Shown piece after piece: positions 1-64,000 of a stretch of DNA of 64,000 nt. The notes below the pieces were generated by a model. The model was given only the letters and a program-made list of their open reading frames with translations, ran no database searches and was not told the DNA's origin. Numbering within the stretch: position 1 is the stretch's first letter; the number at the start of each line of letters is the position of its first letter. This DNA is from Trypanosoma brucei. Lineage: Eukaryota. Where the stretch lies: the NCBI GenBank assembly GCA_000002445.1, contig CP000066.1:1440001-1504000 (forward strand), read 5' to 3'. Position numbers and translations under genes: made by a program.

Positions 1-1182
1 CATATGCGCGACCCCCCTTTTTTTGTTATATGCAAATATTTTGAACCTCACGTACAAAGTGCTTGCTTCTTCTTTAGCTATTTTTTGTATATATTTTTTT
101 AAATCCATTAGGGGAAAAGGCATAAGAAAAGGGATATGAGGGAAGTTGGCTCATCATCAATACAAACACAAGGAGCAAGGCGAAACATTAAAGGGAGACT
201 TCTTCATGGCGGTTCAGTGGTTTCCGCCACTTTCTTTTTTTCTTTTTTAAGTTGCTGATGTTGTGCTTGCTGGTAGACATAACTTCTTTTTCATTTCCAC
301 CCACTCTTTACTTTATGGCAGCGCAGTTCAAGCAATCATTGGGTATCAAAGAGGGCAAATCTGGTGTAGGGGTTAAAAGAATTTAACTATGAAGGAGAAT
401 GTGTTTTCGGAGGGTCAGTAAAAGAAAGAAAAGGAAACTAAAGTTGAAGAGGGAGGTAAACATACGTCACGTAGCATAAAGTTGGTGTAACAATGAAGAT
501 TACTTGTTTCGTTGTGTTTTTTTTGCTTTTTCACGTACTGGTTCTCCATATGTTTTTCTTCATTATGTCTTGGCTGTGTTATTTATCAGGTGAAATTCCT
601 TCATTCTCATGGTTACGCACGCATATTTTTCCATGCCGCTTGTTTTCAGGGTTCCCCCTTTGGGGTTTGTTTGTTTGTTTTCTTGTTGTTCACTATTATC
701 GTCATACATTACATTACTTCATCTTTTCATCCACTTATTCTCTCTTTTCTTTTTATTCTTTTTATTTTTTTTAAAAAAAAACGCTCTTCTTCGGTTTAAG
801 CCGCCACAACAGCGCGCATTAACTTGGAGGCGTACGGTAACCGCATCCACAGGCCGATTTCATCATCTCTCAGGCGTTTGCATAAGGGGTGTTTGAAAGA
901 CAAGTGTTGGATACGGGGGAATTCGCTTCGTCAAGGGTGTGCTGTTGAGGGGCAAGTTTTGTTTTTTTTTTTTGCACAAAAAAAACAACAACAACAATAA
1001 AAAGGTATACATTTTCATTTCTGTGGAGGTCAAAGACTTGCATAGTGGACAAAGAAAAGGAACACACGTAGGGAGAGGTAAAGTGAAGTGAAGAGGGAGG
1101 AAGGGAACTGGAGCCCCCCCTAAAAAAAAAAAAAATAATAGGAAGTGTGTGTTGTCAGTTGAAAACATTGCTGACCTACAAA

Positions 1183-1246
1183 GTTCCCATATTCTTTTTT
1201 TTGTTCTTGAGGAGTTTTATTGTTTATTGTTTTGTTCTGCTTGCAG
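1183..1246 (+). promoter_or_regulatory. Polypyrimidine tract plus AG dinucleotide: putative trans-splice acceptor for the downstream exonuclease gene
   Basis: A T/C-rich run (ttcccatattcttttttttgttcttg...tgttttgttctgcttgcag) ends in AG at 1245-1246, 13 nt before the first ATG at 1259. This is the standard kinetoplastid polyY-AG layout. Confidence 0.5.
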
Positions 1247-1258
1247 ACTGGATTGGAA

Positions 1259-3547
1259 ATGGATTTGAAGGAGAACCGTAGAAGTTGCACGTTTCATGGT
1301 GAGCCAACAGACACGGGTGACGGAAATGCCTATTCCGATACGCAGTGCTGCAGCACTTCATCATGCATAGATAACGTGCAGTATATTGGTTCTAAAGCAA
1401 GTGGTGTGGAACCAACCTTTGGTGATGGGTTAAAGTTACACGACACAACACACTCAGGGCGTGAGGGTCATCGCTTTCAATCCAATAGAGCTCCCGCTAT
1501 TTCTAACCAGGAAAAGTGCCGTACGGTAAGGTTCATTGCTGCGCAGTGGCTTTCGTTGTTGATGAACGAGTCACCCAACGTGGCGATACCGCCTTCTCTC
1601 CGAGGTCGTAGGAACCAAACGCGTCGCCGTCGCCGTCAACAACAACAACATCAGCAGCAGGTCACCAGGCGGGATGAGGAGTTATCCGGACCTGATGGGA
1701 GGGACAATGTGATGGCGGAGGAGGTCGATAGTGATGAGAGTTACTCGCAAAAGAGGATTCTTCCTATTGGCGTCACCAAAAAAGGTGCATCACCAACCCT
1801 CACTGGAAATGACAACAGGCAAGTGGAGGAACCCCGCACCATGACTGGGAATGATACGCCCACATCTTCGTTTGAGTTAGTGCCACGGGAAGAAACACTC
1901 CCGCAGCTTATGGCCGTGTTGAGGGAAGTTGCCCTGGCGGGTGCTTCTTTATCTGATCTCTCGCCAGTAGGAGATGAGGGGGAGATGAGTACTTCACAAT
2001 CGGTAAGCGAGAAAGCGGAGGCGAGTGTGGCTGATGTAGTTACAGGTTCGAGTAACAGTGGTTGCACACCCGCACAAACCCAAGACGAATTGTTATGGAA
2101 GGATATTCGTAAGCAGTTGAACCAAGTGTGTAAACTGGTTCACAATCGCAGCGAGCTAGCGGCAGAACTAAACAGCACCCTCGGTAACGACTGGTATTTG
2201 AGTGATGATGAACTTCGCAAGGATGAAACGCCCCTCAAGGATTATTGTTTCCAGCTTCCTCCACCACAGGTAAGTTGCGTTGACACCCACTCAGCCGCTG
2301 CTGCATCATCTGAGAGGGAGGCTTCAGAACCAATGGAACAACAGCAGCAATTTCAAAAGCAGGAGTGCACCGATCGTACCCGCACTGTGGCTGTCGCCTC
2401 TGCCGGGTCTCGATTAAATCGGGACGCACCTCCGTTTCACTCCCGGTTGTACGTGCCAACACACCTTAGTTCTTCCTCTACAATTTGGGCGGATGCGCCT
2501 GTTTACTATCCGGGGGGTACATCATCACCCGGTAAACAGAAAGAATTGTCTTCACCTTCAGTTGCACATCAGCGTCCTTCTTTCACACAGACTGCGGAAA
2601 GCAGTTCCTTAGGTGGTGCGTCGGTTGGTTCACCCACGGTGCCTCTCACCACCTCTGCAGGGGCATCAGCAGCGTCAAATGTGGGCTCCTCCACAACTTC
2701 GCCGAGCATAACGTTTAATTTAGAGTCGCGTGAAGGTATGATTCGCAGGAGGACGGCTGCAGCAGCAGCAGCGGCTGTGGCCGCAAATCATTATGTTCAC
2801 AACTCGGGAGGTAATTTTTATAGCGGTGGTCGTTCCCGGGGTGGTTGGGGTAACTCCCATTCACCGGTGGTGACTTATATGAACTGTGCACTGTCCCTCT
2901 CGCAGTGTCCTTTTGACTATTTACTTGTTGTAGATTTTGAGGCGACGTGTGAAGAATACGCGCCACCATCGTACTTACACGAAATAATTGAGTTTCCTGT
3001 GGTTGTGGTTGACGCCAAGCTGCAGCGCGTCATAACGGAGTTTCACCGCTACGTGAAACCTAAGGTGAAACCGCAGCTGAGTGAATTCTGCCGCCAACTT
3101 ACCGGCATCCGGCAGGAGGACATTGATAGCGCCGCTCCACTGGAAGATGTAATCAAGCAATTTGAACGCTGGTACGCGCAAACGATACCACCGGGTAGCC
3201 GTACCGTATTAGTAACAGACGGACCTGCGGACCTTCGTGAATTTATGTACGTGCATAGTGTGACACGGCAAGGGATCCGCTTCCCCAGCATGTTTTACCA
3301 GTGGATTGATGTGAAGCAGGTCTTTGCCCACTTTTTCCAGTGTCAGCAGGGGAAAATAAAGGCCATGCTGGAGGTCCTTCAGTGTCCTTTTGAGGGGCGA
3401 CTCCACAGTGGCATCGACGACGCGAGAAATATTGCAAAAATTGTTATTCGAATGCTGGAGGTTGGGTGCTCTTTTTGCGAGATTCCGCTTTGCCGGCTTC
3501 CATATGGTACCACAACCACTGCTGCTGCAGGCCCAGCTCAGGAATGA
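1259..3547 (+). CDS. ERI-1/3'hExo-family DEDDh 3'-5' exonuclease with a long low-complexity N-terminal extension
   Basis: A 2.3-kb ORF. The track start at 1220 is TTG; the first ATG is 1259 (MDLKEN...). The C-terminal domain (nt ~2921-3480) carries the DEDDh motifs LLVVDFEATC (Exo I), HEIIEFPVV, LVTDGPADL (Exo II) and LHSGIDDARNIAKI (Exo III, H-x4-D). From memory it is collinear with human ERI1/3'hExo (DFEATCEE, HEIIEFPVV, LTGI, TDGxWD, HxGLDDSxNIARI). The N-terminal ~560 aa are S/T/Q/R-rich and disordered. Confidence 0.8.
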   Translation: MDLKENRRSCTFHGEPTDTGDGNAYSDTQCCSTSSCIDNVQYIGSKASGVEPTFGDGLKLHDTTHSGREGHRFQSNRAPAISNQEKCRTVRFIAAQWLSLLMNESPNVAIPPSLRGRRNQTRRRRRQQQQHQQQVTRRDEELSGPDGRDNVMAEEVDSDESYSQKRILPIGVTKKGASPTLTGNDNRQVEEPRTMTGNDTPTSSFELVPREETLPQLMAVLREVALAGASLSDLSPVGDEGEMSTSQSVSEKAEASVADVVTGSSNSGCTPAQTQDELLWKDIRKQLNQVCKLVHNRSELAAELNSTLGNDWYLSDDELRKDETPLKDYCFQLPPPQVSCVDTHSAAAASSEREASEPMEQQQQFQKQECTDRTRTVAVASAGSRLNRDAPPFHSRLYVPTHLSSSSTIWADAPVYYPGGTSSPGKQKELSSPSVAHQRPSFTQTAESSSLGGASVGSPTVPLTTSAGASAASNVGSSTTSPSITFNLESREGMIRRRTAAAAAAAVAANHYVHNSGGNFYSGGRSRGGWGNSHSPVVTYMNCALSLSQCPFDYLLVVDFEATCEEYAPPSYLHEIIEFPVVVVDAKLQRVITEFHRYVKPKVKPQLSEFCRQLTGIRQEDIDSAAPLEDVIKQFERWYAQTIPPGSRTVLVTDGPADLREFMYVHSVTRQGIRFPSMFYQWIDVKQVFAHFFQCQQGKIKAMLEVLQCPFEGRLHSGIDDARNIAKIVIRMLEVGCSFCEIPLCRLPYGTTTTAAAGPAQE

Positions 3548-5888
3548 GAAATGGATGCTGCCAACACTCTGCTGTGCGTACCCGCGGTGCTGATGTTGCT
3601 TAGTATTGTTTACAGTTCTTCTTTTGGCTGAGGAGCAGCTCCGTGTGGAGTAACGATGCCTCTGTGTGGGTGCGTTTGTGTATGTATGTGTGGGAGGTGA
3701 AATATGAGAGAAGGAATTGGAATTGACAACCAAGAGCAAAGGAAGGAAAAAGGGAATATACATAAATAAATAAATATATATATATATATATACAGTGAAA
3801 TTTTACCACAGTGAGCTTGTGAGGGAGGAGAGGGAGGAGGACGTGAGACGGAATGGAACGGAGGGATTCAAAAAAAAAAACGAAGAGATATTTGGGGGGG
3901 GGTGGGGGAGAGGAGGGGTTTACAAAACAGAAACAGTTACAATATTTTGGTTGGGTTGGAGTTGCTGTTGTGTTTTTCTAGAGGATGAGGGGATGGAGCG
4001 GGTTGCCAGTGGTGAAATGTGCGCTTGGGGAGTGCGCAGAAGACAATGACAGCGCGGCGAGTGAAAATCGACGTGAAGAGTTGCGAAGGCAAGTACGAGT
4101 TAGAACGAGTCGAAGATATTTCTTTGTTGGGGTAAGTTTATTACCGCTTTTACAATTAGTAAGGCTTCAATATGTATGTGCCCTTTCTCTTTTATCTCAT
4201 TTACTTCCAGATCCCCCATGTGGTAACACTAGTTTTTTTTTCCACGTGAGCGTGGTGTTGAAGTGGTGATGTTATTTCGTTTGAAATGTCGACTTAAGGA
4301 GAGGAAGGGAGGGAAGGGGGGGGGGGAAAAAATAAGGAAAGAAAAAGGAAAAACAATTGCAGTTGTGTAGGCCGGAGCGCACCTGGATTCCGCCTATCAA
4401 TTTATTTCACCGTTTATCTGAGTGTCATATATGGTTAAGTGATCATGCTATACGACCTATATTTGAATGAGTATAAATAAGTATAAATATATATTTATAT
4501 ATTTATATATTTTTGTGTTTTTTTGTTTTTTTGTTTTTTTGTCAAATCAACTAGTTTGGCGAAGGAGCCCAGTTTTTATGTGCATGAGTTATGTACATGT
4601 GTGTGAGCTTGGTGCCAGAGAAGACAAACTTCAGCACCTTCCTATGTTTTTTGAAAGAAAAAAAATTCTTCTTATTCTGCTGTTTTGTTTTACTGCGCTT
4701 GCCACTCATATATTTATATTTATATACGCACATTTTTTTTTGTTTCCTTCTCACTCGTGACGGTTAGTGTTTTTTCATCCAAATACGGGTACGTGTGTGT
4801 TTGTGTTTGTGTATATTTGCACGGGAGGAAGGAGGGAAAAGAGGTAAGTGCAACACTGATGATTGTGTGAAGTTTCTTCTTCATGTCAAAGTATATTTGC
4901 GCTTCTTTCTCTTTTTTTTTTTTATGTTCCCCCTTATTCTCCTTTTTGTTCTTTTTGTTCTTTTATTTCCCCCTCTTTCTTTTGATTCTTATTTTTCCCT
5001 TCTTTCTTCACTCGTTTCGAAAAAAAAAACTGAGAAAATCCAACGGTTGGTGGTGATGGTTGTTGTTGTTGTTGTTGTTGTTTTTATTGTTGGTGTTGTT
5101 GTTGTTTTTATTGTTGGTGATATCTGTGATGCCGTAAGAAGTTTGCTTTTTCATTACCGTTGTTTTTACTGTACCCCTTTCCCTCATGAAAGGAGAGAAA
5201 GGATCTATTTCCTTGTGTGTTAATTCGTTACTTTTTTTCTCCCATTTTTTTTTTCCCATCGTCTTTTCTCAATTTCCTCGACCCCTCCTTTCTTTTGTTT
5301 TACCCTCCGTTTGTGTGTGTTTTTATTCTTGATTTTTTCTTGCTCCCCGTTTGCTTGTTACCGGCTTCAGCCGCATGCGCAATACTTTTTTTTTCTTTTA
5401 GTTGTATTGATGAGGAAATGAAGTGGATGAATGGTTCAGAAAGGAAAATAACAGAGCAGCCGTATTCGGTCGCAGTGTTTCGTACTGGCCATTGAAGATA
5501 TCCTTTCATTGAATTTCTGCTTTCTGTCCGGCCTGTTGCTTTTACACACCACCCGTAGATTGCTGTTGCTCGCTAATCCTCTTGTAAATATCATTTGCTT
5601 CGCGTTATCTCTTCTCTTCTTTTTTTTTTCTCCCCCTCTTAATTACCTTCGTTACACTTATTTGTTCTGAAAAATATACGACTCTATGTGTACAATACAG
5701 TTGTGTTCCCGTAACGTGATTCAGGGAGTGAAGGAAGTGAAGTATAGATATCACCCCCTCCCCAATTTCTTCCCTAAAGGAAGCATACAGCAACAACAAC
5801 AACATCCAAAAAGAGAGGCGTGTAAAGAAGCTGTGGGTATTATTAAGAGGAAAGGCGACGCCGTGCAAAGCGAAACTACGCCATACTT

Positions 5889-6878
5889 ATGGTTTCTTGC
5901 AAGGCAATACCGGAAAGAGCCAGTGCCAGCAGTAACGGCGTGCAACCTCAAGCGTTTCATACTGACAAATGTTATGACGCTGGAGATATAACTTGCAAGA
6001 AGATGACTAAGAATGAAGGCGATGGAGGTCTATCACAAAGAAAGAATAAACCGCGTGGTCGTCCGCAACCTTTTTCACATTTACTTGTGTGTGACTTCGA
6101 GGCGACGTGTGACGCTGATAGTGCCGGACTGTACCCACACGAGATCATTGAGTTTCCGGTAGTGTGCATTGACACCGCACAACTTGCTGTTGTAGCTGAG
6201 TTTCACTCTTATGTTCACCCAGTGCGCCGTCCGAAACTCACCGCTTTTTGTAAGGAGCTGACTGGCATCACCCAATCGGTAGTTGATGACGCACCAACTC
6301 TGCCGGAGGTGATTCAAAAATTTGGTCAATGGGTTCGTGAAGTGGTGTATCCTCTTTGTAAAATGTGGAAACAACAGTATCCTCCTTCTCAGCTGGCAAG
6401 CAACTGTCTGGGTGATTTGGGAAAAAAATTCAAATATGACGAGAAAGACAATAAAGAGTGGGTGGGTTGCGAACGCATGGTTTGCTTCGCCACCGACGGT
6501 CCGTGGGATATGCGTAAATTCATGCATGAATGCAGCGTGGTCCGCGATGGCCACATTTTTCCGCCGCTTTTCTACCGCTGGGTGGACGTGCGTAAGTGCT
6601 TCAAACAACACTTCAACAAGTGGCCGCGGAAACTGGTCGACATGTTGCGGACGTTGCGTCTCGATTTCGAGGGCAAACAACACAGTGGAATTGACGACTC
6701 CCGAAACATTGCGCGTATCCTCATCGAGTTGATGCGCCGCGGTTTCTTTGTGAAACGCGTTAGTACGATCGAATACAAATGTCCAATGGATGTTGGTGGA
6801 GTGATCCTTACACAAGAAATGCGGGAACTCTGTGATGAGGAAAATGCAAAAGCAAAGCAACGACACCTTCGCGAGTAA
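5889..6878 (+). CDS. ERI-1/3'hExo-family DEDDh 3'-5' exonuclease, compact paralog of the upstream gene
   Basis: ATG at 5889. The exonuclease domain (nt ~6081-6760) contains LLVCDFEATCDAD, HEIIEFPVVCID, FCKELTGITQ, CFATDGPWDMRKFM and QHSGIDDSRNIARILIELM, so all DEDDh catalytic residues are present. It is about 45-50% identical to the upstream gene's domain, with a ~40-aa insertion between Exo I and Exo II. Confidence 0.85.
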   Translation: MVSCKAIPERASASSNGVQPQAFHTDKCYDAGDITCKKMTKNEGDGGLSQRKNKPRGRPQPFSHLLVCDFEATCDADSAGLYPHEIIEFPVVCIDTAQLAVVAEFHSYVHPVRRPKLTAFCKELTGITQSVVDDAPTLPEVIQKFGQWVREVVYPLCKMWKQQYPPSQLASNCLGDLGKKFKYDEKDNKEWVGCERMVCFATDGPWDMRKFMHECSVVRDGHIFPPLFYRWVDVRKCFKQHFNKWPRKLVDMLRTLRLDFEGKQHSGIDDSRNIARILIELMRRGFFVKRVSTIEYKCPMDVGGVILTQEMRELCDEENAKAKQRHLRE

Positions 6879-7851
6879 CGTGAAAAGAAGGGGAAGACAC
6901 GGGGAAATGCATGAGATTGACCCTTCAGAAACAACAGACAGCAACAGATGACAACAGATGAAGGCGCCGGCAGCGAATGCAACGATCCCTACTCGTGCGT
7001 TACTGTGGCGTAGGGGCTGGCGGGGGTAGGGTTCCTAACATTGGGTATTTGTTAATTGTGTTCAGATATCACTGGTTTTCTTTTTTGTTTACACCAGAAC
7101 CTTTTGCTGTTCATCATCGTTACAGTTCATTCGTTTCAGTTGCAAGTTACTCCAAACGGATAATAATAACAATTTTTCTTTTTGATGAACGTTTATGACT
7201 GTGTTACACGTCTTCCTTCCTCTTTGATTGCATGTTTAGTACAATTACCTCACCTTTTTTGCGTTCGCTCGGTAACTACCGGGTGGGTGAGGAACGTAGC
7301 AAGGCATTGTGTCAACATACATTAGAGAGGCGCAAAGAAAACTCATCGTCCCAAGGTGACGATTGCAGAAGAGGTACAAAGAAAACAGAAAAGAAAAGGC
7401 TTACTCACGCGGGCGCACACACAGAGAAAGAGAGAGGGAAAGGGTGAAAGAGTGAAAGGAACATAACAAAAGAGGAATCAAGATAAAGGTAGGTAACGGT
7501 AGATAGAAAAAAAAACAACAACATCAGAACCCCATATATCACTGGACTGAGGTGTACAGTGACCCATATATAGAAACGAGCGTAAAAAGGTACTTCAGTA
7601 ACGAAGAAGCTAGTGTGCGCAGTGAATATTGTTTGTATTTTTATTTTTAATCCTTTTCTTTTAGTCCGTACAACCCCACGTACCAGCCCGTGGGGGAGGA
7701 TCTTATTATTATCTTCTTTTTTTTAAAAAAAAAAAGAATATCGCCATATTGTTCCCATAGAATCTGTAACTTTCTCACGTATTATTGAAGCACCAACGCA
7801 AGAGAGGACGACAACTCAGACTGACTCACCAGCCAACTTGTCATCGCAATA

Positions 7852-10800
7852 ATGAGTGACCGTCCCCGACCACCTTTTGGCGTGAAGCTTTCGTTTGGGA
7901 AAGTCGTGCAGGGGCTCGGGTCGGACGGGCGCAGCGCCTTCTTGACACCTCGGGATGTGTCAGCGACTCCCGATTCTAATGTGACGAGGGGTTCAGCGGA
8001 AGCAACTGGGAGAGAACAACAACTAGACACAACTTCAGAACTGCAAAGGAGTTTTCAGTACCTCACCCCTCGCCAACAGCAGAGCATTCTTTCTTTTTGC
8101 AGGCCTTTTACTCCCTCCATGTCGGTTCCCCGTGGAGAGCTTCATTCGTCTATTGGCTCCCGTTCCACTTCACCGGTGGTGGTGCGACCGACCAAAGATC
8201 TGCCCCCAACAAAGGATGCCGTAGATGCCCCTCGGATGCCACCAACAGCGGTGAAAAGGGAAGAAAGTGTATTTCATGACGGAGACGGGCAAACTCCAGT
8301 GACTTCTGTACATTCGAGTGTCGTGGCCACCCAATCAGCGTCTGAGGCCGTAAAGCTCAGACCCCCTAAAATTCCCGCTTCTTCTCCTTCCCCTTCCCCC
8401 TCCCCAAAAGCTGCTGTTGCTAATGCATCCGCAACCAGTGCCACGACTACCACCGCGGGACTTGCCACTACTGCGACTGGTGCGGATGTAAGTGCTGAAG
8501 CGGCTGGAAGCGATGCCGCACCGCAGGGTACTGTGTACAATGTCTGTTCACTCTGTGGCCTCACCGTGCTACTTGGCGGGAGCTTTGCAGAGCAGCAGCA
8601 ACAGTGGCAGGACCACATTAATTCTTGGATGCATCAACGTTGCTTGAAGATGCACGCAAATGCGCGTAACGAGAACGTGTACATTGGTGACACCACAACC
8701 GTTTCTATAGGCTCGCCCGTGTCACCTTCGATGTTGAAGGCATTGGAAGAATTTTCATCATCCATTGCTTCATCGGATGCGGGGCAGTCTGCGGGACGGG
8801 CCATCCGATTGTCCCCTGCTCCCTTGAAGTTGCCAGTTTCGGATGATGTGGTCACGGCGCGAGAACTAGAAGCCAGGCGAATCACTTTCTCGTCAGAGGA
8901 CATCACGCCACGCATTCTTGCTGATAGCAGTGAGCACCTATCGCTTGTTGAGAAGAAACTCTTTACTTCCGTTAAGAAGCCACATGTATCAGGTGATGAT
9001 GCTGAGGTTGTTGGCATACTGACAGACGAAAGGGAGGCAGCCACCGCTGGTAAAGCGACGTGCGAGGGAGGGGCACCGCCAATATGCCAGAAGCGAAAGT
9101 TGTTGAAATCAGTCAAAGAATCCGGAGAAACACCGATTCGAGGAGGGTTCCGGAAGTTTGATGTCAATGCTGACCAAGTAAACACGTCGAGCGGTGCTGA
9201 GATGGACGATGCTGGTCAGAGTAATAGCAGCAAGCGGCACTTAAAGCGGAGGCTAGATAAATACTTGGTTGTCAAAGAAAGGCGACTGTTACTTGCTTGC
9301 ATGCGTCACTGGTTTAACAGTATGTTTGTGCGCGTAACGGACAATTTTTTCTCCGTTCGATCGCGTTCAAGCAAGGAGACACCCGATGCTATGGTGGCAG
9401 CATCTCCTACAGTGAGGTGCAGTCGAACGGATACGCCATTGGATGCGTATGTTCCTGGTGTTGGGCAACAAAAGGCGTCACCGGTGGTACGTAAGGGATC
9501 CAAGAAGCAACCGGAGCTTGTTGCTGTGGAGGCTGCTGCTGGCGGTGGTGATAATGAGAAGGGAGAGTTGTTGTTTATGGCTTCACGTGTAAAAGATTTT
9601 GCGCACATCAAGAAGGACTCTTCCGCGGATAGTTTAGAGATGGAAGTGGGGAAGACGGACGTAAAGTGGTATGTCTCTCGCCCCGCAGGGAATTCGCGGA
9701 AGCGGGGGAAAGTCTCATCCTGTAAACATAAAAAAGATGACTCATCCACCCCGTCACTTGAAGACGACAGTAGCATTGAGGAGCTGCTCTCCTCACTAGC
9801 ACCTCCACTGCAGGAACGTGTGCGAATGGCAATCCGTGGGAAGCCCGTAAGCAAGTCGAAGTTTCCCATGACATCCGAGGTTATTAGCATGATGCGGGAT
9901 TCTGTGCAGCAAGAGGTACAACAGTATAGGGATCAACAGTTGTTTCACCAGTTCCAACACCAACAGCAGCAGCAGCAACATCAGCACCACGAGCAGTACC
10001 ATGACAACTACCAGCACCATCCTGTGGCATCCCGTTCCTCCCCAGATGCTGTGGGGATCCCGCAGCAACCGTTTCTTGAACGTCGGGAGTTTGGCACTAA
10101 TACCAAGGAGCTCGTGAACGAGTCGCTACGCATTAGGGAAGGTGAGGTGGGATCTACCAGTTTCAGAAGGGAGCAAGCCATAGATACCTCCGTACCATAT
10201 GGTTACCTTTCACAAATTTTATCAGAAGAGACCCCCATGAGGACTACCGGCTTAACAGAGGGTGTTGTACCCAACAAAGAAGACGAAAGGGGCGGGAAAA
10301 TACTCGCGAACGCGATGGAAGAAGCCAGCGGGGTTGTGGGACGACAGCTACCCCGTCCGTTTCTACTAGTGGAGGGGCGTAGACAACTGAGTGGCGGATC
10401 ATCAGGGAGTTCAGAATGCGGGTCCGCCATCGAAGAAAGGGGCGACGAAGCACCGCGTCCGCGTTCCAACGGCTCCCCAGATGATTGTATGCGGTATTTG
10501 AATGCTGAAGCGAGTTTTAGCGGAAGTCGGGGCAACTCCCGAGACCGAAAGCACCGGCGAAGACGGTCGCGCGCCGTGGAGGCTGCTGAATCGGAAATTC
10601 GCGAACCGAGGCAAATTTCTCAATCGCATATAACGAATCATGCACGTAGAGGAGCGAGCCGCAAGGGGAGGCAACCCCTTTCCATATCCTCGATTCACTC
10701 CACTTTGCGCGCAGGAGGTAATAGCGAACGTCCAACTTCCCCACAAACAACGCCACGAGTACGAGGGACCTCCGGTTCCAGGGCCTCCTTTACTGTTCGA

Positions 10801-11550
10801 AAGGGGTCTATGGAAGAATGGGATACCTCAAGCTGTACGTTTAGAGGCGTACCAGGCGAGTATTACTGTTATGATGGTGAAGCCTACCAGCATGTGGAAG
10901 ACCCTACAGCCGGTGCATTATGTGATAAGTTAGGTCGGCGGCTCCCGCTGTATTTTGTACGCCGCTGTTCAAGCCCTTCGATGTCCCCTACACGGTTCAG
11001 TTGCATGCCAGTGACGAGGTCTCGTAGTCCCCTCGGACCTGGACGTTTGAACCCGTACTGTAGTGTTTGTGTTGAGCGCTACAACATTGTTATGGTTGAC
11101 GAAAACATGCGGGTCCTCTCCCCTGTAGTTAACAGAAGAGGAGGTGGGACCGGTAACTGCGCCTGCACATTTGCAAACAGGGGAAACTCGGCCAGCGGGC
11201 GCGGCAGGGGGAAGCGAAGATGTTCATCGGCGTCAAACACATTTTCCCCTCACAGAGGAATAAGTCCTGGTGGTTGCGTTGAGACGACTGATATCGGCAA
11301 ACGGAAACGAGGGTCCATCGCCCTACCTACAGGGAAACATCACCGTATTGTGGACCTTGAGGCTCTCTCCAGTGAGCAGGTTTGGCTTCTGCAGCAGGAG
11401 CGTCGTGTTCGCTCAATGATAAAGGCACTGTTACGACATGAGTTTCCTGTTAATGAGAAGTGCCGTCAGTGGGTAGCTTACCTCAACTCGTTGAATGACG
11501 CCGCGGAAGCGCTGAAGACGCTGCAAGTTGTGGACCTGACGGACAAATAA
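7852..11550 (+). CDS. Large hypothetical protein (1,232 aa), mostly low-complexity/disordered, with an H/Q-rich tract
   Basis: An uninterrupted 3.7-kb ORF starting at ATG 7852. It has S/P/A/T-rich stretches, an H/Q tract (HQFQHQQQQQQHQHHEQYHDNYQHH) and basic clusters (RKHRRRRSR). I recognise no enzymatic motif. Confidence 0.7.
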   Translation: MSDRPRPPFGVKLSFGKVVQGLGSDGRSAFLTPRDVSATPDSNVTRGSAEATGREQQLDTTSELQRSFQYLTPRQQQSILSFCRPFTPSMSVPRGELHSSIGSRSTSPVVVRPTKDLPPTKDAVDAPRMPPTAVKREESVFHDGDGQTPVTSVHSSVVATQSASEAVKLRPPKIPASSPSPSPSPKAAVANASATSATTTTAGLATTATGADVSAEAAGSDAAPQGTVYNVCSLCGLTVLLGGSFAEQQQQWQDHINSWMHQRCLKMHANARNENVYIGDTTTVSIGSPVSPSMLKALEEFSSSIASSDAGQSAGRAIRLSPAPLKLPVSDDVVTARELEARRITFSSEDITPRILADSSEHLSLVEKKLFTSVKKPHVSGDDAEVVGILTDEREAATAGKATCEGGAPPICQKRKLLKSVKESGETPIRGGFRKFDVNADQVNTSSGAEMDDAGQSNSSKRHLKRRLDKYLVVKERRLLLACMRHWFNSMFVRVTDNFFSVRSRSSKETPDAMVAASPTVRCSRTDTPLDAYVPGVGQQKASPVVRKGSKKQPELVAVEAAAGGGDNEKGELLFMASRVKDFAHIKKDSSADSLEMEVGKTDVKWYVSRPAGNSRKRGKVSSCKHKKDDSSTPSLEDDSSIEELLSSLAPPLQERVRMAIRGKPVSKSKFPMTSEVISMMRDSVQQEVQQYRDQQLFHQFQHQQQQQQHQHHEQYHDNYQHHPVASRSSPDAVGIPQQPFLERREFGTNTKELVNESLRIREGEVGSTSFRREQAIDTSVPYGYLSQILSEETPMRTTGLTEGVVPNKEDERGGKILANAMEEASGVVGRQLPRPFLLVEGRRQLSGGSSGSSECGSAIEERGDEAPRPRSNGSPDDCMRYLNAEASFSGSRGNSRDRKHRRRRSRAVEAAESEIREPRQISQSHITNHARRGASRKGRQPLSISSIHSTLRAGGNSERPTSPQTTPRVRGTSGSRASFTVRKGSMEEWDTSSCTFRGVPGEYYCYDGEAYQHVEDPTAGALCDKLGRRLPLYFVRRCSSPSMSPTRFSCMPVTRSRSPLGPGRLNPYCSVCVERYNIVMVDENMRVLSPVVNRRGGGTGNCACTFANRGNSASGRGRGKRRCSSASNTFSPHRGISPGGCVETTDIGKRKRGSIALPTGKHHRIVDLEALSSEQVWLLQQERRVRSMIKALLRHEFPVNEKCRQWVAYLNSLNDAAEALKTLQVVDLTDK

Positions 11551-12048
11551 ATGCAAAAGCGAGTGAGTTGCGAGGACTTGTGTGTGTGTGTGTGTGTGTT
11601 GTTGTTGTTGCGTTTGTTCGGCGCTTTTTAATTGTGTTGTGACCTGTGTAACGGGGAGGGGAATGGGGAACACGCACGCACCTATATGTGGCAGTGCCTA
11701 GAAGTTCCTCGTTTGCAGTCTTGTTTTCTCAACCATAGAGCAACCCGTACAAACGGGACTGAACACCCTAAATTGTTGTTGAACTCACCGTTCTCGGTTT
11801 TTTCCTTTCTTTTTCCTTTATTATTCTTTACCCTTTCTTGTGGCATATAATAATTACTTACCGCGTCCACCCAAGCGGGCGCCGTTGTATTGCATGAGAG
11901 TAGATGTGTGGATCGATGCGATAACCTCTTCGAGCAATGTTCATGAACATCGCCCCTTTGTCATCCATTTCGATTTTCTCATCTTTTGATGGTCCTTTGG
12001 CCACAATGTTTGAGAACAAGTGCTGTGGCTGAAAGCATCTGCAAACTA

Positions 12049-12140
12049 CAAGGGAGTCTTAGCTGTGTCGTCCCTTTTCTCCCTACACCTATACAACTTC
12101 CTTGCATGTTTTCCTTTCTACTCTTTCCTTGTCTGCTAGA
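12049..12140 (+). promoter_or_regulatory. Polypyrimidine tract plus AG: putative trans-splice acceptor
   Basis: A T/C-rich run (tcgtcccttttctccctacacctatacaacttccttgcatgttttcctttctactctttccttgtctgctag) ends in AG about 8 nt before the ATG at 12148. The track ORF (TTG start at 11986) reads through this tract. Confidence 0.5.
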
Positions 12141-12147
12141 CGCATCA

Positions 12148-13389
12148 ATGGGGAGGGAGGTTTCTTGGGCAGAGCTTCCACTTGTCGTGGATTTATCCGA
12201 CGAACTGACACCGTCGAGTCTCCGTCAAGCGCATTGGTACGTTGACCTGCTTACCAATCCACCTCCGGCTCCGCACCCCTTCCGTACATTTCTTAGTGAA
12301 GTGGAAGCTATACGCTTTGCTGCGACCAAGCTGTCTTCCAAACACAGCGTTGACCCCAGTTTGGTAGATGTTGCTGAAACACCAGTGCAACAAATGTATC
12401 AGCAGCAACTCCCACCTTTGCATAGTAACGAGATTGCTGGCACCATATCGTCTGCTGGGGAAGATATCACCGCAAGGGCGCTCCTGGAGGGTCTGCGTGA
12501 ACGTCAAGGTCACTCGTTGGGGACCGCATTGCATCGGAGGTGGGTGCGCCTTCCGCAGGCATATCTTTCGTGGATGTCGCAACGGATTGCAGATGTCGTG
12601 TTGAGGTGCGTCATGCCACTTGTTGGGGGCGGCGAAGAGTACAGAATGGGCAGTGATAAAGGAAACAAGGTGAGCGAGAGATATGACGTCCACGTGAGGT
12701 ACTTCCCCTCCGTAACACATGACAGTGACTCACAAAACTTGTTCTGTGCGGAGATTGTGGTGCGGGATGTTGAACAATTGCAGCGTATAAATGACTCCGT
12801 GTCACTTCTGAGGGCGAAATATACCGCCGTGCGTGCCGAGGGCCAAACCCTGCAGAGTTCACTTGCCTTTTGGCGCAGTGTGGCCCTCGATGGGAGTACC
12901 GATGAACTCGAGGGAGTCAAAGGGGAATCTTATGGATGGGCAGGTGATGGAATTAGCGGTCACGCGGCGTTGAAACCTCCAGGTGGATTGTTTGGTGTTG
13001 AGGGTCATGGGGGTTGGCTGCAGCCCACAAGACGCCAGATGGGGCGAGGTGCCAATTCACAGCAAGGACGGGGAGCTGGTATTAGTAATTCACACGAGTC
13101 ACCCGCACAAAGTGCTGCGGGACTTGTGGCAGTGTTTTATCTGTCTTTTAGTGGTGTGGCTTATGCAGGGGTTGTCTGTGGTGGTGCGGCTAGAAGAATA
13201 TGCGCAACCGCGTCAATGACGGGTGCTGCTGGTGCTGAAGGACATCCATCTGAGACGGCACCAGATCGAACTGGTGAGACTGATGTTACTACTGTTAGTC
13301 ACAAGGGGGAAGCGGGAGATGTGGAGCCTGTTTTCTTTCTTCCTTGCTCTTCCGGTTCCAGTTTTGTGAGAGGGTTACTCGGTCTATAG
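12148..13389 (+). CDS. Hypothetical protein (~413 aa)
   Basis: The track ORF 11986..13389 begins at TTG and translates the polyY tract. The first ATG after the polyY-AG is 12148 (MGREVSWAELPLVVD...). The sequence is non-repetitive and protein-like, with no recognisable domain. Confidence 0.55.
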   Translation: MGREVSWAELPLVVDLSDELTPSSLRQAHWYVDLLTNPPPAPHPFRTFLSEVEAIRFAATKLSSKHSVDPSLVDVAETPVQQMYQQQLPPLHSNEIAGTISSAGEDITARALLEGLRERQGHSLGTALHRRWVRLPQAYLSWMSQRIADVVLRCVMPLVGGGEEYRMGSDKGNKVSERYDVHVRYFPSVTHDSDSQNLFCAEIVVRDVEQLQRINDSVSLLRAKYTAVRAEGQTLQSSLAFWRSVALDGSTDELEGVKGESYGWAGDGISGHAALKPPGGLFGVEGHGGWLQPTRRQMGRGANSQQGRGAGISNSHESPAQSAAGLVAVFYLSFSGVAYAGVVCGGAARRICATASMTGAAGAEGHPSETAPDRTGETDVTTVSHKGEAGDVEPVFFLPCSSGSSFVRGLLGL

Positions 13390-13905
13390 GTGTATGGCGA
13401 GAGGTTTTCAGCACCGATTTTTCTGCTGTTAGCTCATCATTTACGGCATGTGGTTGCTACTTTCCACCCATTTCCTTTTGACTTCTAGCACCTTCTTCAG
13501 GCAACAAAATGTTGTAAAGCGGCGTTGGGTACACAGGTGATGAAATTTTACTGTTTGTGAGGGTCTTTCATACATTTCCAGTTATTGGTTACCTCAAACA
13601 CCTGACGCTCGTGTCAATGTTACACCCTCAATCTTTTAGTGTTTCCACCCGTGTGCAACTGTGCATGATGTGTGGTTGATCCAATTGAACCGCCAATATT
13701 CTTTCGTTCCCCCCTTTGCCTCCCGCATATAAATATATATTCCTTTAACCATTTTCCTTTCCCTTTGTCTCATTATATGAAAAGAAAGCAACACAAACAA
13801 CAAACGGAACGCACTCTTATACCTTAGAAGGGGGAAAACTGTGTTTGACCGCTAAAGGTAACAAGACTAACACCACACTTCTCTTCTTTATTTTTCTCCG
13901 CAACC

Positions 13906-14316
13906 ATGGCCATGTCTGGTGTTTCTGTTGCGGACGAGTGCGTCACGGCGCTCAATGATCTCCGCCACAAGAAGTCCCGCTACGTGATTATGCACATCGT
14001 TGATCAAAAGTCCATTGCCGTGAAAACTATTGGCGAGCGAGGCGCCAACTTTGATCAGTTCATTGAGGCCATTGACAAAAATGTGCCATGTTACGCTGCT
14101 TTTGACTTTGAGTATACCACCAATGACGGCCCTCGTGACAAATTAATTCTCATCAGTTGGAATCCCGATTCCGGAGCCCCACGCACGAAGATGTTGTACA
14201 GCAGCAGCCGCGACGCTCTCGTGCCCCTCACGCAGGGTTTCCAGGGAATTCAGGCAAATGATGCATCGGGACTTGACTTTGAGGAAATCTCCCGCAAAGT
14301 GAAGTCGAACCGGTAA
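13906..14316 (+). CDS. Actin-depolymerising factor / cofilin (ADF-H domain)
   Basis: A 136-aa protein (MAMSGVSVADECVTALNDL...YVIMHIVD...YAAFDFEYTTNDGPRDKLILISWNPDSGAPRTKMLYSSSRDALV...) with the size and conserved layout of ADF/cofilin: the N-terminal S-x-V segment, an actin-binding long helix and a W-x-P-D motif. ATG at 13906. Confidence 0.93.
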   Translation: MAMSGVSVADECVTALNDLRHKKSRYVIMHIVDQKSIAVKTIGERGANFDQFIEAIDKNVPCYAAFDFEYTTNDGPRDKLILISWNPDSGAPRTKMLYSSSRDALVPLTQGFQGIQANDASGLDFEEISRKVKSNR

Positions 14317-16976
14317 TAATAAAAAAGAAAAATGTACGGCAGAAGGATGATGGGAGAAAAGGAGAAAAGGAGCGGTGTGGAGTGAGGGAATGAACAAGGA
14401 GTGTGCAAATGAGAAAGAAAAAAAAATAAGCGACGGGCAAAGGAAGACCAAAAAAAATAAAAAAGAAAAAGAGAAGGAAAAAGAAGAGAGGAAATCGGCA
14501 AAAACAGGGAAGGAATGGTGCGAAAATGAGAATAGGAAGGAAAAGAAAAATAGGAGAGGGATCGAAAGTTCAAAGGAAATAGTAAAGGACTAAAATTCAG
14601 AAAACGGATATGTTTCCTTCTTTTTTTCTTTTTCTTTTTCTTTTTTGGTTTGTCTCTCGTTTATTTTTATATCATTTGTTACATCAGTGATACCAGTCTT
14701 CACTACTGGACCATTTTCTCTCTTATTTTTGGTTTTGCAGTTTTTTTCTTTTCTTTTCTTCCTTTCTTTACCGCACTGCTTTTTCTTTTTGTCCCTATTC
14801 ACGCTTTGTTTGCTAAATTAAGTTACATCACGCAGGCGTAAACTATGGCCACTGCTACCGTTACTTCTCTCGTCGTTTATTCGTTTATTTAAATTATGTT
14901 GCAAAAAAAAAAATTTTAATGAAAGAAACAAATACAAGAGAAAGAAGAGGTGAAAAAGAAGAGTGCAGGAAGGCCACCAGTTTTACGTGTCTGTCTGTCT
15001 GTCTGTCTGTCTGTGTGTGTGTGTGTTTGTTTTGCGCGTGTGAAATGGACCAGAATTCAGGAAAAGGAGGAAAGTAAGAGAAAAAAAAAGAAAAAAACAA
15101 AAATACAAAACAAAACTGAAATCGAATGAATTTTTAGGCTTGCATTTGAAGCTCTTAAGCACCTCCAGCTTACTGCTATGGCTTCTTTATTTATTTATTT
15201 ACTTTTTTACTTTTTTTTTTTTTTTTACCTACCCGCCCCTCCACACAACCACTCATTTCTTTCGTTTCTCCTCTCATTCTGTGCATGAATATATACAAAT
15301 ATAAATAGTTGTATGTGTTTCTCATCTATTTGTATTTACTTGTCTTGTCTTTTTACAGTTGTTAAAATGTGTTCCCTTCTTTTTCTTTCTTTTTGTATTG
15401 TTAATGTTCTGTGTTTTGTCTTATTTTATATCAAAGTGGGAAGGCTCACTTCACCGACAGGTTTATTTGTGCATATATTTGGAATATATAAAAGGATAAA
15501 CCTGCCAAAGGGAAGTGAGAGTAGTGTGTAGAAGCGAAAATAGCAAAGACAGAATAGGAGATATCCATTTGGAAAACACGAGTAAATTTAGGTAAAAGGG
15601 CTTTTGTGCGCGTTTTGTTCCCTCCATCTTGTTTTTTTTTTCAAAGAAAAAGGAAGACAAAAAAGGGAAAAAGAAAGGAGGGTTGTTGTTGTTGTTGCTG
15701 TCGTTGTTTCCTTTGCTCATTGGATTTTAGGAACGAAGCAATAGGAAGCAAAAAGATACAAGTACCAGCACAGTGCGAGTGTGTTTTTATAAAACACATA
15801 ATATTCCCGTCATCTCCTTCGCTGTAGTCCACTTTGCCAACAGTAAACGGCATTAATTTTATTACTGCTGAAGTTATTGTTATTATTAGCAGGCGTATTT
15901 CCGGTGTTGCAAGTTTCATTGCGCCACTCAATCAATCAATCAATCAAACAAACAAAAAGTAGCGACCTTTGTTTTTTTTTTCGTCTACCTCTTCTTTTTT
16001 TTTTCCTCTTTGTGTTTGTGCGTGCGTTTTGTGAGATCAAAAGAGTGCTTTGATCAAACGAATCGAAGTCCATTTAGGCAAAGTTAGTCAAGGAAGAAAA
16101 AGCGCAGCATTTAGTACATATATATATATATATATATATTAATTTAATTTTTTTTATAAAGAAGGAATATTTTTGTATCTTCTTTTTTTTGTGTTTCTCC
16201 TCATTTCGGATTCCATTTTTTTTTCTTTTGGGGGCCGTAGCAGAGTTTAGGTAAGTTAGTTAGTACGTATATTAAACAGTAAGTGAGTAAAAAAGGGGAG
16301 AAAATAGACTTCGGTAAATTTATATATTTATACATTTATATAGGGACAACAAAACAGAACCTGAACATAGTAATATCTTTTTTTTTCTTTTTGAGCAAGA
16401 GGAACGAAAGGAAGAAATAAAGAGAAAAAGTAAGGTCTTTATTATTGTTGTTGTTGCTATCATCATTAGTAGTATTAATAGTAAAATTACTAGGGAATTG
16501 TAAGCTATTTGTTAAACGCCCGTTTGATCAATCGTTTTATACCTCATTTCCCTTCTTTGTAGAGTTTGACAGACTAGTTTCTTTGAAACCTGTTCTGTTT
16601 AATCTTTCGTGGGCTTTATTACTTTACTTTACTTTTTTTTTTAGTTTCTCAACTTAGAAATCAAAGATATATATATTTATATATATATATATATATCTTT
16701 GGGTCACCCGTTTTAAAGGGTGCTGTTGTTATTATTGTTATTATTAAGCTATTATTTTCGTTTCCGCTGTCACCGGTTTACAAAGTTACGGAGCGCCACG
16801 TGACACCGTCTCTTCATTTTTGTTTTCTGTTACTGTGATAATATTTATTATAATTATTGTTGTTGTTTTTTTGTTGTTGTTGGCGTGCCACTAACCAACT
16901 GAGTAAGTGAGTGAGTGAGTGTGAGTGTGTGCGTGTGCGTGTTTTGAGTTTGTTTTTGTGTGATTGACGGGTCGTA

Positions 16977-18053
16977 ATGTTCGTTCGGAAATTTCAGGGA
17001 GAAATCCTCAAAAAGGAGGGGCATGAACCACCAAAAGGGGATAAAGCACAGGGATCTCACTCAATGAGTTTAACAACTTCTTTTGTGGATCCGGAAAACG
17101 CGAAGCGCGAGCGACCGGTTGTGGATGTCTCAGCTCCGTATAATCCACTGGATGAGACGCATCAAATACGAAAATTGGGAGTACAAAAACTCGCTATTGG
17201 GTTCCTTTCCCTCAACGGTTTCACAGGTGCACACGAGGAGGTACCTTACACGGATTCCATGAGTACATACGAATGCGTGAGGTACGGTATGATAGGCCTC
17301 AATGTGTGGTTCGCAAACTTTTTCTTGGTTCGCGCGGGTAATTCCGGTTCACCTGTAGGACATCCACGGACACGGTTTGCGTGGAACATAGCGTTTTTAA
17401 TGGGAATTATACGAGTGAACTTGGCGGGTATTGTTGGAATTGGTGGGTACTTTTACTCGTATGAATGGCTCTATACCCATGGGCCGGCGATGTTCCGTAT
17501 TAAAGATCCCTCCCCAAATGCGTATAAGCGGGCATGGGATGAGGGTCAAAGTTGTTACTTGTCTCGTGCAGCCGCTTGCATTTTCCCGCCACTCGGCTAC
17601 GCCATCTTTATGGGGCGCTGGAAGAAAACCGCTTTTTGGTTTGTCTTCACACTGGCGATGAGTATGCAGTATGAATATGCGCGGCATTACATTCTTCCTG
17701 GTATGCGGTTGTTTTATAGCTTTCAGGCGAACCGAGAGACGCAGCGGCAGGCAAATTGGGGTTCACTCGCTCCCGTATTGGAACATCGTGTGGATCCTGA
17801 TACCAATCGTAATGCAAGCGTGGCAGCGTCGCGGTATATGCGTATTACTCAAGGTCCACTTCAGGATACTATTTGGGCTAATGCAACGCATGAGAATTTA
17901 CCTTTCCACCGCTACGGTATGAAGCTGCCAAACCCGTATTATAACTGGCAGAAGGCACCGCAGGGGTACAATAGCAAGCCATATCGTTTCAAGAATGATT
18001 TATGGGACCTGCCAAATGTATTGAACACATCTAAAGCAAATTTTCGTATCTAA
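16977..18053 (+). CDS. Hypothetical multi-pass membrane protein (358 aa)
   Basis: ATG at 16977. Several hydrophobic segments of 20+ aa (GMIGLNVWFANFFLV; IAFLMGIIRVNLAGIVGIGGYFY; AAACIFPPLGYAIFMG; AFWFVFTLAMSM). No recognised family. Confidence 0.6.
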   Translation: MFVRKFQGEILKKEGHEPPKGDKAQGSHSMSLTTSFVDPENAKRERPVVDVSAPYNPLDETHQIRKLGVQKLAIGFLSLNGFTGAHEEVPYTDSMSTYECVRYGMIGLNVWFANFFLVRAGNSGSPVGHPRTRFAWNIAFLMGIIRVNLAGIVGIGGYFYSYEWLYTHGPAMFRIKDPSPNAYKRAWDEGQSCYLSRAAACIFPPLGYAIFMGRWKKTAFWFVFTLAMSMQYEYARHYILPGMRLFYSFQANRETQRQANWGSLAPVLEHRVDPDTNRNASVAASRYMRITQGPLQDTIWANATHENLPFHRYGMKLPNPYYNWQKAPQGYNSKPYRFKNDLWDLPNVLNTSKANFRI

Positions 18054-18507
18054 AAAAGAACATTTTGGTGGGAGGATATATTTGGTGTGCAGGTGTGTGT
18101 ATATGTGTGTGTTTATGTGGGTAAATATAGCGGTTTCTTTCCTCATCCTTCCCTTTTGTACCTTTTCCTCCTTTCATTTTTTGTTTTGCAACCTCTCATT
18201 GTTTTTTTTTGTTTTTCTTTCTTTTTTTTTTTTTTGCCTTCGGAGAGGCGAGACGGATGCGCACAAAGGGGAGGAAAGGATCTACTTGTTCTGGTTGAAG
18301 CTGTGGAAGTTTTCTTTTACTTCGTATATTATTATTATTGTTATTATTTCATCGAGCTTGGCTCCTTTATGCTCCTTGGTTTGTATATTTTTCGTTTCGT
18401 GGAAGGTGGGTTGTAAATGTATGATGAAGGAACGATCGTAAGCAACAAAATAAATAAAAAAAAGAAAAAAAAAGGTGAAGGACAGAAAAGAAAGGCGGGG
18501 AGAAGGG

Positions 18508-18547
18508 TTGGTGGTGGTGGTGGTGGTGGTGGTGGTGGTGGTGGTGG
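18508..18547 (+). repeat. (GGT)13 microsatellite in an intergenic/UTR region
   Basis: A direct run ggtggtggtggt... visible in the sequence. Confidence 0.95.
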
Positions 18548-19488
18548 AAACTGTAGATGACGTTTATTTGAACGCCATGTTGCTGTAAATGTAGAATGGC
18601 AACAGAAGTTTCTTCCCAGTTTCACAATCCCAATCTTTAACTTCTTCTTTCCTGTTTATTTATTTATTTTGCTGCTTGCTTGAATCTACTTTATATATAC
18701 ACACTTTTTTTAAAAGTGATGTGAAGGGGGAATGCAAAAGGTGATGGGAGGATGGAGGAAGGGGGATAACTGCAATAATAAGACTGCAGCGTCATAGGCC
18801 TGTGGTGATGTGAAGTAGGAAATTCGTGCGAGTGGAAGAAAGGAAAAACTAAATCAAACGAGAAAAAAAAAAGACAAAAAATATGACGTGAGGGTGCCTG
18901 GGGGTGGGATGGGGGAAGCAGATCGATTTTTTTTCTTTCGTGCGTGTTTATGTGTTTGTGTGTGTTAATGTGCCTACGGTGCAGCAGAGCCATCTTTAAA
19001 GCGTTTTGAATCTGCGGCGGCTGGTTCCTGAATTATGTGCGTAACAGTAACTATAGATGCATTTTGTAGTGTCGCGTGCAATTTTCGATGTGCTGTGTGG
19101 TGAACTGTTCGTGTGTTCTCGTTTGATTTTTTTATTAGCTGTCCTTGCGGCACTGGAATGTTATTGCCGCATATATTTGTATGTTTATTTATTGAGTTGT
19201 TGCTTGCTTTTTCTACTTTTATTAATTTTATTATTTCCCCGGGGGCCACAACTGGTGTAGCAGTCAAGGGAATTACATACCAAGTACTTACAGGAGAGTA
19301 ACTGTACCGATAGATATTCATATTTGCAGATAGATAAGAGTTAGGACACGTAGGTATTGGATATATAACATAGAAGAGGAGCAAGAAAAGGGGGGAAAAA
19401 AGAAAAAAAAGGGAAGAGAAGAGAAGGGAGATTACTGTTCATCCCGTTACGAGTCTCATTTCGGTGGTTTCTATTACCAACCGGTTTA

Positions 19489-20199
19489 ATGGCATGTGAT
19501 GATTCGACGAAGCGCAATGCCGCAGCCGTCAATCGTCTTCTCCAAAAGACTCGAGCTGCAACGGCCCCTAATAGTCAGTGGTTAAATTCCATAACACGGA
19601 GGGAAGATGGAACACTGTCGAATGAGTTGCACCTCAGCAACCAACAGCGCCTCGCCTGCGAAATGGGCGTATTTCCTAAAGGCCACTTCGGTGATGTAGA
19701 AATAGAAGAGGAGAATCCCCAGCGCTCATGTCATGCGTTAGCTCAGAGGCGTGCGCGACATGAGTGGAAAACTGATGAGGAGGCAAAACGGCGGCTGCAA
19801 ATTGGCCGCGGCGAAGTGTGCAATAAACGGGAACTTCGTGCGGCAGCGCGGCGGGAGGCGGCGATTCTTCGTTATGAAATGACTCTTCCCAGGCGGCGTG
19901 TGGTTGGACATCTTTCGCATTTAATGCCAGCACAAGCGGATGCGTCACTTGCTGTTCCAACTGAAGGCGCTGCTGATGCTCTCGTGGAAAAGGGATGTGG
20001 CCGCTGGGTTTTACATAATTCCTACCGACAGCAGCTTCTGCATGGAGAGCCCGTCATGACGAGGATTATGCGTGGAGAGTTTTATGAAACCAAACCTCCT
20101 CCACAGAGGAAAAAGAAGGTTTGGGCTGCAGGAAAGCGGCACGTCCGTATGACCAGCGAAGTAAACCGTTTAATGAACACAGGAGGGTGGTGTCGATAA
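19489..20199 (+). CDS. Hypothetical basic protein (236 aa)
   Basis: ATG at 19489. R/K/A-rich, non-repetitive, no recognisable domain. Same strand and spacing as its neighbours. Confidence 0.5.
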   Translation: MACDDSTKRNAAAVNRLLQKTRAATAPNSQWLNSITRREDGTLSNELHLSNQQRLACEMGVFPKGHFGDVEIEEENPQRSCHALAQRRARHEWKTDEEAKRRLQIGRGEVCNKRELRAAARREAAILRYEMTLPRRRVVGHLSHLMPAQADASLAVPTEGAADALVEKGCGRWVLHNSYRQQLLHGEPVMTRIMRGEFYETKPPPQRKKKVWAAGKRHVRMTSEVNRLMNTGGWCR

Positions 20200-21008
20200 A
20201 CGAAAAAAAAAAGAGGATGGATAAGGTTATGGAGGGAAAAAAACCAATCCTCTAAGGGATTGCATATGGTGGTTAGTATTACATTCTTGTGCAGTCCTTT
20301 CCTCGCTATTTTGCTTAATATATATATATTTCTTTCCCTGCGTGCGCTCTCCTAGTTCTTCTTCATTTCCTATCATGAAAATGAGAAATGTTCATAGATG
20401 CAAATTGCGCCCTGTTGAATTTCACCGCTAAGGCATTTTTTTTTCTTTTGCGGCCCAGTGTTTTTGGTTCCTTCTTCTTTTTTATTCATCAGCATGCCAT
20501 GGTAACTCACTTGCCGCTAGATTTGGTGTACGTTTGCGACATGATTTTAATTAATTTTCCCCTTAATTTTTATTGTTTTTTTTTCATTTTCGTCACTTGC
20601 ACGGAGTCGTCACCAACAGGCCCCCTCTTTTTTTCTTTCCATTACCCCTCTTTTCGGTAAAATACCATCCCACTTCAGGTTCGGATGGTGGCACGTAGAT
20701 TCATCCCTAACCTTTTTTTTTTCACGAGTGAGTGTCGCTAATTCTTGCCTTTTCACTTTTTTTTATAAAAAAATCTCTTTAAAAAAATTTGTTATCTCCC
20801 ATGGTCATGATTGTCATTACTGTTGTTTCATAATTTTACATCCCATTTTTTCTTTATTTTTCCTTTTATTTTTTATTTTTTTATGCTGATTTACTTTAGA
20901 TTTCTTTGCTTGTTATAACAGTCTGGAAGTGAACCCTGGGAAGTGAGAAGCAGGGAAGTGTTGACGCACATCCTCTTACACACATATATATTTGTACAAT
21001 ATAAATAA

Positions 21009-21039
<31 letters not shown>

Positions 21040-21093
21040 ACAGTGTAGAGCAAGGTTAGTGTAAAGTAGGTATATATATATTTTTGTAGTGGC

Positions 21094-22050
21094 ATGTTGA
21101 GGCTTATCAACAGAGGAAACAAGCGGTGTGATGAGCCATGGTCACCTCTCTTTTATCCACTTCAACCATGCCTTATTGTAATACGTGTTGGCCGTGCCGC
21201 CATCTCATCAGTTGCATCCAGGAAACTTTGCGTGGCGCTCTCACCACGTCTCTTAGGTGAAGGTATCGCTTCCAATGTTTCCCTTAGCAGCCGTGTGCAG
21301 CGGGAGGCTTTTTATTATGTAGTTTCATACCTTTCGCTTCGTCGCCCTGTACTCATTGCATGGCCAGTGGAAAAAGTGCTGTGGATTATTGGGCGAAATG
21401 CTTCAGGTTCAGTAAGTGGTACTACCACAAATATAATGTCACGTTTAGCAGGGCAACCCCTCGTGCGGCAGGTGACGGCAGTGGCACTTCATGGCGGAAT
21501 CGCCTCCACCGCCGCTGCCGTTGTTGTGCAAATTGGCGGTCGAAGTTTTGTGTTGTTGCGGCGAGCCATCACGGACTCGAGTTTTTCAAAGTTGTCTCTC
21601 CAACAATATTGTCATGATGTTGTTACGATTCTCGCATCCGCTGGCGTGTCTGTAGCGGGTGGAGGTGTCGGGGCAGTTGTTGGTGGTTTTATTCTTCCGG
21701 GTATTGGAACCGTAATTGGATGTATTGTTGGATCTTTTGGTGGTGGACTTGTGCCTTACGCTTTGCGAGACGAGGGACCCGAGAAGAAGCAACAACAAAT
21801 GGCGCAACATTGTTACAATCCAACTCGGCCACTTAAAATATTGGAGGAAGATGATGGTTGGCTCTATATTACAGACTGTACTGGGGATTCGCAGTATATG
21901 TTTTACGACCAAATGGGAGGTGGGGAAACAAAATCTATTTTAGAGGAGGATGGCGCTGTCAATGGTGTAAAGGTCGAGAATTGTGATGTTGACGGAAGCG
22001 ACGATAGTGTTGGAAGTGAGTGGGAAGATGTAAAGGACGCAGATTCGTAG
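21094..22050 (+). CDS. Hypothetical protein with a glycine-zipper transmembrane-like segment and an acidic C-terminus
   Basis: ATG at 21094, preceded by a short polyY and AG. It contains a VAGGGVGAVVGGFILPGIGTVIGCIVGSFGGGL GxxxG-repeat hydrophobic segment and a C-terminal D/E-rich tail. Confidence 0.55.
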   Translation: MLRLINRGNKRCDEPWSPLFYPLQPCLIVIRVGRAAISSVASRKLCVALSPRLLGEGIASNVSLSSRVQREAFYYVVSYLSLRRPVLIAWPVEKVLWIIGRNASGSVSGTTTNIMSRLAGQPLVRQVTAVALHGGIASTAAAVVVQIGGRSFVLLRRAITDSSFSKLSLQQYCHDVVTILASAGVSVAGGGVGAVVGGFILPGIGTVIGCIVGSFGGGLVPYALRDEGPEKKQQQMAQHCYNPTRPLKILEEDDGWLYITDCTGDSQYMFYDQMGGGETKSILEEDGAVNGVKVENCDVDGSDDSVGSEWEDVKDADS

Positions 22051-22220
22051 TAGTTGAGCAAACGGTTTTTCTTTTTTCGAAGTTTATGTTGTTCGTGTTT
22101 ATATGGAAGGATGCGGACGCTGCCGGAGTTTTCCCTTCTTTTTCTTGCAATAGTTCCGACTTTTAATGATAACAATAGTTATTGTTTTCATTCAGTTTTC
22201 CATCTCACCTAAGCACATAG

Positions 22221-22252
<32 letters not shown>

Positions 22253-23832
22253 GCAAATGCACGAGGGAACGTATTATTTTATTAACTTTATTGCTTAGCA
22301 GGTGTTGCCATTGCGGAGAGGGGGAACAACGAATACGGGTATAAAGCAAAGAAATGCATGAAGGGAGATGAGGTTGGGAACTTTTTACTTTTTTTTTTTC
22401 ACTTTTTCAGCATTTAACTGCGTATCCATGACGGCATTTCTTGATGACGCTATGGTTTGTCCCTCTTTATTTAATTCAGTTTGCTTTAGTCCTTCACTCT
22501 CCACTTTCTTTTTCCCTTCTTTTTTTTAAAAAAAATGTTTCATAGGTATCACCATATCCCTTCTGCGTACCCGCAATTGTTGTGCGTATTTTCCTAATTT
22601 ATTCCCTTTTTCTTTTTTTTTTCTCTTTTTCCCCTTTTCTTTATCTTTTTTTTTACTTACGTCAACTCGTTGAAATTATGTATTGTTCCTTCCTTTTCGT
22701 ATGGCGTTAAATAAATATAGAAATATATATGCACCCGTGTTTATGTGGATATGTGTAAAGTGTTGGTCTTCTTTCATGTTACAATTTTTTTTTCTTTTTC
22801 TCTTTCCTCCGTTTTGTTGCTTTTCTCATTGCTTATGATGCTTAATTGCATCTTAAATTATATAACTTAATTGCCCGTACATTTGCAGCATGTTGGGAAG
22901 CGGAAGAGGTGTGGGGAAGGGAAGGGGAAAAATATGATGCGGATGCTGAGAATTTTGGTTATGGTGGTGATATAAATATGGAAGAGGTCACATCAGTTGC
23001 TGTTTTTGTGTTATATCGTATCATATAATATCGTATTTTGTTTGTTTGTTTGTTTGATTTACCTATTTATTATTATTATTTTTTTTTCTTTTGAAAAAAA
23101 GGAAATTTTAATTATGCACAGTTTTGTCGACTTCTCTCCTGTTCCTTTTCTCTCTCTCCTTCCCATACGCAGGCACATTTCTTATATATTTTTTGCAAAA
23201 AAAAAAGCTCATTTATTTGAGCATTCAGACTTTTCATTTTCCCTCCTATTTGTCGCATACGAGAAACTGTGTTTGTATGTGTCGTCTTTTACTTTTATGT
23301 GTTTCCTAATTGTTGTTGTTTGCTTAAAACCCTCTTCATTAATTCATTCATCATGTTTTAACACATCCTATTTTTCCCCCTTGTTTTTTTTGTTCTTTAC
23401 ATGTGGAATGAGTAAGTTCACCATCACCCCCTTTTTTAGAAAAGACAAAAAAAAAGAAAAGAAGAAAAGAAATTACACCTTATAATATAAAACATCCGTG
23501 TGCACAAATACCTAAATATATACTAATTTTGTTAGAAAGCTAACAAAAACGAAGGAGAAACGAACGAACAAACAAACAAACAAACCAAAAAGAAGAGTGT
23601 ACACGGGGAAGGGAATAAATAATATTCACTTGGAAAAGGAGGAGTTTGCAACGCACCTTCCCTTTTCCCTCGCGTTGTTACGCAAAAACAAAACAAAAAA
23701 AAGCAAATAAAAAAGAACCAGTGGATCAGGTGACCACGTCATCATTAAATTTCATCAACCATATAAACTCCATTGCATATATAGAGTGAAATTACACTTC
23801 ACAACTATTTACCTCAGTTGTGTTTTCACCTC

Positions 23833-25599
23833 ATGTCCTCCGCTAATTCCATCCACTCAGAGGATGTGTCCCTTAGAGTCTCTGATGACAAATGTTCCCC
23901 CGCAGAAGCTGTGCGCGAATATATCAACGGCCTTCCCAAAGTTTTTGAAGAAGACTCGATGGCGCGAGGTGCGGACGGTGTGGTACATATCAGCGAGGAG
24001 CTGTCGCGACTTAATCGTGCAGATCTGAAACAATTTGCTTTGAGACAATTCCTTCGTTGCGAAGAATTACTTCATGAACTGCTTGATCAGGAAGTGGTAC
24101 TTGGGGAAACGGTGGATGATCTGCAATCTGTTAGAGAAATGATGGAGGAGCGTGAGGAGGAGGCTGAGGCACTGCGGGCACAACTGCAGCGTGCGGATGA
24201 ATCTAAGGAGACGCTCCTCCGTGAGAAGGCAAGTGCATTGCGTCGCCTCATGGAAACAAAGAATGAGTTAGCGAGCCTTAGCGCAACGAAAGCAAACCTG
24301 CAGCGCATGCTTGACTTGCACAACAAAAAACAAGGCGAGGAGGCACCCGCTCCACAAGGGACTCCAGCTGCCACTACCAATGCTGCTGCTGCTGCTGCTG
24401 CGGAAATGAGGAGGTGCAGTATGCCAAATGCCAACGCGCAAGCGGGGCTGCTTAACCGTAACTTCATGCGTGCCAATTCATACGCCCCCGTCATGACGTC
24501 ATTCTCCACGGCGTGCTCATTGGCGGTTCCTCAACGTGTTGGACTTAGCCGCCGTAGTAGTTGTAGCAGCAATGCCACCTCATCGACGAAACTATGGTCA
24601 GGAGGTGCTAATCCCGTGGTTGAACGCAGCAAAAGTCCAGGAGACAGTAAATGGCGGCAACTATTCTTTGAGACGCGTCGGCAGAATGAACTGCTGCAAA
24701 GCGAGCTCAGTAAAGTTCGTGCTGACCGCTGTTGCGTCGATACGGATGCTGGAAACGGGGAAGTATCGCAGACGGCACATGTTAACTCATCGTCATCGCA
24801 GTTGGCGGCTTCTTTGGCTGAGGTGGAGCGGATGCGGGAGGAACTCAACAAGGAACGGGAAAAGAACCGGACAAGGAACCGCCTGGGAGCCCAATTGCTG
24901 CGCGACGTAGCATTTCTTGCGAGAAAAGTTCGCATGTACGAACAGGCGGAGTCTGCGTCGCTCCTCCATCGGTACAAGGATCTAAGTCTAACGAAGGATC
25001 AGCTAATGCAGGAGCTGTTCGAATCCCGCAAAGCCATTGCTGTGTTAAATATGAAACTGAAGGAGTCAACAACAAGGGTGGGAAAGAAACACAACGGATC
25101 ACAGTGTGAGGCCACAAGCCAACCGGTCATAGTCGAGGGTCTCGCCAATGCCCTCGAGGAGGCACTTCGTGATAATGAAATACTTCGCGAGGAGCGGGGG
25201 TGTTTGATTTCTGAGAAGCGGTTTCGAGAGGAGTCGTATCAGGCGGAATTGAAGAGCCGTGTGGTGGAAATGGAGAAATTAACTGCCGCACTGGACGAAC
25301 TGAGAGGCCAAATGGCACAGTTGTGGAAGGGCAAACGTGGCACTAATTCCAACAGTACCGCAACTCCCGCTACGAAATTTCGCTCACCGTCGCGTAGCCT
25401 CCCACAAAATGGTGCACCAGCGGGGTTTCGCCTATCAGTAGAGGATGGTGTTGTGAAGGTAATAGACGGAAGTGGCTGTAGTCCATGCACCAGTTGTTCC
25501 ATAACGCAAAACAGCAACACCACTCCCATGAGCAATTGCAATAATGCAAAGGTAAAGCCGAAGCTGTCTCCAATGCGAAGCGCAGTGCCGGTGCTTTAA
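23833..25599 (+). CDS. Hypothetical coiled-coil protein (~588 aa)
   Basis: The track start at 23818 is TTG; the first ATG is 23833 (MSSANSIHSEDV...). There is a long heptad-like E/R/L/K-rich central region (REMMEEREEEAEALRAQLQRADESKETLLREKASALRRLMETKNELASL...). Confidence 0.65.
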   Translation: MSSANSIHSEDVSLRVSDDKCSPAEAVREYINGLPKVFEEDSMARGADGVVHISEELSRLNRADLKQFALRQFLRCEELLHELLDQEVVLGETVDDLQSVREMMEEREEEAEALRAQLQRADESKETLLREKASALRRLMETKNELASLSATKANLQRMLDLHNKKQGEEAPAPQGTPAATTNAAAAAAAEMRRCSMPNANAQAGLLNRNFMRANSYAPVMTSFSTACSLAVPQRVGLSRRSSCSSNATSSTKLWSGGANPVVERSKSPGDSKWRQLFFETRRQNELLQSELSKVRADRCCVDTDAGNGEVSQTAHVNSSSSQLAASLAEVERMREELNKEREKNRTRNRLGAQLLRDVAFLARKVRMYEQAESASLLHRYKDLSLTKDQLMQELFESRKAIAVLNMKLKESTTRVGKKHNGSQCEATSQPVIVEGLANALEEALRDNEILREERGCLISEKRFREESYQAELKSRVVEMEKLTAALDELRGQMAQLWKGKRGTNSNSTATPATKFRSPSRSLPQNGAPAGFRLSVEDGVVKVIDGSGCSPCTSCSITQNSNTTPMSNCNNAKVKPKLSPMRSAVPVL

Positions 25600-26961
25600 G
25601 GAGGAAGGGGGCCTACATTAGTATTGATTAGAATGAGATGAAATAACGTAGCTATATCCAGTGGGATTAACTGCTATATTATTGTTATTATTAATTTCAT
25701 TTATTTATTTATTTTTCATTTGTTTCCACATTTAGTAGACGTAGATGTAGACGACGTGAATACTTTTTGATCCGTCCATTCATTTACCTTTTTGATTGGG
25801 GTTTTCTTCTTGTTTGTGCTCACTTGTTTTTTTTTAACCCTTCCACCCTTTTCACCGTTGTTCCTTCCGTTCTTTGGTGATGGAATAACCGGAAGGGCGA
25901 TGTTTCTTCATTTTTTTTCTTCCCTCTCTCTCTATCTTCTTGTGTTGTTTTCCTTAACACACAGGTGCAGCATTTTCCCCCTTAATGCAGTGCTGCTTTC
26001 ATGCGGTTTCGATTTTCTTCTTTTTCTTTTTCTGTTTTTTTTTTTGTGTGTGTGAGGTGTGCTGGGATGAGGGATAATAACGTTTGGGGGGAGGGTGGGA
26101 GGGTTGCAGAAATTATTATAGAAGGAAAGTGAGAGTGAACAGCAAGGCAAAAGGAAAGGCAAAAGGAAAGGGAAAGGAAAGTTTTAAAGATTATAAAAGA
26201 GAGATGGGGGAAAAAGGCAGGATATATATATATATATTTTATATATATAATATAAATTTAGTTGTGTGTGCCCGTATTTACGATCTGATACGATCATACA
26301 TTATCCATTGTTTTTTTTTGTTTTTTTGTCACCTACCAGTTTTATGACATGAAAGGGAAAGAAGAAAAAATAGAGAAGATGAATGTCACAATAAATCATT
26401 TAAGTAAAGAAAATATATTATTAACGGAGGGGAGAAACAAAAGGGAGAGGAGGAAGAGGAGGACTTAAAAACTTTGTTGAGTTGCGGTGATGATCAGCGG
26501 TTTCTTTTTTTTGTTTTGTTGATGATGAGGAACACTCGTGCAAGCATAGGAGACAGGGAATTGTTTCTTTTGTTTTAACTTTTTTTTTACTTTTTGAATT
26601 TCATTTTTAGATCTTATTGTTTTAACACCCGTTCTTTTCTTTTCTTTTTTTTTTTGTGTGCTCGTTGTCGTTTCTTCTTTGATACTGTTTAACTTTTTTT
26701 TCTTTTTTGCTAGTAACTTTTGTTACTTTGAGAAGACACACACTTGAGGTCATATATATATATATATTTGTTTGTTTGTCTATTTGTCATATTTTTCCCT
26801 CATTTTTATATGTTTTAGATCAAGAAGAGAAGAGTACGCCTCATAAATCACGAAATATGAAAATAATGGTGGCGCAACATATGTTTTAATTTTGCGAAAG
26901 CCAGAGATTGTCAAATAATATAAATGTAAACAAATATATCAAATAAAACGCATATGTCAAC

Positions 26962-26963
<2 letters not shown>

Positions 26964-27013
<50 letters not shown>
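26964..27013. repeat. (TA)n followed by (TG)n compound microsatellite
   Basis: Direct observation: tatatatata...tgtgtgtgtg. Confidence 0.95.
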
Positions 27014-28810
27014 TTGGGCAGAAATGAAATAATGTTTTCGTTTGATTTGTGATGTTGTGGTTAAAAAAAAAAAAGAAAAAAAAGAAATAAATGCAACACG
27101 GGAGTAAAGTTACATTAGACAAATATCTACACAAAACGTCTTGAGTCTTGAAGTGGGAGAATGAATAGCGAATCGAAATATTTTGTAAGAGGAGAAACCA
27201 CACGAAATGGTGTCGAAAGTGAAGTGAAACATGATTTGATATTAGCAAAAGAATTGGAGTGACGGTGCGAAGGTCATTTCATTGATGGAATTGTTTGGAC
27301 CTCGTGAGTTGAGGCACGGGAGTGCCGCAGCACTGCAATCTTCTTTTTTTTTCCTTTTTTAATTATTTCTCCTCTATTTTTTATTTTGCTTTTTTTTTAA
27401 AAAAATGTTCCGTCGATGCCTTTCGTTACTTTGTTTCTTATCTTCTTCTTAGCTTCCGCCACATGAATTCTCCATCATGGCTTTGAGTTTCAAATGTTTT
27501 TACACACATGTTTTCCAGCACTGTTGTGTTCCCCACTGATTAATCACCCGAAGACGTGTAGATGTTTCCTACTTCTTTTATATATTTATTTATTGATACA
27601 TATTCATTCATATATTTATGTTAAGACGTACATATATACAAACAAACAAGCAAACAAATAAAAAAAAGTATTTGTACATGTTTGACTCTTCGTTATTGTG
27701 CGATACATATTTTCCATGAGTGAATTGTTGGCAGTCTCACATTAACTCGGAATCAACTACGCGGGAGCGAGTTATTATGGGCATCTGCTTTTTTTTAAAA
27801 AAATCCCTCCTTGTTGTTGTTGTTGTCTTTATGAGTGTTTTGTGGTGAAGACTATTTCCCCCCTTTTATTGCTTTTGTTTCCTCATCTCCGCAACATCCC
27901 GCAACTCCTCAATTACTTCGATAAAACAAAAACAAAAAAAGAAGGAAGAAAACACTTAAGTTTTTCTTTTCTTTTTTTTATTTGTTTAATGACTTTCCCT
28001 TTTCGTTTCGCACGATCCTGTTATGCTCACGTGCTGACATCTGTGGTCGGTGCAACATAATTCTGAACCCCTTTGGTCATATGAGAAATTCCGTATCTTA
28101 GCGCAGCTGCTGTCATCTATTTTTTTGTTCCAATTTCCTTCCTTCCTTCCTTCCTTGCTTCCTCTTTTTTTTCCCTTTTTTTTTACCCTCCTCCCCCCCT
28201 TTTTCAACCTTTTTAATGAAACAAAATGAACTGCGGCTCGCAAAGGTGAATGAATTGAAATATAATGTATTGATGTGTGTTTGCTTCTTATGTTGCCGTG
28301 CACATCTTTTTTTTAAAAAAATTTGTTTGCTCATTTTGTTCCCGTTCTTACTTCTCTTTTCACCTTGGAGCACTTGTAGACGGAAAAAGCATACCTCTCT
28401 TTATTTACTCCGCGTCCTCAACTCTTCGTGGTGGAGCCGTTGTTGCGAAGAAGGAGAACCAGGAGAGGCGTTACATAGAAAACAAGGTTGCCTCGCTGTG
28501 CGAAATAAAGAAAAGAAAAAAGAAAGAAAGAAAAAGAAGAGACGCCTTTTGTGAATGCATATTGCAGCGGACGCGTCGCTGAAGGAGCCCGCGCTTTAGT
28601 GAATTTAACCTTCCCTTTTTTCTCTTTCGCTCTATTGCGCGGGAGGTGCCCAAATCACGAGTAGGGGGAGGGGCGACAGTTACGTATACGGTTTATTGCG
28701 TCTTTTCTACGCGTGTTTGGTGGAGTAGGTGGGGTATTCAACTTTTAAGATCACAGAATTGACCTGAAAAGGGACGCGAATTTTGGCTACATTTTTGAAA
28801 AGCGTGTTAA

Positions 28811-30244
28811 ATGGCTAGCGTGAATGCTCCCACAACTCTCACCAGTGAGCTCTTCCATGCGCTTCCATGCCTGCGGGAGAATCCAACCGATAGTGTGCTC
28901 ACCGCCGCACTGCTGCAATATTGTCAGGATGAAGATCTGGTATCCGCTGCAGATTTACTACTGCGGTTGATGGTGGATCAACCTCATGTGCAGCGGCGTA
29001 TGACACGTTCTGTCGAGAATACACATCGACATGTGCCGTTGCCTCAACCTGGAGATTTGCAGAACTTCACAGATAAGGTGCTAGAAGCGCTATGCGATCG
29101 ACATGTGTCACAACTATCTGAAAACTCAGGTGCTGCTGGGAGGAGTGTGAGGGCTCGCGGTAGCGGTTTTTCTTCGGTATCAGTGAGTGTGTCGGACATG
29201 CTGGCAACTGCAGCTGCATGGGGAAATGATTCCGTGAAATTGGAGGGGCTGGCACCTTTGCAGCCAACTAACCGGAAAGTTCACTTCTTCCCAACAGGCT
29301 GCTCACTGGTGGACCGCCTGCTCGCAGGAACCCCGTCAAATGCCACGGGTGGTGCTCTTGAAGGCGGGTTTTGCGCTGGACTTCTCACGGAGGTGCATGG
29401 TGAAGCAGGAAGCGGAAAGACACAACTTGTATTACAGTGCTTATTCCAATGCGTTGCTAGGCAACAGTGTGCTCTGTATGCTGTGAATCACTTACCCGAG
29501 CTGTTGATCAGCTCAGGCGATGGTGTTGGTGACAACACGTTTATTGATAGTTTGCGTGGCTTTGCAACTGAAAAGGTGGCGGCTCTTTATATTGTGTCTG
29601 AGGGCGTTCCTGCCAGCCGACTTGGGCCACTCGCAACAGGGGCGCTTCATAGAGCAAAAGCGATGGTCCTTTCCGCGGCTTCCCGTCAACCGTCTATTGA
29701 CGTGGAGCTTTTGAAGGCTCGTCTTGATGAATTCGTGACGGAACGAACTGTCGTTGCCGGTGTGGGGATTCGACCAGTTGATGGAGTTGGGGCGTTGTTA
29801 CGACTGCTATCGGATGGTACGCTGTCTAGTGCCTTCTCATCTTTAGGCAATACTGGGGTGGTGGTTGTAGATTCCATTGCAGATGTAGTGGCTGGTGGAT
29901 CTTCGGGCGAGGAGATGAACCGTTGGGAAATTTCCACTACCGTAGCATCTGTGGGGAGTTTGTTGAAGTCATTCGCAGTTAAGGAAGGGGCTGCCGTGGT
30001 AGTAACGAATCAAGTTCGCACGTCGCTATCTGTTTCCGGTGAGGGGATGATACGCCGCCACACACCAGTACCCGCGTTGGGGATGCAATGGGCCGTTGCT
30101 CCTCATGTCCGTGTAAATCTGCGGCGACCGCAAAATACGGCAAACGCATCGCGTCGGCAATTCACGATAATATGCGGCCCTGCTCACCAACCCGCATATT
30201 GCTCTTATTTGATTTGTAACGAAGGTATATGCAACGACGAATGA
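28811..30244 (+). CDS. RAD51 paralog (RecA-fold recombination/repair ATPase) with a ~190-aa N-terminal extension
   Basis: Walker A motif GEAGSGKTQL (nt ~29399-29428). Walker B-like hydrophobic strand ending in D (GVVVVDSIADV). The RAD51-family VVVTNQV motif is at nt ~30000-30020. ATG at 28811. Confidence 0.85.
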   Translation: MASVNAPTTLTSELFHALPCLRENPTDSVLTAALLQYCQDEDLVSAADLLLRLMVDQPHVQRRMTRSVENTHRHVPLPQPGDLQNFTDKVLEALCDRHVSQLSENSGAAGRSVRARGSGFSSVSVSVSDMLATAAAWGNDSVKLEGLAPLQPTNRKVHFFPTGCSLVDRLLAGTPSNATGGALEGGFCAGLLTEVHGEAGSGKTQLVLQCLFQCVARQQCALYAVNHLPELLISSGDGVGDNTFIDSLRGFATEKVAALYIVSEGVPASRLGPLATGALHRAKAMVLSAASRQPSIDVELLKARLDEFVTERTVVAGVGIRPVDGVGALLRLLSDGTLSSAFSSLGNTGVVVVDSIADVVAGGSSGEEMNRWEISTTVASVGSLLKSFAVKEGAAVVVTNQVRTSLSVSGEGMIRRHTPVPALGMQWAVAPHVRVNLRRPQNTANASRRQFTIICGPAHQPAYCSYLICNEGICNDE

Positions 30245-30714
30245 ATCGTGTTGTGCTGTTCCTTCGCTTAAGGTGTGGATGAATCGTTGGTGGTAAGTTA
30301 CTGAGGCGTGTGGCTGAGCCCTATCGGTGGCGTCACTACCCGTTTTGTCGTTATTGATTTGGTTCAACTCCCTCGCACCCCACATTTCCGTCGCTCCGTG
30401 TGGAGTGCCGCGGGGTGGGGATCGGTTAAGTGATGTGCAGTGGGTTGTTAGAATTTAAGGAAATCACAGGTGTGAAAATTTGTACTTGCTTGCATTTATT
30501 TGGCTGAGGATGCGACGTGGGCGCCTGACAAATCGATTTTGGCAACGAGTGAAGGACATCTGTAGTCAGGAGGCGGAAAGCTCATAGTGATCATAAGGCT
30601 TAACTCCGCAGCAGTGCATGGAGGGAGGTTCCCTTGTCTCGCAACTTCCAGAAGAGGTTCACTTTTTTCCTGAGGATCGGTCGGAGCTGAGAAAACTTTA
30701 TGGGAAATGGGGGG

Positions 30715-30723
30715 TCTGTGTCT

Positions 30724-30764
<41 letters not shown>
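30715..30764. repeat. (GTCT)n/(GT)n microsatellite
   Basis: Direct observation: gtctgtgtctgtgtctgtgtgtgtgtgtgtgtgtgtgtgtgtgtgtgt. Confidence 0.95.
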
Positions 30765-30765
<1 letters not shown>

Positions 30766-30947
30766 AAAAGGTTCCACACGTGGGGCAAGAGTAAGTTTGT
30801 GTGTGTTTAACCGTTCCTCTATGCCAGTGTTTCTACAAATAAATTTTCGATATCTCCTTGTTTTGTTACCTTTTCACTCTTTCTGTGTATACACGTAATA
30901 TATATATGCACATGTATTAACACGCAGTTTCTGTTTGTCAGGTCGGG

Positions 30948-32693
30948 ATGCTTTCTCAGAATGTGGCCAAAACGACGGTTCCGTCGTACTACATGATTCG
31001 GACGAATCTTCCGCATCGGAAGCCGCAGAATCAGTGGGAAGGGGTGTACTACTACAGCGGCATAACGAAACGTCAGCGCCACCTCATTTTGCTGCATCGC
31101 AAACGTGAACGGGAGGCACATATGCGATCATTTAACATCTCACGGGCTTCTGTGCTGCAACGCTTGGAGCAACTCTCAGGGGACCGGAAGCAAGAGTCCC
31201 TACCACCACACGTTCGACTGGATTTGGCGGTTCGTTTGGCGCAACATGGGCTCTATCAGCAGGCGACACCTATTGTTGATGAACTGCATCACCAGAAAGC
31301 GCTCCACGCAGGTCATTACGCACTTCTCATCAACGCACTAGCGTGTCCTCGTTTGGGCCAGCGGATTCTCCACTGTGACGCACAATGTGACCCGGCACTG
31401 ACTTACAAACTACTTGGTGACGAGAACGGAGAGGAGCGAGCACAAGAGGCGTACCGTTGGTTTGATTTAGCACTTACTTCTCTTGCGGTGGATTGTGGAG
31501 GACGCACACAACCGAGCCAGTTTGTTCGTTACTTGCCGCAGGGGACAGCTGCAGCTAGCCACATTACTAATGCGCTTATGCGAACGCTTCTCACCTGTGG
31601 TTACACGCACGTGGCTGCCATCCCCGACTCGGTGTACGACAGGATGGGTTCGATGGGTATCTCACCGACAATTAGCACCTACGAACTTGTTATGCTCGCT
31701 CTTTCACTTCAGGGAAACATGGTGGAGGCAGAGAGTATTCTCTCCTTTCTTCGTAGCCACCACAGTGAACACATAACAGTTGAAAGCTTTAACGCCCTTT
31801 TGTTGGGGCACCGTGAAGCGCGACAGTTCGACTGCTGTGACGCCATTTGGCAGGAACTTGTAGATCGCCGTTGGCCTCGAGCGAGCCCGCTGACCGCTGA
31901 ACTGTACTTGCGTAGCATCATGGACCACGCCAATACCCCCACGAGTGAACCGCTTCAGAGTTTTGCCAACATTAACGTAGTGGAAAAGAAAAAAGTCCCC
32001 CTCGTTTTAGCACAAATGGATGAGTTAGGTGTCCCGCGTACGCACCTGTCGCGTGTATTGATGGATGAAGTGGAGGACTCGTTACGTAAGTTCCAAACAT
32101 ATAGGTCGCGCTTTTATGAATGGGGTCGTGCGGTAAAACAATTTGACTTCATTGAGTTCCGACGACGTAACGGATGGTTATACGACCTTCACCTGATGAA
32201 GTGCACAACGAAACAAGTGGGGCCGCTGCGTGACTTCAACGATCCCGACGCCGTGCAGGGTGCCGTGGCGACAGCTGAAATTCCCGCATTCTTCAATGAA
32301 AGGCCAGCGTGGGAGCGGCCTCCCTTGGAAGAAACGCTTTACGTAACGACAAATAAGGAGCGGTATGACGACGTCCGTGGGGGTGACATTTACTATGACG
32401 ATACGCGTAGTTTACATGACCGCTCGCCCACGTGGATGAATGAAGTGCCAGAAACACGGTACGATCGACTGTACGGCGTGAACCATCCAGACATCGCGAA
32501 GATTGGCATCCGCCGCCACCTGAATGTTGAATATGTGAACCGAAAGGAGGTTGTAGAGCGCGATGCGGCGCTTATGAAGAAAACATTAAGTAGTGGACGT
32601 CGCCTGCGGCACCGCGTGGAATCATCGCGTACGCATCGCAATGCTGGTTCACTTTCCGGGATCTCTTCCACAGCAGGTGGTGGGTCACGGTAG
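30948..32693 (+). CDS. Hypothetical helical-repeat protein, possibly a PPR-like protein with a mitochondrial-type N-terminus
   Basis: ATG at 30948. The N-terminus (MLSQNVAKTTVPSYYMIRTNLPHRKPQ) is basic and hydroxylated, with no acidic residues. Internal ~35-aa helical hairpins resemble pentatricopeptide repeats (YDRMGSMGISPTISTYELVMLALSLQGNMVEAESILSFL; ITVESFNALLLGHREARQFDCCDAIWQELV). The assignment is tentative. Confidence 0.6.
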   Translation: MLSQNVAKTTVPSYYMIRTNLPHRKPQNQWEGVYYYSGITKRQRHLILLHRKREREAHMRSFNISRASVLQRLEQLSGDRKQESLPPHVRLDLAVRLAQHGLYQQATPIVDELHHQKALHAGHYALLINALACPRLGQRILHCDAQCDPALTYKLLGDENGEERAQEAYRWFDLALTSLAVDCGGRTQPSQFVRYLPQGTAAASHITNALMRTLLTCGYTHVAAIPDSVYDRMGSMGISPTISTYELVMLALSLQGNMVEAESILSFLRSHHSEHITVESFNALLLGHREARQFDCCDAIWQELVDRRWPRASPLTAELYLRSIMDHANTPTSEPLQSFANINVVEKKKVPLVLAQMDELGVPRTHLSRVLMDEVEDSLRKFQTYRSRFYEWGRAVKQFDFIEFRRRNGWLYDLHLMKCTTKQVGPLRDFNDPDAVQGAVATAEIPAFFNERPAWERPPLEETLYVTTNKERYDDVRGGDIYYDDTRSLHDRSPTWMNEVPETRYDRLYGVNHPDIAKIGIRRHLNVEYVNRKEVVERDAALMKKTLSSGRRLRHRVESSRTHRNAGSLSGISSTAGGGSR

Positions 32694-33438
32694 GGTTACC
32701 GCCGTGTTTTGCGGGATTTTTTTTTTGCCTCTTGTGTTTGACTTATCGGTTTTGTTGGGGATTGTGTCTGAAATATCCTGTCGCCCATGTCTGTCTCCTG
32801 TAAATAATGGTCTTGGTACATCCGACGTGTGTCCCTTATTCGTTATCTTTTTTCTTTTTTTCCCCCCGGTGTTTCCCGTTGTCATTCTTGCTTGTCACTG
32901 ACTTGCAGTGAAAGTGGAAAGAAAGAGGAATTTTAAGAGATGAAATCCCATGTTATGGTGGACTGCGTTTCTTCCTCTTGTTGTTGGTGTTGTTGGCACC
33001 TGTTCGGCTTGGTTATGAGGAGTTTTTGTTCGTTCTTAATTTACCCGTTTCTTTTTTTTTTTACCACTCAGTGGCATCTGGGGGCTGTTTGGCGTGCTGC
33101 TGCATTTTTTCGCTTTTAGATGCCTTTGCTCCTTATTATTTATTCTTCTTTCATTCCGCTACACACTTTTACATCTCCTGCTTCCCTTCTTCACAATAGG
33201 GTAAGACGTTTTTACGGCATAAGAAAGGTTCAGAAGTACACACAAACGCGAAGCGAAGTGGTGGGCATAGAAAGCGGTAGCGAAGGAGGGAACATCCAAA
33301 ATAAAGGTATTAGTAGAAGCGAGGAAGAACTTAGCTTATCCTTCCTCTTTTTTTTTCTTTTCAATATTGTCTAATTTGTTTCCATTTTGCTTCCGTTGAA
33401 ACTTATTATTCGCACCACAAAACATACCTTCTCACGCA

Positions 33439-34123
33439 ATGGGGCGTGGAAAGGGGCGTGGGAAGAACATTGACATTACCAAGAGTTTCTTCCAGCAAGC
33501 GGGATCGTTGGGTCGTGTTTCAGTCCAGCTCTCTCCAACTCGGGTTATTTCGGTAGGTGAGGACGAGATCAGCCCAACGAATGGTAGCAGGGCGGCTTTA
33601 CAGCTGTGGCGAGATGACGGGACGGAGGTGGCGTTGAAATTGTGTCAGAATTGGAGGCAGGGTACATGTAATAGTCAAGGAGCTTGTAGTAATGCCCATG
33701 TGCTTGCATATCACAGCCAGATGCCTATGCCCAATATGGTGGGTGTGATGAATGCTTTTACACCCATTCCAATGCCTTCAACCGGCCCACGTGACAATTC
33801 CGAGAAATCGGTCTCACCTAAATGTTTACACCGGCCCCAGCTGCCACACCAACAACCACAAGGTGCCGTGGTTGATCCCGGCCGTGCAGCAGAACATAAG
33901 GTTAACAGTAACACCACAAACACAACAAGCCACGGTACACTCATTCCTGCACCTAGGAGTCAACAGAACAATCGGCAACTTTACGCGGCAAACAATAGTT
34001 CTGCACCTTCAGGGGTACGTGCTACCAACACAACCTGGGGGCGTGAGGCCCTTGGACCTGAAAACCACTACGGAAGCCAACAGCAGACTCATAATCCTCA
34101 ACCGCAACCGCAACATCAACCGC

Positions 34124-34154
<31 letters not shown>

Positions 34155-35178
34155 GCAACAGCAGCAGCAGCTTGCGACTCAACCCCGAGGTGCGTGGAAT
34201 GTGTTGCAGCCTAACGATGATGGTAGACGACAGGCGGCGGGTGTTGTTTTAAGTGCTGCATATCTTGACAAATTGAATCAGAGACCAAAGGACAAGTGCG
34301 AGCTCGTGAAGCAGAAGGCTGCAAACAGTCAAAATAGCAGTAGTTTCAGCGGTAACAATAGTTTGAACAGGGGGAGCGCTCCGCGCCACCAACCATCCCG
34401 AAGCCCAACAGGGCCCCGAAGGGAAGACACGTGGGCAAGTGTTGCGGCGTTAAACCATTCAAACGGAGCTTCCGTCATTTGGGGCGATGGTGGTGTACAA
34501 ATGTGGGATTTGATGTTGAATAATACCGCCGCCTCGCCAACCCCATCGCAGACCAGTGGTGTTAATCAACCGGCTTTGGGTCGTGATTTAAATTCTGCTG
34601 CACTGAGACCAAATTCGGGCCAGTTGTGGTCATCCCTTGCTTCCAATGGTCGGCAACGGAGTGTCAACAACAATGCGGTCCCCAGCGCCACTATTAACAA
34701 CAACAACAACAGCAGCATCAACAGTGGTGGTTTCATCAGCGTAAACACCAGCCCCAACATCGGGAATAACAACAGCCCTCAGCAATGCTCCAGCAATAAC
34801 GGTAATGGTGGTATAACTGGTGGAAGCAGAACCTCAAGTGCCACTGCGTCTTCTGAAGCTCTGAAAAACCAACTGTTGCGAGCGTTGGTGGGTGGAGGAG
34901 CGGAAGCTGATGAACTCACTTCTCCTCCTCCTCCTCCTCCTCTTCCCCGAGCAGAAGTTGCGCACAGTCGAGTGAGCAGCGGTATCGTTAGCATAAACAC
35001 GGGTGCACCATCGGTTGGTTGTGCTGCTGAAGGCATGAAATCGGGTGTATTGTTAAGTTTATTAGGGAATGATGGAGATGGCGGAGTAATGCATGGGATG
35101 ATGCCACCACAACCGCCTCCCCTTCAGGACGGTACTCACAAGATCCAACATTTGATGGCGCTGCTAACCACAGAATAG
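33439..35178 (+). CDS. CCCH (C-x7-C-x5-C-x3-H) zinc-finger protein with poly-Q and N/S/Q-rich low-complexity regions
   Basis: ATG at 33439. One canonical CCCH finger, CQNWRQGTCNSQGACSNAH (nt 33643-33699). A poly-Q tract encoded by (CAA/CAG)n at 34123-34180. Long N/S/G/Q-rich segments and a PPPPPPLP motif. Confidence 0.85.
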
Positions 35179-38166
35179 ACTCATGTGAAACAGTTTCTTT
35201 TTTCTTTTTTTTACTTCACTTTTTTTATTTTTATTTTGCCTACTTTAATTTTATTACGTAATTTTCGTCTACCAGTTTTGGTTGATGTGAAATTTGACGA
35301 TGCTTGTTTGTGTGCGTGCGCATGCGCATGTGCGTTGACGGAAGGGGAGGAGGAAAAGAGTGTTGGTAAAACAAAGTTTAGGGAGGTGATGATGTTGGTG
35401 AAATTTGTTTCTTCAAAGGAGGTAAAGAAAAGCAAGGAAGAAGTAGAAAAAGGTGGTGGAGGAAAAATGAAGGGTATGATGTGGGATGGAGTGAAGGAAA
35501 AGACTGAAGAAATAAAAAAAACGGAAGGGGTTGGGAAAACTCCTCCTCCCCTCCCCCCAAAAAAAAAACAACAACCACAAAAAAAAAACAATACAAGCGA
35601 AATCAGGTTGCCATATGGTGGTTTTGTCAGTGCATTCTAATGTTTTGCCTTGGCACTTTTTCCCATCTGATGTCTTTAGTTTTGGGGAGATTTATTTTGG
35701 TTACTGCCGTTTGCGTCGGCTGTTTAGTCCGGTTGATTTCACCTTTTTTTTCTTTTTCTTTTTCTTTTTCGTGTATTTCTTTTTTCTTTTTTTTTTTCTC
35801 TCTCTTTCCTCTTTCCTCTTTCATCTTCTTCTTCGCGTGTGTGGCCTTTGCAATTTAAGAGATGTACTAATACTAATTTTTGTTATTACTACACAGCCTC
35901 TTTTGTGTGTGTGTGTTTCTTTCCCGTTGGTTGTCCCCGAGACGTTAGTTGTTGCTGCGGTGTTTTTTTTTTGTTTTCCCCCTCTTTCTTCTTTCGTTTT
36001 GTTGTGCGCGTGTAGAGGAATGAGAAAAAGTAGAAATAACGTGACTTAAAGAAAAACAACAACAACAACAACTTCTTTTGTTGTTTATTTGTTTCAGTGT
36101 TGTGGCTACTTTATTATTATTATTATTACCATTATTATTATTATTGTTGTTATTATTGTAGCCGAAATTCCGTTGTTGATAGGTACGTATGTGTGCGTAT
36201 TTGTGTTTGTTTTTTTTTTGATTATTTTTCCTTCATTGTGTGACTTTCTGTGCTGCAGTTGCCTTCTTTATGTGTTCATTGTGCTTATTACTCATTTCTC
36301 TGCTCGTCAGCTTTGCTATGAATATGCTTGTACACATATGCATGCACCAACTTAGGTATATTAAATATATATATTAATATTTGTGTTTATGTATGTTTTG
36401 TTTGACTGATGCTCCTGCAATGTTTAATGTGGAAAAATGATATTTGGGCGATGAAGTGAAGCGTATGGTGAGAGGTTGTATAGTTGAAATATAAGAATAT
36501 TTCAGTTCTTTTTTCTTCTTTTTAATTCCGTTGTGTTGTGTTGGGTTGTGTTTTTGAAAATTTTGTGTTCTCTTCTCTTCTCTTCTGTTTCGTTTTGTTT
36601 ATATTTATATATATATTTATACGAAAAAAAAAATGTGGTTAAGGGAAGGAATGTAAAGGAATAAGAAGATTTCAAACAAAATAAAAAAAAAGAGTGAATG
36701 GTGGCGCGGCCGCTTTTTCCACCTTTGTGCGTATCTGTGTGTGTCTTTTTTTTTATTTCTTTTCTCGTTATGAGTAAAAGAAAATATAAAATAACTGTTC
36801 GTTAAGTAATTAATTAGGCGATTGAGTATTGGAGGTGAGGGGAAAGGTGTGGCGACGAGGTTCACAGAAAAAAAAAAAACGGAAAAAAAGGAAGAGGTGA
36901 AGGAGGTTTTGTTTGCAAAGAACTTCTGAAGTGAGGTTCTTCCTCTTTTTTACTTTTTTTTTTTTAAATATCCTGTTTTGTGTGCTTCTCCATTCATTTT
37001 AGTTGAACAGATGAGCATATAGAATATATATATATATATATGTATACATGTAACTGCGTAAACGAAGTTACATTTATTTGTTAGGGGCAAGGCGTTTTTT
37101 TTTCTTTTGCAGCCATGCAACAAGTTGGAGTGCGAAACTGTTGCGTGAAGTTATTGTTGTGTTGTCGTTGTTTCTTTACTTTTTTTTTTTATAATTTAAA
37201 TTATATTGGAGGAGGCGTTAAGGAAAGGAGGAGGGAAAGAGGTGGAGGGGGAAAAAATATATATATATTTATGTTTGATTGCGATGGTAATTGATTGGGG
37301 TCGCCGCCATTTAATTGGTTTGTTTTTAATAGTTGCTTTGAGTTTATGTGTTGTTCTTATGAAAAAAAATTTTTTTTTGATCATTTGTCGTACTCCTCTC
37401 TGTTGTTTACTTTTACTTTTACTTTTACTTTTACTCATTCAACTTTTCACCGCTTGTGTTAGCGACAGAGCGATGGGTCACGAGGCGTTGACCTTCATTT
37501 TTTTTTTTTTGGTCCTTTTCCCCCCTCCCCATTCTTTTTTGTTTTAAAAAAAAAATTATCTTTTTACCTTTATTTCCTTTTTCCTTCTTCCCTTTTTTTT
37601 CACTTCTTTTTTATGTTTTTTTTTTTACAAAAAAAAAAATTAAAATGTATTGGTTATATTTTTGTCGCTGCTGTTTGTCTCGTGGCGCTTCAGAAAGTAA
37701 ATAGTGTGTGTGCGAAATATAGTGGATTCTGTTGTTTTTTTTTTTTGAGTAGGGAGAAGGGGCTGAGAGGCGGGGATTATTTAGTGACGACAATGAAGTG
37801 CAGCGATGTGCTTATTAATAATATTATTATTATTATTGTTGCGAGTGTTGTTGTTGTCATTATTGTTATTATTAGATTTTTACGCAATGCACAACTGAGT
37901 GATTACAATCATAATCATTATTGTTGTTGTGATTGGTACTATTCCTTTTAACATTTTTTTATTTTGCGTTTCTTACGACTTTATAACGTCTTCAATTCAA
38001 TTCACCTTTTTTTTTTATTTTGCGTGTGTGTGCGTTTGATTGTGATACCAACCGGTGGCAGTTTTCGCTGTGTCAAATATAATTCATTTGATCAATGAAG
38101 AGAAAATAAAAGGAAAAAAAGAAAGAAAGAAAAGACTTAATTCCTCCTATTTTCTTCTTTTTTTTT

Positions 38167-38167
<1 letters not shown>

Positions 38168-38204
<37 letters not shown>

Positions 38205-38213
38205 CTTATTACA
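38168..38213. repeat. (TG)n microsatellite
   Basis: Direct observation: gtgcgtgtgtgtgtgtgtgtgtgtgtgtgtgtgt. Confidence 0.95.
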
Positions 38214-39397
38214 GTACCCCTCTTTTTGATGTGTTATGGTTCCGTTGCGTCTTTCTTTTTTTTTTTTTCGTATTTATTTACCCCCATCCTCTCTTTATTT
38301 ATTTATTTATCTCTCTTTCTTTCTTTCTCTTTCCTTCCATTATGCCTTTTACTAAATTTTATTTTAATTTATTCTCCTCCGTTTTTCTACTTCCTTCCCT
38401 TTTCTTCGTTTTTTCCCCCTCTTTTTTTTTTATTACTTTGCTACTCTCCACTTTTAGTTCCTATTTGCCTTTATGTGCGTCTGTGTTTGCTTTGTTCATA
38501 TGCCACTTCCCCTCTTTTTGCAAAATAAAATAAAAATAAGAAAAAAAAAATAAAGTAGAAGGAAAGAAGGAGGAGAAAAAAAAGAGGGAAAAAGGATTAT
38601 AGTATTATAGTATTATAAATATTATATATATATATATATTTGTTTTTTCTTTTCTCTTTCTTTTTCAATATGTTTTGCTTGTTTTATACTGCGATGAGAA
38701 GCGGTGATTGGGCTTCATTTCAAACCAAATAGGGGAATTGTGGTGTGTGCATTTCTATTGTGTAAGTCTCAAGAATATTAAAGGTGATGTCTTTCTTTCT
38801 TTTTTTTCTCTCTTTTATATGTAGGAAAAGTGGGGTAAATAAAGTAAAGGGAAAGAAAAGAAAGAAAGAAGAAAAAAAGGAAAAAGTCAAGAAAGAAAGG
38901 AAATGGGAGAGTGAAGGGATTATTATTATTACTAATGCAGTTAAGAGAGGAAATCCTAGATGGCATATATTTATACATCTACATCTACATATATATATAT
39001 ATATTGCTTCATTTATTTATTTTTGTTTATGTGCGTGTCTTTTTTTGTGTTGATGTATTGCAACAGGAGCGTGAAGAGAGCAACAAACGAACGTACAGAG
39101 AAAGGGGGAAAAAAACAGATAAATGATACGGAATAGGGAATGGGGGAAATCCTTCTCCGAAAATTCTTTGCAGATGTTTGTTTCTCACGGTTGTCATAGA
39201 AATATTTGGTTTACGACTTCGTATCAGTGGATGTTTGTGTTCCGTTTATTGTTATTATTTGTCACATATTTCTCCAAAAGGAGATACACTTTGCAAGAGG
39301 GAGGAGAGAGAGGAGTGAAGAAAATGAAGAAAATAAGATGTATATGGTTACTGTACTGCATGCGGTACACATAACCATGAAAAAAATAAAAAAGAGA

Positions 39398-39424
39398 GTG
39401 GTGGTGGTGGTGGTGGTGGTGGTG
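39398..39424 (+). repeat. (GGT)9 microsatellite
   Basis: Direct observation: gtggtggtggtggtggtggtggtggtg. The antisense reading gives a poly-His ORF artefact. Confidence 0.95.
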
Positions 39425-39766
39425 ATCCACTTGCACTTTCTTTTTGGTGGAGCGTGTCAATATGTTTTTTTTGTTATTAATGTTTTTATGGTTGTTGGCG
39501 TTTTTCCCTCCCCTTCTTCTGTCATGTAGCAATTACCTTTACATGGCTACACTTTGCCTACTTGTCAAACTGTTCTCATCTGTACCGAAACATCTTTTTA
39601 TTCTTAACTTCTCTTTCTTCCTTTCTTTCTTTTTTCCCCCACCGCTTACTCTTTATCTATACCACTGCTACGCATGTATGTGTGGTGTGGGAATTACAGG
39701 ATACGTGCTGTATCCTGCTTTCCTTCTTAGTGTCGCATTTTATTTGCCATTACCATCAAAGAAGCG

Positions 39767-41176
39767 ATGTTAAGTTTTTTGATTGACTGCAGCGAAGACA
39801 AAACTGATCTCACATCGCTTCTTCTACTGTCACGGTTGCTGAATGATGAACAAAAGGAAAGGGAGGCACCAAGTGAGGGTCCGGCTGGAAATGTTTTAGA
39901 GGCATCCATTAAAGACAAGGAGAAAGGAAGTGGTGCATCTTTAGATGAAGGAACCGCGACACAAAAAGAAAGCGGTGTTGAGGGAGGAGTGTCGACGGCA
40001 AAGAAAAGATCAAATGTTGCCGCTCAGCGCGGTTCTAAGGACAAGACACAACATCAGACACAAGCGGCGAATGCTTCCGTTACCGTTTCCAAACCGAATG
40101 TTGGTGGGCCCGTGCCACCACTTGCACTGACGAGCACGTTGGCTTTTATGATGAACGGTTGTGGTAGCTCCCGCAGCGAGTTTCCAAATCTCTCTCTTCT
40201 TTGTGAAATCAGCGGCAGCGAGGAGGCCCCTCCCCAAGCCCCGATGCAAAAAGTCAACTCAAACTCTGAAAAGCGTGTAGAAGCAAAAACTCAGGGTCGA
40301 AAACCCATTCAACGGCGCCCCCGAACCCCTCCACCAGGCACACAAGCCGTACAAAGGAAAGGAAGAAGGGCTTCAGCGGAACCATCATTGGTTCCCCATA
40401 CGCCTCCCAAACTGGAAGAGGCGGTGATCCCGATATCAAAGTTTCGTGCGCCATCTTCCGTTGGAGATGATGACATGGCCCCCACTTATTCGCGAAACGG
40501 AGGTCATACGGTAGCGAAACGTGTTATTCAATACACTGAGAATATACCGTTGACAATTACTTCGTGCACTCCTGACAGCAAGCGTCGGTCATATGCGCGA
40601 CGTTACGTTTCCCGGTTACTTAGTAGTCCCATTGACGCCGCACACTCAAGGTACCGTGGAAAGTTTGAGAATGCAATCACTCACGCTCGTGGTTTTTACT
40701 CAGGAGTAACGAACAGCAATGTAAGTTACCATCTTGATCCCCCATCACTCCGAAGACAAGGTCCAGAAACCCCTAGTGTGAGTGTTTATAAAGCGGAAAG
40801 CAATACAAGTGAATTTGGTGGGTCAACAGCCAATTTATTTCATAGAATCAACAGCGACTGCAAAGGAAGGATGTCGAAAAGTTTACATCATTTGGAACAA
40901 GGAAAGTTGTACGGAGCAACGCGATCCTCCTCTCTGGGCTCAAATATAGCGCCGTCACCGATGGGTGGAAATGCATCGAGGTGTTTGTTGAGCTTACGCC
41001 GCTTGGGGGATGTGAAGAGACGTCAGAGCGGACTTGTGTTGGTGGAAGATCAACTTGAGAGGCAGCAGTCTCGCTTTCTAGATTTAATGATAGAAGGGAA
41101 GTCCATGCAATTTACCGTCCGAGCTCCACAGAAGAAGAGGAAATTTCGCTCAGGGGGGAAGGCTCATGTGACATAA
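39767..41176 (+). CDS. Hypothetical S/R/K-rich protein (469 aa)
   Basis: ATG at 39767. Non-repetitive but compositionally biased (S, R, K, P), with no recognisable domain. Same strand and spacing as its neighbours. Confidence 0.55.
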   Translation: MLSFLIDCSEDKTDLTSLLLLSRLLNDEQKEREAPSEGPAGNVLEASIKDKEKGSGASLDEGTATQKESGVEGGVSTAKKRSNVAAQRGSKDKTQHQTQAANASVTVSKPNVGGPVPPLALTSTLAFMMNGCGSSRSEFPNLSLLCEISGSEEAPPQAPMQKVNSNSEKRVEAKTQGRKPIQRRPRTPPPGTQAVQRKGRRASAEPSLVPHTPPKLEEAVIPISKFRAPSSVGDDDMAPTYSRNGGHTVAKRVIQYTENIPLTITSCTPDSKRRSYARRYVSRLLSSPIDAAHSRYRGKFENAITHARGFYSGVTNSNVSYHLDPPSLRRQGPETPSVSVYKAESNTSEFGGSTANLFHRINSDCKGRMSKSLHHLEQGKLYGATRSSSLGSNIAPSPMGGNASRCLLSLRRLGDVKRRQSGLVLVEDQLERQQSRFLDLMIEGKSMQFTVRAPQKKRKFRSGGKAHVT

Positions 41177-41790
41177 TGAACAGTTGTGAAGTTAGGACGG
41201 GGCGTATGTTGCCTTCCTTTTGAATCGTTCCTGTGGGTCGTGGTGAATCTTTTCCTCCTCGCTACCTTTCATCCAACATACTTCCGTCAATTAGAAGAGG
41301 GAATATGTTCGCAGCCTTGACTAAAATGGACATGTGTTTTGGAAGAGTGTTTATATTATATTTTTCTTGTACTTTTGTTCTTTCCTTTTTGATCTTCTTT
41401 GCTTTTTTTTCTTCGTATCTTTTTTCATCCTTTTTATTTATTTCCCTTTTAGCAGCTCTGAAACTTTCAACACTTTTTTTTGTTTGTGCTCACCCGTAAC
41501 TAAGTTAACATCCCTTTTCTTTTTCCCTTTTGTTTAGGTGTCACTTGTATTTCCACCTGATTTTCTACCGTAGTTGTTGTGCGGTTGACGTATTACATTT
41601 ACTGGATTGTTTTGCACGTTTATTCGTTTAAACCTCAGCTGCCACACGGGGGCGAGCCGATTTGGGTGGTATTTTTTCCTCCCTTCGGTAGCTCCCAGAA
41701 GAAAATAAGCAATATATATATATATATATATTTACATTTATAAAACACCCAGGAGAGAAGTGAAGTCACGTGTGAGGGGAAAACTGCGGA

Positions 41791-42279
41791 ATGAGTAGTG
41801 AGAGATATGTGGATGGTGACCTCGGTGAGCCTTTTAACAGTGCAGAGCCGCTTACGTTACCAGTTGTTGTTCAACTCCTTCGCGGCCGGCGGGACACGTC
41901 ACTCGATCATCCCGCCTCACGTCTTATTGAAAAGACATGCAGGCAAGTGGAACTCATGCAGGAAACATGTGCAGATGAGTGCCGGGTGCAACGAGTAATG
42001 GAGACGAGGTTGCGACTAGTTAACAAAAATAATCGCCAGCAAATGAATGCCCACCTGGGGAATTTTGTAGTGGGAGAGGATGGATTTGCCACTCTTCCAC
42101 CGGAATCAGATGATTTCCTCGACACAGCGGAGGAGGAGGCTATGAAAATGTTTGAGGTGGTAGCACTTGGCACGCTTCAGCCAAAGACGGCGGACGAAGC
42201 TCGTGAGTTAATCCCTTCACTGGGAAGGTTTGAACCGGCGGATTTAAATAAGGTTTTAGAAATGCTCGACTCTTTATGA
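41791..42279 (+). CDS. Hypothetical small protein (162 aa)
   Basis: ATG at 41791. A compact, non-repetitive ORF with mixed charged and hydrophobic composition and no recognisable motif. Confidence 0.5.
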   Translation: MSSERYVDGDLGEPFNSAEPLTLPVVVQLLRGRRDTSLDHPASRLIEKTCRQVELMQETCADECRVQRVMETRLRLVNKNNRQQMNAHLGNFVVGEDGFATLPPESDDFLDTAEEEAMKMFEVVALGTLQPKTADEARELIPSLGRFEPADLNKVLEMLDSL

Positions 42280-42819
42280 AGTGGGCTAACAAACACGGTA
42301 GTCGCAACGATAATAACATCGAGCTCGAGAAGGGCACATCACCTTTGGATTTGTGGGGGTTCACAAGTGGTGGATGCTTGCTTTTTGTATTCGTTGTTAT
42401 ACGTTAGGGCGTTGCGAGAGGCACGTCAATGGTCGGTCTCGTCCATTCGCTCGTTCTTTTTTTCCCCCCTTTGAATAAAGAAATGATATTTACTAAATTC
42501 TCTGTTTTTGAGTTGGTTCGACTGTTTCCTTGTGTTGAGCCCAACTTTTTTCTCAATTTTTTTTCTTCTGTGGATCTTTCTATTTTTCTTTCAAAGGTTG
42601 TAACCCATTTACAGCACTCTCCCGCCTCTCTCCTATTAGCAGAAGTGAAGCTTAGGCAGCGGAGACAACAGTGTGCTCTGTTGACACTGTTGGTGTAATT
42701 AATCTATTTCAAATAAGTTAACCTTTTTTTTGCATTCTACTTTGACGTTATAAATTAATTATCCGTTTTTTTTGTTGAAGTTGGGCACTCTAGTTGCTGC
42801 TGAGGTTAATTAGTAAACC

Positions 42820-43596
42820 ATGACCACGTTCAAGCGGGAAGACCTCCGTCGTGTCTTTTTTAGTGATCTCTCTGATCAGTGCAATGAAGATATCATACAT
42901 GAACTTTGCACGCAGTTTGGGCCTGTTGCCAACATTGTTTGGCCAACGTCAAGTAATCTCGGTGGTACGCAGCAGATGACATTTTGTTTTGCGGATTTCT
43001 ACAACGCAGAGGATGCCAAATATTGCTTTGAGGCTCTACATCGCAGTCGAACAAAATTGTTTGGAAAGGAACTGCGCGTTTCCCACGCAAGTACGGATGT
43101 GCACCAGAAGGAAATCGGTTCGCGTTCGAGTAACCGGCATGTTGTTCACGAACTGCACGAGATTGGCGCAAAAGTTGTTGTCCGTGGCGTTGATCTTAGC
43201 GTAACTGAGTACGAACTGACTTCATTCTTCGCGCAGTTCGGGAATTTCGCCGTCCCCCCACGGATGGTACGCGACTTTGACGGAAACTTCCGAGGTGTTG
43301 TCATTCTCTCTTACGATGATTTTGCCTCTAGCGACCGTGTCATTGAAGAAATGCATCAAAAGATATATCGGGATCGTCCTATATCTGTTACCTACGCTGA
43401 GCTGCCCGACGGAAGCGGAAGATTGCATGGTACAGCGGAAGAACGGGCGAATGCGGCACTGTTCCGCGAAGAGGCGAGAAAACATGAGGAGCGCATCGCT
43501 CGTGAGCAGCAGGAGCACGAACGGGAACGCACACGCAAACGGCAGCAAAACACATCGTGGGCTGCAGGTATCGACCCCTACGCTCGCGTACGTTAG
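42820..43596 (+). CDS. RNA-binding protein with two RRM domains
   Basis: ATG at 42820. RRM1 is ~nt 42850-43090 (RVFFSDLSDQCNEDIIHELCTQFGPV...TFCFADFYNAEDAKYCFEAL...LFGKELRVSHA). RRM2 is ~nt 43160-43400 (VVVRGVDLSVTEYELTSFFAQFGNF...RGVVILSYDDFASSDRVIEEMHQKIYRDRPISVTYAE). The C-terminus is a basic R/E-rich tail. Confidence 0.85.
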   Translation: MTTFKREDLRRVFFSDLSDQCNEDIIHELCTQFGPVANIVWPTSSNLGGTQQMTFCFADFYNAEDAKYCFEALHRSRTKLFGKELRVSHASTDVHQKEIGSRSSNRHVVHELHEIGAKVVVRGVDLSVTEYELTSFFAQFGNFAVPPRMVRDFDGNFRGVVILSYDDFASSDRVIEEMHQKIYRDRPISVTYAELPDGSGRLHGTAEERANAALFREEARKHEERIAREQQEHERERTRKRQQNTSWAAGIDPYARVR

Positions 43597-44185
43597 TTGG
43601 TGTGGGAGAGAATGATTCTAAATGACAAGGGCTGATCATGTGCACTATTGTTAGATTTTTCTGCGGTGCAGTTTCATTGATCTGGTTTCATCTTCTCTCC
43701 TCTTTTTTTTTCACCCTCTTTTTTTTTTTGTTGAACATGCGTTGCGTTATCCATGCGCTTCAGAAGAGCCGGTTGTTATTAAAATCTTATCCTTTGGTTT
43801 CCCTTAATCTTAATATTAACCTTGATATTTTTGTCTGTATTTTGTTCTATTTTCACTTTCTTGTTTGTTTATTGGAGCACGTTCCCGGACTTTACTGTTT
43901 CGAGGAACAGGCGGTAAAGGCTGTAGGGTGGAGAAATTTCTTCTCCACTGAGGGGAGAGCCTATCACGCGTGCTGAGGGATAGTGGGAAACTGGTTGATT
44001 TTCCCACAAGTTGTGGAAGTTGTTTCCATAGAGCAGTGCTGAATAAGCAGCCGTGTCCACAAAACGAGAAGGAGGCCGGTGGCTACGTGTCGCGTCTCCA
44101 ATTGAATAGAATAGAAAACCTCAGCACAAAAACTTGGAAGAGGTTGAAGGTAGAGAGGTGTCGAGAGAGGTTGTGAACCACTGTA

Positions 44186-47020
44186 ATGGGTCGGGCAACA
44201 GAGGCACAACGTGCCGAAATGGCAAAGGAGGAAAAACTACAGCGGGCGCTGCATGAAAACCGGCAACTCAAACAAGAGGTTCTGGGATTGCGCGATAAGT
44301 TGAAGATATTGCAAGTAAAGTTTAATAAGGTAACTAATGACCTGAAGCGTGTTTCACCTGACATGTTAAAACATCTTAACGAGGTTGCTTCATCCGCTGC
44401 AACATCACCGCCCCTCTCGTCAATGCGGACCGCCACAAGCGTTGGCGGTGCTTATGCTACCCGGCAATCAACACCGGGTAAAAGATCATTTTCTCTTCAG
44501 CCGCATGCGGGAACCGGTGAGGGGGCTGCTCTATCATTGGGAGAGGCGGTGGACCCTGCAGAGTTGCAACAGTGCCGTGAAGCACTTCATCGCGCCCAAT
44601 TAGAGATCGTAGCGTTACGTGCTAATACCGCCGCAACTGTGGGGGGTACAACAGCTGGTCCCTCGCCACCATCTCCGGCTATGGTCACTGTAATAGAAAA
44701 ACTTAGACAGGATCTTGCTAGCGCTGTGGTGGAGCGAGACCAACGCGCTGCTGAGGTTAGTGTACTTCGTGACGAGTTAACACGGACTCGCACCCAACTG
44801 GAAGATGTGCAATTCACTCAACAGCAGCAACTTGCTGTGGAGAGGCACACTTGTGGCATGCTTAACGGGCGTGCCCAAGCGGCCGAGAGTGGAAAACAGC
44901 AGCTGGAAGCCGAATTTCGTCGTTCCGTTGAAATTCTCACACGGGAACGGGATGAACTTGCACTTAAGCTTCGCCTGTTACAAGAGGAGATGGACAGCGA
45001 AAAACGGTACGGGGCGGGCACCGTTGATCCCACACAGCTTGTTCAAGTTCAGGCAGATTTGCAGGATAAGTCAAGGCAAATCACTATTTTGACTAGTCGT
45101 ATGCAAGGGTCGCAGCAGCAGGTGGAGACTCTTAAGAACGAATGCAGTCGCCTTTTGGATGAACTCCAGAAGTTTCACGCGATGCATACAGAAACGAAGC
45201 GGCAGCTACTGGAACTGGAAGGTGAGCGAAATTTGTTGCAAGTACGCTGTGCACGTGTCGAGGAGTTAGAACGGACCGTGAAGCACAAAAGCGAGGAACT
45301 TATTCGTACCGAGCAGGAACTTTTGCGCACAGCAAGTACCCTGCAGAGTTGCAATAGAGAAACTGAAGAGGCTGTTCGACGTGAATTCTCCTCCCGCCTG
45401 GCAGATGTTCAGGGAATGCGGGACTCTGCTGAGGCACAACGGCGTGAAAAGGAACGACAGCTCCTCGAGGCGCAACGTGAGTTGGGGGAGCTGCGTCGTC
45501 AGTTAGAACTCACTCGCGAAAACGCCACTATGTTCCAAGCGCAGTTGGAGAAATCGGAGGAGGAACGACAAAAGTTATCAGCAATGGCCTCCGTGGCGGG
45601 GTATACTGTGAAAGAGTTCGGTGATGAAAAGGTTAGACGTGCCCTGGCGGTAGTGGCCATGCGAGGTGACTCTGGTATTGACCGTAACGGTGGGACCGGA
45701 GGCGTGACAAATGGGTTTAGTGATAAGGTTCCGGTCAATGCGTCAGACGGCGCGGCGGGGGAGGCGCTTGAAATGTGGGATGCACTTCGGTGGGATGAGG
45801 GATGGGAGGCACAACAGTTGCGTGAAGCACTTGCAAGCGCCGCCCTCGACATGGAACTGGCCGAATCCCGCTGTACTCAAATGAACGAACAACTTGAACG
45901 AAATCGTCACCTAATGCAGCAGCTGTCGCATGAACGCGACGCACTGTTAGAAGAGAACATAGAGATGCGGCGGCGGCTCACGCATGTTCAAACTGCGTTT
46001 GCCAAACAGCAACTGGAGTCATACAATGCGGCGAAGACGCGTGGCACCACAAATGGAGGAAAGGGATCAAGCGATGGTATTATCAACTTTTGCATACATG
46101 ATTTGGAGTGTAACGATGCAATGCTGCGTGCTTTGGGTGCTTCCCAAGTCGCCGGTGCGGCTGTCACTCTGTTCTTCTCGCTCGATGGTCTACGGTCGTA
46201 CGATACGATGATGTCGCCCATGTTCTACTCACTTGATAGCCCTCTTGACATACGCTTCTGCTACGATCGTCTTGACCGTGATGAAGCTACTGTTGCGGAG
46301 ATACGTGCAACAACGTTCGTGTTTCAACTTCACCAGGTATGTGGCACGGGAACAAACATTGTCGCTATGGGGGAACTTCCGGGTGTTGCGCTTCTGCAGG
46401 CACGAGAATCAGCCGTTCTGGAACGCGTTAAGCTAGTAAGCGGTAGCGGGGAGGAAGTTGGGGTTGTCGCCGTTGAGATGTGTGCTCTCAACCTGTTGTT
46501 ACCTATTCTGCTGGATCGTCCACTCTCAGGCGTTGGAAAGGATGGCGACTTTTGTCTCAGCTCAGACGCAGTGCGTGCAGCACTGGTGGCCATGCGCAGT
46601 GTCGTTGCACTCCGTGTGCAAGTTTTCCGTGCTGATGGCCTGCAGAATTCACCCACACCGCAACCGTATGTTTTCTACACCGCGGCGATGCCATCTACGA
46701 CACACGGTGGGATTAGTTGTATCCGTGATACAGTTGTTCACACGTCCACGAAAGCCTTAACATCCGATCCTGTGTTTGACGAGGAACCTATCGACCATCG
46801 TGTGGTAGTGGACAGTGAGTTGATTTCATTTGTGTCTGAGAGCTCGGTGGTATTTGTTGTGTTTGACGCGCAGGCGCGAGATGTGCGTTCGAATTTGGGC
46901 GTTGCGGAGGTTCCATTAAGGCCATTACTTGCATCACCACAGGCGGTAATACGCAAGACGGAGGTGTTACATCCACAGGGAACGCTGAGCATCGGACTAT
47001 CGTGGGTGTGTAGAAGTTAA
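44186..47020 (+). CDS. Hypothetical protein: N-terminal ~480-aa coiled coil plus a C-terminal globular region
   Basis: ATG at 44186. Extended heptad-like Q/E/L/R-rich sequence up to ~nt 45650, then a non-repetitive, hydrophobic-core-like C-terminal half. Confidence 0.7.
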   Translation: MGRATEAQRAEMAKEEKLQRALHENRQLKQEVLGLRDKLKILQVKFNKVTNDLKRVSPDMLKHLNEVASSAATSPPLSSMRTATSVGGAYATRQSTPGKRSFSLQPHAGTGEGAALSLGEAVDPAELQQCREALHRAQLEIVALRANTAATVGGTTAGPSPPSPAMVTVIEKLRQDLASAVVERDQRAAEVSVLRDELTRTRTQLEDVQFTQQQQLAVERHTCGMLNGRAQAAESGKQQLEAEFRRSVEILTRERDELALKLRLLQEEMDSEKRYGAGTVDPTQLVQVQADLQDKSRQITILTSRMQGSQQQVETLKNECSRLLDELQKFHAMHTETKRQLLELEGERNLLQVRCARVEELERTVKHKSEELIRTEQELLRTASTLQSCNRETEEAVRREFSSRLADVQGMRDSAEAQRREKERQLLEAQRELGELRRQLELTRENATMFQAQLEKSEEERQKLSAMASVAGYTVKEFGDEKVRRALAVVAMRGDSGIDRNGGTGGVTNGFSDKVPVNASDGAAGEALEMWDALRWDEGWEAQQLREALASAALDMELAESRCTQMNEQLERNRHLMQQLSHERDALLEENIEMRRRLTHVQTAFAKQQLESYNAAKTRGTTNGGKGSSDGIINFCIHDLECNDAMLRALGASQVAGAAVTLFFSLDGLRSYDTMMSPMFYSLDSPLDIRFCYDRLDRDEATVAEIRATTFVFQLHQVCGTGTNIVAMGELPGVALLQARESAVLERVKLVSGSGEEVGVVAVEMCALNLLLPILLDRPLSGVGKDGDFCLSSDAVRAALVAMRSVVALRVQVFRADGLQNSPTPQPYVFYTAAMPSTTHGGISCIRDTVVHTSTKALTSDPVFDEEPIDHRVVVDSELISFVSESSVVFVVFDAQARDVRSNLGVAEVPLRPLLASPQAVIRKTEVLHPQGTLSIGLSWVCRS

Positions 47021-47682
47021 ATGCGTTGAAGAAGGAGAAGCGAATTTTAAGTTTCATGAGTGTGGTTGTGCGGAAAATTCTGAAACCCCTTGCTCCAGGT
47101 GGTTTTCATTTTTCCTTCCCAACCGGTGAGGTTTTTTGTCTTTATTATTTCCGAACGCACGCTGGTATTTTCACGTGTGCGTGGAAATCCGTGCACACGC
47201 AACCATTCAATATGAGTGTTTTTATAGGGCGCCAACTCGCATTTCTGACAGGCGATCCACTTAACCACCAGTGATTACGACCAAGCGAAGTGAGTGATCT
47301 GTGTGGCTTGCACATCCGTACGGCTTTAGTGCGACAACCAATGGTGGATTTCGTTTTGTGTGTTTTCTGTCCTCCCCGCTCCTGTTTCGGTATCTTTTCC
47401 TTATCCTTTTTCATTTCTCCACACTCTTCATCCACCTGCTTTGGCGTCTTGTCCACGATAATTTTTTTTGTTGTTGTTGTGGGACGCCTTTAATCCTTCT
47501 CCACAGTAGTGCAGAGTCGGCCGCGTAGGCAAAAAGGATAGCACAGGTCCTCCCCCCTTTTTTCTTGGGCAGTACTCTTAAAAAACAACAACAACAACAA
47601 CAACTCATTTTGCGCCCCGGAAGTGAATCGCATCACATCGCGGCCTTCAAATTAGGGAACTCCAATACCCGGCGGAGGGATC

Positions 47683-48201
47683 ATGTTATTCACCCGCTGT
47701 CTGCTAGCGGTCACGACAATCAACAGTAGCACGGCATCGGCAGCCGGCCGCCTTATTCGCATCAGGAAGAAGTCAAAATGGATTGACAGGAGAAGCAAGC
47801 GGATTCCGCATAACGGAAAGGATGTGTGGCAGTTTGGCGAACAACCCAGTTGCGCGCTATGCCACGTGCGGTTCAGGTTTAAGCAAGACTACGAGGCACA
47901 TAAGGAAAGTGAACTTCATCAAAACCGTCTGCGGTGGGTGGAGACTATGAAATGGTGGGAGGAAATCGGGGAACCCCACCATCAGCAGCACGCGGCATCG
48001 GAGTGGGAATGGTTCCGGCAGCGCGTTTTACCCGCTAAAGCCGCAGCAATGGGATTGTCAGAAGAGGATGCGGCGAGGGAATTGCGGCGTGCTGTTATGC
48101 ATGAGACACCTCGTTGGTACTCCCGCATCCAGCCCCCGAATGCCCGATCGGAGATAAAGGAACCGAGGGACCAGCGTTGGCCATCATCGCCGAAATGGTA
48201 G
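47683..48201 (+). CDS. Small U1/matrin-type C2H2 zinc-finger protein with a mitochondrial-looking presequence
   Basis: ATG at 47683. CALCHVRFRFKQDYEAHKESELH (nt ~47851-47925) fits C-x2-C-x12-H-x5-H. The N-terminus (MLFTRCLLAVTTINSSTASAAGRLIRIRKK) is basic and hydroxylated. Confidence 0.65.
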   Translation: MLFTRCLLAVTTINSSTASAAGRLIRIRKKSKWIDRRSKRIPHNGKDVWQFGEQPSCALCHVRFRFKQDYEAHKESELHQNRLRWVETMKWWEEIGEPHHQQHAASEWEWFRQRVLPAKAAAMGLSEEDAARELRRAVMHETPRWYSRIQPPNARSEIKEPRDQRWPSSPKW

Positions 48202-48666
48202 TGCTATTGGTAGCATTTTCGTTGTTTCATTTCGTAACCTCCTTGAGGGGTGGTGTTGTACGCTCTAACTCGAGGGTGCTGGCCAGCGCTTTTGCATACC
48301 TTCTCTTGAGTGGAGGAAACAACCTCTTCAGCACTGCTGTGCTCAACAACCGTACGATCTACTGGCAATGTTTGCTTTTCTGTTCTTTTTTTCTTTTGCA
48401 GCATTCACCAAATTCACTTACTCCTTCCTATTCAACGATTTCCCTATTGACGCCGGATTTCCCCCATTTGAAGGTCAGGTGGAAGTAGCGAAGGAACAAA
48501 AAGGAAAAATAAAGGAAGAAGAAAACAAGAAAAGACACCTCGAAGTGGCGGGACTTGTTTATTTCTTTGCCAGTTGTGCTGCCTCTACGAGTTACTGACA
48601 CAGCTTTCTTTTTCTAGTTTTTATTGTGTTTGTCGGCACTGTTGACGACCGAGGTGCAGCGCAGGG

Positions 48667-51600
48667 ATGGACGGTTATCTTCCTAACCTTACCAGGGAGA
48701 GTTTAAACATCCCTACGAGAGGGATTTCCGGTCAAAACCAATGGCGGACGGTGCGTCGTGTTTGCAACACTGCGAGCTCTCACGATGGTTATAAAAAAAT
48801 GCTTGAGGGTGTTCGAAGGCAATTCCTTGAACCAGCATATCAGGTGCCGGTATCACGACTACCTGATGTTCCGGTACCATGCCGCCCGCCGCCCTCCTCT
48901 TCCTCTCCCGGTCGTTTCTCGCGGAACCTTCAGTACACTGTGAAGGATCGAAAAATTGTGAAGAAGGAGGAGGAAGATATATGCAGCCCCTCACTGGAAG
49001 CACTGGAGGAAAATGGACGGCAGCACATCATTGTGAATGAAGTTTGGGAGCGGCAGGTTTTGAAGCAGATGATGATTGTCCGTTATGTTACATTTGTGCT
49101 CCGGGATGAGATACGCGACTTGGAGCTTGTTGAACGAGAGCAGCGTGGCACCATCGCCTTTGAGGAGGAGAAGGAGCGCTATTGGTTGCAACATGAATCT
49201 GATGCGAGCGTTCAACTCCGTGAATACAAGTTGGCACTTTCAGCTAAGAGGGAAAAGCAGAAGAGACTACAAGAGAACGAGGCGTTGTATCGTGCTCGAT
49301 CGTCAAGTTCTCCGTTTCCCATGAATGAATTCAAGATGGAACCTGATGCCCAGAAAATCCTTCAGGAGTATCTAAAGATGAAACATCTTGCAGACGACGG
49401 TGAAGGCCAGCCTCAAGAATGCCCCCATCCCCCACTCCGGAGGTCGCCGCAGCAGCAGCGATCAGCTGAGCGCTACAGGCGATTGATAGGTAAAGTTTCC
49501 AGTCACAATAACCCACCAGTGGTTCGTGTGCAACCACTCAGTAACGTATGCAATACCTTGGGTATTGCAGCTTATATGGGTCTTCTGGAGAAAGACTCGG
49601 AGAGCCGTAAAATGATTGAGGAGCGTGAGGAGGAGGAGTACAAACGCATCATGGAGCATTTTGAGGAGCAGTCCTCTCTACTGCTGACGTGGAAGCACAA
49701 ACGCCTGCACTTGGAGCGGCTTATTTATTGGAAAGCTCAGAGTGAGGAGCGCCGGCAAAAGGAGCAACTCAGGATTGAAATGGAGGTGCTGAGGCCTCGA
49801 AAGCAGATGGCAATGCCGCACGAGGAGTTGGCGGCGCAGGAGGAAGAATTCCGTAATATGCTCGGAGCTGAAGAAGGCACGCGGCGTGGGGATTTGTTGC
49901 AGCTGCACAACGAATACTTCATGCGCACAAAGGCAAAGGCATTAGGCAATGAGGAAATGAATCTGCGGGCCCATATTCTTCAAGAAGATATTGGGGTCCG
50001 AAAGCTTCTCGTCCAGGGCCTGGAAATTATATTGCGGCAGGGTATTTGCAAGGAATGGGAGCAGAATGTTGTGATGCTTGTGCCTGAGCAGATTCAGGCG
50101 CTGGCGAAACTAAATCGAGAATGGATTGAGCACGAGAAGCAGATTCTAACGATCCAGAGGGCAGTACGTAGCTTTCGCGCCGGTCGACTCGGGTGGCGTA
50201 TCACCCATTCTGAAATCGGTCGCATTATACAAAAGAAGCGCGATATCGCAAAGATTGATCGCGGCAAAAAGTCACTTTGCGAGTACAAGAATTATCTTGC
50301 CTCGGAGTTCGCCGCCGTCGAAGAGGAAGTACGCACACTTCATGCTAATGAACGTAATAAATTGTTTGATGTAGAGTACAACAGCCGAACGATCGTGTAT
50401 ACTGAGGAGGAATGGAATCGGGGCGTGCTGCGGCGTACCGAGCGACAGGATCTATACGACAGCGTGATAGTTCCACTTGTAACAAACTGTTTCTCCGCTG
50501 AGTTAGACGCCCGCCGTGAAATTGATGTTGAAGAGGAATTCGTTCGCGGAAGGATGTGCAATTTTTTCAACCGCCTCAGTAACATCATCCGGACAAAGAC
50601 GTACGTTCTGGGGCGTGAGGTGGAAGGACGTGCCGCCATCGAAAAGGATGAAAACAATTTTTTTTTTTCAATCCTCTGCATGGAGCTAGACGACCGCGAT
50701 TTGGTTCGCATAATGATGAAAGAAATCCAAGCACAAAAGGAAGAAGAGCTGTTCGCGCAGGCGTTGGTTCTGCTTGAGTCGCGGAAAGAGGAGGAGATGT
50801 ACATGTACGCACGCCTTACTAGACTTCATTATGAATTCAAACGTGAAAAACTGGAGATTGAAGCTTTGGACCCAAATCCTCGGGCATTAATTGCTCACAC
50901 TTTTTTGAACACTGCACTCTGTTTTTTCTGTGACGAATCGGTTAAGTTTCTTGAAAACTATGGGTCGCTTCTGGTAGAGCAACATTCTGAAATTGTATAT
51001 TTGTGCTGCGTTGCGATTACGGAGGAAAGGGAGGAGGAAGCTCGCCACCTCCTTGAGCGGTTGGAGAGTCGTGCATGGCCCGAAATAACTGATTGTGCTC
51101 ACCGGGAAATGAGTTCAAAACTTAGAAAGGAACTCCGAAATATAGGAGCCGCTAGCCGAATAAAAATTTTCTATAGGAAATACCGGAATGGTGATGTAGG
51201 AAGGTCAGGCATGCGGAAGCACCTTCGCGAAGCCTTTCGCGTAATGCGAGAGAAGGCAGAGCTGAAGGAGGTTTTTGACAGGCAGCGCATTGACGTTCAG
51301 GAGTGCAGGCACAACCTCCGTGATGCGGTCGCGATACAATCCTACTACACATACAGACGTATTGCTCTTGAGCTTAGTGTAGTCGAGAATAGAGCAGAAC
51401 CCCGCGGTCGCTCAGAGTTGGAGGGTCAGGAAGAGATGATGTTCAAAATGATTTTAAACTACTTTGAACCCCCTGCTGTCCCCATGGTAGATGCAGTAAC
51501 AATATTGTTGCACAGTGAGTCGCATGGTCGTATACGAATCAAAAAAGAGTGGCAGAAGGCTATTGAAAACGATTTTACAAGAAGAAAAGAGTGGTTTGAG

Positions 51601-54600
51601 AAGGATGTGTTGGCGATCATAACGCTGAGGAAGTGGCAAAAGTTTGCTGCAGTGAAGCGCAAGAGGACTTTCATAAAGGCCGAGCTAGAAAAGCTGGTTC
51701 TATCTGAACTTACACAGCGTCATGAATTAGAGTTAAACGAGACGAATGAGCGATTTATCGATATCGTTAAACCCATGGAGTACACCACACATCACCAAGC
51801 GTATCTGGATCAAGATGTGCCGCGTTTCTTAAACGAGATGTGCTTCGATATTGGTTTCCACCTTGGAATAAAAGAGGAAGAGTGGCAAAACCGCATGCTT
51901 TTGCTATGGAGGATGCGTAACAGTTACCACGAGAAAGAGCTGGAAACTGAAGAATTTGCTACCCGCGCCGCCCTACAACAGAGCAGTTTCTACGACGGTG
52001 TTGACTTAATTGAGGTTGTTTGCGACGAAAGTATCTTGCGAGCAGCACTCTGTGATGAGCGTAGATACTTCTTGATGCGAATACTGGCAAGGTTGGAAAG
52101 AGCTTCACGTGGGGATATTATCCACAGCTACGACATCCACTCGCTATGGATGCACGAATATACATGCAGAAAGGAACTCTACGTTGAATACATATATTCT
52201 CTCCACCATATTGCCCCGGAAAAGAACACAATACAACATACAAAGTGTTTGCTCATCGATGCTGAAATATCACACACCACAGAAGCAGAAGAAAGCTACG
52301 AAAAGTCTACAAATCACCAACCGCTCAACGACAATGCAGAGGACAATAATATAACATCCTCAGCAAATATAGTTGATCAAACAAACGCCACCCCTCAGGG
52401 ACCAATAGTTGACCAACCTGCAGAAGATCTCACCAAGGCTGAGGAGCTTGATGAACCTGTTGCTGATACTGAAGTAGCTGAGAAGGAGCCTACTGATTCT
52501 GAGGTGATCCCTGAAAAGGAAATTCCAGACACTGAAGCTGCGGCTGAGCAACCTGCAGAAGATCTCACCAAGGCTGAGGAGCTTGATGAACCTGTTGCTG
52601 ACACTGAAGTAGCTGAGAAGGAACCTACTGATTCTGAGGTGATCCTTGAAAAGCAAATTCCAGACACTGAAGCTGCGGCTGAGCAACCTGCAGAAGATCT
52701 CACCAAGGCTGAGGAGCTTGATGAACCTGTTGCTGACACTGAAGTAGCTGAGAAGGAGCCTACTGATTCTGAGGTGATCCCTGAAAAGGAAATTCCAGAC
52801 ACTGAAGCTGCGGCTGAGCAACCTGCAGAAGATCTCACCAAGGCTGAGGAGCTTGATGAACCTGTTGCTGACACTGAAGTAGCTGAGAAGGAACCTACTG
52901 ATTCTGAGGTGATCCCTGAAAAGCAAATTCCAGACACTGAAGCTGCGGCTGAGCAACCTGCAGAAGATCTCACCAAGGCTGAGGAGCTTGATGAACCTGT
53001 TGCTGACACTGAAGTAGCTGAGAAGGAACCTACTGATTCTGAGGTGATCCCTGAAAAGGAAATTCCAGACACTGAAGCTGCGGCTGAGCAACCTGCAGAA
53101 GATCTCACCAAGGCTGGGGAGCTTGATGAACCTGTTGCTGACACTGAAGTAGCTGAGAAGGAACCTACTGATTCTGAGGTGATCCCTGAAAAGGAAATTC
53201 CAGACACTGAAGCTGCGGCTGAGCAACCTGCAGAAGATCTCACCAAGGCTGAGGAGCTTGATGAACCTGTTGCTGACACTGAAGTAGCTGAGAAGGAGCC
53301 TACTGATTCTGAGGTGATCCTTGAAAAGGAAATTCCAGACGCTGAAGCTGCGGCTGAACAACCTGCAGAAGATCTCACCAAGGCTGAGGAGCTTGATGAA
53401 CCTGTTGCTGACACTGAAGTAGCTGAGAAGGAACCTACTGATTCTGAGGTGATCCTTGAAAAGGAAATTCCAGACACTGAAGCTGCGGCTGAGCAACCTG
53501 CAGAAGATCTCACCAAGGCTGAGGAGCTTGATGAACCTGCTGCTGACACTGAAGTAGCTGAGAAGGAACCTACTGATTCTGAGGTGATCCCTGAAAAGCA
53601 AATTCCAGACACTGAAGCTGCGGCTGAGCAACCTGCAGAAGATCTCACCAAGGCTGAGGAGCTTGATGAACCTGTTGCTGACACTGAAGTAGCTGAGAAG
53701 GAGCCTACTGATTCTGAGGTGATCCCTGAAAAGGAAATTCCAGACACTGAAGCTGCGGCTGAGCAACCTGCAGAAGATCTCACCAAGGCTGAGGAGCTTG
53801 ATGAACCTGTTGCTGACACTGAAGTAGCTGGGAAGGAACCTACTGATTCTGAGGTGATCCCTGAAAAGGAAATTCCAGACACTGAAGCTGCGGCTGAACA
53901 ACCTGCAGAAGATCTCACCAAGGCTGAGGAGCTTGATGAACCTGTTGCTGACACTGAAGTAGCTGAGAAGGAACCTACTGATTCTGAGGTGATCCCTGAA
54001 AAGGAAATTCCAGACACTGAAGCTGCGGCTGAACAACCTGCAGAAGATCTCACCAAGGCTGAGGAGCTTGATGAACCTGTTGCTGACACTGAAGTAGCTG
54101 AGAAGGAGCCTACTGATTCTGAGGTGATCCCTGAAAAGCAAATTCCAGACACTGAAGCTGCGGCTGAGCAACCTGCAGAAGATCTCACCAAGGCTGAGGA
54201 GCTTGATGAACCTGTTGCTGACACTGAAGTAGCTGAGAAGGAGCCTACTGATTCTGAGGTGATCCCTGAAAAGGAAATTCCAGACACTGAAGCTGCGGCT
54301 GAACAACCTGCAGAAGATCTCACCAAGGCTGAGGAGCTTGATGAACCTGCTGCTGACACTGAAGTAGCTGGGAAGGAACCTACTGATTCTGAGGTGATCC
54401 CTGAAAAGGAAATTCCAGACACTGAAGCTGCGGCTGAACAACCTGCAGAAGATCTCACCAAGGCTGAGGAGCTTGATGAACCTGTTGCTGACACTGAAGT
54501 AGCTGAGAAGGAACCTACTGATTCTGAGGTGATCCCTGAAAAGGAAATTCCAGACACTGAAGCTGCGGCTGAGCAACCTGCAGAAGATCTCACCAAGGCT

Positions 54601-55053
54601 GAGGAGCTTGATGAACCTGTTGCTGACACTGAAGTAGCTGAGAAGGAGCCTACTGATTCTGAGGTGATCCTTGAAAAGGAAATTCCAGACACTGAAGCTG
54701 CGGCTGAACAACCTGCAGAAGATCTCACCAAGGCTGAGGAGCTTGATGAACCTGTTGCTGACACTGAAGTAGCTGAGAAGGAGCCTACTGATTCTGAGGT
54801 GATCCCTGAAAAGCAAATTCCAGACACTGAAGCTGCGGCTGAACAACCTGCAGAAGATCTCACCAAGGCTGAGGAGCTTGATGAACCTGTTGCTGACACT
54901 GAAGTAGCTGAGAAGGAACCTACTGATTCTGAGGTGATCCCTGAAAAGCAAATTCCAGACACTGAAGCTGCGGCTGAGCAACCTGCAGAAGATCTCACCA
55001 AGGCTGAGGAGCTTGATGAACCTGCTGCTGATGCTGAAGTAGCTGAAATGTAG
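48667..55053 (+). CDS. Very large protein (2,128 aa): ~1,250-aa E/R/K-rich helical N-terminal region followed by ~19.5 tandem copies of an acidic 45-aa repeat
   Basis: ATG at 48667. A single ORF runs through the whole repeat array. The repeat unit is QPAEDLTKAEELDEPVADTEVAEKEPTDSEVIPEKEIPDTEAAAE. The stop codon lies inside a degenerate final copy (...EPAADAEVAEM*). Confidence 0.85.
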   Translation: MDGYLPNLTRESLNIPTRGISGQNQWRTVRRVCNTASSHDGYKKMLEGVRRQFLEPAYQVPVSRLPDVPVPCRPPPSSSSPGRFSRNLQYTVKDRKIVKKEEEDICSPSLEALEENGRQHIIVNEVWERQVLKQMMIVRYVTFVLRDEIRDLELVEREQRGTIAFEEEKERYWLQHESDASVQLREYKLALSAKREKQKRLQENEALYRARSSSSPFPMNEFKMEPDAQKILQEYLKMKHLADDGEGQPQECPHPPLRRSPQQQRSAERYRRLIGKVSSHNNPPVVRVQPLSNVCNTLGIAAYMGLLEKDSESRKMIEEREEEEYKRIMEHFEEQSSLLLTWKHKRLHLERLIYWKAQSEERRQKEQLRIEMEVLRPRKQMAMPHEELAAQEEEFRNMLGAEEGTRRGDLLQLHNEYFMRTKAKALGNEEMNLRAHILQEDIGVRKLLVQGLEIILRQGICKEWEQNVVMLVPEQIQALAKLNREWIEHEKQILTIQRAVRSFRAGRLGWRITHSEIGRIIQKKRDIAKIDRGKKSLCEYKNYLASEFAAVEEEVRTLHANERNKLFDVEYNSRTIVYTEEEWNRGVLRRTERQDLYDSVIVPLVTNCFSAELDARREIDVEEEFVRGRMCNFFNRLSNIIRTKTYVLGREVEGRAAIEKDENNFFFSILCMELDDRDLVRIMMKEIQAQKEEELFAQALVLLESRKEEEMYMYARLTRLHYEFKREKLEIEALDPNPRALIAHTFLNTALCFFCDESVKFLENYGSLLVEQHSEIVYLCCVAITEEREEEARHLLERLESRAWPEITDCAHREMSSKLRKELRNIGAASRIKIFYRKYRNGDVGRSGMRKHLREAFRVMREKAELKEVFDRQRIDVQECRHNLRDAVAIQSYYTYRRIALELSVVENRAEPRGRSELEGQEEMMFKMILNYFEPPAVPMVDAVTILLHSESHGRIRIKKEWQKAIENDFTRRKEWFEKDVLAIITLRKWQKFAAVKRKRTFIKAELEKLVLSELTQRHELELNETNERFIDIVKPMEYTTHHQAYLDQDVPRFLNEMCFDIGFHLGIKEEEWQNRMLLLWRMRNSYHEKELETEEFATRAALQQSSFYDGVDLIEVVCDESILRAALCDERRYFLMRILARLERASRGDIIHSYDIHSLWMHEYTCRKELYVEYIYSLHHIAPEKNTIQHTKCLLIDAEISHTTEAEESYEKSTNHQPLNDNAEDNNITSSANIVDQTNATPQGPIVDQPAEDLTKAEELDEPVADTEVAEKEPTDSEVIPEKEIPDTEAAAEQPAEDLTKAEELDEPVADTEVAEKEPTDSEVILEKQIPDTEAAAEQPAEDLTKAEELDEPVADTEVAEKEPTDSEVIPEKEIPDTEAAAEQPAEDLTKAEELDEPVADTEVAEKEPTDSEVIPEKQIPDTEAAAEQPAEDLTKAEELDEPVADTEVAEKEPTDSEVIPEKEIPDTEAAAEQPAEDLTKAGELDEPVADTEVAEKEPTDSEVIPEKEIPDTEAAAEQPAEDLTKAEELDEPVADTEVAEKEPTDSEVILEKEIPDAEAAAEQPAEDLTKAEELDEPVADTEVAEKEPTDSEVILEKEIPDTEAAAEQPAEDLTKAEELDEPAADTEVAEKEPTDSEVIPEKQIPDTEAAAEQPAEDLTKAEELDEPVADTEVAEKEPTDSEVIPEKEIPDTEAAAEQPAEDLTKAEELDEPVADTEVAGKEPTDSEVIPEKEIPDTEAAAEQPAEDLTKAEELDEPVADTEVAEKEPTDSEVIPEKEIPDTEAAAEQPAEDLTKAEELDEPVADTEVAEKEPTDSEVIPEKQIPDTEAAAEQPAEDLTKAEELDEPVADTEVAEKEPTDSEVIPEKEIPDTEAAAEQPAEDLTKAEELDEPAADTEVAGKEPTDSEVIPEKEIPDTEAAAEQPAEDLTKAEELDEPVADTEVAEKEPTDSEVIPEKEIPDTEAAAEQPAEDLTKAEELDEPVADTEVAEKEPTDSEVILEKEIPDTEAAAEQPAEDLTKAEELDEPVADTEVAEKEPTDSEVIPEKQIPDTEAAAEQPAEDLTKAEELDEPVADTEVAEKEPTDSEVIPEKQIPDTEAAAEQPAEDLTKAEELDEPAADAEVAEM
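52414..55053 (+). repeat. 135-nt coding tandem repeat, ~19.5 copies, >97% identical
   Basis: The period was measured directly: caacctgcagaagatctcacc recurs at 52414, 52549, 52684 and so on. Copies differ only at a few positions (gag/gaa; E/Q in EKEIP vs EKQIP; P/L in IPEK vs ILEK; V/A in VADT vs AADT; E/G in AEKE vs AGKE). Confidence 0.97.
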
Positions 55054-56088
55054 TTGATTATCTTTAAAATTTTGATTGTTGGTAATATTTGTGACGTTGC
55101 TTGTCTTTTATTTTGATTTTTTTGCAAAATTTCTTATTGTTTTTTGTAGAAATTTGAATAATTTTGTATTTTGAATTCTGTTGTCCAGGTTTGTAAACCT
55201 TTTTTTAAAAGTTTTTACTTTCTGCTGTTATGTCTTTCTGGTTATATATGTATTTTGTATTCCCTTTACTTTGGTTATCTTTTGGTTGAAAGGGTAGAGG
55301 GTGGAGATATGTAAATATATGCGTGTGTGTGTGAATAGAATTTTTGTAGGTTTTTGTGGTCGAATTTGTTTCTTGATGAGTTTTTTTTTGTTAAAAAAGT
55401 GTTTCTGTAATGATATCATGTTTTTTTGTGTCTTTACTGAGGTGCTGTGAGAGTGTTGTGCTTTATGGTATTTAGGTTTTTTTGTGGTTGTGTGAATTGT
55501 GTGAATGTTTGTCTTTTCAGTTGGTCGGCGAATTGAGTTTCTAGTGGGTTTGTTCTCCACATTCTATGTAAATTATTTTCGGTGTTTCTTTCCAATCGGA
55601 AAATTATTCTTGTTTAATGTTTTATGTACTGCTTTGACTGTTAAATTTTTTTTGCAATGATTGCTCAATTTTTTGTCCTCCATTTTCTCCCCGATTAACA
55701 TTAGATTTACTTTGAGGAGATATTAGTTTGTGCGCACTAATTTGGTTGGTAGTAGGCACATTTGTAGAGGGAAGGGATAAAGGGCTATTATTTTTTTTTG
55801 TTTTTTTGACAGGATCTCCGCGTGTGTGAGGGGACCAACCTAAAGTTGTAAGAGAGCAGTGAGTTAAGCAACCGAGAGGGAGATTAGGGACGCTATCACT
55901 AACCAGGATAGCCATATATATTATTAGTGTGATTTTGAAGGCTACGTTACCCCAGATACAACAAGCTGTGAGAAAGGAGGAAAGTTCTGCAAAGGGAGAA
56001 GTATATATACCCCTTCCTTCGTCCTTTACTATTTTCTTGTTTGTTTTTATACGCCTCTGAAGGTGAGGGCTAGGGACGTTGTGCTCCA

Positions 56089-57300
56089 ATGGATGAAGAT
56101 GTGGTGCAAATCTTTATGGCAATGTGTGATTGCAGTGAAACTGTGGCAATAAGCCTCTTATCAGAGGCTAACTTTGATGTGGATTATGCCTACCATCTCC
56201 ATATGTCGCGTACCCAAGGGGCTGATGAAAGTGTTACTTCACTTCACGGCACTTCCCCACAAGGAGAAGCACCTCATTTACAGGAACCTGAATTACCGCA
56301 TGCCTCTTACGTAGTGAACCGGCTTGATGGTGGTGGTGGCTACGTGGGTGGTAATTACCCTCACGAACGGGATTTTTTGCTTGATGAAGTGGAAAGTGAG
56401 CAGGATCTACTGGATTCAGTGTTCCCTATACCAGCTTTTGTCCACCGCAGTCCCGAACCCTTTGATACTTTTTGCACTGATTCCTTAAATAGAGACCAGT
56501 GGGTTATTTTGAGTTTTGTTTTGAATGATTTTACGGGGTTTTGTGTCAACAGAGACATTTGGCGGTCGGAAGATTTATTAGAGGTTCTTAGTATGTTTTC
56601 AATATATCAAACCACCGCCGATGTAGGTGAGGGACCCGGGCTTGCGCACGGCTATCGCCTCGACGTGGAAAAAGATATTCCAACTCTCCTTATAATCAAT
56701 CCAATAACACGTGTAAAGGAGACGCGAATACCTATAAATGTCCATGAAGCGACCATTGAGAGTTATGAGGTTAAAAATGCTCTTCTCACCTTTGTTGGTG
56801 AGAAGGGCTCGCCAAATCAGTGGGAGGAATGCAGGCTGCGAGGAACATATGAAAACGCATCCCCCGTTTTGCATACAGAAAATTCGAGAGAGTACGTGGA
56901 TGTTGAAGAAACGAGCATTCCATTTTCTGAACCAGAGGCAGGACGCCGTGATGAGGCAAATGAAGGGGTTGTAGCACAACCACCACAAATATTGGCTGTT
57001 GATATCAGTCCCTACGAAGTCCCTGCAGAAGTGGGAAGTGCCTTTACTTTGCGCTGCCGCTTGCCCAAGGAACAGTTAACGTTGCGCCTTAAACCTGAGA
57101 TGCCCGTTCTACTTTTATTGAAATATCTTTCCACCCGGTTGTACTTTAGCCAGTCAACCGCCTTTCCCGGAGGTGTCCCAAATTGCTCACTAAGGGTTGG
57201 TTTCCCTCCGAAAGATCTTATTGTGGAAGACGGTGAGGTTCAGCTTGGAACTTGTCCGGGGTTAAGATCAGGAGATACAGTGGTTCTTCACATCCATTGA
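56089..57300 (+). CDS. UBX-domain protein with an N-terminal UBA-like domain (probable p97/VCP adaptor)
   Basis: ATG at 56089. The N-terminal MDEDVVQIFMAMCDCSETVAISLLSEANFDVDYAY resembles the UBA-like domain of UBX proteins. The C-terminal ~85 aa (TLRCRLPKEQLTLRLKPEMPVLLLLKYL...GFPPKDLIVEDGEVQLG...VVLHIH) has the UBX beta-grasp pattern, including the F-P-x loop. Confidence 0.7.
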   Translation: MDEDVVQIFMAMCDCSETVAISLLSEANFDVDYAYHLHMSRTQGADESVTSLHGTSPQGEAPHLQEPELPHASYVVNRLDGGGGYVGGNYPHERDFLLDEVESEQDLLDSVFPIPAFVHRSPEPFDTFCTDSLNRDQWVILSFVLNDFTGFCVNRDIWRSEDLLEVLSMFSIYQTTADVGEGPGLAHGYRLDVEKDIPTLLIINPITRVKETRIPINVHEATIESYEVKNALLTFVGEKGSPNQWEECRLRGTYENASPVLHTENSREYVDVEETSIPFSEPEAGRRDEANEGVVAQPPQILAVDISPYEVPAEVGSAFTLRCRLPKEQLTLRLKPEMPVLLLLKYLSTRLYFSQSTAFPGGVPNCSLRVGFPPKDLIVEDGEVQLGTCPGLRSGDTVVLHIH

Positions 57301-57802
57301 TGTTAGCTGGAAGATGGCAATGCTAGTGTTAGCGATAGGCAACACAATTTTTGAGGTTAACCATCATTATTATTTCTATGTGGTAGCTGTTGCAAACGCT
57401 TATGTTTTTGTTTGAGAGGGGGGGGAGGCCCAACTCTCATTCATTTGAGCAACCTTCTTCTCTGTGCGTGGGTATTTTGCATCTGGAAGGTCGTGAGAAT
57501 TTTTTTCCGCTCACGTTCACGGGTGGTTTCACATCGTGGCCAACACCCCTCCCCTCCCTCCCCTACGCGCGCTCACTGACTGTAATGTTATCATCTTTCC
57601 GTCGATCACTGTTATCATTATTATTTTGTACATCTTACCCTCTCTGCCGTATCGAGCGGCGTTTAATTACTAAACCCATTCTCCTTCGCCCCTTCCCCAC
57701 CCTTATACCTTTTTTTTTTGTGAATCCCATGCAAATTGTGCTCCCTGAATTGAAGGGATATTTACTCAAGGTTGTGGACAAAATTGCTCCCTCCAACTTG
57801 TA

Positions 57803-58630
57803 ATGACGGAAAAGGAAAATGGAAACAAAGATAAGAGGCGGAAGGAGAAGCATCGCAAACATCATCGTGACCGCCGCGAAAGTTGTAATGGTGTTGTTAA
57901 CTCATCTGCAGCCAAAACTAGGCCCGAAACTGCTGTGGCAATAGAGGGTGCGGATGAGGAAGTGGAGAACTGGGATGAAAACCGTACACGGGTTGATCAA
58001 CTCTGTCAAACCTACCCGAACAACATGTGCAACGACTGCAACAACGCTGGAACTCGCTGGGCCTCGGTTAATCACGGCGTGTTTTTATGCATTCGGTGCT
58101 CCGGCATCCATCGCTCACTGGGCGTCCACGTGTCGAAGGTGAAGTCAGCTAACATGGACAAGTGGAGTGCAGCAGAGGTTCATTTGATGGAACTCATAGG
58201 CAATCAACGGGCAAAGTTACTTTACGAGGCGCATCTTCCTAAAGATATGAAGCCCATGACGTTTGCAGAGTCTGATGCTACTCTACAAACTTTTATCCAG
58301 CGGAAGTATCAGGAAAAAGCATTTTCTGTGGAGGCCGTAGATGAGAAACTTCGCCAGTACCATAAAGAAGCGCGGTACGGGAAGAAACCGAAGCGGAATA
58401 GCAGCGCGAGTCGTAAAAAAAAAGCGAATGACGGAGCGAACGACAAAGCCGAGAGGAGTTTGAAGGGGGAGGACACAATCAAGGCGTTATATGGCTCCAA
58501 TGCGGAGGTTATATCTAAAATGTCAAAGAGGACGGGACCCATTCGTGGGACTTTTGGAGTAGTGAATGTTGGACCGGAAGCGTACGATGAGCGGCGCAAG
58601 ACACTTCTGGAGCAGTTTGGCTTTTCTTGA
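57803..58630 (+). CDS. ADP-ribosylation factor GTPase-activating protein (ArfGAP domain)
   Basis: ATG at 57803. A C4 zinc finger with the catalytic arginine: CNDCNNAGTRWASVNHGVFLCIRCSGIHRSLGVHVSKVKSANMDKW (nt ~58028-58170). This is the canonical ArfGAP signature C-x2-C-x16-C-x2-C...R...DxW. Confidence 0.9.
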   Translation: MTEKENGNKDKRRKEKHRKHHRDRRESCNGVVNSSAAKTRPETAVAIEGADEEVENWDENRTRVDQLCQTYPNNMCNDCNNAGTRWASVNHGVFLCIRCSGIHRSLGVHVSKVKSANMDKWSAAEVHLMELIGNQRAKLLYEAHLPKDMKPMTFAESDATLQTFIQRKYQEKAFSVEAVDEKLRQYHKEARYGKKPKRNSSASRKKKANDGANDKAERSLKGEDTIKALYGSNAEVISKMSKRTGPIRGTFGVVNVGPEAYDERRKTLLEQFGFS

Positions 58631-59135
58631 GCGCTTTTTTTTCTCTTTTGGACGAAAACACCCATTCCCTGCACTGTAAGTATGTGGTGGTGAAGAAGTT
58701 AGGGAGTACGTAACTGTTGAGGCGCAACTCCTGCTCAGATATGAAAGCCCATGGTGATGATGATGTCGACCATCGAGAAGTGTGAGTTGACAGTGGCGCA
58801 ATCGCCTTTATGTTTTCTCTGTCTTGCAATGTTAACATGGGCGGTTGAAATTTTTCTCTCTTAGTTCACCGTTCAGTGTAAAATTACCATCTAGTTGTCT
58901 ATGTGCATGCACTTGACCCTATTGTACCTATTGCTGTTTTCCTTATGATAAACAAAAAATCATTTCCCTCTTTCTCCTAAAAAAAAATAATAATAATCCA
59001 GCGACAACGTCAAACAAAGAAAATATAGCAAAAAATTGCTTTGGTGATACACGCGAGAGGGTAATTGTGTTATTACGTTTTCGAACTTGCCTGCTGTAGG
59101 GGGCAGCGTTTCACTGTGATTTTTCTTTCCTTCCA

Positions 59136-60290
59136 ATGCATACTCTGTCCTCATGTGATTTTGAGGCGTTGAATCGTGTGTTGGACTTTTTGCGCCTCCA
59201 CCCCAGTGAAATCCACAGGGACGAATTTAATGGACTTCGCGAATTCTTAACGTCACTGGGCGCCACTCTTTCTCCCAGAACATATGAACCCAACACGACT
59301 GCGGGACCAGAGGCAAATGAAGAGGACACAGCGAGTGAACCGGATGAAGAACTATGGAAGTTGGAAGACGTGGCGGATGATGGGATTCCAGCAGGCAGTG
59401 GAGATCCTTCACCTGAGCAGGAGGAGAAAGCGATGGAGCTCAAAGCAGCAGCGGCCGACTGCGCGGCTGATGGTCGACTTGACGAGGCTGTTGACTTACT
59501 CGCTCAGGCACTTCGCCTGGTGCCGGGAAAGGCAATGTATTGGTCACAGCGCGCAAGTTATTTGCTTGAGTGCAAGCGTCCCGGTGCTGCATTGCGTGAC
59601 GCCAACAGGGCACTCTCTCTTAACCCTGAAAATGTACGTGCTTTGCGCGTCCGGGGAACAGTGAATCGCCACCTGGGAAAGTGGGAGGACGCACTCAAAG
59701 ACCTGAGTGAGGCACAAACTGTCGATTACGACGAGAAGACGGATGCACTGCTTCGGCTGGTCCAGGAAAAGGCAAATGCACGGCGACAGTCACGTCGTCG
59801 GAAGGAGGAAGAGCGGGAGGCAAAGCGACAAGAGGCCCTCCGCCGCCAGCGCGAGATGGAAATGCAACGAGAGGAGGAGGAGGAGCGACGACAAAACCAG
59901 CGGCAGGCACCTCCATCAGGGGGATTCCCCGGAGGATTCCCAGGCGGAATGCCAGGCGGGTTCCCGGGTGGAATGGAGGAAATTATGAAGGACCCGGAAA
60001 TCTTGGAAGCCATGCGGAATCCGGAGATTGCGTCTAAGTTCTCTACTCTCATGCAGAACCCTATGGCTGCTCTGGGGATGATGAGTGATCCCCAAATGGG
60101 TCCTCTGCTTCAGAAAGTTATGTCAAAAGTGATGGGTGGTGGATTCCCGGGTGCGGGAATGCCGGGTTCTGGTTTCCCGGGAGGAGGCATGTCAGGTCAG
60201 GGGTTTGCTTCTTCACCAGACGCAACACCCGGTACCACGAATTCGGCCCCACCTAAGGGACCACTTCATGACCCTGACGAGTTGGATTAA
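59136..60290 (+). CDS. Hsc70-interacting protein (Hip/ST13-like co-chaperone)
   Basis: ATG at 59136. Domain order: N-terminal dimerisation region, TPR repeats (AADGRLDEAVDLLAQALRLVPGKAMYWSQRASYLLECKRPGAALRDANRALSLNPENVRALRVRGTVNRHLGKWEDA), a charged R/E segment, GGFPGGFPGGMPGGFPGGM repeats, then an STI1/DP domain (MKDPEILEAMRNPEIASKFSTLMQNPMAALGMMSDPQMGPLLQKVM). Confidence 0.85.
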   Translation: MHTLSSCDFEALNRVLDFLRLHPSEIHRDEFNGLREFLTSLGATLSPRTYEPNTTAGPEANEEDTASEPDEELWKLEDVADDGIPAGSGDPSPEQEEKAMELKAAAADCAADGRLDEAVDLLAQALRLVPGKAMYWSQRASYLLECKRPGAALRDANRALSLNPENVRALRVRGTVNRHLGKWEDALKDLSEAQTVDYDEKTDALLRLVQEKANARRQSRRRKEEEREAKRQEALRRQREMEMQREEEEERRQNQRQAPPSGGFPGGFPGGMPGGFPGGMEEIMKDPEILEAMRNPEIASKFSTLMQNPMAALGMMSDPQMGPLLQKVMSKVMGGGFPGAGMPGSGFPGGGMSGQGFASSPDATPGTTNSAPPKGPLHDPDELD

Positions 60291-60814
60291 GTTAATGGCA
60301 ATATTGTGGGAACCCCACCCCCTCATTGATTACCGGCATATTTAACGTTCAGAATGGTGAGTAGTTGTTCAGGTAAGTATAGCAACACACATACTAAAAT
60401 ATACTTTTTATTGTCATGAACAGCAGCTCCGTGGTTAGTAGCTCTTTATTATTTGATTGTCCACTCTATACAAAACAAAGTGTACGGTGTTAAAAACGAA
60501 ATCTGTTCATATTCCTTCTTGGTCACGACTATCTGTTTGACGTATTCGCCCGATGGTTTCCTTTTGTAAATGGGGAATGATTATTATTATTATTATTTAT
60601 TTTTTTGAATTCTTTTTTCAACTTTACTTCAAACAAATGATTTGGATATATGTCCCTAAGGACTTGTGAGTGCAAGAAGAAAAGAAGTCTGTAACAACAC
60701 TGAGAGGAAAAAAGAATAATAAATAATATTAATTAGAGATTACAAAAGGAAAGTAAAATAAATACCGGAAGCGGCAAGTACAAAAGAACCAAAGGACAAG
60801 GGAAAAAGTATCGA

Positions 60815-61132
60815 ATGCCCGCACGTGCATCCCAACGGACGCCACGAGGTACCACCTCTAAATCGGAGCGACAAGTGACAAACAAAGAAAACCCACAGGA
60901 ACAAGCGACGACAGCTCCAAATGACTCCACACGGACCGACATCCCAGATGTTGTGGCGGAAGTACAGAAAGTGGAAGCTATTTTAGCAAGAAGGCGTGAG
61001 ACAATGGGAGCTGGAAGTAATGGATTTACCTGTGGCACATGGGTTGCTCTTGTGGTTTTAGAGGTACTCGCATTTGTATGGCTCAGTTGGGCGATGGATG
61101 TGTACGCCATGTACCGTGGCGCTCGTCCTTAA
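60815..61132 (+). CDS. Possible small tail-anchored membrane protein (105 aa)
   Basis: ATG at 60815. A hydrophilic basic N-terminus, then a single C-terminal hydrophobic segment (GFTCGTWVALVVLEVLAFVWLSWAM) close to the stop codon. It sits in a ~2-kb gap with a T-rich tract upstream (60580-60650). There is no homology evidence, so this is speculative. Confidence 0.3.
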   Translation: MPARASQRTPRGTTSKSERQVTNKENPQEQATTAPNDSTRTDIPDVVAEVQKVEAILARRRETMGAGSNGFTCGTWVALVVLEVLAFVWLSWAMDVYAMYRGARP

Positions 61133-61416
61133 TCTAAGTGCAGTCCCGCAACTGTCATCTCGTTGTTGTTTTTTGTTTTTTCTTGTTCTCTCTCTAGTTT
61201 TCTTTGTGAGATTTGCTGTGCTATTCGCAAGTAAGGAGATAGGAGAATGAATATATTAGAAATGAGGTTTGTGCAAGAGATTGATGGGAGGTAAGCGATT
61301 TTCGGTGCTTTCTGCACATTGGTTGTGTGCTTTGGTGCCGTCGTTTCGTGTGTTTGAGGGCAACCAAACATACGGCGAAGAGATACGCCATTTAATTTAA
61401 GAATAGAAATACTGGA

Positions 61417-61418
<2 letters not shown>

Positions 61419-61472
<54 letters not shown>
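61419..61472. repeat. (TA)n followed by (TG)n compound microsatellite
   Basis: Direct observation. Confidence 0.95.
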
Positions 61473-62214
61473 TGTTGCAGTCGTGTATGGATGCTCGCAT
61501 GTATGGATGTTATTTTTATTTCTTTTTTTTTCTCACTACTCCTTTTTCGCTTTTTTCATTTTTGTATTTGGGAAAAGGGAGGAGGTGTATATATGGTTTA
61601 GAGGGGGGGCCGCTGTCATGAAGGAGGGAGGCACGGAGGTTAGGGAATACCTTTGTAAAATATAAGACTGCGCTGAACGCAACGGGTCGGCAAGTATTTT
61701 TTTTTTATACCTCTTTTCTGTTATACGATACCGTACTGCATATCTCTCAACTTGTACGTTACGTGAAGGGGTGAAATATGCGCCAATAAGGCGTACTTCC
61801 CCTCACTTTTAGAATGCAATTAATAGAAATGCAGGTTAGCAACTGACTGGGTTTTTGAAAGATGGAGAAGGAAAGATTGCACGAAAGATAAGCTGAAGTG
61901 GTGGAGAGAGGAAGGCTTTTGCGAGTGACACACGACAGCACTACTGAAGGGATGAAACGCGTTGATTTTGCGTTTTGTTTATTTTCATACTTCGAGTTAC
62001 TTCGTTCTTTTTTCGGAATTTCTCTGCCTTTGGTTCTGGCATCTTTTGTGTGTTTTAACTTCCCCTACAGAATGTGCCTTTGCGGGGGCAGGGTATCAAG
62101 CATGATGTTGTGACAGAACAGCGTGATCAGTGGTCATTGCCTTGTGTAGGAACGTTATTTTCCTTGTATCTTTCTCTTTAATTTTCTTGAATCATTTGCA
62201 TTTTGTGCATGTTT

Positions 62215-62269
62215 GCATATCTCTTTTTTTTTTCGTTGTTGTTGTTCCGTATCTTGTCTTGCATTAGGC
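62215..62269 (+). promoter_or_regulatory. Polypyrimidine tract plus AG: putative trans-splice acceptor for the FHA gene
   Basis: tatctcttttttttttcgttgttgttgttccgtatcttgtcttgcattag ends in AG 4 nt before the ATG at 62273. The track ORF (TTG start at 62213) translates this tract. Confidence 0.5.
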
Positions 62270-62272
62270 GTG

Positions 62273-63097
62273 ATGGAGAGGGTAACATACGCTCGAACGG
62301 GGGCGCTTAGATCAACATACGCCGGTTTGCCCGTTACCAAAGAGCGTTTAGTCACCGCTGCACCTGCAAAATGGTTTCCACTACTCACAACGGTACCGCA
62401 ACGAGTACTTAAAAGCATCTCTGATAGTGATGGAGTTGACGGAAGCCTTCTTGGATTTTTACCAATAGCTTTTGTTTTTGAAGAGCTTCGAAAACACCTC
62501 TCAGATTTTACCCAACATGCGGCATTTCTGCGTGCCGTGCTTCAGTGGTACCATCAGACTGCGGGGGATACTTTGGAAAGTGAGATTGCCACTGATAAGG
62601 TGGAAATATTCCAACCGTACCTTCCCGCATATCGTCTTCGCGTACTAAAGGAAGGTGAAACAGTCGCGACATTCAACGACATTTCGCGCCGTGCCGTGAC
62701 GCTGATGGGGAAGGACCGCGGAATTAACGACATCCCGTTAGATCACCCGAGTTGTTCCGCACAGCACGCTGCCCTAGAGGTAAATTTTGTTCACAGAAAC
62801 TCTGAACCGTTTCAGCAGCGTTTACATACTTTGATGCAAGAGGAATATCGGAACATAAATTGGAGTTCACCGGATGAGGTTGGAAAGTTATGCGCACATG
62901 CCCTTCAACTGATGCGGGAGTTTGGGGGTGATGAGGATATGTGGTTAATGGAACTGCAAGTGGTTGACCTCGGTTCAACCAATGGCACAAATCTCAACGG
63001 GGAGTTGTTGCGACCATTAGAGCGGGCGACGGTTATTGAGGGGGACGTACTAACTTTTGGGTACTCAACAAGGAAGTACTTGATTGTCCGAGCTTAA
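62273..63097 (+). CDS. FHA (forkhead-associated) domain protein
   Basis: First ATG after the polyY-AG (MERVTYARTG...). The C-terminal half matches the FHA pattern: VTLMGKDRG.NDIPLDHPSCSAQHAALEV...VVDLGSTNGTNLNGELL...GDVLTFGYSTRKYLI (GR...D..L....vSr.HA.i, then DLgStNGT.lNg, then gD...fG). Confidence 0.8.
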   Translation: MERVTYARTGALRSTYAGLPVTKERLVTAAPAKWFPLLTTVPQRVLKSISDSDGVDGSLLGFLPIAFVFEELRKHLSDFTQHAAFLRAVLQWYHQTAGDTLESEIATDKVEIFQPYLPAYRLRVLKEGETVATFNDISRRAVTLMGKDRGINDIPLDHPSCSAQHAALEVNFVHRNSEPFQQRLHTLMQEEYRNINWSSPDEVGKLCAHALQLMREFGGDEDMWLMELQVVDLGSTNGTNLNGELLRPLERATVIEGDVLTFGYSTRKYLIVRA

Positions 63098-64000
63098 TTA
63101 CCTCCTTTTTTTTTGGGGAGGGCCTTGGCCTGTTGCGACGCCTGCTGCTCACTTCAAAGAGTATGCATGGGCAATCACGTCTGAGTTTATGTTGTTGGTA
63201 GTTTTTGTTGAGATGCTCCGCTAGTTCTCTGAACTCAGCTTCACACTGAGTTTCTAATGAATGTGCGTGTGTGGGTGTCACCACAGAACTTGTGCTTTTA
63301 CCAAGTTCCAGTTTTTGTTATTATTATTATTCCTCTAAAGCTCTCCTCTATATTTAACTAATGGGGACGCGTTGGAGTCATGTGGTGGTAGTTAAAAGCG
63401 TGATGTTACTGCTGGAGAATTTATTGTCACTTCTTTTTTCGCTCCGGAACAAGACAAGTTCTTTCCTTGAGGGTGTATGGAGGGAGGGAAAGGAAGAAGA
63501 TCCCGCGGAAGGGAGGGTGGATCAACTTGCTGAAAGTTATGTACAAACGTGCATACGAATGAAAGTTTTGGAACATTTTTCCTTCCTTCGCTTTTACGTT
63601 ATGATGAGTGTGTAGTACACAGGTATTTGTTTTCTGCGTTCAACTTTTCAATCTGGTACCGTCCGGTGAGTTTTCTTTATGCGATGGCCTTCCCATAAAT
63701 GCGATGGAAGAAATAGTGTGGTGATTGAAGTGAATCAGTATATTCTTTGCGTCTGATCTTAACAACAAAAAAGAAAAAGAGTGACACGAATTATCTTACG
63801 TGTTATATCAGCAGTGCACCGTTTCATACCACAATCTTCAGCATCCTACTCATGGTGTCCATAATACTTGTGATTTCGTCAAAAATGTGTTGGACAAAGT
63901 TCTTATACTGTTGCCGTTATTAACTTTACTTCGTATGGGAGGGCATCTGTAAGTTACTTTTCTGTTTTGTTAAGTTCATAATACCGTAGGAGCGACAGTA

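What the first reader, a model, noticed from the sequence alone, without database searches (positions are those of the whole stretch)
1259..6878. Tandem, strongly diverged ERI-1/3'hExo-family exonuclease paralogs, one with a ~560-aa disordered N-terminal arm
Two adjacent genes (1259-3547 and 5889-6878) both encode complete DEDDh domains with every catalytic residue present (DFEATC; TDGPxD; HSGIDD(A/S)RNIA). From memory, both align along their whole length with metazoan ERI1/3'hExo. They share only about half of their residues, so the duplication is old and both copies have been kept. The upstream copy has acquired a long S/T/Q/R-rich extension, and the downstream copy has a 40-aa insertion between Exo I and Exo II. 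In other eukaryotes ERI-1 trims the 5.8S rRNA 3' end, degrades histone mRNA and antagonises siRNA accumulation. If the host is RNAi-competent (T. brucei is), a sub-functionalised pair is an attractive candidate for small-RNA turnover versus rRNA processing. Whether this pair is already characterised is something I cannot determine from sequence.
Basis: partly seen in the sequence, partly recalled or inferred. Interest (0 to 1): 0.55.

Follow-up and report, generated by a model that had tools for sequence, protein, structure and literature searches.

The report
Trypanosome ERI1-like exonuclease gene array
These are two real, intact ERI1-type RNA-trimming enzyme genes of Trypanosoma brucei, but they belong to an ancient three-gene array already noted in the literature and kept even by relatives that lack RNA interference, so the proposed RNAi link is not supported.

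Summary
Window 1259-3547 and 5889-6878 encode complete DEDDh exonuclease domains whose best matches are ERI1, ERI3 and ERI2. The window is T. brucei TREU927 chromosome 3 (1,440,001-1,504,000). The genes are Tb927.3.5140 (762 aa) and Tb927.3.5150 (329 aa). They are not a pair: a third paralog, TbLrRP1 (Tb927.3.5130), ends about 0.5 kb upstream of the window. A December 2025 NAR paper on TbLrRP1 already names both genes as ERI1-like paralogs conserved in kinetoplastids, without characterising them. The three-gene array, with all catalytic residues intact, is syntenic in RNAi-negative T. cruzi, T. rangeli and L. donovani. The known RNAi exonuclease, RIF4, is a different gene. New here: the long arm of 5140 is trypanosomatid-specific and mostly disordered, but it has conserved helical islands and a PAM2-like LNxxAxPF motif, and published TurboID data place the protein near PABP1. 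Published data show 5150 is cytoplasmic and binds total RNA in vitro. Most likely these are housekeeping 3'-end trimming nucleases that diverged through their targeting modules. Interest is modest.

The parts
1..1258 (+). Intergenic region between the out-of-window third paralog TbLrRP1 (Tb927.3.5130) and ORF1. TbLrRP1 ends about 500 bp upstream of window position 1.
   Evidence: Window position 1 aligns to L001 position 4140, and the A gene ends at L001 3640. No Rfam family in window 1-8000.
1259..3547 (+). ORF1 = Tb927.3.5140, 762 aa, the 'B' paralog: a long N-terminal arm followed by a C-terminal ERI1-type DEDDh nuclease domain.
   Evidence: ORF. (exact match to XP_844104.1, T. b. brucei TREU927). 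(TriTrypDB coordinates 1441259-1443547)..
1259..2893 (+). N-terminal arm of ORF1 (aa 1-545): trypanosomatid-specific, mostly low-confidence or disordered, with no Pfam domain.
   Evidence: Exhaustive phmmer against 1.84 billion representatives found only 8 proteins, all 746-1139 aa, matching over the B-type arm; one has the same length as Phytomonas B. No Pfam hit even at E<=10. AF2 gives 404 residues with pLDDT<50.
1514..1567 (+). Arm island 1 (aa 86-103), E.CR.AR..A..WLS.LM, predicted helix.
   Evidence: Alignment A1. AF2 helix 83-103, pLDDT 93-94.
1868..1954 (+). Arm island 2 (aa 204-232), ELVP.....P.L...LRE.AL...S, with invariant L207, P209, L217, L221 and S230.
   Evidence: AF2 helix 214-226, pLDDT about 94.
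2087..2221 (+). Arm island 3 (aa 277-321), E..W......LV.N..EL...L...G..W, a three-helix segment.
   Evidence: invariant W280, L293, V294, L300, L304, W312. AF2 helices 275-293, 297-308 and 316-321, pLDDT 87-96.
2411..2449 (+). Arm island 4 (aa 385-397), RLNRDAPPFHSRL: a PAM2-like short linear motif (L-N-x-x-A-x-P-F) and candidate docking site for the PABP MLLE domain.
   Evidence: A390 invariant, L386 and F393 at >=90%. L[NS]xxAxx[FY] is present in 10 of 11 B orthologs, with a relocated second copy in Leishmaniinae. The strict ELM PAM2 regex is not met at this island in any ortholog. The protein is PABP1-proximal by TurboID.
2711..2782 (+). Arm island 5 (aa 485-508), TF.LESRE.M[IL]RRR.AA followed by an Ala run; predicted helix.
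   Evidence: Invariant F486, L488, E489, R491, E492, M494, R496-R498 and A501. AF2 helix 491-508, pLDDT about 75.
2894..3496 (+). ORF1 nuclease domain (aa 546-746), DEDDh = D559, E561, D654, H716, D721.
   Evidence: Identity is 81% to T. cruzi, 72% to L. donovani and 42% to zebrafish ERI1.
3548..5888 (+). Intergenic region between ORF1 and ORF2: low GC, pyrimidine-rich on the + strand, with no RNA family detected.
   Evidence: Composition: GC 0.34-0.45 and AT skew down to -0.41. Rfam negative. No remnant of a longer C-type N-terminus.
5889..6878 (+). ORF2 = Tb927.3.5150 ('p33'), 329 aa, the 'C' paralog: short disordered N-terminus, ERI-type nuclease domain with a clade-specific insertion, and a C-terminal helical extension.
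   Evidence: (coordinates 1445889-1446878).. AF2 model pLDDT 79, pTM 0.74. Foldseek target-normalised TM-score: ERI3 0.89, ERI1 0.87, ERI2 0.85.
6054..6773 (+). ORF2 nuclease domain (aa 56-295), DEDDh = D69, E71, D203, H265, D270.
6339..6464 (+). C-clade insertion between Exo I and Exo II (aa 151-192), anchored by VYPLC[KR].W and [KR]F.YDE. It is modelled as an extension of a long helix plus short helices.
   Evidence: ERI1 residues 98-101 correspond to ORF2 151-192. The insertion is present across trypanosomatid and most bodonid C orthologs and absent from A, B and ERI1. AF2 helices 138-163, 171-180 and 189-196, pLDDT 65-81.

Best explanation
The region holds two of three ancient tandem paralogs of an ERI1-family DEDDh 3'-to-5' exonuclease on T. 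brucei chromosome 3: Tb927.3.5140 ('B', ORF1) and Tb927.3.5150 ('C', ORF2). The third, TbLrRP1/Tb927.3.5130 ('A'), lies just upstream of the window. All three keep the full two-metal-ion catalytic set and an ERI-type fold, so each most likely removes a few unpaired nucleotides from RNA 3' ends, as ERI1 does (inferred from family membership, not shown). They have diverged in the parts that decide where the enzyme sits, not in the active site. A has a C-terminal membrane anchor and works at the ER and nuclear envelope on large-subunit rRNA fragments (published). B has a 545-aa, trypanosomatid-only arm that is mostly disordered but carries conserved helical modules and a PAM2-like LNxxAxPF motif. 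I infer that the arm tethers the nuclease to PABP1-containing cytoplasmic mRNPs, where it acts on mRNA or mRNP-associated RNA 3' ends. C is a soluble cytoplasmic enzyme with a clade-specific helical insertion and a C-terminal extension. I infer that it trims abundant structured RNA, most plausibly rRNA or other stable RNA 3' ends. The array is a housekeeping feature of kinetoplastids and is not tied to RNAi.
For: Family and active site. Third paralog and window identity. Ancient origin: three clades (A bootstrap 100%; trypanosomatid B 88%; C plus T. borreli and environmental sequences 97%), with Neobodo sequences joining the extended B (94%) and C (90%) clades. Synteny with intact DEDDh in T. 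cruzi, T. rangeli, L. donovani and Phytomonas. B domain highly conserved (81% T. brucei-T. cruzi, 72% T. brucei-L. donovani). The arm is lineage-specific, with conserved islands that AF2 predicts as confident helices. The PAM2-like motif is retained or relocated in 10 of 11 orthologs. In TurboID, Tb927.3.5140 is absent from the wild-type and GFP controls, SigA for PABP1 (-logP 3.08, log2 difference 3.83) and SigB for PABP2 (PMC9791439 Table S2a). For C: TrypTag shows cytoplasm with both tags and the nuclear enrichment score is negative (PMC11649696 Table S1; PMC5519215); it bound total RNA on 3 of 3 protein-array slides and poly(A)+ RNA on 1 of 3 (PMC4055773 Table S7). Only A has a TM segment. 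The published function of A is in PMC12702573.
Against: No enzymatic activity or substrate has been shown for B or C. PABP1 TurboID labelled 178 SigA proteins, so proximity is not a specific interaction, and B's intensities are low (2-3e7). B is not reported in the PABP affinity captures. The motif fails the strict ELM PAM2 pattern at two positions. For paralog A, the catalytic residues were dispensable for its known function, so an intact DEDDh set does not guarantee that catalysis is the relevant activity. C was also recovered on TTAGGG-repeat and abasic-site DNA baits, so a DNA substrate is not excluded. RNAi of C gave no reported growth defect in bloodstream forms, and its depletion was not among the seven validated at protein level.
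Confidence: 0.6

Rival explanations
1. One reading: a sub-functionalised ERI-1 pair in which one copy handles siRNA or small-RNA turnover (antagonising RNAi) and the other handles 5.8S rRNA processing.
For: ERI1-family membership is real. In other eukaryotes a single ERI1 does both jobs (established knowledge, restated in PMC12702573). T. brucei is RNAi-competent.
Against: Both copies, and the third, are syntenic with intact active sites in RNAi-negative T. cruzi, T. rangeli and L. donovani. The duplications predate the trypanosomatids, and so predate the lineage-specific RNAi losses. A published screen for RNAi-restricted genes did not return them, and the RNAi exonuclease is RIF4, Tb927.10.8880. 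Neither has a SAP domain.
Confidence: 0.08
2. B and/or C are the catalytic 3'-trimming enzymes of the trypanosome-specific LSU rRNA fragmentation pathway. They would act redundantly with or downstream of the TbLrRP1-TbLrRP2 complex, which would explain why catalytically dead TbLrRP1 still complements.
For: They are close paralogs (44-49% domain identity) encoded next to TbLrRP1. TbLrRP1's DEDDh motifs are dispensable. C binds total RNA in vitro and is cytoplasmic, like the late LrRP1 step. ERI1 trims 5.8S rRNA in other eukaryotes.
Against: TbLrRP1 co-IP enriched only four proteins, none of them B or C. B is PABP-proximal, which points to mRNPs. No rRNA phenotype has been reported for either.
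Confidence: 0.2
3. C (Tb927.3.5150) is a DNA-directed exonuclease working at telomeres or in base-excision repair.
For: It was enriched on TTAGGG-repeat DNA (listed as a putative telomere-associated protein in PMC8311970, and PMC11649696 Table S1) and on abasic-site DNA baits (PMC10220248 Table 1). Some ERI-family relatives (CRN-4, ERI2) act on DNA.
Against: TrypTag shows cytoplasm with both N- and C-terminal tags, and nuclear enrichment scores are -1.93 and -1.29. It was not found in the TRF co-IP overlap set. It is not among the knockdowns with a growth defect, and no VSG derepression is reported for it. Pull-downs with free DNA ends readily capture 3'-end-binding nucleases.
Confidence: 0.07
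4. One of the array members is SNIP, the DEDDh exonuclease reported in 2004 to polish the 3' ends of SL RNA, U2/U4 snRNAs and 5S rRNA in T. brucei.
For: SNIP is described as a non-exosomal 3'-5' exonuclease with an ExoIII/epsilon-like domain (my recollection of the abstract; it is cited in PMC9841430). Its small-RNA 3'-trimming phenotype is ERI-like.
Against: The gene ID could not be obtained. No source name in the protein clusters mentions SNIP. The 2025 TbLrRP1 paper does not mention SNIP. As I recall it, SNIP has a 'central' 158-aa domain, which does not fit B. C is cytoplasmic, whereas snRNA and SL RNA polishing is expected to be nuclear.
Confidence: 0.05

Closest known systems
Metazoan/fungal ERI1 (3'hExo, THEX1; C. 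elegans ERI-1; S. pombe Eri1)
   Same: DEDDh nuclease domain of the same subfamily: 39-42% identity to zebrafish ERI1, phmmer E 1e-37 to 1e-42 to the human ERI1 structures, and target-normalised TM-score 0.87. All five catalytic residues are present.
   Different: No SAP domain. The kinetoplastid sequences form their own three clades rather than 1:1 orthologs. B carries a 545-aa lineage-specific arm, and C carries a roughly 40-aa insertion and a C-terminal extension. The phyletic pattern gives no link to RNAi.
Human ERI3 (PRNPIP) and ERI2
   Same: ERI-family nuclease domains that also lack a SAP domain. ERI3 is the best structural match for the C model (target-normalised TM-score 0.89) and is as good as ERI1 by sequence for C (E 1.2e-36).
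   Different: The flanking regions are unrelated. The NJ tree does not place B or C with the ERI3 representative.
TbLrRP1 (Tb927.3.5130), T. brucei LSU rRNA processing factor
   Same: It is the immediate upstream tandem paralog, with 48-49% domain identity, the same DEDDh set, and the same conservation across trypanosomatids.
   Different: TbLrRP1 has a C-terminal transmembrane anchor (KD19 3.2) that B and C lack (maxima 1.24 and 1.50). It pairs with the NERD protein TbLrRP2 and does not need its catalytic residues. B and C were not in its co-IP.
TbRIF4 (Tb927.10.8880), the RNAi-pathway DnaQ/DEDDh exonuclease of T. brucei
   Same: It is a DEDDh 3'-5' exonuclease with a C-terminal nuclease domain, and it acts on small RNAs.
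   Different: It is a different gene on chromosome 10 (490 aa; D294/D392/H472/D477). It is present only in RNAi-positive trypanosomatids, whereas B and C are present in RNAi-negative ones.
PAM2-motif proteins that dock on the PABP MLLE domain (PAN3, Tob, ataxin-2/PBP1, eRF3)
   Same: B has a conserved L-N-x-x-A-x-P-F island with the four core PAM2 positions at the right spacing, set in a disordered region, and it is PABP1-proximal in vivo.
   Different: The motif fails the ELM LIG_PAM2_1 pattern at positions 5 and 12. Direct binding is untested. In known systems the PAM2 sits on an adaptor (PAN3, Tob) rather than on the nuclease polypeptide itself.

Membership tests
ERI1 family (DEDDh, RNase_T/Exonuc_X-T superfamily) | RNase_T-type domain with all five DEDDh catalytic residues in Exo I, II and III | tested here: met
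   Pfam PF00929 at 88.6 and 91.6 bits. DEDHD is present in both proteins and in all orthologs.
ERI1 family (DEDDh, RNase_T/Exonuc_X-T superfamily) | Closest similarity to the ERI1/ERI2/ERI3/CRN-4 group rather than PARN, oligoribonuclease, RNase T, TREX or Pol III epsilon | tested here: met
   Top PDB sequence hits are all ERI1, ERI3, ERI2 and CRN-4, and the next hits are at E>=4e-6. For the C model, Foldseek gives ERI3, ERI1 and ERI2 at E 1e-17 to 6e-20, against RNase T, TREX and epsilon at about 1e-7.
ERI1 proper (3'hExo/ERI-1 orthologs) | N-terminal SAP domain that positions stem-loop or duplex RNA | tested here: not met
   No PF02037 hit in either full protein or in the N-terminal regions at E<=10. 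Metazoan and chytrid ERI1 hits do carry PF02037.
ERI1 proper (3'hExo/ERI-1 orthologs) | One-to-one orthology with opisthokont ERI1 | tested here: inconclusive
   In the NJ tree the kinetoplastid A, B and C clades lie apart from metazoan and fungal ERI1, but the deep nodes have low support (30-69%).
ERI1 proper (3'hExo/ERI-1 orthologs) | Function: 5.8S rRNA 3' trimming, histone mRNA decay, siRNA antagonism | not testable with these tools
   No functional data for 5140 or 5150 were found in the held literature.
Trypanosomatid RNAi machinery (AGO1, DCL1, DCL2, RIF4, RIF5) | Gene present in RNAi-positive and absent from RNAi-negative trypanosomatids | tested here: not met
   Syntenic, intact B and C copies are present in T. 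cruzi (L002, L003), T. rangeli (L008) and L. donovani (L004, L005). The criterion and the five-gene result are in PMC3359990.
TbLrRP1-type membrane-anchored rRNA processing factor | C-terminal transmembrane domain | tested here: not met
   The maximum Kyte-Doolittle 19-residue mean is 1.24 for B and 1.50 for C, against 3.23 for TbLrRP1.
PAM2-motif PABP ligands | Match to the PAM2 consensus (ELM LIG_PAM2_1) | tested here: not met
   No regex match at the conserved island in any B ortholog. The core L[NS]xxAxx[FY] is present in 10 of 11.
PAM2-motif PABP ligands | Physical association with PABP | tested here: inconclusive
   Published TurboID gives SigA for PABP1 and SigB for PABP2, with zero signal in the controls. 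The protein is not reported in the affinity capture, and direct MLLE binding is untested.

The most novel reading that the evidence does not exclude
Tb927.3.5140 is a PABP-docked ERI-type exonuclease. Its trypanosomatid-specific arm, through the PAM2-like LNxxAxPF motif and conserved helical modules, would place a DEDDh nuclease directly on PABP1-bound mRNA 3' ends. This would be a kinetoplastid-specific route for trimming or remodelling mRNA tails (for example removing non-A or oligo-U additions, or initiating decay), distinct from CAF1-NOT, PAN2-PAN3 and PARN.
Probability: 0.2. Interest if true: 0.6.

Novelty: already known. Interest (0 to 1): 0.3.

Why it matters
Trypanosomes control gene expression almost entirely after transcription, so every cytoplasmic RNA 3'-end nuclease is a potential regulator. 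This analysis removes an attractive but unsupported RNAi hypothesis for these two genes. It places them in a three-member array whose first member has just been tied to the unusual fragmentation of trypanosome large-subunit rRNA. That gives two testable leads: that 5140 is tethered to PABP1 mRNPs through its arm, and that 5140 or 5150 supplies the exonuclease activity that the catalytically dispensable TbLrRP1 does not. Neither lead is established. As it stands, the finding concerns annotated, already-noted paralogs of unknown function.

Tried and rejected
(1) Is either ORF RIF4? No. RIF4 is Tb927.10.8880, 490 aa, with different catalytic residue positions. The RIF4 sequence itself was not retrievable for alignment.

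(2) A full-length ORF1 word-index search returned only two hits because low-complexity words saturated the candidate list. The domain-only search missed the trypanosomatid B orthologs altogether. Orthologs were obtained instead by synteny and by the exhaustive phmmer search.

(3) SNIP identity: the 2004 paper is not held under its PMC id or PubMed id, and no held paper gives its gene ID. This stays unresolved.

(4) The TrypTag paper's held supplements do not contain the gene IDs. The localisation of 5150 came second-hand from PMC11649696 Table S1. No localisation was found for 5140 apart from membership of a compiled flagellar-proteome list, which I do not weigh.

(5) Telomere role for 5150: rejected as the main function on localisation and knockdown data.

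(6) I searched for a frameshifted longer N-terminus of ORF2 and found none.

(7) Rfam scan of window 1-8000 found nothing.

It was redone with A3.

(9) Erben 2014 supplements: the hits for 5150 turned out to be the protein-array RNA-binding data, not a tethering result. Neither gene appears in the held tethering tables.

Full report
**1. Observation**

Each has one Pfam RNase_T domain far above threshold (E 8.4e-25 and 1.1e-25).

Against all PDB sequences, the best matches for both are human ERI1/3'hExo (1w0h; E 1.6e-42 and 8.9e-37). ERI3, ERI2 and C. elegans CRN-4 follow. Nothing from PARN, oligoribonuclease, RNase T or TREX comes near.

An AlphaFold2 model of ORF2 (pLDDT 79, pTM 0.74) matches ERI3, ERI1 and ERI2 crystal structures at target-normalised TM-scores of 0.85-0.89. 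RNase T, TREX and Pol III epsilon are ten or more orders of magnitude weaker in E-value.

The DEDDh residues are intact. The two domains are 40% identical including a 39-residue gap and about 44-48% without it.

**2. Identity of the locus**

ORF1 is an exact match to XP_844104.1 of T. b. brucei TREU927.

FASTA headers in a published proteomics table give TriTrypDB coordinates Tb927_03_v5.1:1441259-1443547(+) for Tb927.3.5140 and 1445889-1446878(+) for Tb927.3.5150. The window is therefore chromosome 3, 1,440,001-1,504,000.

The matching T. equiperdum contig (L001, 99% identical) shows a third RNase_T gene of 378 aa that ends about 500 bp upstream of window position 1. This gene is Tb927.3.5130. 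So the 'pair' is two-thirds of a triple array.

**3. What is already published**

A December 2025 NAR paper (PMC12702573) characterises Tb927.3.5130 as TbLrRP1:
- It is a DEDDh protein with a C-terminal membrane anchor at the ER and nuclear envelope.
- It is required, together with the NERD protein TbLrRP2, for excision of the trypanosome-specific spacers of LSU rRNA.
- A version with all three exonuclease motifs mutated still complements.

**4. Test of the RNAi idea**

| Species (locus) | RNAi status | Gene order (lengths in aa) |
|---|---|---|
| T. cruzi (L002, L003) | negative | Ank - 394/379 - 793 - 379 - 1139 - 428 - cofilin |
| T. rangeli (L008) | negative | same order: 380, 794, 398 |
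| L. donovani (L004, L005) | negative | Ank - 405 - 880 - 502 |
| Phytomonas EM1 (L006) | not assessed | Ank - 392 - 1020 - 404 |

Every copy keeps D-E-D-H-D.

A neighbour-joining tree (198 columns, 200 bootstraps) gives three clades:
- A: bootstrap 100%.
- B: trypanosomatids 88%; with environmental sequences and Neobodo P0115, 94%.
- C: with Trypanoplasma borreli and environmental sequences 97%; adding Neobodo P0038, 90%.

The duplications therefore predate the trypanosomatids, and so predate the RNAi losses within them.

The published screen for genes confined to RNAi-positive species returned only AGO1, DCL1, DCL2, RIF4 and RIF5. The RNAi exonuclease RIF4 is Tb927.10.8880.

A moonlighting effect on siRNAs cannot be ruled out from sequence, but nothing supports it.

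**5. Anatomy of ORF1 (B)**

An exhaustive phmmer search with aa 1-545 against 1.84 billion representatives found eight proteins. All are 746-1139 aa and match over the B-type arm; one has the same length as Phytomonas B. So the arm is trypanosomatid-specific. It has no Pfam domain, SAP included, even at E<=10.

The arm is not featureless. An alignment of 11 orthologs shows these islands:

| Island (aa) | Pattern |
|---|---|
| 86-103 | E.CR.AR..A..WLS.LM |
| 204-232 | ELVP…LRE.AL |
| 277-321 | W…LV.N..EL…G..W |
| 385-397 | LN..A.PFHSR |
| 485-508 | F.LESRE.M[IL]RRR.AA |
| 528-536 | G…SP |

AlphaFold2 (16-sequence alignment; overall pLDDT 61) predicts helices at 83-103, 214-226 and 275-321 with block pLDDT of about 84-96, and at 491-508 with about 75. 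A total of 404 residues fall below pLDDT 50.

The 385-397 island has the four core PAM2 positions (L, N, A, F) at the correct spacing, but it fails the strict ELM pattern at two positions. An L[NS]xxAxx[FY] motif is present in 10 of 11 orthologs. In the Leishmaniinae a second copy (PLSEAAxPYQP) appears about 100 residues downstream of a degenerate first one, which is the turnover typical of short linear motifs.

Independently, a published TurboID experiment found Tb927.3.5140 absent from the wild-type and GFP controls. It was significant at FDR 0.01 for PABP1 (log2 difference 3.83) and at FDR 0.05 for PABP2 (PMC9791439 Table S2a). That list is long (178 class A proteins for PABP1) and the intensities for this protein are low, so this is proximity, not proof of binding.

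The B nuclease domain is the most conserved of the three: 81% T. brucei-T. cruzi and 72% T. brucei-L. donovani.

**6. Anatomy of ORF2 (C)**
- The insertion is a C-clade trait anchored by VYPLC[KR].W and [KR]F.YDE. It is modelled as an extension of helix 138-163 plus short helices.
- A C-terminal VSTI.Y segment, an acidic stretch and a basic tail are also conserved.
- T. brucei lacks the N-terminal GSRFD[IV]L motif found in most orthologs, and no frameshifted remnant lies upstream.

Published data on the protein ('p33'):
- TrypTag shows cytoplasm with both tags, and the nuclear enrichment score is -1.93 (PMC11649696 Table S1). It is -1.29 in the original table.
- It is not among the nine knockdowns with a growth defect in bloodstream forms, and no VSG derepression is reported for it.
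- It was recovered on TTAGGG-repeat DNA and abasic-site DNA baits.
- On a protein array it bound total RNA on 3 of 3 slides but poly(A)+ RNA on 1 of 3 (PMC4055773 Table S7).
- It was not significant in the PABP TurboID.

I read the DNA pull-downs as 3'-end binding by a nuclease in lysate rather than as a telomere function.

**7. Most likely mechanism**

*Shown:* three ancient, syntenic ERI-type DEDDh paralogs with intact active sites, which differ in their appended modules. A has a membrane anchor, B has the arm, and C has the insertion and tail.

*Published:* A acts in LSU rRNA processing at the ER and nuclear envelope. C is cytoplasmic and binds RNA in vitro. B is PABP1-proximal.

*Inferred:*
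- Each enzyme trims short single-stranded 3' extensions by the two-metal DEDDh mechanism.
- The paralogs sub-functionalised by location rather than by chemistry.
- B is tethered to PABP1 mRNPs through its arm.
- C works on abundant stable RNA.

The main rival is that B and/or C provide the exonuclease activity in the TbLrRP1 pathway. That would explain why catalytically dead TbLrRP1 complements, but neither protein was in the TbLrRP1 co-IP.

Whether any member is the older 'SNIP' exonuclease could not be checked.

**8. Novelty and verdict**

The genes are annotated ('exonuclease, putative'). Their paralogy, ERI1 resemblance and conservation are published. The RNAi hypothesis fails its own test.

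What this analysis adds:
- the synteny and phylogeny evidence;
- the conserved architecture of the arm, with a PAM2-like motif that matches an overlooked TurboID hit;
- a consolidated picture of 5150 as a cytoplasmic RNA-binding nuclease.

I rate the finding as already known, with modest residual interest (0.3). The most novel surviving reading, a PABP-docked ERI nuclease acting on mRNA 3' ends, has perhaps a 20% chance of being right.

Noticed in passing
L001:2504-3640 (about 500 bp upstream of window position 1): A third tandem ERI1-like gene, TbLrRP1/Tb927.3.5130 (378 aa, with a C-terminal TM anchor), sits immediately upstream of the window.
   Followed up: yes
L007:1275-6245 (Leishmania lindenbergi, Viannia): No LrRP1-like A copy is detectable in the 6 kb upstream of the B gene. 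tblastn with L. donovani A hits only B and C, and a 2OG-Fe(II) oxygenase gene occupies the corresponding position. This could be a rearrangement or relocation in this Viannia assembly.
   Followed up: partly
window 5889-6050 (ORF2 N-terminus): The T. brucei C copy lacks the N-terminal GSRFD[IV]L motif conserved in T. congolense, T. cruzi, T. rangeli, Leishmania and Phytomonas orthologs. No frameshifted remnant lies upstream. The NCBI TREU927 model starts at M39 (291 aa), whereas TriTrypDB has 329 aa.
   Followed up: partly
P0030, P0032 (EukProt proteins): These proteins carry two ERI-type domains in tandem within one polypeptide. The second domain of P0030 has lost the catalytic residues (AHDRN in place of DEDHD).
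   Followed up: no
L004:6172-8814 and L007:6245-8887 (Leishmania B orthologs), P0235: Leishmaniinae B proteins have a second PAM2-like motif, PLSEAA[AV]PYQP, about 100 residues downstream of the ancestral LNxxAxPF island. That ancestral island is degenerate in L. donovani.
   Followed up: partly
window 7852-11550 (+): A 1232-aa ORF with no Pfam hit on record for the called gene lies immediately downstream. Syntenic orthologs are present in T. cruzi (1139 aa) and T. rangeli (1170 aa). It is followed by a 413-aa ORF and a cofilin/ADF gene.
   Followed up: no
window 4500-5500: The ORF1-ORF2 intergenic region has low GC (0.34-0.38) and a strong negative AT skew (-0.40 to -0.41), meaning T-rich on the coding strand. 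This is consistent with the pyrimidine tracts used for trans-splicing and polyadenylation. No Rfam family was found.
   Followed up: partly

What the first reader, a model, noticed from the sequence alone, without database searches (positions are those of the whole stretch)
48667..55053. 2,128-aa protein ending in ~19.5 near-identical copies of a 45-aa acidic repeat, with the stop codon inside the last copy
The repeat QPAEDLTKAEELDEPVADTEVAEKEPTDSEVIPEKEIPDTEAAAE has a 135-nt period, copies more than 97% identical at the nucleotide level, and occupies 52414-55053. It follows a 1,250-aa E/R/K-rich helical region that includes an IQ-like stretch (IQRAVRSFRAGRLGWR). Two things follow from such high identity: recent expansion or strong concerted evolution, and a real chance that the true copy number differs from the assembly. 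Large acidic tandem-repeat proteins in trypanosomatids are typically cytoskeleton-associated and immunodominant B-cell antigens. The few variable positions (E/Q, P/L, V/A, E/G) recur in a patterned way, so the copies are not all equivalent.
Basis: seen in the sequence. Interest (0 to 1): 0.6.

Follow-up and report, generated by a model that had tools for sequence, protein, structure and literature searches.

The report
Known trypanosome flagellar repeat antigen TbI2

Summary
ORF 48667-55053 (+) encodes 2,128 aa, and its last 879 aa are 19 full copies plus one 23-aa partial copy of a 45-aa (135-nt) acidic unit (mean pairwise identity 98.1%).

It is not new. The protein is 100% identical to T. 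brucei TREU927 XP_844121.1/Q580U4 ("paraflagellar rod protein"). The neighbouring genes place it at Tb927.3.5310, which the PFR literature equates with TbI2. TbI2 is a >180-kDa repeat antigen cloned in 1995 with infected-cattle serum and immunogold-localised over the whole paraflagellar rod.

- A long-read T. b. equiperdum assembly has 44.5 copies, and short-read assemblies break inside the array.
- The two arrays differ by array-wide fixed substitutions, which indicates concerted evolution.
- The IQ-like stretch fails the IQ consensus and Pfam, although it lies in the family's most conserved block.

New but modest points:
- The ~1,150-aa helical domain defines a small family (22 representative clusters); every named member is a trypanosomatid.
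- All Trypanosoma orthologs have acidic tails.
- At least four lineages carry tandem arrays of dissimilar units (45, 14, 38 and 15 aa) at the same position.

Likely mechanism: a helical domain anchored in the PFR plus a disordered polyanionic tail.

The parts
48370..48401 (+). Polypyrimidine tract followed by AG upstream of the start codon: candidate trans-splice acceptor. A second tract plus AG lies at about 48606-48617.
   Evidence: Read directly from the sequence. The function is inferred from the standard kinetoplastid arrangement and was not tested.
48667..55053 (+). Complete coding sequence of Tb927.3.5310 (TbI2, 'paraflagellar rod protein'): 2,128 aa, 242.8 kDa, pI 4.43.
   Evidence: ORF. 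2128/2128 identity to XP_844121.1/Q580U4. Neighbours match Tb927.3.5330 (ArfGAP) and Tb927.3.5340 (Hip). TbI2 = Tb927.3.5310 in PMC2813431. Mass and pI.
48724..52176 (+). Conserved helical domain (residues about 20-1170), the part shared by all orthologs.
   Evidence: 36-39% identity to five other Trypanosoma species with many invariant columns. phmmer finds only 22 representative clusters in 1.84 billion proteins, and all named ones are trypanosomatids. AF2 secondary structure is 74% helix, but pLDDT is 42.6, so the fold is unknown. No Pfam family above cutoff and no PDB relative.
50143..50208 (+). Conserved block 1 (residues 493-514, ILTIQRAVRSFRAGRLGWRITH).
   Evidence: I496, Q497, G506, G509, W510, R511, T513 and H514 are invariant in six Trypanosoma species, and the block is recognisable in the distant family members I read. 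It fails the strict and core IQ regex and has no Pfam IQ hit.
51151..51216 (+). Conserved block 2 (residues 829-850, ASRIKIFYRKYRNGDVGRSGMR), with the same I[QK]xxxRxxxxGxxG[WR] pattern as block 1.
   Evidence: Invariant A829, I832, K833, F835, R837, Y839, G842, V844, G845, G848. The equivalent site in distant member P0021 gives a sub-threshold Pfam IQ hit (10.8 bits against a cutoff of 20.3).
51613..51666 (+). Block 3 (residues 983-1000, AIITLRKWQKFAAVKRKR), a degenerate basic amphipathic stretch.
   Evidence: The equivalent sites in T. conorhini and T. rangeli give the best Pfam IQ hits, still sub-threshold (13.0 and 13.6 bits, E 0.095 and 0.061), and match the core IQ regex in T. grayi and T. 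conorhini. The T. brucei sequence itself does not match.
52177..52413 (+). Unique, poorly conserved polar/acidic linker (residues 1171-1249) between the conserved domain and the array.
   Evidence: The alignment loses conservation after about residue 1165. Sequence read.
52414..54978 (+). 19 full in-frame copies of the 135-nt / 45-aa acidic unit QPAEDLTKAEELDEPVADTEVAEKEPTDSEVIPEKEIPDTEAAAE.
   Evidence: TRF. Copy-by-copy table. The repeat half (residues 1250-2128) has pI 4.05, 36.7% D+E, 10.6% P, no aromatics or Cys, net charge about -265. AF2 gives no secondary structure. '19 times' matches the motif count Portman et al. 2009 report for TbI2.
54979..55053 (+). Terminal partial unit (23 aa, diverged at V16A and T19A), then Met and TAG supplied by the unique flank.
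   Evidence: The same ending is present in T. b. equiperdum.
52360..55127 (-). Two long antisense 'ORFs' (873 and 910 aa). These are artefacts of a stop-free repeat unit, not genes.
   Evidence: Two of the three minus-strand frames have zero stops across the array. Only the + frame continues from the conserved domain shared with orthologs.

Best explanation
The ORF is Tb927.3.5310, the Trypanosoma brucei paraflagellar-rod (PFR) protein TbI2. It is a known high-molecular-weight repetitive flagellar antigen with two parts.

(a) Conserved domain. An N-terminal, almost entirely helical domain of about 1,150 aa is shared by all family members; every named one is a trypanosomatid. I infer that this part is built into the PFR lattice. 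It contains two or three conserved basic IQ-like blocks that are candidate, untested, docking sites for calmodulin or a similar light chain.

(b) Acidic tail. The C-terminal tail in T. brucei is a tandem array of a 45-aa unit: proline-punctuated, free of aromatics, with a net charge of about -265 in the reference. I infer that it is intrinsically disordered and projects from the lattice as a flexible polyanionic extension. Because it is multivalent and released when parasites lyse, it is also a dominant B-cell epitope.

The array evolves by unequal exchange and gene conversion. That keeps copies nearly identical within a strain, lets whole arrays diverge between strains, and changes copy number (19.5 in TREU927, 44.5 in T. 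b. equiperdum IVM-t1).

Shown here: identity, anatomy, conservation, copy-number difference, concerted evolution, composition.
Taken from the literature: PFR localisation, seroreactivity, expression, RNAi fitness cost.
Inferred: the anchor and disordered-tail division of labour, and any calmodulin binding.
For: Identity: 2128/2128 identity to XP_844121.1/Q580U4, 'Paraflagellar rod protein', on a 1,653,225-bp contig. Downstream ORFs carry ArfGap and HipN/TPR/STI1 domains, matching Tb927.3.5330 and Tb927.3.5340 as described in papers. TbI2 = Tb927.3.5310. TbI2 carries a motif 19 times, which matches the 19 full units.

Localisation and antigenicity: I2 was cloned with infected bovine serum from the >180-kDa fraction, and anti-I2 immunogold labels the whole PFR (PMC2813431).

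Expression and fitness: 72.6 rpkm; RIT-seq ratios 0.10 and 0.08 (PMC3332058).

Conserved domain. Helical content 889/1200 residues.

Tail properties. No predicted secondary structure. Prolines at unit positions 2, 15, 26, 33 and 38 leave no proline-free stretch longer than 12 residues (read from the unit sequence).

Copy number: 44.5 copies in L001 (44 full units plus a partial one).

Concerted evolution: site 21 is C in 19/19 copies vs T in 43/43; site 54 is C in 18/19 vs T in 42/42; each array has private polymorphisms. Within TREU927 the variants form a mosaic.

Acidic tails occur in all Trypanosoma orthologs, with tandem arrays in T. congolense (about 36 x 14 aa), T. conorhini and T. rangeli (38 aa) and T. 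theileri (15 aa).

Calmodulin is a PFR component required for PFR assembly (PMC7272336).
Against: The equation I2 = Tb927.3.5310 rests on a published table. I could not read the 1995 paper or align its cDNA.

TbI2 was not detected in the PFR2-dependent PFR proteome (Portman 2009), so its place within the PFR is not pinned down.

The tertiary model of the conserved domain is unusable (pLDDT 42.6), and nothing shows which part binds the lattice.

The disorder call for the tail rests on composition and a single-sequence AF2 run, which is weak evidence.

IQ membership fails the tests for the T. brucei sequence.

The apparent homogeneity of the long-read L001 array may be partly a polishing artefact, and its units carry indel errors.

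No specific function for the tail has been demonstrated. It may be functionally neutral.
Confidence: 0.85

Rival explanations
1. The array is real, but the 19.5-copy figure is an assembly artefact. The TREU927 reference collapsed a longer array, and the true protein is much larger, for example about 365 kDa with about 45 copies.
For: Units are 98% identical, and the 2.6-kb array exceeds a single Sanger read. A long-read assembly of a close relative has 44.5 copies. Short-read assemblies of three species terminate inside their arrays. 44.5 copies would give 3,253 aa and 364.6 kDa.
Against: The TREU927 array has a non-periodic mosaic of nine variable sites with zero indels and an intact frame over 19 copies, as expected from a resolved rather than collapsed array. 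The 44.5-copy array belongs to a different subspecies and carries array-wide fixed differences, so a genuine strain difference explains it equally well. '>180 kDa' in the 1995 work fits either size.
Confidence: 0.3
2. The repeat tail has no structural role in the flagellum. It is a selectively neutral product of replication slippage and unequal crossing-over in a tail that tolerates any acidic low-complexity sequence.
For: Units are dissimilar between lineages (45, 14, 38 and 15 aa). A profile of the 38-aa units does not recognise the 45-aa unit (1.6 bits; 182 of 3000 shuffles do as well; BLAST E = 0.02 at best). T. cruzi, T. grayi and T. vivax have no array. Copy number differs more than 2-fold between close relatives. 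Six of the nine variable sites in TREU927 are nonsynonymous.
Against: Every Trypanosoma ortholog keeps a strongly acidic tail (complete models pI 4.05-4.16). Amplification at the same position in at least four lineages hints that length or charge matters. The frame is preserved over 19 copies with no stop or indel.
Confidence: 0.3
3. The array is maintained mainly as an immune decoy. A multivalent, T-independent B-cell epitope, released on lysis, diverts the antibody response from protective targets.
For: I2 was found because infected-cattle serum recognises it strongly, and it is described as diagnostically useful (title of Imboden et al. 1995). Near-identical multivalent repeats are typical of trypanosomatid serodominant antigens (established knowledge). 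Arrays are largest in the two bloodstream-dwelling species, T. brucei and T. congolense.
Against: The protein is intraflagellar and only exposed after lysis. Antigenicity may simply be a by-product of multivalency. Arrays also occur in T. theileri, T. rangeli and T. conorhini, which have different host relationships. There are no data on host benefit or harm.
Confidence: 0.12
4. It is a microtubule- or FAZ-associated repeat protein (like MARP, FAZ1 or GM6) rather than a PFR component.
For: General resemblance: a large cytoskeletal protein with near-identical repeats. TbI2 is absent from the PFR2-dependent proteome.
Against: Immunogold with anti-I2 labels the whole PFR. UniProt and RefSeq-derived names say paraflagellar rod protein. 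The acidic repeat (pI 4.05) would be repelled by acidic tubulin tails, unlike basic MAP repeats (inference).
Confidence: 0.03

Closest known systems
TbI2 (I2 antigen; Tb927.3.5310; Imboden et al. 1995; Portman & Gull 2010)
   Same: It is the same gene. 100% identity to the TREU927 protein at this locus, 19 repeats, a high-molecular-weight repetitive protein (242.8 kDa predicted, against >180 kDa reported).
   Different: Nothing differs. This work adds the copy-number contrast with T. b. equiperdum, the concerted-evolution evidence and the family-wide view of the tail.
Tb5.20 (Tb927.11.15100 / Tb11.01.6740), repetitive PFR distal-domain protein recognised by ROD1
   Same: A repetitive T. brucei PFR protein found by antiserum screening. 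It shares with TbI2 the short 'meme2' motif (53 copies in Tb5.20, 19 in TbI2) according to Portman 2009. It also shows an RNAi fitness cost in RIT-seq.
   Different: A different gene on chromosome 11. It carries a PFR domain (PF05149) and EF-hand motifs. The present protein has neither.
TbI17 (Tb10.26.0960)
   Same: Cloned in the same 1995 screen; a high-molecular-weight repeat protein of the flagellar cytoskeleton.
   Different: It labels the PFR-axoneme linker zone rather than the whole PFR, and it is a different gene.
T. congolense ortholog (P0039 / CCD12204.1 cluster)
   Same: Orthologous conserved domain (46% identity over the fragment matched) and a C-terminal acidic tandem array at the same position.
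   Different: The unit is 14 aa (EEGVAEDQQEKQAP), about 36 copies, with no demonstrable sequence relationship to the 45-aa unit.
Other trypanosomatid tandem-repeat cytoskeletal antigens (MARP-1, GM6/FAZ11, T. cruzi FRA, Leishmania K39)
   Same: Large cytoskeleton- or flagellum-associated proteins with near-identical in-frame repeats that are serodominant and used in diagnostics (otherwise established knowledge).
   Different: Unrelated sequences and different structures (subpellicular microtubules, FAZ, kinesin). MARP repeats bind microtubules, whereas this repeat is strongly acidic.

Membership tests
TbI2 / Tb927.3.5310 (T. brucei PFR repeat protein) | Sequence identical or near-identical to the TREU927 chromosome 3 gene product XP_844121.1 / Q580U4 | tested here: met
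   2128/2128 identical. The cluster names it 'Paraflagellar rod protein'.
TbI2 / Tb927.3.5310 (T. brucei PFR repeat protein) | Genomic position immediately upstream of Tb927.3.5320/5330/5340 | tested here: met
   The downstream ORFs carry UBA/UBX, ArfGap and HipN/TPR/STI1-DP domains. Papers describe Tb927.3.5330 as an ArfGAP/centaurin homolog and Tb927.3.5340 as Hsc70-interacting protein.
TbI2 / Tb927.3.5310 (T. brucei PFR repeat protein) | Repeat motif present 19 times (Portman et al. 2009) | tested here: met
   19 full 45-aa units against 'contains this motif 19 times'. The motif sequence itself was not available.
TbI2 / Tb927.3.5310 (T. brucei PFR repeat protein) | Localisation to the paraflagellar rod and recognition by infection sera | not testable with these tools
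   Literature only: immunogold over the whole PFR, cloned with infected bovine serum (PMC2813431).
PFR1/PFR2 family (Pfam PF05149, PFR domain) | Presence of the PFR domain | tested here: not met
   No PF05149 hit, even at E <= 10, in this protein or five orthologs.
IQ calmodulin-binding motif proteins (Pfam PF00612) | A match to the IQ model above the gathering score, or to the consensus [FILV]Qxxx[RK]Gxxx[RK] | tested here: not met
   No Pfam IQ hit in the T. brucei protein at E <= 10. The strict and core regex both fail. Orthologs give only sub-threshold hits (at most 13.6 bits against a cutoff of 20.3) at other sites.
IQ calmodulin-binding motif proteins (Pfam PF00612) | Physical binding of calmodulin or a light chain | not testable with these tools
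   Calmodulin is a PFR component, but no binding data exist for this protein.
Trypanosomatid tandem-repeat B-cell antigens (operational class) | Many near-identical in-frame tandem units within a large protein | tested here: met
   19.5 units, 98.1% mean identity, no indels.
Trypanosomatid tandem-repeat B-cell antigens (operational class) | Strong antibody response in infected hosts | not testable with these tools
   Literature: Imboden et al. 1995, as summarised.
Coiled-coil / filament-forming helical proteins | Long uninterrupted helices with heptad periodicity and oligomerisation | tested here: inconclusive
   AF2 predicts helices up to 113 residues and 74% helix overall, but pLDDT is 42.6 and pTM 0.25. 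Heptad analysis was not done. No PDB relative.

The most novel reading that the evidence does not exclude
Dissimilar acidic units have been tandemly amplified at the same C-terminal position of this PFR protein in at least four Trypanosoma lineages: T. brucei 45 aa, T. congolense 14 aa, T. conorhini/T. rangeli 38 aa and T. theileri 15 aa. All Trypanosoma orthologs keep an acidic tail. The most novel reading is that tail length and charge, not sequence, are under selection. The tail would then be a tunable physical element of the paraflagellar rod, for example an entropic spacer or spring in the lattice, or a high-capacity divalent-cation buffer next to PFR calmodulin. Copy-number variation (19.5 vs 44.5) would then be functional variation in flagellar mechanics or signalling.
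Probability: 0.15. Interest if true: 0.5.

Novelty: already known. Interest (0 to 1): 0.2.

Why it matters
As a discovery it matters little. The gene is annotated, named (TbI2) and was characterised in 1995 as a PFR component and diagnostic antigen.

It still has some practical value:

1. Copy number of this array is not a reliable constant. It is 19.5 in the reference and 44.5 in a long-read relative, and the array is missing or truncated in short-read assemblies, which produced wrong gene models: 1,252 aa in T. equiperdum OVI, a split 769+635 aa model in IVM-t1, and 'partial' models in T. conorhini, T. rangeli and T. theileri. Anyone using the predicted mass, designing RNAi or CRISPR reagents, or quantifying peptides or reads for this gene should know this.

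2. The strain-specific homogenised unit variants (for example VAD to VTD in T. b. equiperdum) could affect the cross-reactivity of repeat-based serodiagnostics, and might serve as strain markers.

3. The recurrent tail amplification across Trypanosoma gives a small, testable hypothesis about what acidic disordered tails do in the PFR.

Tried and rejected
- Repeat-only homolog search (4 consensus units) against 5.8 billion cluster representatives found nothing. This is uninformative, because this protein's own cluster is represented by the truncated T. equiperdum model, which lacks the array.
- Homology between the T. brucei 45-aa unit and the stercorarian 38-aa unit. BLAST gave only AAEQP...ELD, 8/16, E = 0.02 against T. 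cruzi, and nothing against T. conorhini. A profile of six 38-aa units scored 1.6 bits, equalled or exceeded by 182 of 3000 shuffles. I rejected the claim of a shared ancestral unit as not shown.
- AF2 of residues 1-1200 with a 6-sequence alignment gave pLDDT 42.6 and pTM 0.25. I therefore ran no fold search, since the matches would be meaningless.
- PDB sequence and profile searches found nothing.
- Pfam: no PFR domain and no IQ hit. Only a sub-cutoff DUF7007 hit (18.5 bits against 27), which I disregard.
- Higher-order periodicity of unit variants: none, only a mosaic.
- Goto et al. 2011 (PMC3225496) is not held. The Portman 2009 supplements with the meme2 motif are not held. Imboden et al. 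1995 is not held. Searches for alternative identifiers (Q580U4, XP_844121, LmjF29.0350 and others) found no further papers.
- Rfam and tRNA scans of the window found nothing.
- The first attempt to segment the L001 array stopped after 5 units because the score cut-off was too strict. It was redone.
- Two hmmsearch runs failed on incompatible options and were redone.

Full report

Yes. The window has a 2,128-aa ORF at 48667..55053 on the + strand. Tandem Repeats Finder reports a single outstanding array at 52410-55046: period 135 nt, 19.5 copies, 97% matches, no indels, score 5022. In the reading frame there are 19 full units (52414-54978). A 23-aa partial unit follows (54979-55047), then ATG TAG. 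Each unit differs from the consensus at 0-4 positions. Mean pairwise identity is 98.1% and the minimum is 95.6%.

Two details need correcting.
- Homology to the unit ends about 5 nt before the stop codon. The stop therefore belongs to the unique flank rather than lying 'inside' a copy. The same ending occurs in T. b. equiperdum.
- The recurrent variants (V/A, E/G, P/L, E/Q and two synonymous sites) are real but form a mosaic without periodicity. Nine of 15 site pairs show all four allele combinations, and neighbouring copies are no more alike than distant ones.

The two long antisense ORFs over the array are by-products of a stop-free unit.

**2. What is it?**

All large ORFs in the window are on one strand and are separated by pyrimidine-rich spacers, as in a kinetoplastid polycistronic unit. 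The non-repeat part is 99% identical to a T. equiperdum 'paraflagellar rod protein'. The full ORF is 100% identical (2128/2128) to T. brucei brucei TREU927 XP_844121.1 / AAZ10562.1 / UniProt Q580U4, on a 1,653,225-bp contig.

The downstream ORFs carry UBA/UBX, ArfGap and HipN/TPR/STI1 domains. Papers describe Tb927.3.5330 as an ArfGAP/centaurin homolog and Tb927.3.5340 as Hsc70-interacting protein. This places the ORF at Tb927.3.5310.

Portman & Gull 2010 (PMC2813431) list TbI2 = Tb927.3.5310. They summarise the original work (Imboden et al. 1995): infected bovine serum, affinity-purified on proteins >180 kDa, labelled the flagellum. [quoted passage not shown] Anti-I2 immunogold labelled the whole PFR. 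Portman et al. 2009 (PMC2645819) note that TbI2 contains a short motif 19 times, which matches the 19 full units here.

The gene is expressed in bloodstream forms at 72.6 rpkm, about 3-4 mRNAs per cell on that paper's scale. RNAi against it is depleted about 10-fold in the RIT-seq screen (PMC3332058).

So the finding is a rediscovery of a named, localised, seroreactive protein.

**3. Anatomy**

*The N-terminal domain.* Residues about 20-1170 are conserved at 36-39% identity in T. grayi, T. conorhini, T. cruzi, T. c. marinkellei and T. rangeli, with many invariant columns. A full HMMER scan of 1.84 billion representative proteins finds only 22 related clusters, 21 of them at E <= 1e-10. The named ones are Trypanosoma (including T. 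theileri, T. vivax, T. congolense), Leishmania and Phytomonas. The rest are unnamed assemblies.

No Pfam family passes its cutoff, including the PFR domain of PFR1/PFR2. No solved structure is related. AlphaFold2 with the 6-sequence alignment gives an unusable fold (pLDDT 42.6, pTM 0.25) but predicts 889 of 1200 residues in long helices. This supports 'helical' at the level of secondary structure only.

*The IQ-like stretch.* IQRAVRSFRAGRLGWR (residues 496-511) lies in the most conserved block of the family (I496, Q497, G506, G509, W510 and R511 are invariant). It nevertheless fails the strict and the core IQ consensus and gets no Pfam IQ hit. The sub-threshold IQ hits in orthologs (at most 13.6 bits; cutoff 20.3) map to the equivalents of residues about 830-848 and 985-1000 instead. 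Blocks 493-514 and 829-850 share the pattern I[QK]xxxRxxxxGxxG[WR]. Calmodulin is a PFR component needed for PFR assembly (PMC7272336). Calmodulin docking is therefore a reasonable lead, but IQ membership is not met.

*The tail.* The repeat half (879 aa, 94.7 kDa) has pI 4.05, 36.7% D+E, 10.6% Pro, no aromatic or Cys residues, and a net charge of about -265. Prolines at unit positions 2, 15, 26, 33 and 38 leave no proline-free stretch longer than 12 residues. AF2 on the last 4.5 units gives no secondary structure (pLDDT 52.6). This is weak evidence, but it fits an intrinsically disordered polyanion.

**4. Copy number and evolution of the array**

In the long-read assembly of T. b. equiperdum IVM-t1 (GCA_003543875.1, locus L001), the same gene has 44.5 units (44 full units plus the same partial end). 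That adds about 3.3 kb between this gene's start and the next gene's start. Indel errors split the gene there into 769- and 635-aa models.

The short-read T. equiperdum OVI contig has a 10-N gap and ends 1.3 units into the array. That explains the truncated 1,252-aa model, which is also the representative of this protein's cluster.

The two arrays differ by array-wide substitutions:
- Site 21 is C in 19/19 TREU927 units and T in 43/43 IVM-t1 units.
- Site 54 is C in 18/19 against T in 42/42.
- Site 49 is G in 19/19 against A in 32/39, which changes VAD to VTD.
- The TREU927 polymorphisms at sites 47, 68, 75, 98 and 106 are absent from IVM-t1, which has its own at sites 49 and 109.

The first and the terminal partial units of TREU927 carry the 'equiperdum' allele at site 54, as expected for edge copies that escape homogenisation.

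One caveat is that long-read polishing can homogenise copies. Whether TREU927 truly has 19.5 copies remains open. The clean, indel-free mosaic argues for a resolved array, and the 44.5-copy array is from another subspecies.

**5. The tail across the family**

All Trypanosoma orthologs have acidic tails; the complete models have pI 4.05-4.16. Near-identical tandem arrays sit at the same position in several lineages:
- T. congolense: about 36 x 14 aa, EEGVAEDQQEKQAP.
- T. conorhini and T. rangeli: 114-nt units, at least 2.8 and 2.7 copies at 96-97% identity. Both contigs end inside the array, and synteny is conserved.
- T. theileri: 15-aa units in a model flagged partial.

T. cruzi has one 38-aa unit. 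T. grayi and T. vivax have acidic but non-repetitive tails. The non-Trypanosoma members whose tails were scored lack such arrays.

The 45-aa unit is not demonstrably homologous to the 38-aa unit. Amplification of dissimilar acidic units has therefore recurred in the same tail. This may mean that length and charge are selected. It may equally mean that a disordered tail simply tolerates expansion.

**6. Most likely mechanism**

The conserved helical domain is the part assembled into the PFR lattice. This is an inference from its conservation wherever the family is found. The acidic repeat is a disordered, highly charged extension. Antibodies to I2, presumably raised to repeat-containing clones, decorate the whole PFR. 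The tail's multivalency explains its serodominance after parasite lysis. The array's length and sequence are kept homogeneous within a lineage, and changed between lineages, by unequal recombination and conversion.

Rivals, each given with evidence and refutation tests in its own section:
- the reference copy number is a collapse (0.3);
- the tail is neutral (0.3);
- the tail is an immune decoy (0.12);
- the protein is a FAZ or microtubule protein (0.03, contradicted by immunogold).

**7. Novelty and score**

Already known. The additions here are:
- the 19.5 vs 44.5 copy-number contrast;
- direct evidence of concerted evolution;
- the failure of the IQ test;
- a small family whose named members are all trypanosomatids;
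- recurrent tail amplification;
- several mis-annotated orthologs.

These are useful housekeeping and offer a modest hypothesis, but they would not surprise a specialist. Interest 0.2.

Noticed in passing
window 52360-54981 (-) and 52395-55127 (-): Two antisense 'ORFs' of 873 and 910 aa span the repeat. They exist only because the 135-nt unit has no stop codon in two minus-strand frames, and they are not genes.
   Followed up: yes
L002 13703-13990 (T. equiperdum OVI, CZPT02001505.1): A 10-N gap with duplicated flanking sequence, and the contig ends 1.3 units into the array. The annotated 1,252-aa protein SCU70619.1 therefore ends in out-of-frame junk and lacks the repeat, yet it serves as the database cluster representative for this protein.
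   Followed up: partly
L001 10001-19722 (T. b. equiperdum IVM-t1, CM010674.1): The gene is split into 769-aa and 635-aa models (plus a 98-aa fragment). Repeat unit lengths range from 105 to 149 nt (mostly 133-136), which looks like long-read indel error rather than biology.
   Followed up: partly
P0030 (T. vivax Y486 CCC47298.1), residues ~690-1060: A stretch of about 175 aa of the conserved domain (RKAELEKSEEAQRTVVEEEQQYGLSCL...) occurs twice in tandem, nearly identically, in a model flagged 'fragment'. It is probably an assembly duplication. It pushes the end of the conserved domain to residue 1324, against about 1150 in other species.
   Followed up: no
P0014, P0015, P0018, P0020 (unnamed Logan and EukProt assemblies, possibly Leishmaniinae-like), C-terminal ~450 aa: These distant family members carry a different C-terminal extension, with three degenerate repeats of about 95 aa, each containing a 'PSSFAP' motif, followed by a short acidic end. 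P0018 (3,412 aa) looks like a fused gene model.
   Followed up: no
window 50143-50208 and 51151-51216: Two conserved blocks of the protein (residues 493-514 and 829-850) share the pattern I[QK]xxxRxxxxGxxG[WR]. This could be an internal duplication of a family-specific IQ-like motif.
   Followed up: partly
window 44186-47020 (+): The gene two positions upstream of the PFR gene encodes a 944-aa protein with an RPGRIP1-type C2 domain (PF11618, E = 1.5e-08), a domain typical of ciliary transition-zone proteins. It is syntenic in T. conorhini, T. rangeli and T. b. equiperdum.
   Followed up: no
window 1220-3547 (+), 5889-6878 (+), 28811-30244 (+): Two RNase_T-type exonuclease ORFs lie close together, and there is one ORF with a weak Rad51-like C-terminal match. 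Several other large ORFs in the window have no Pfam family.
   Followed up: no
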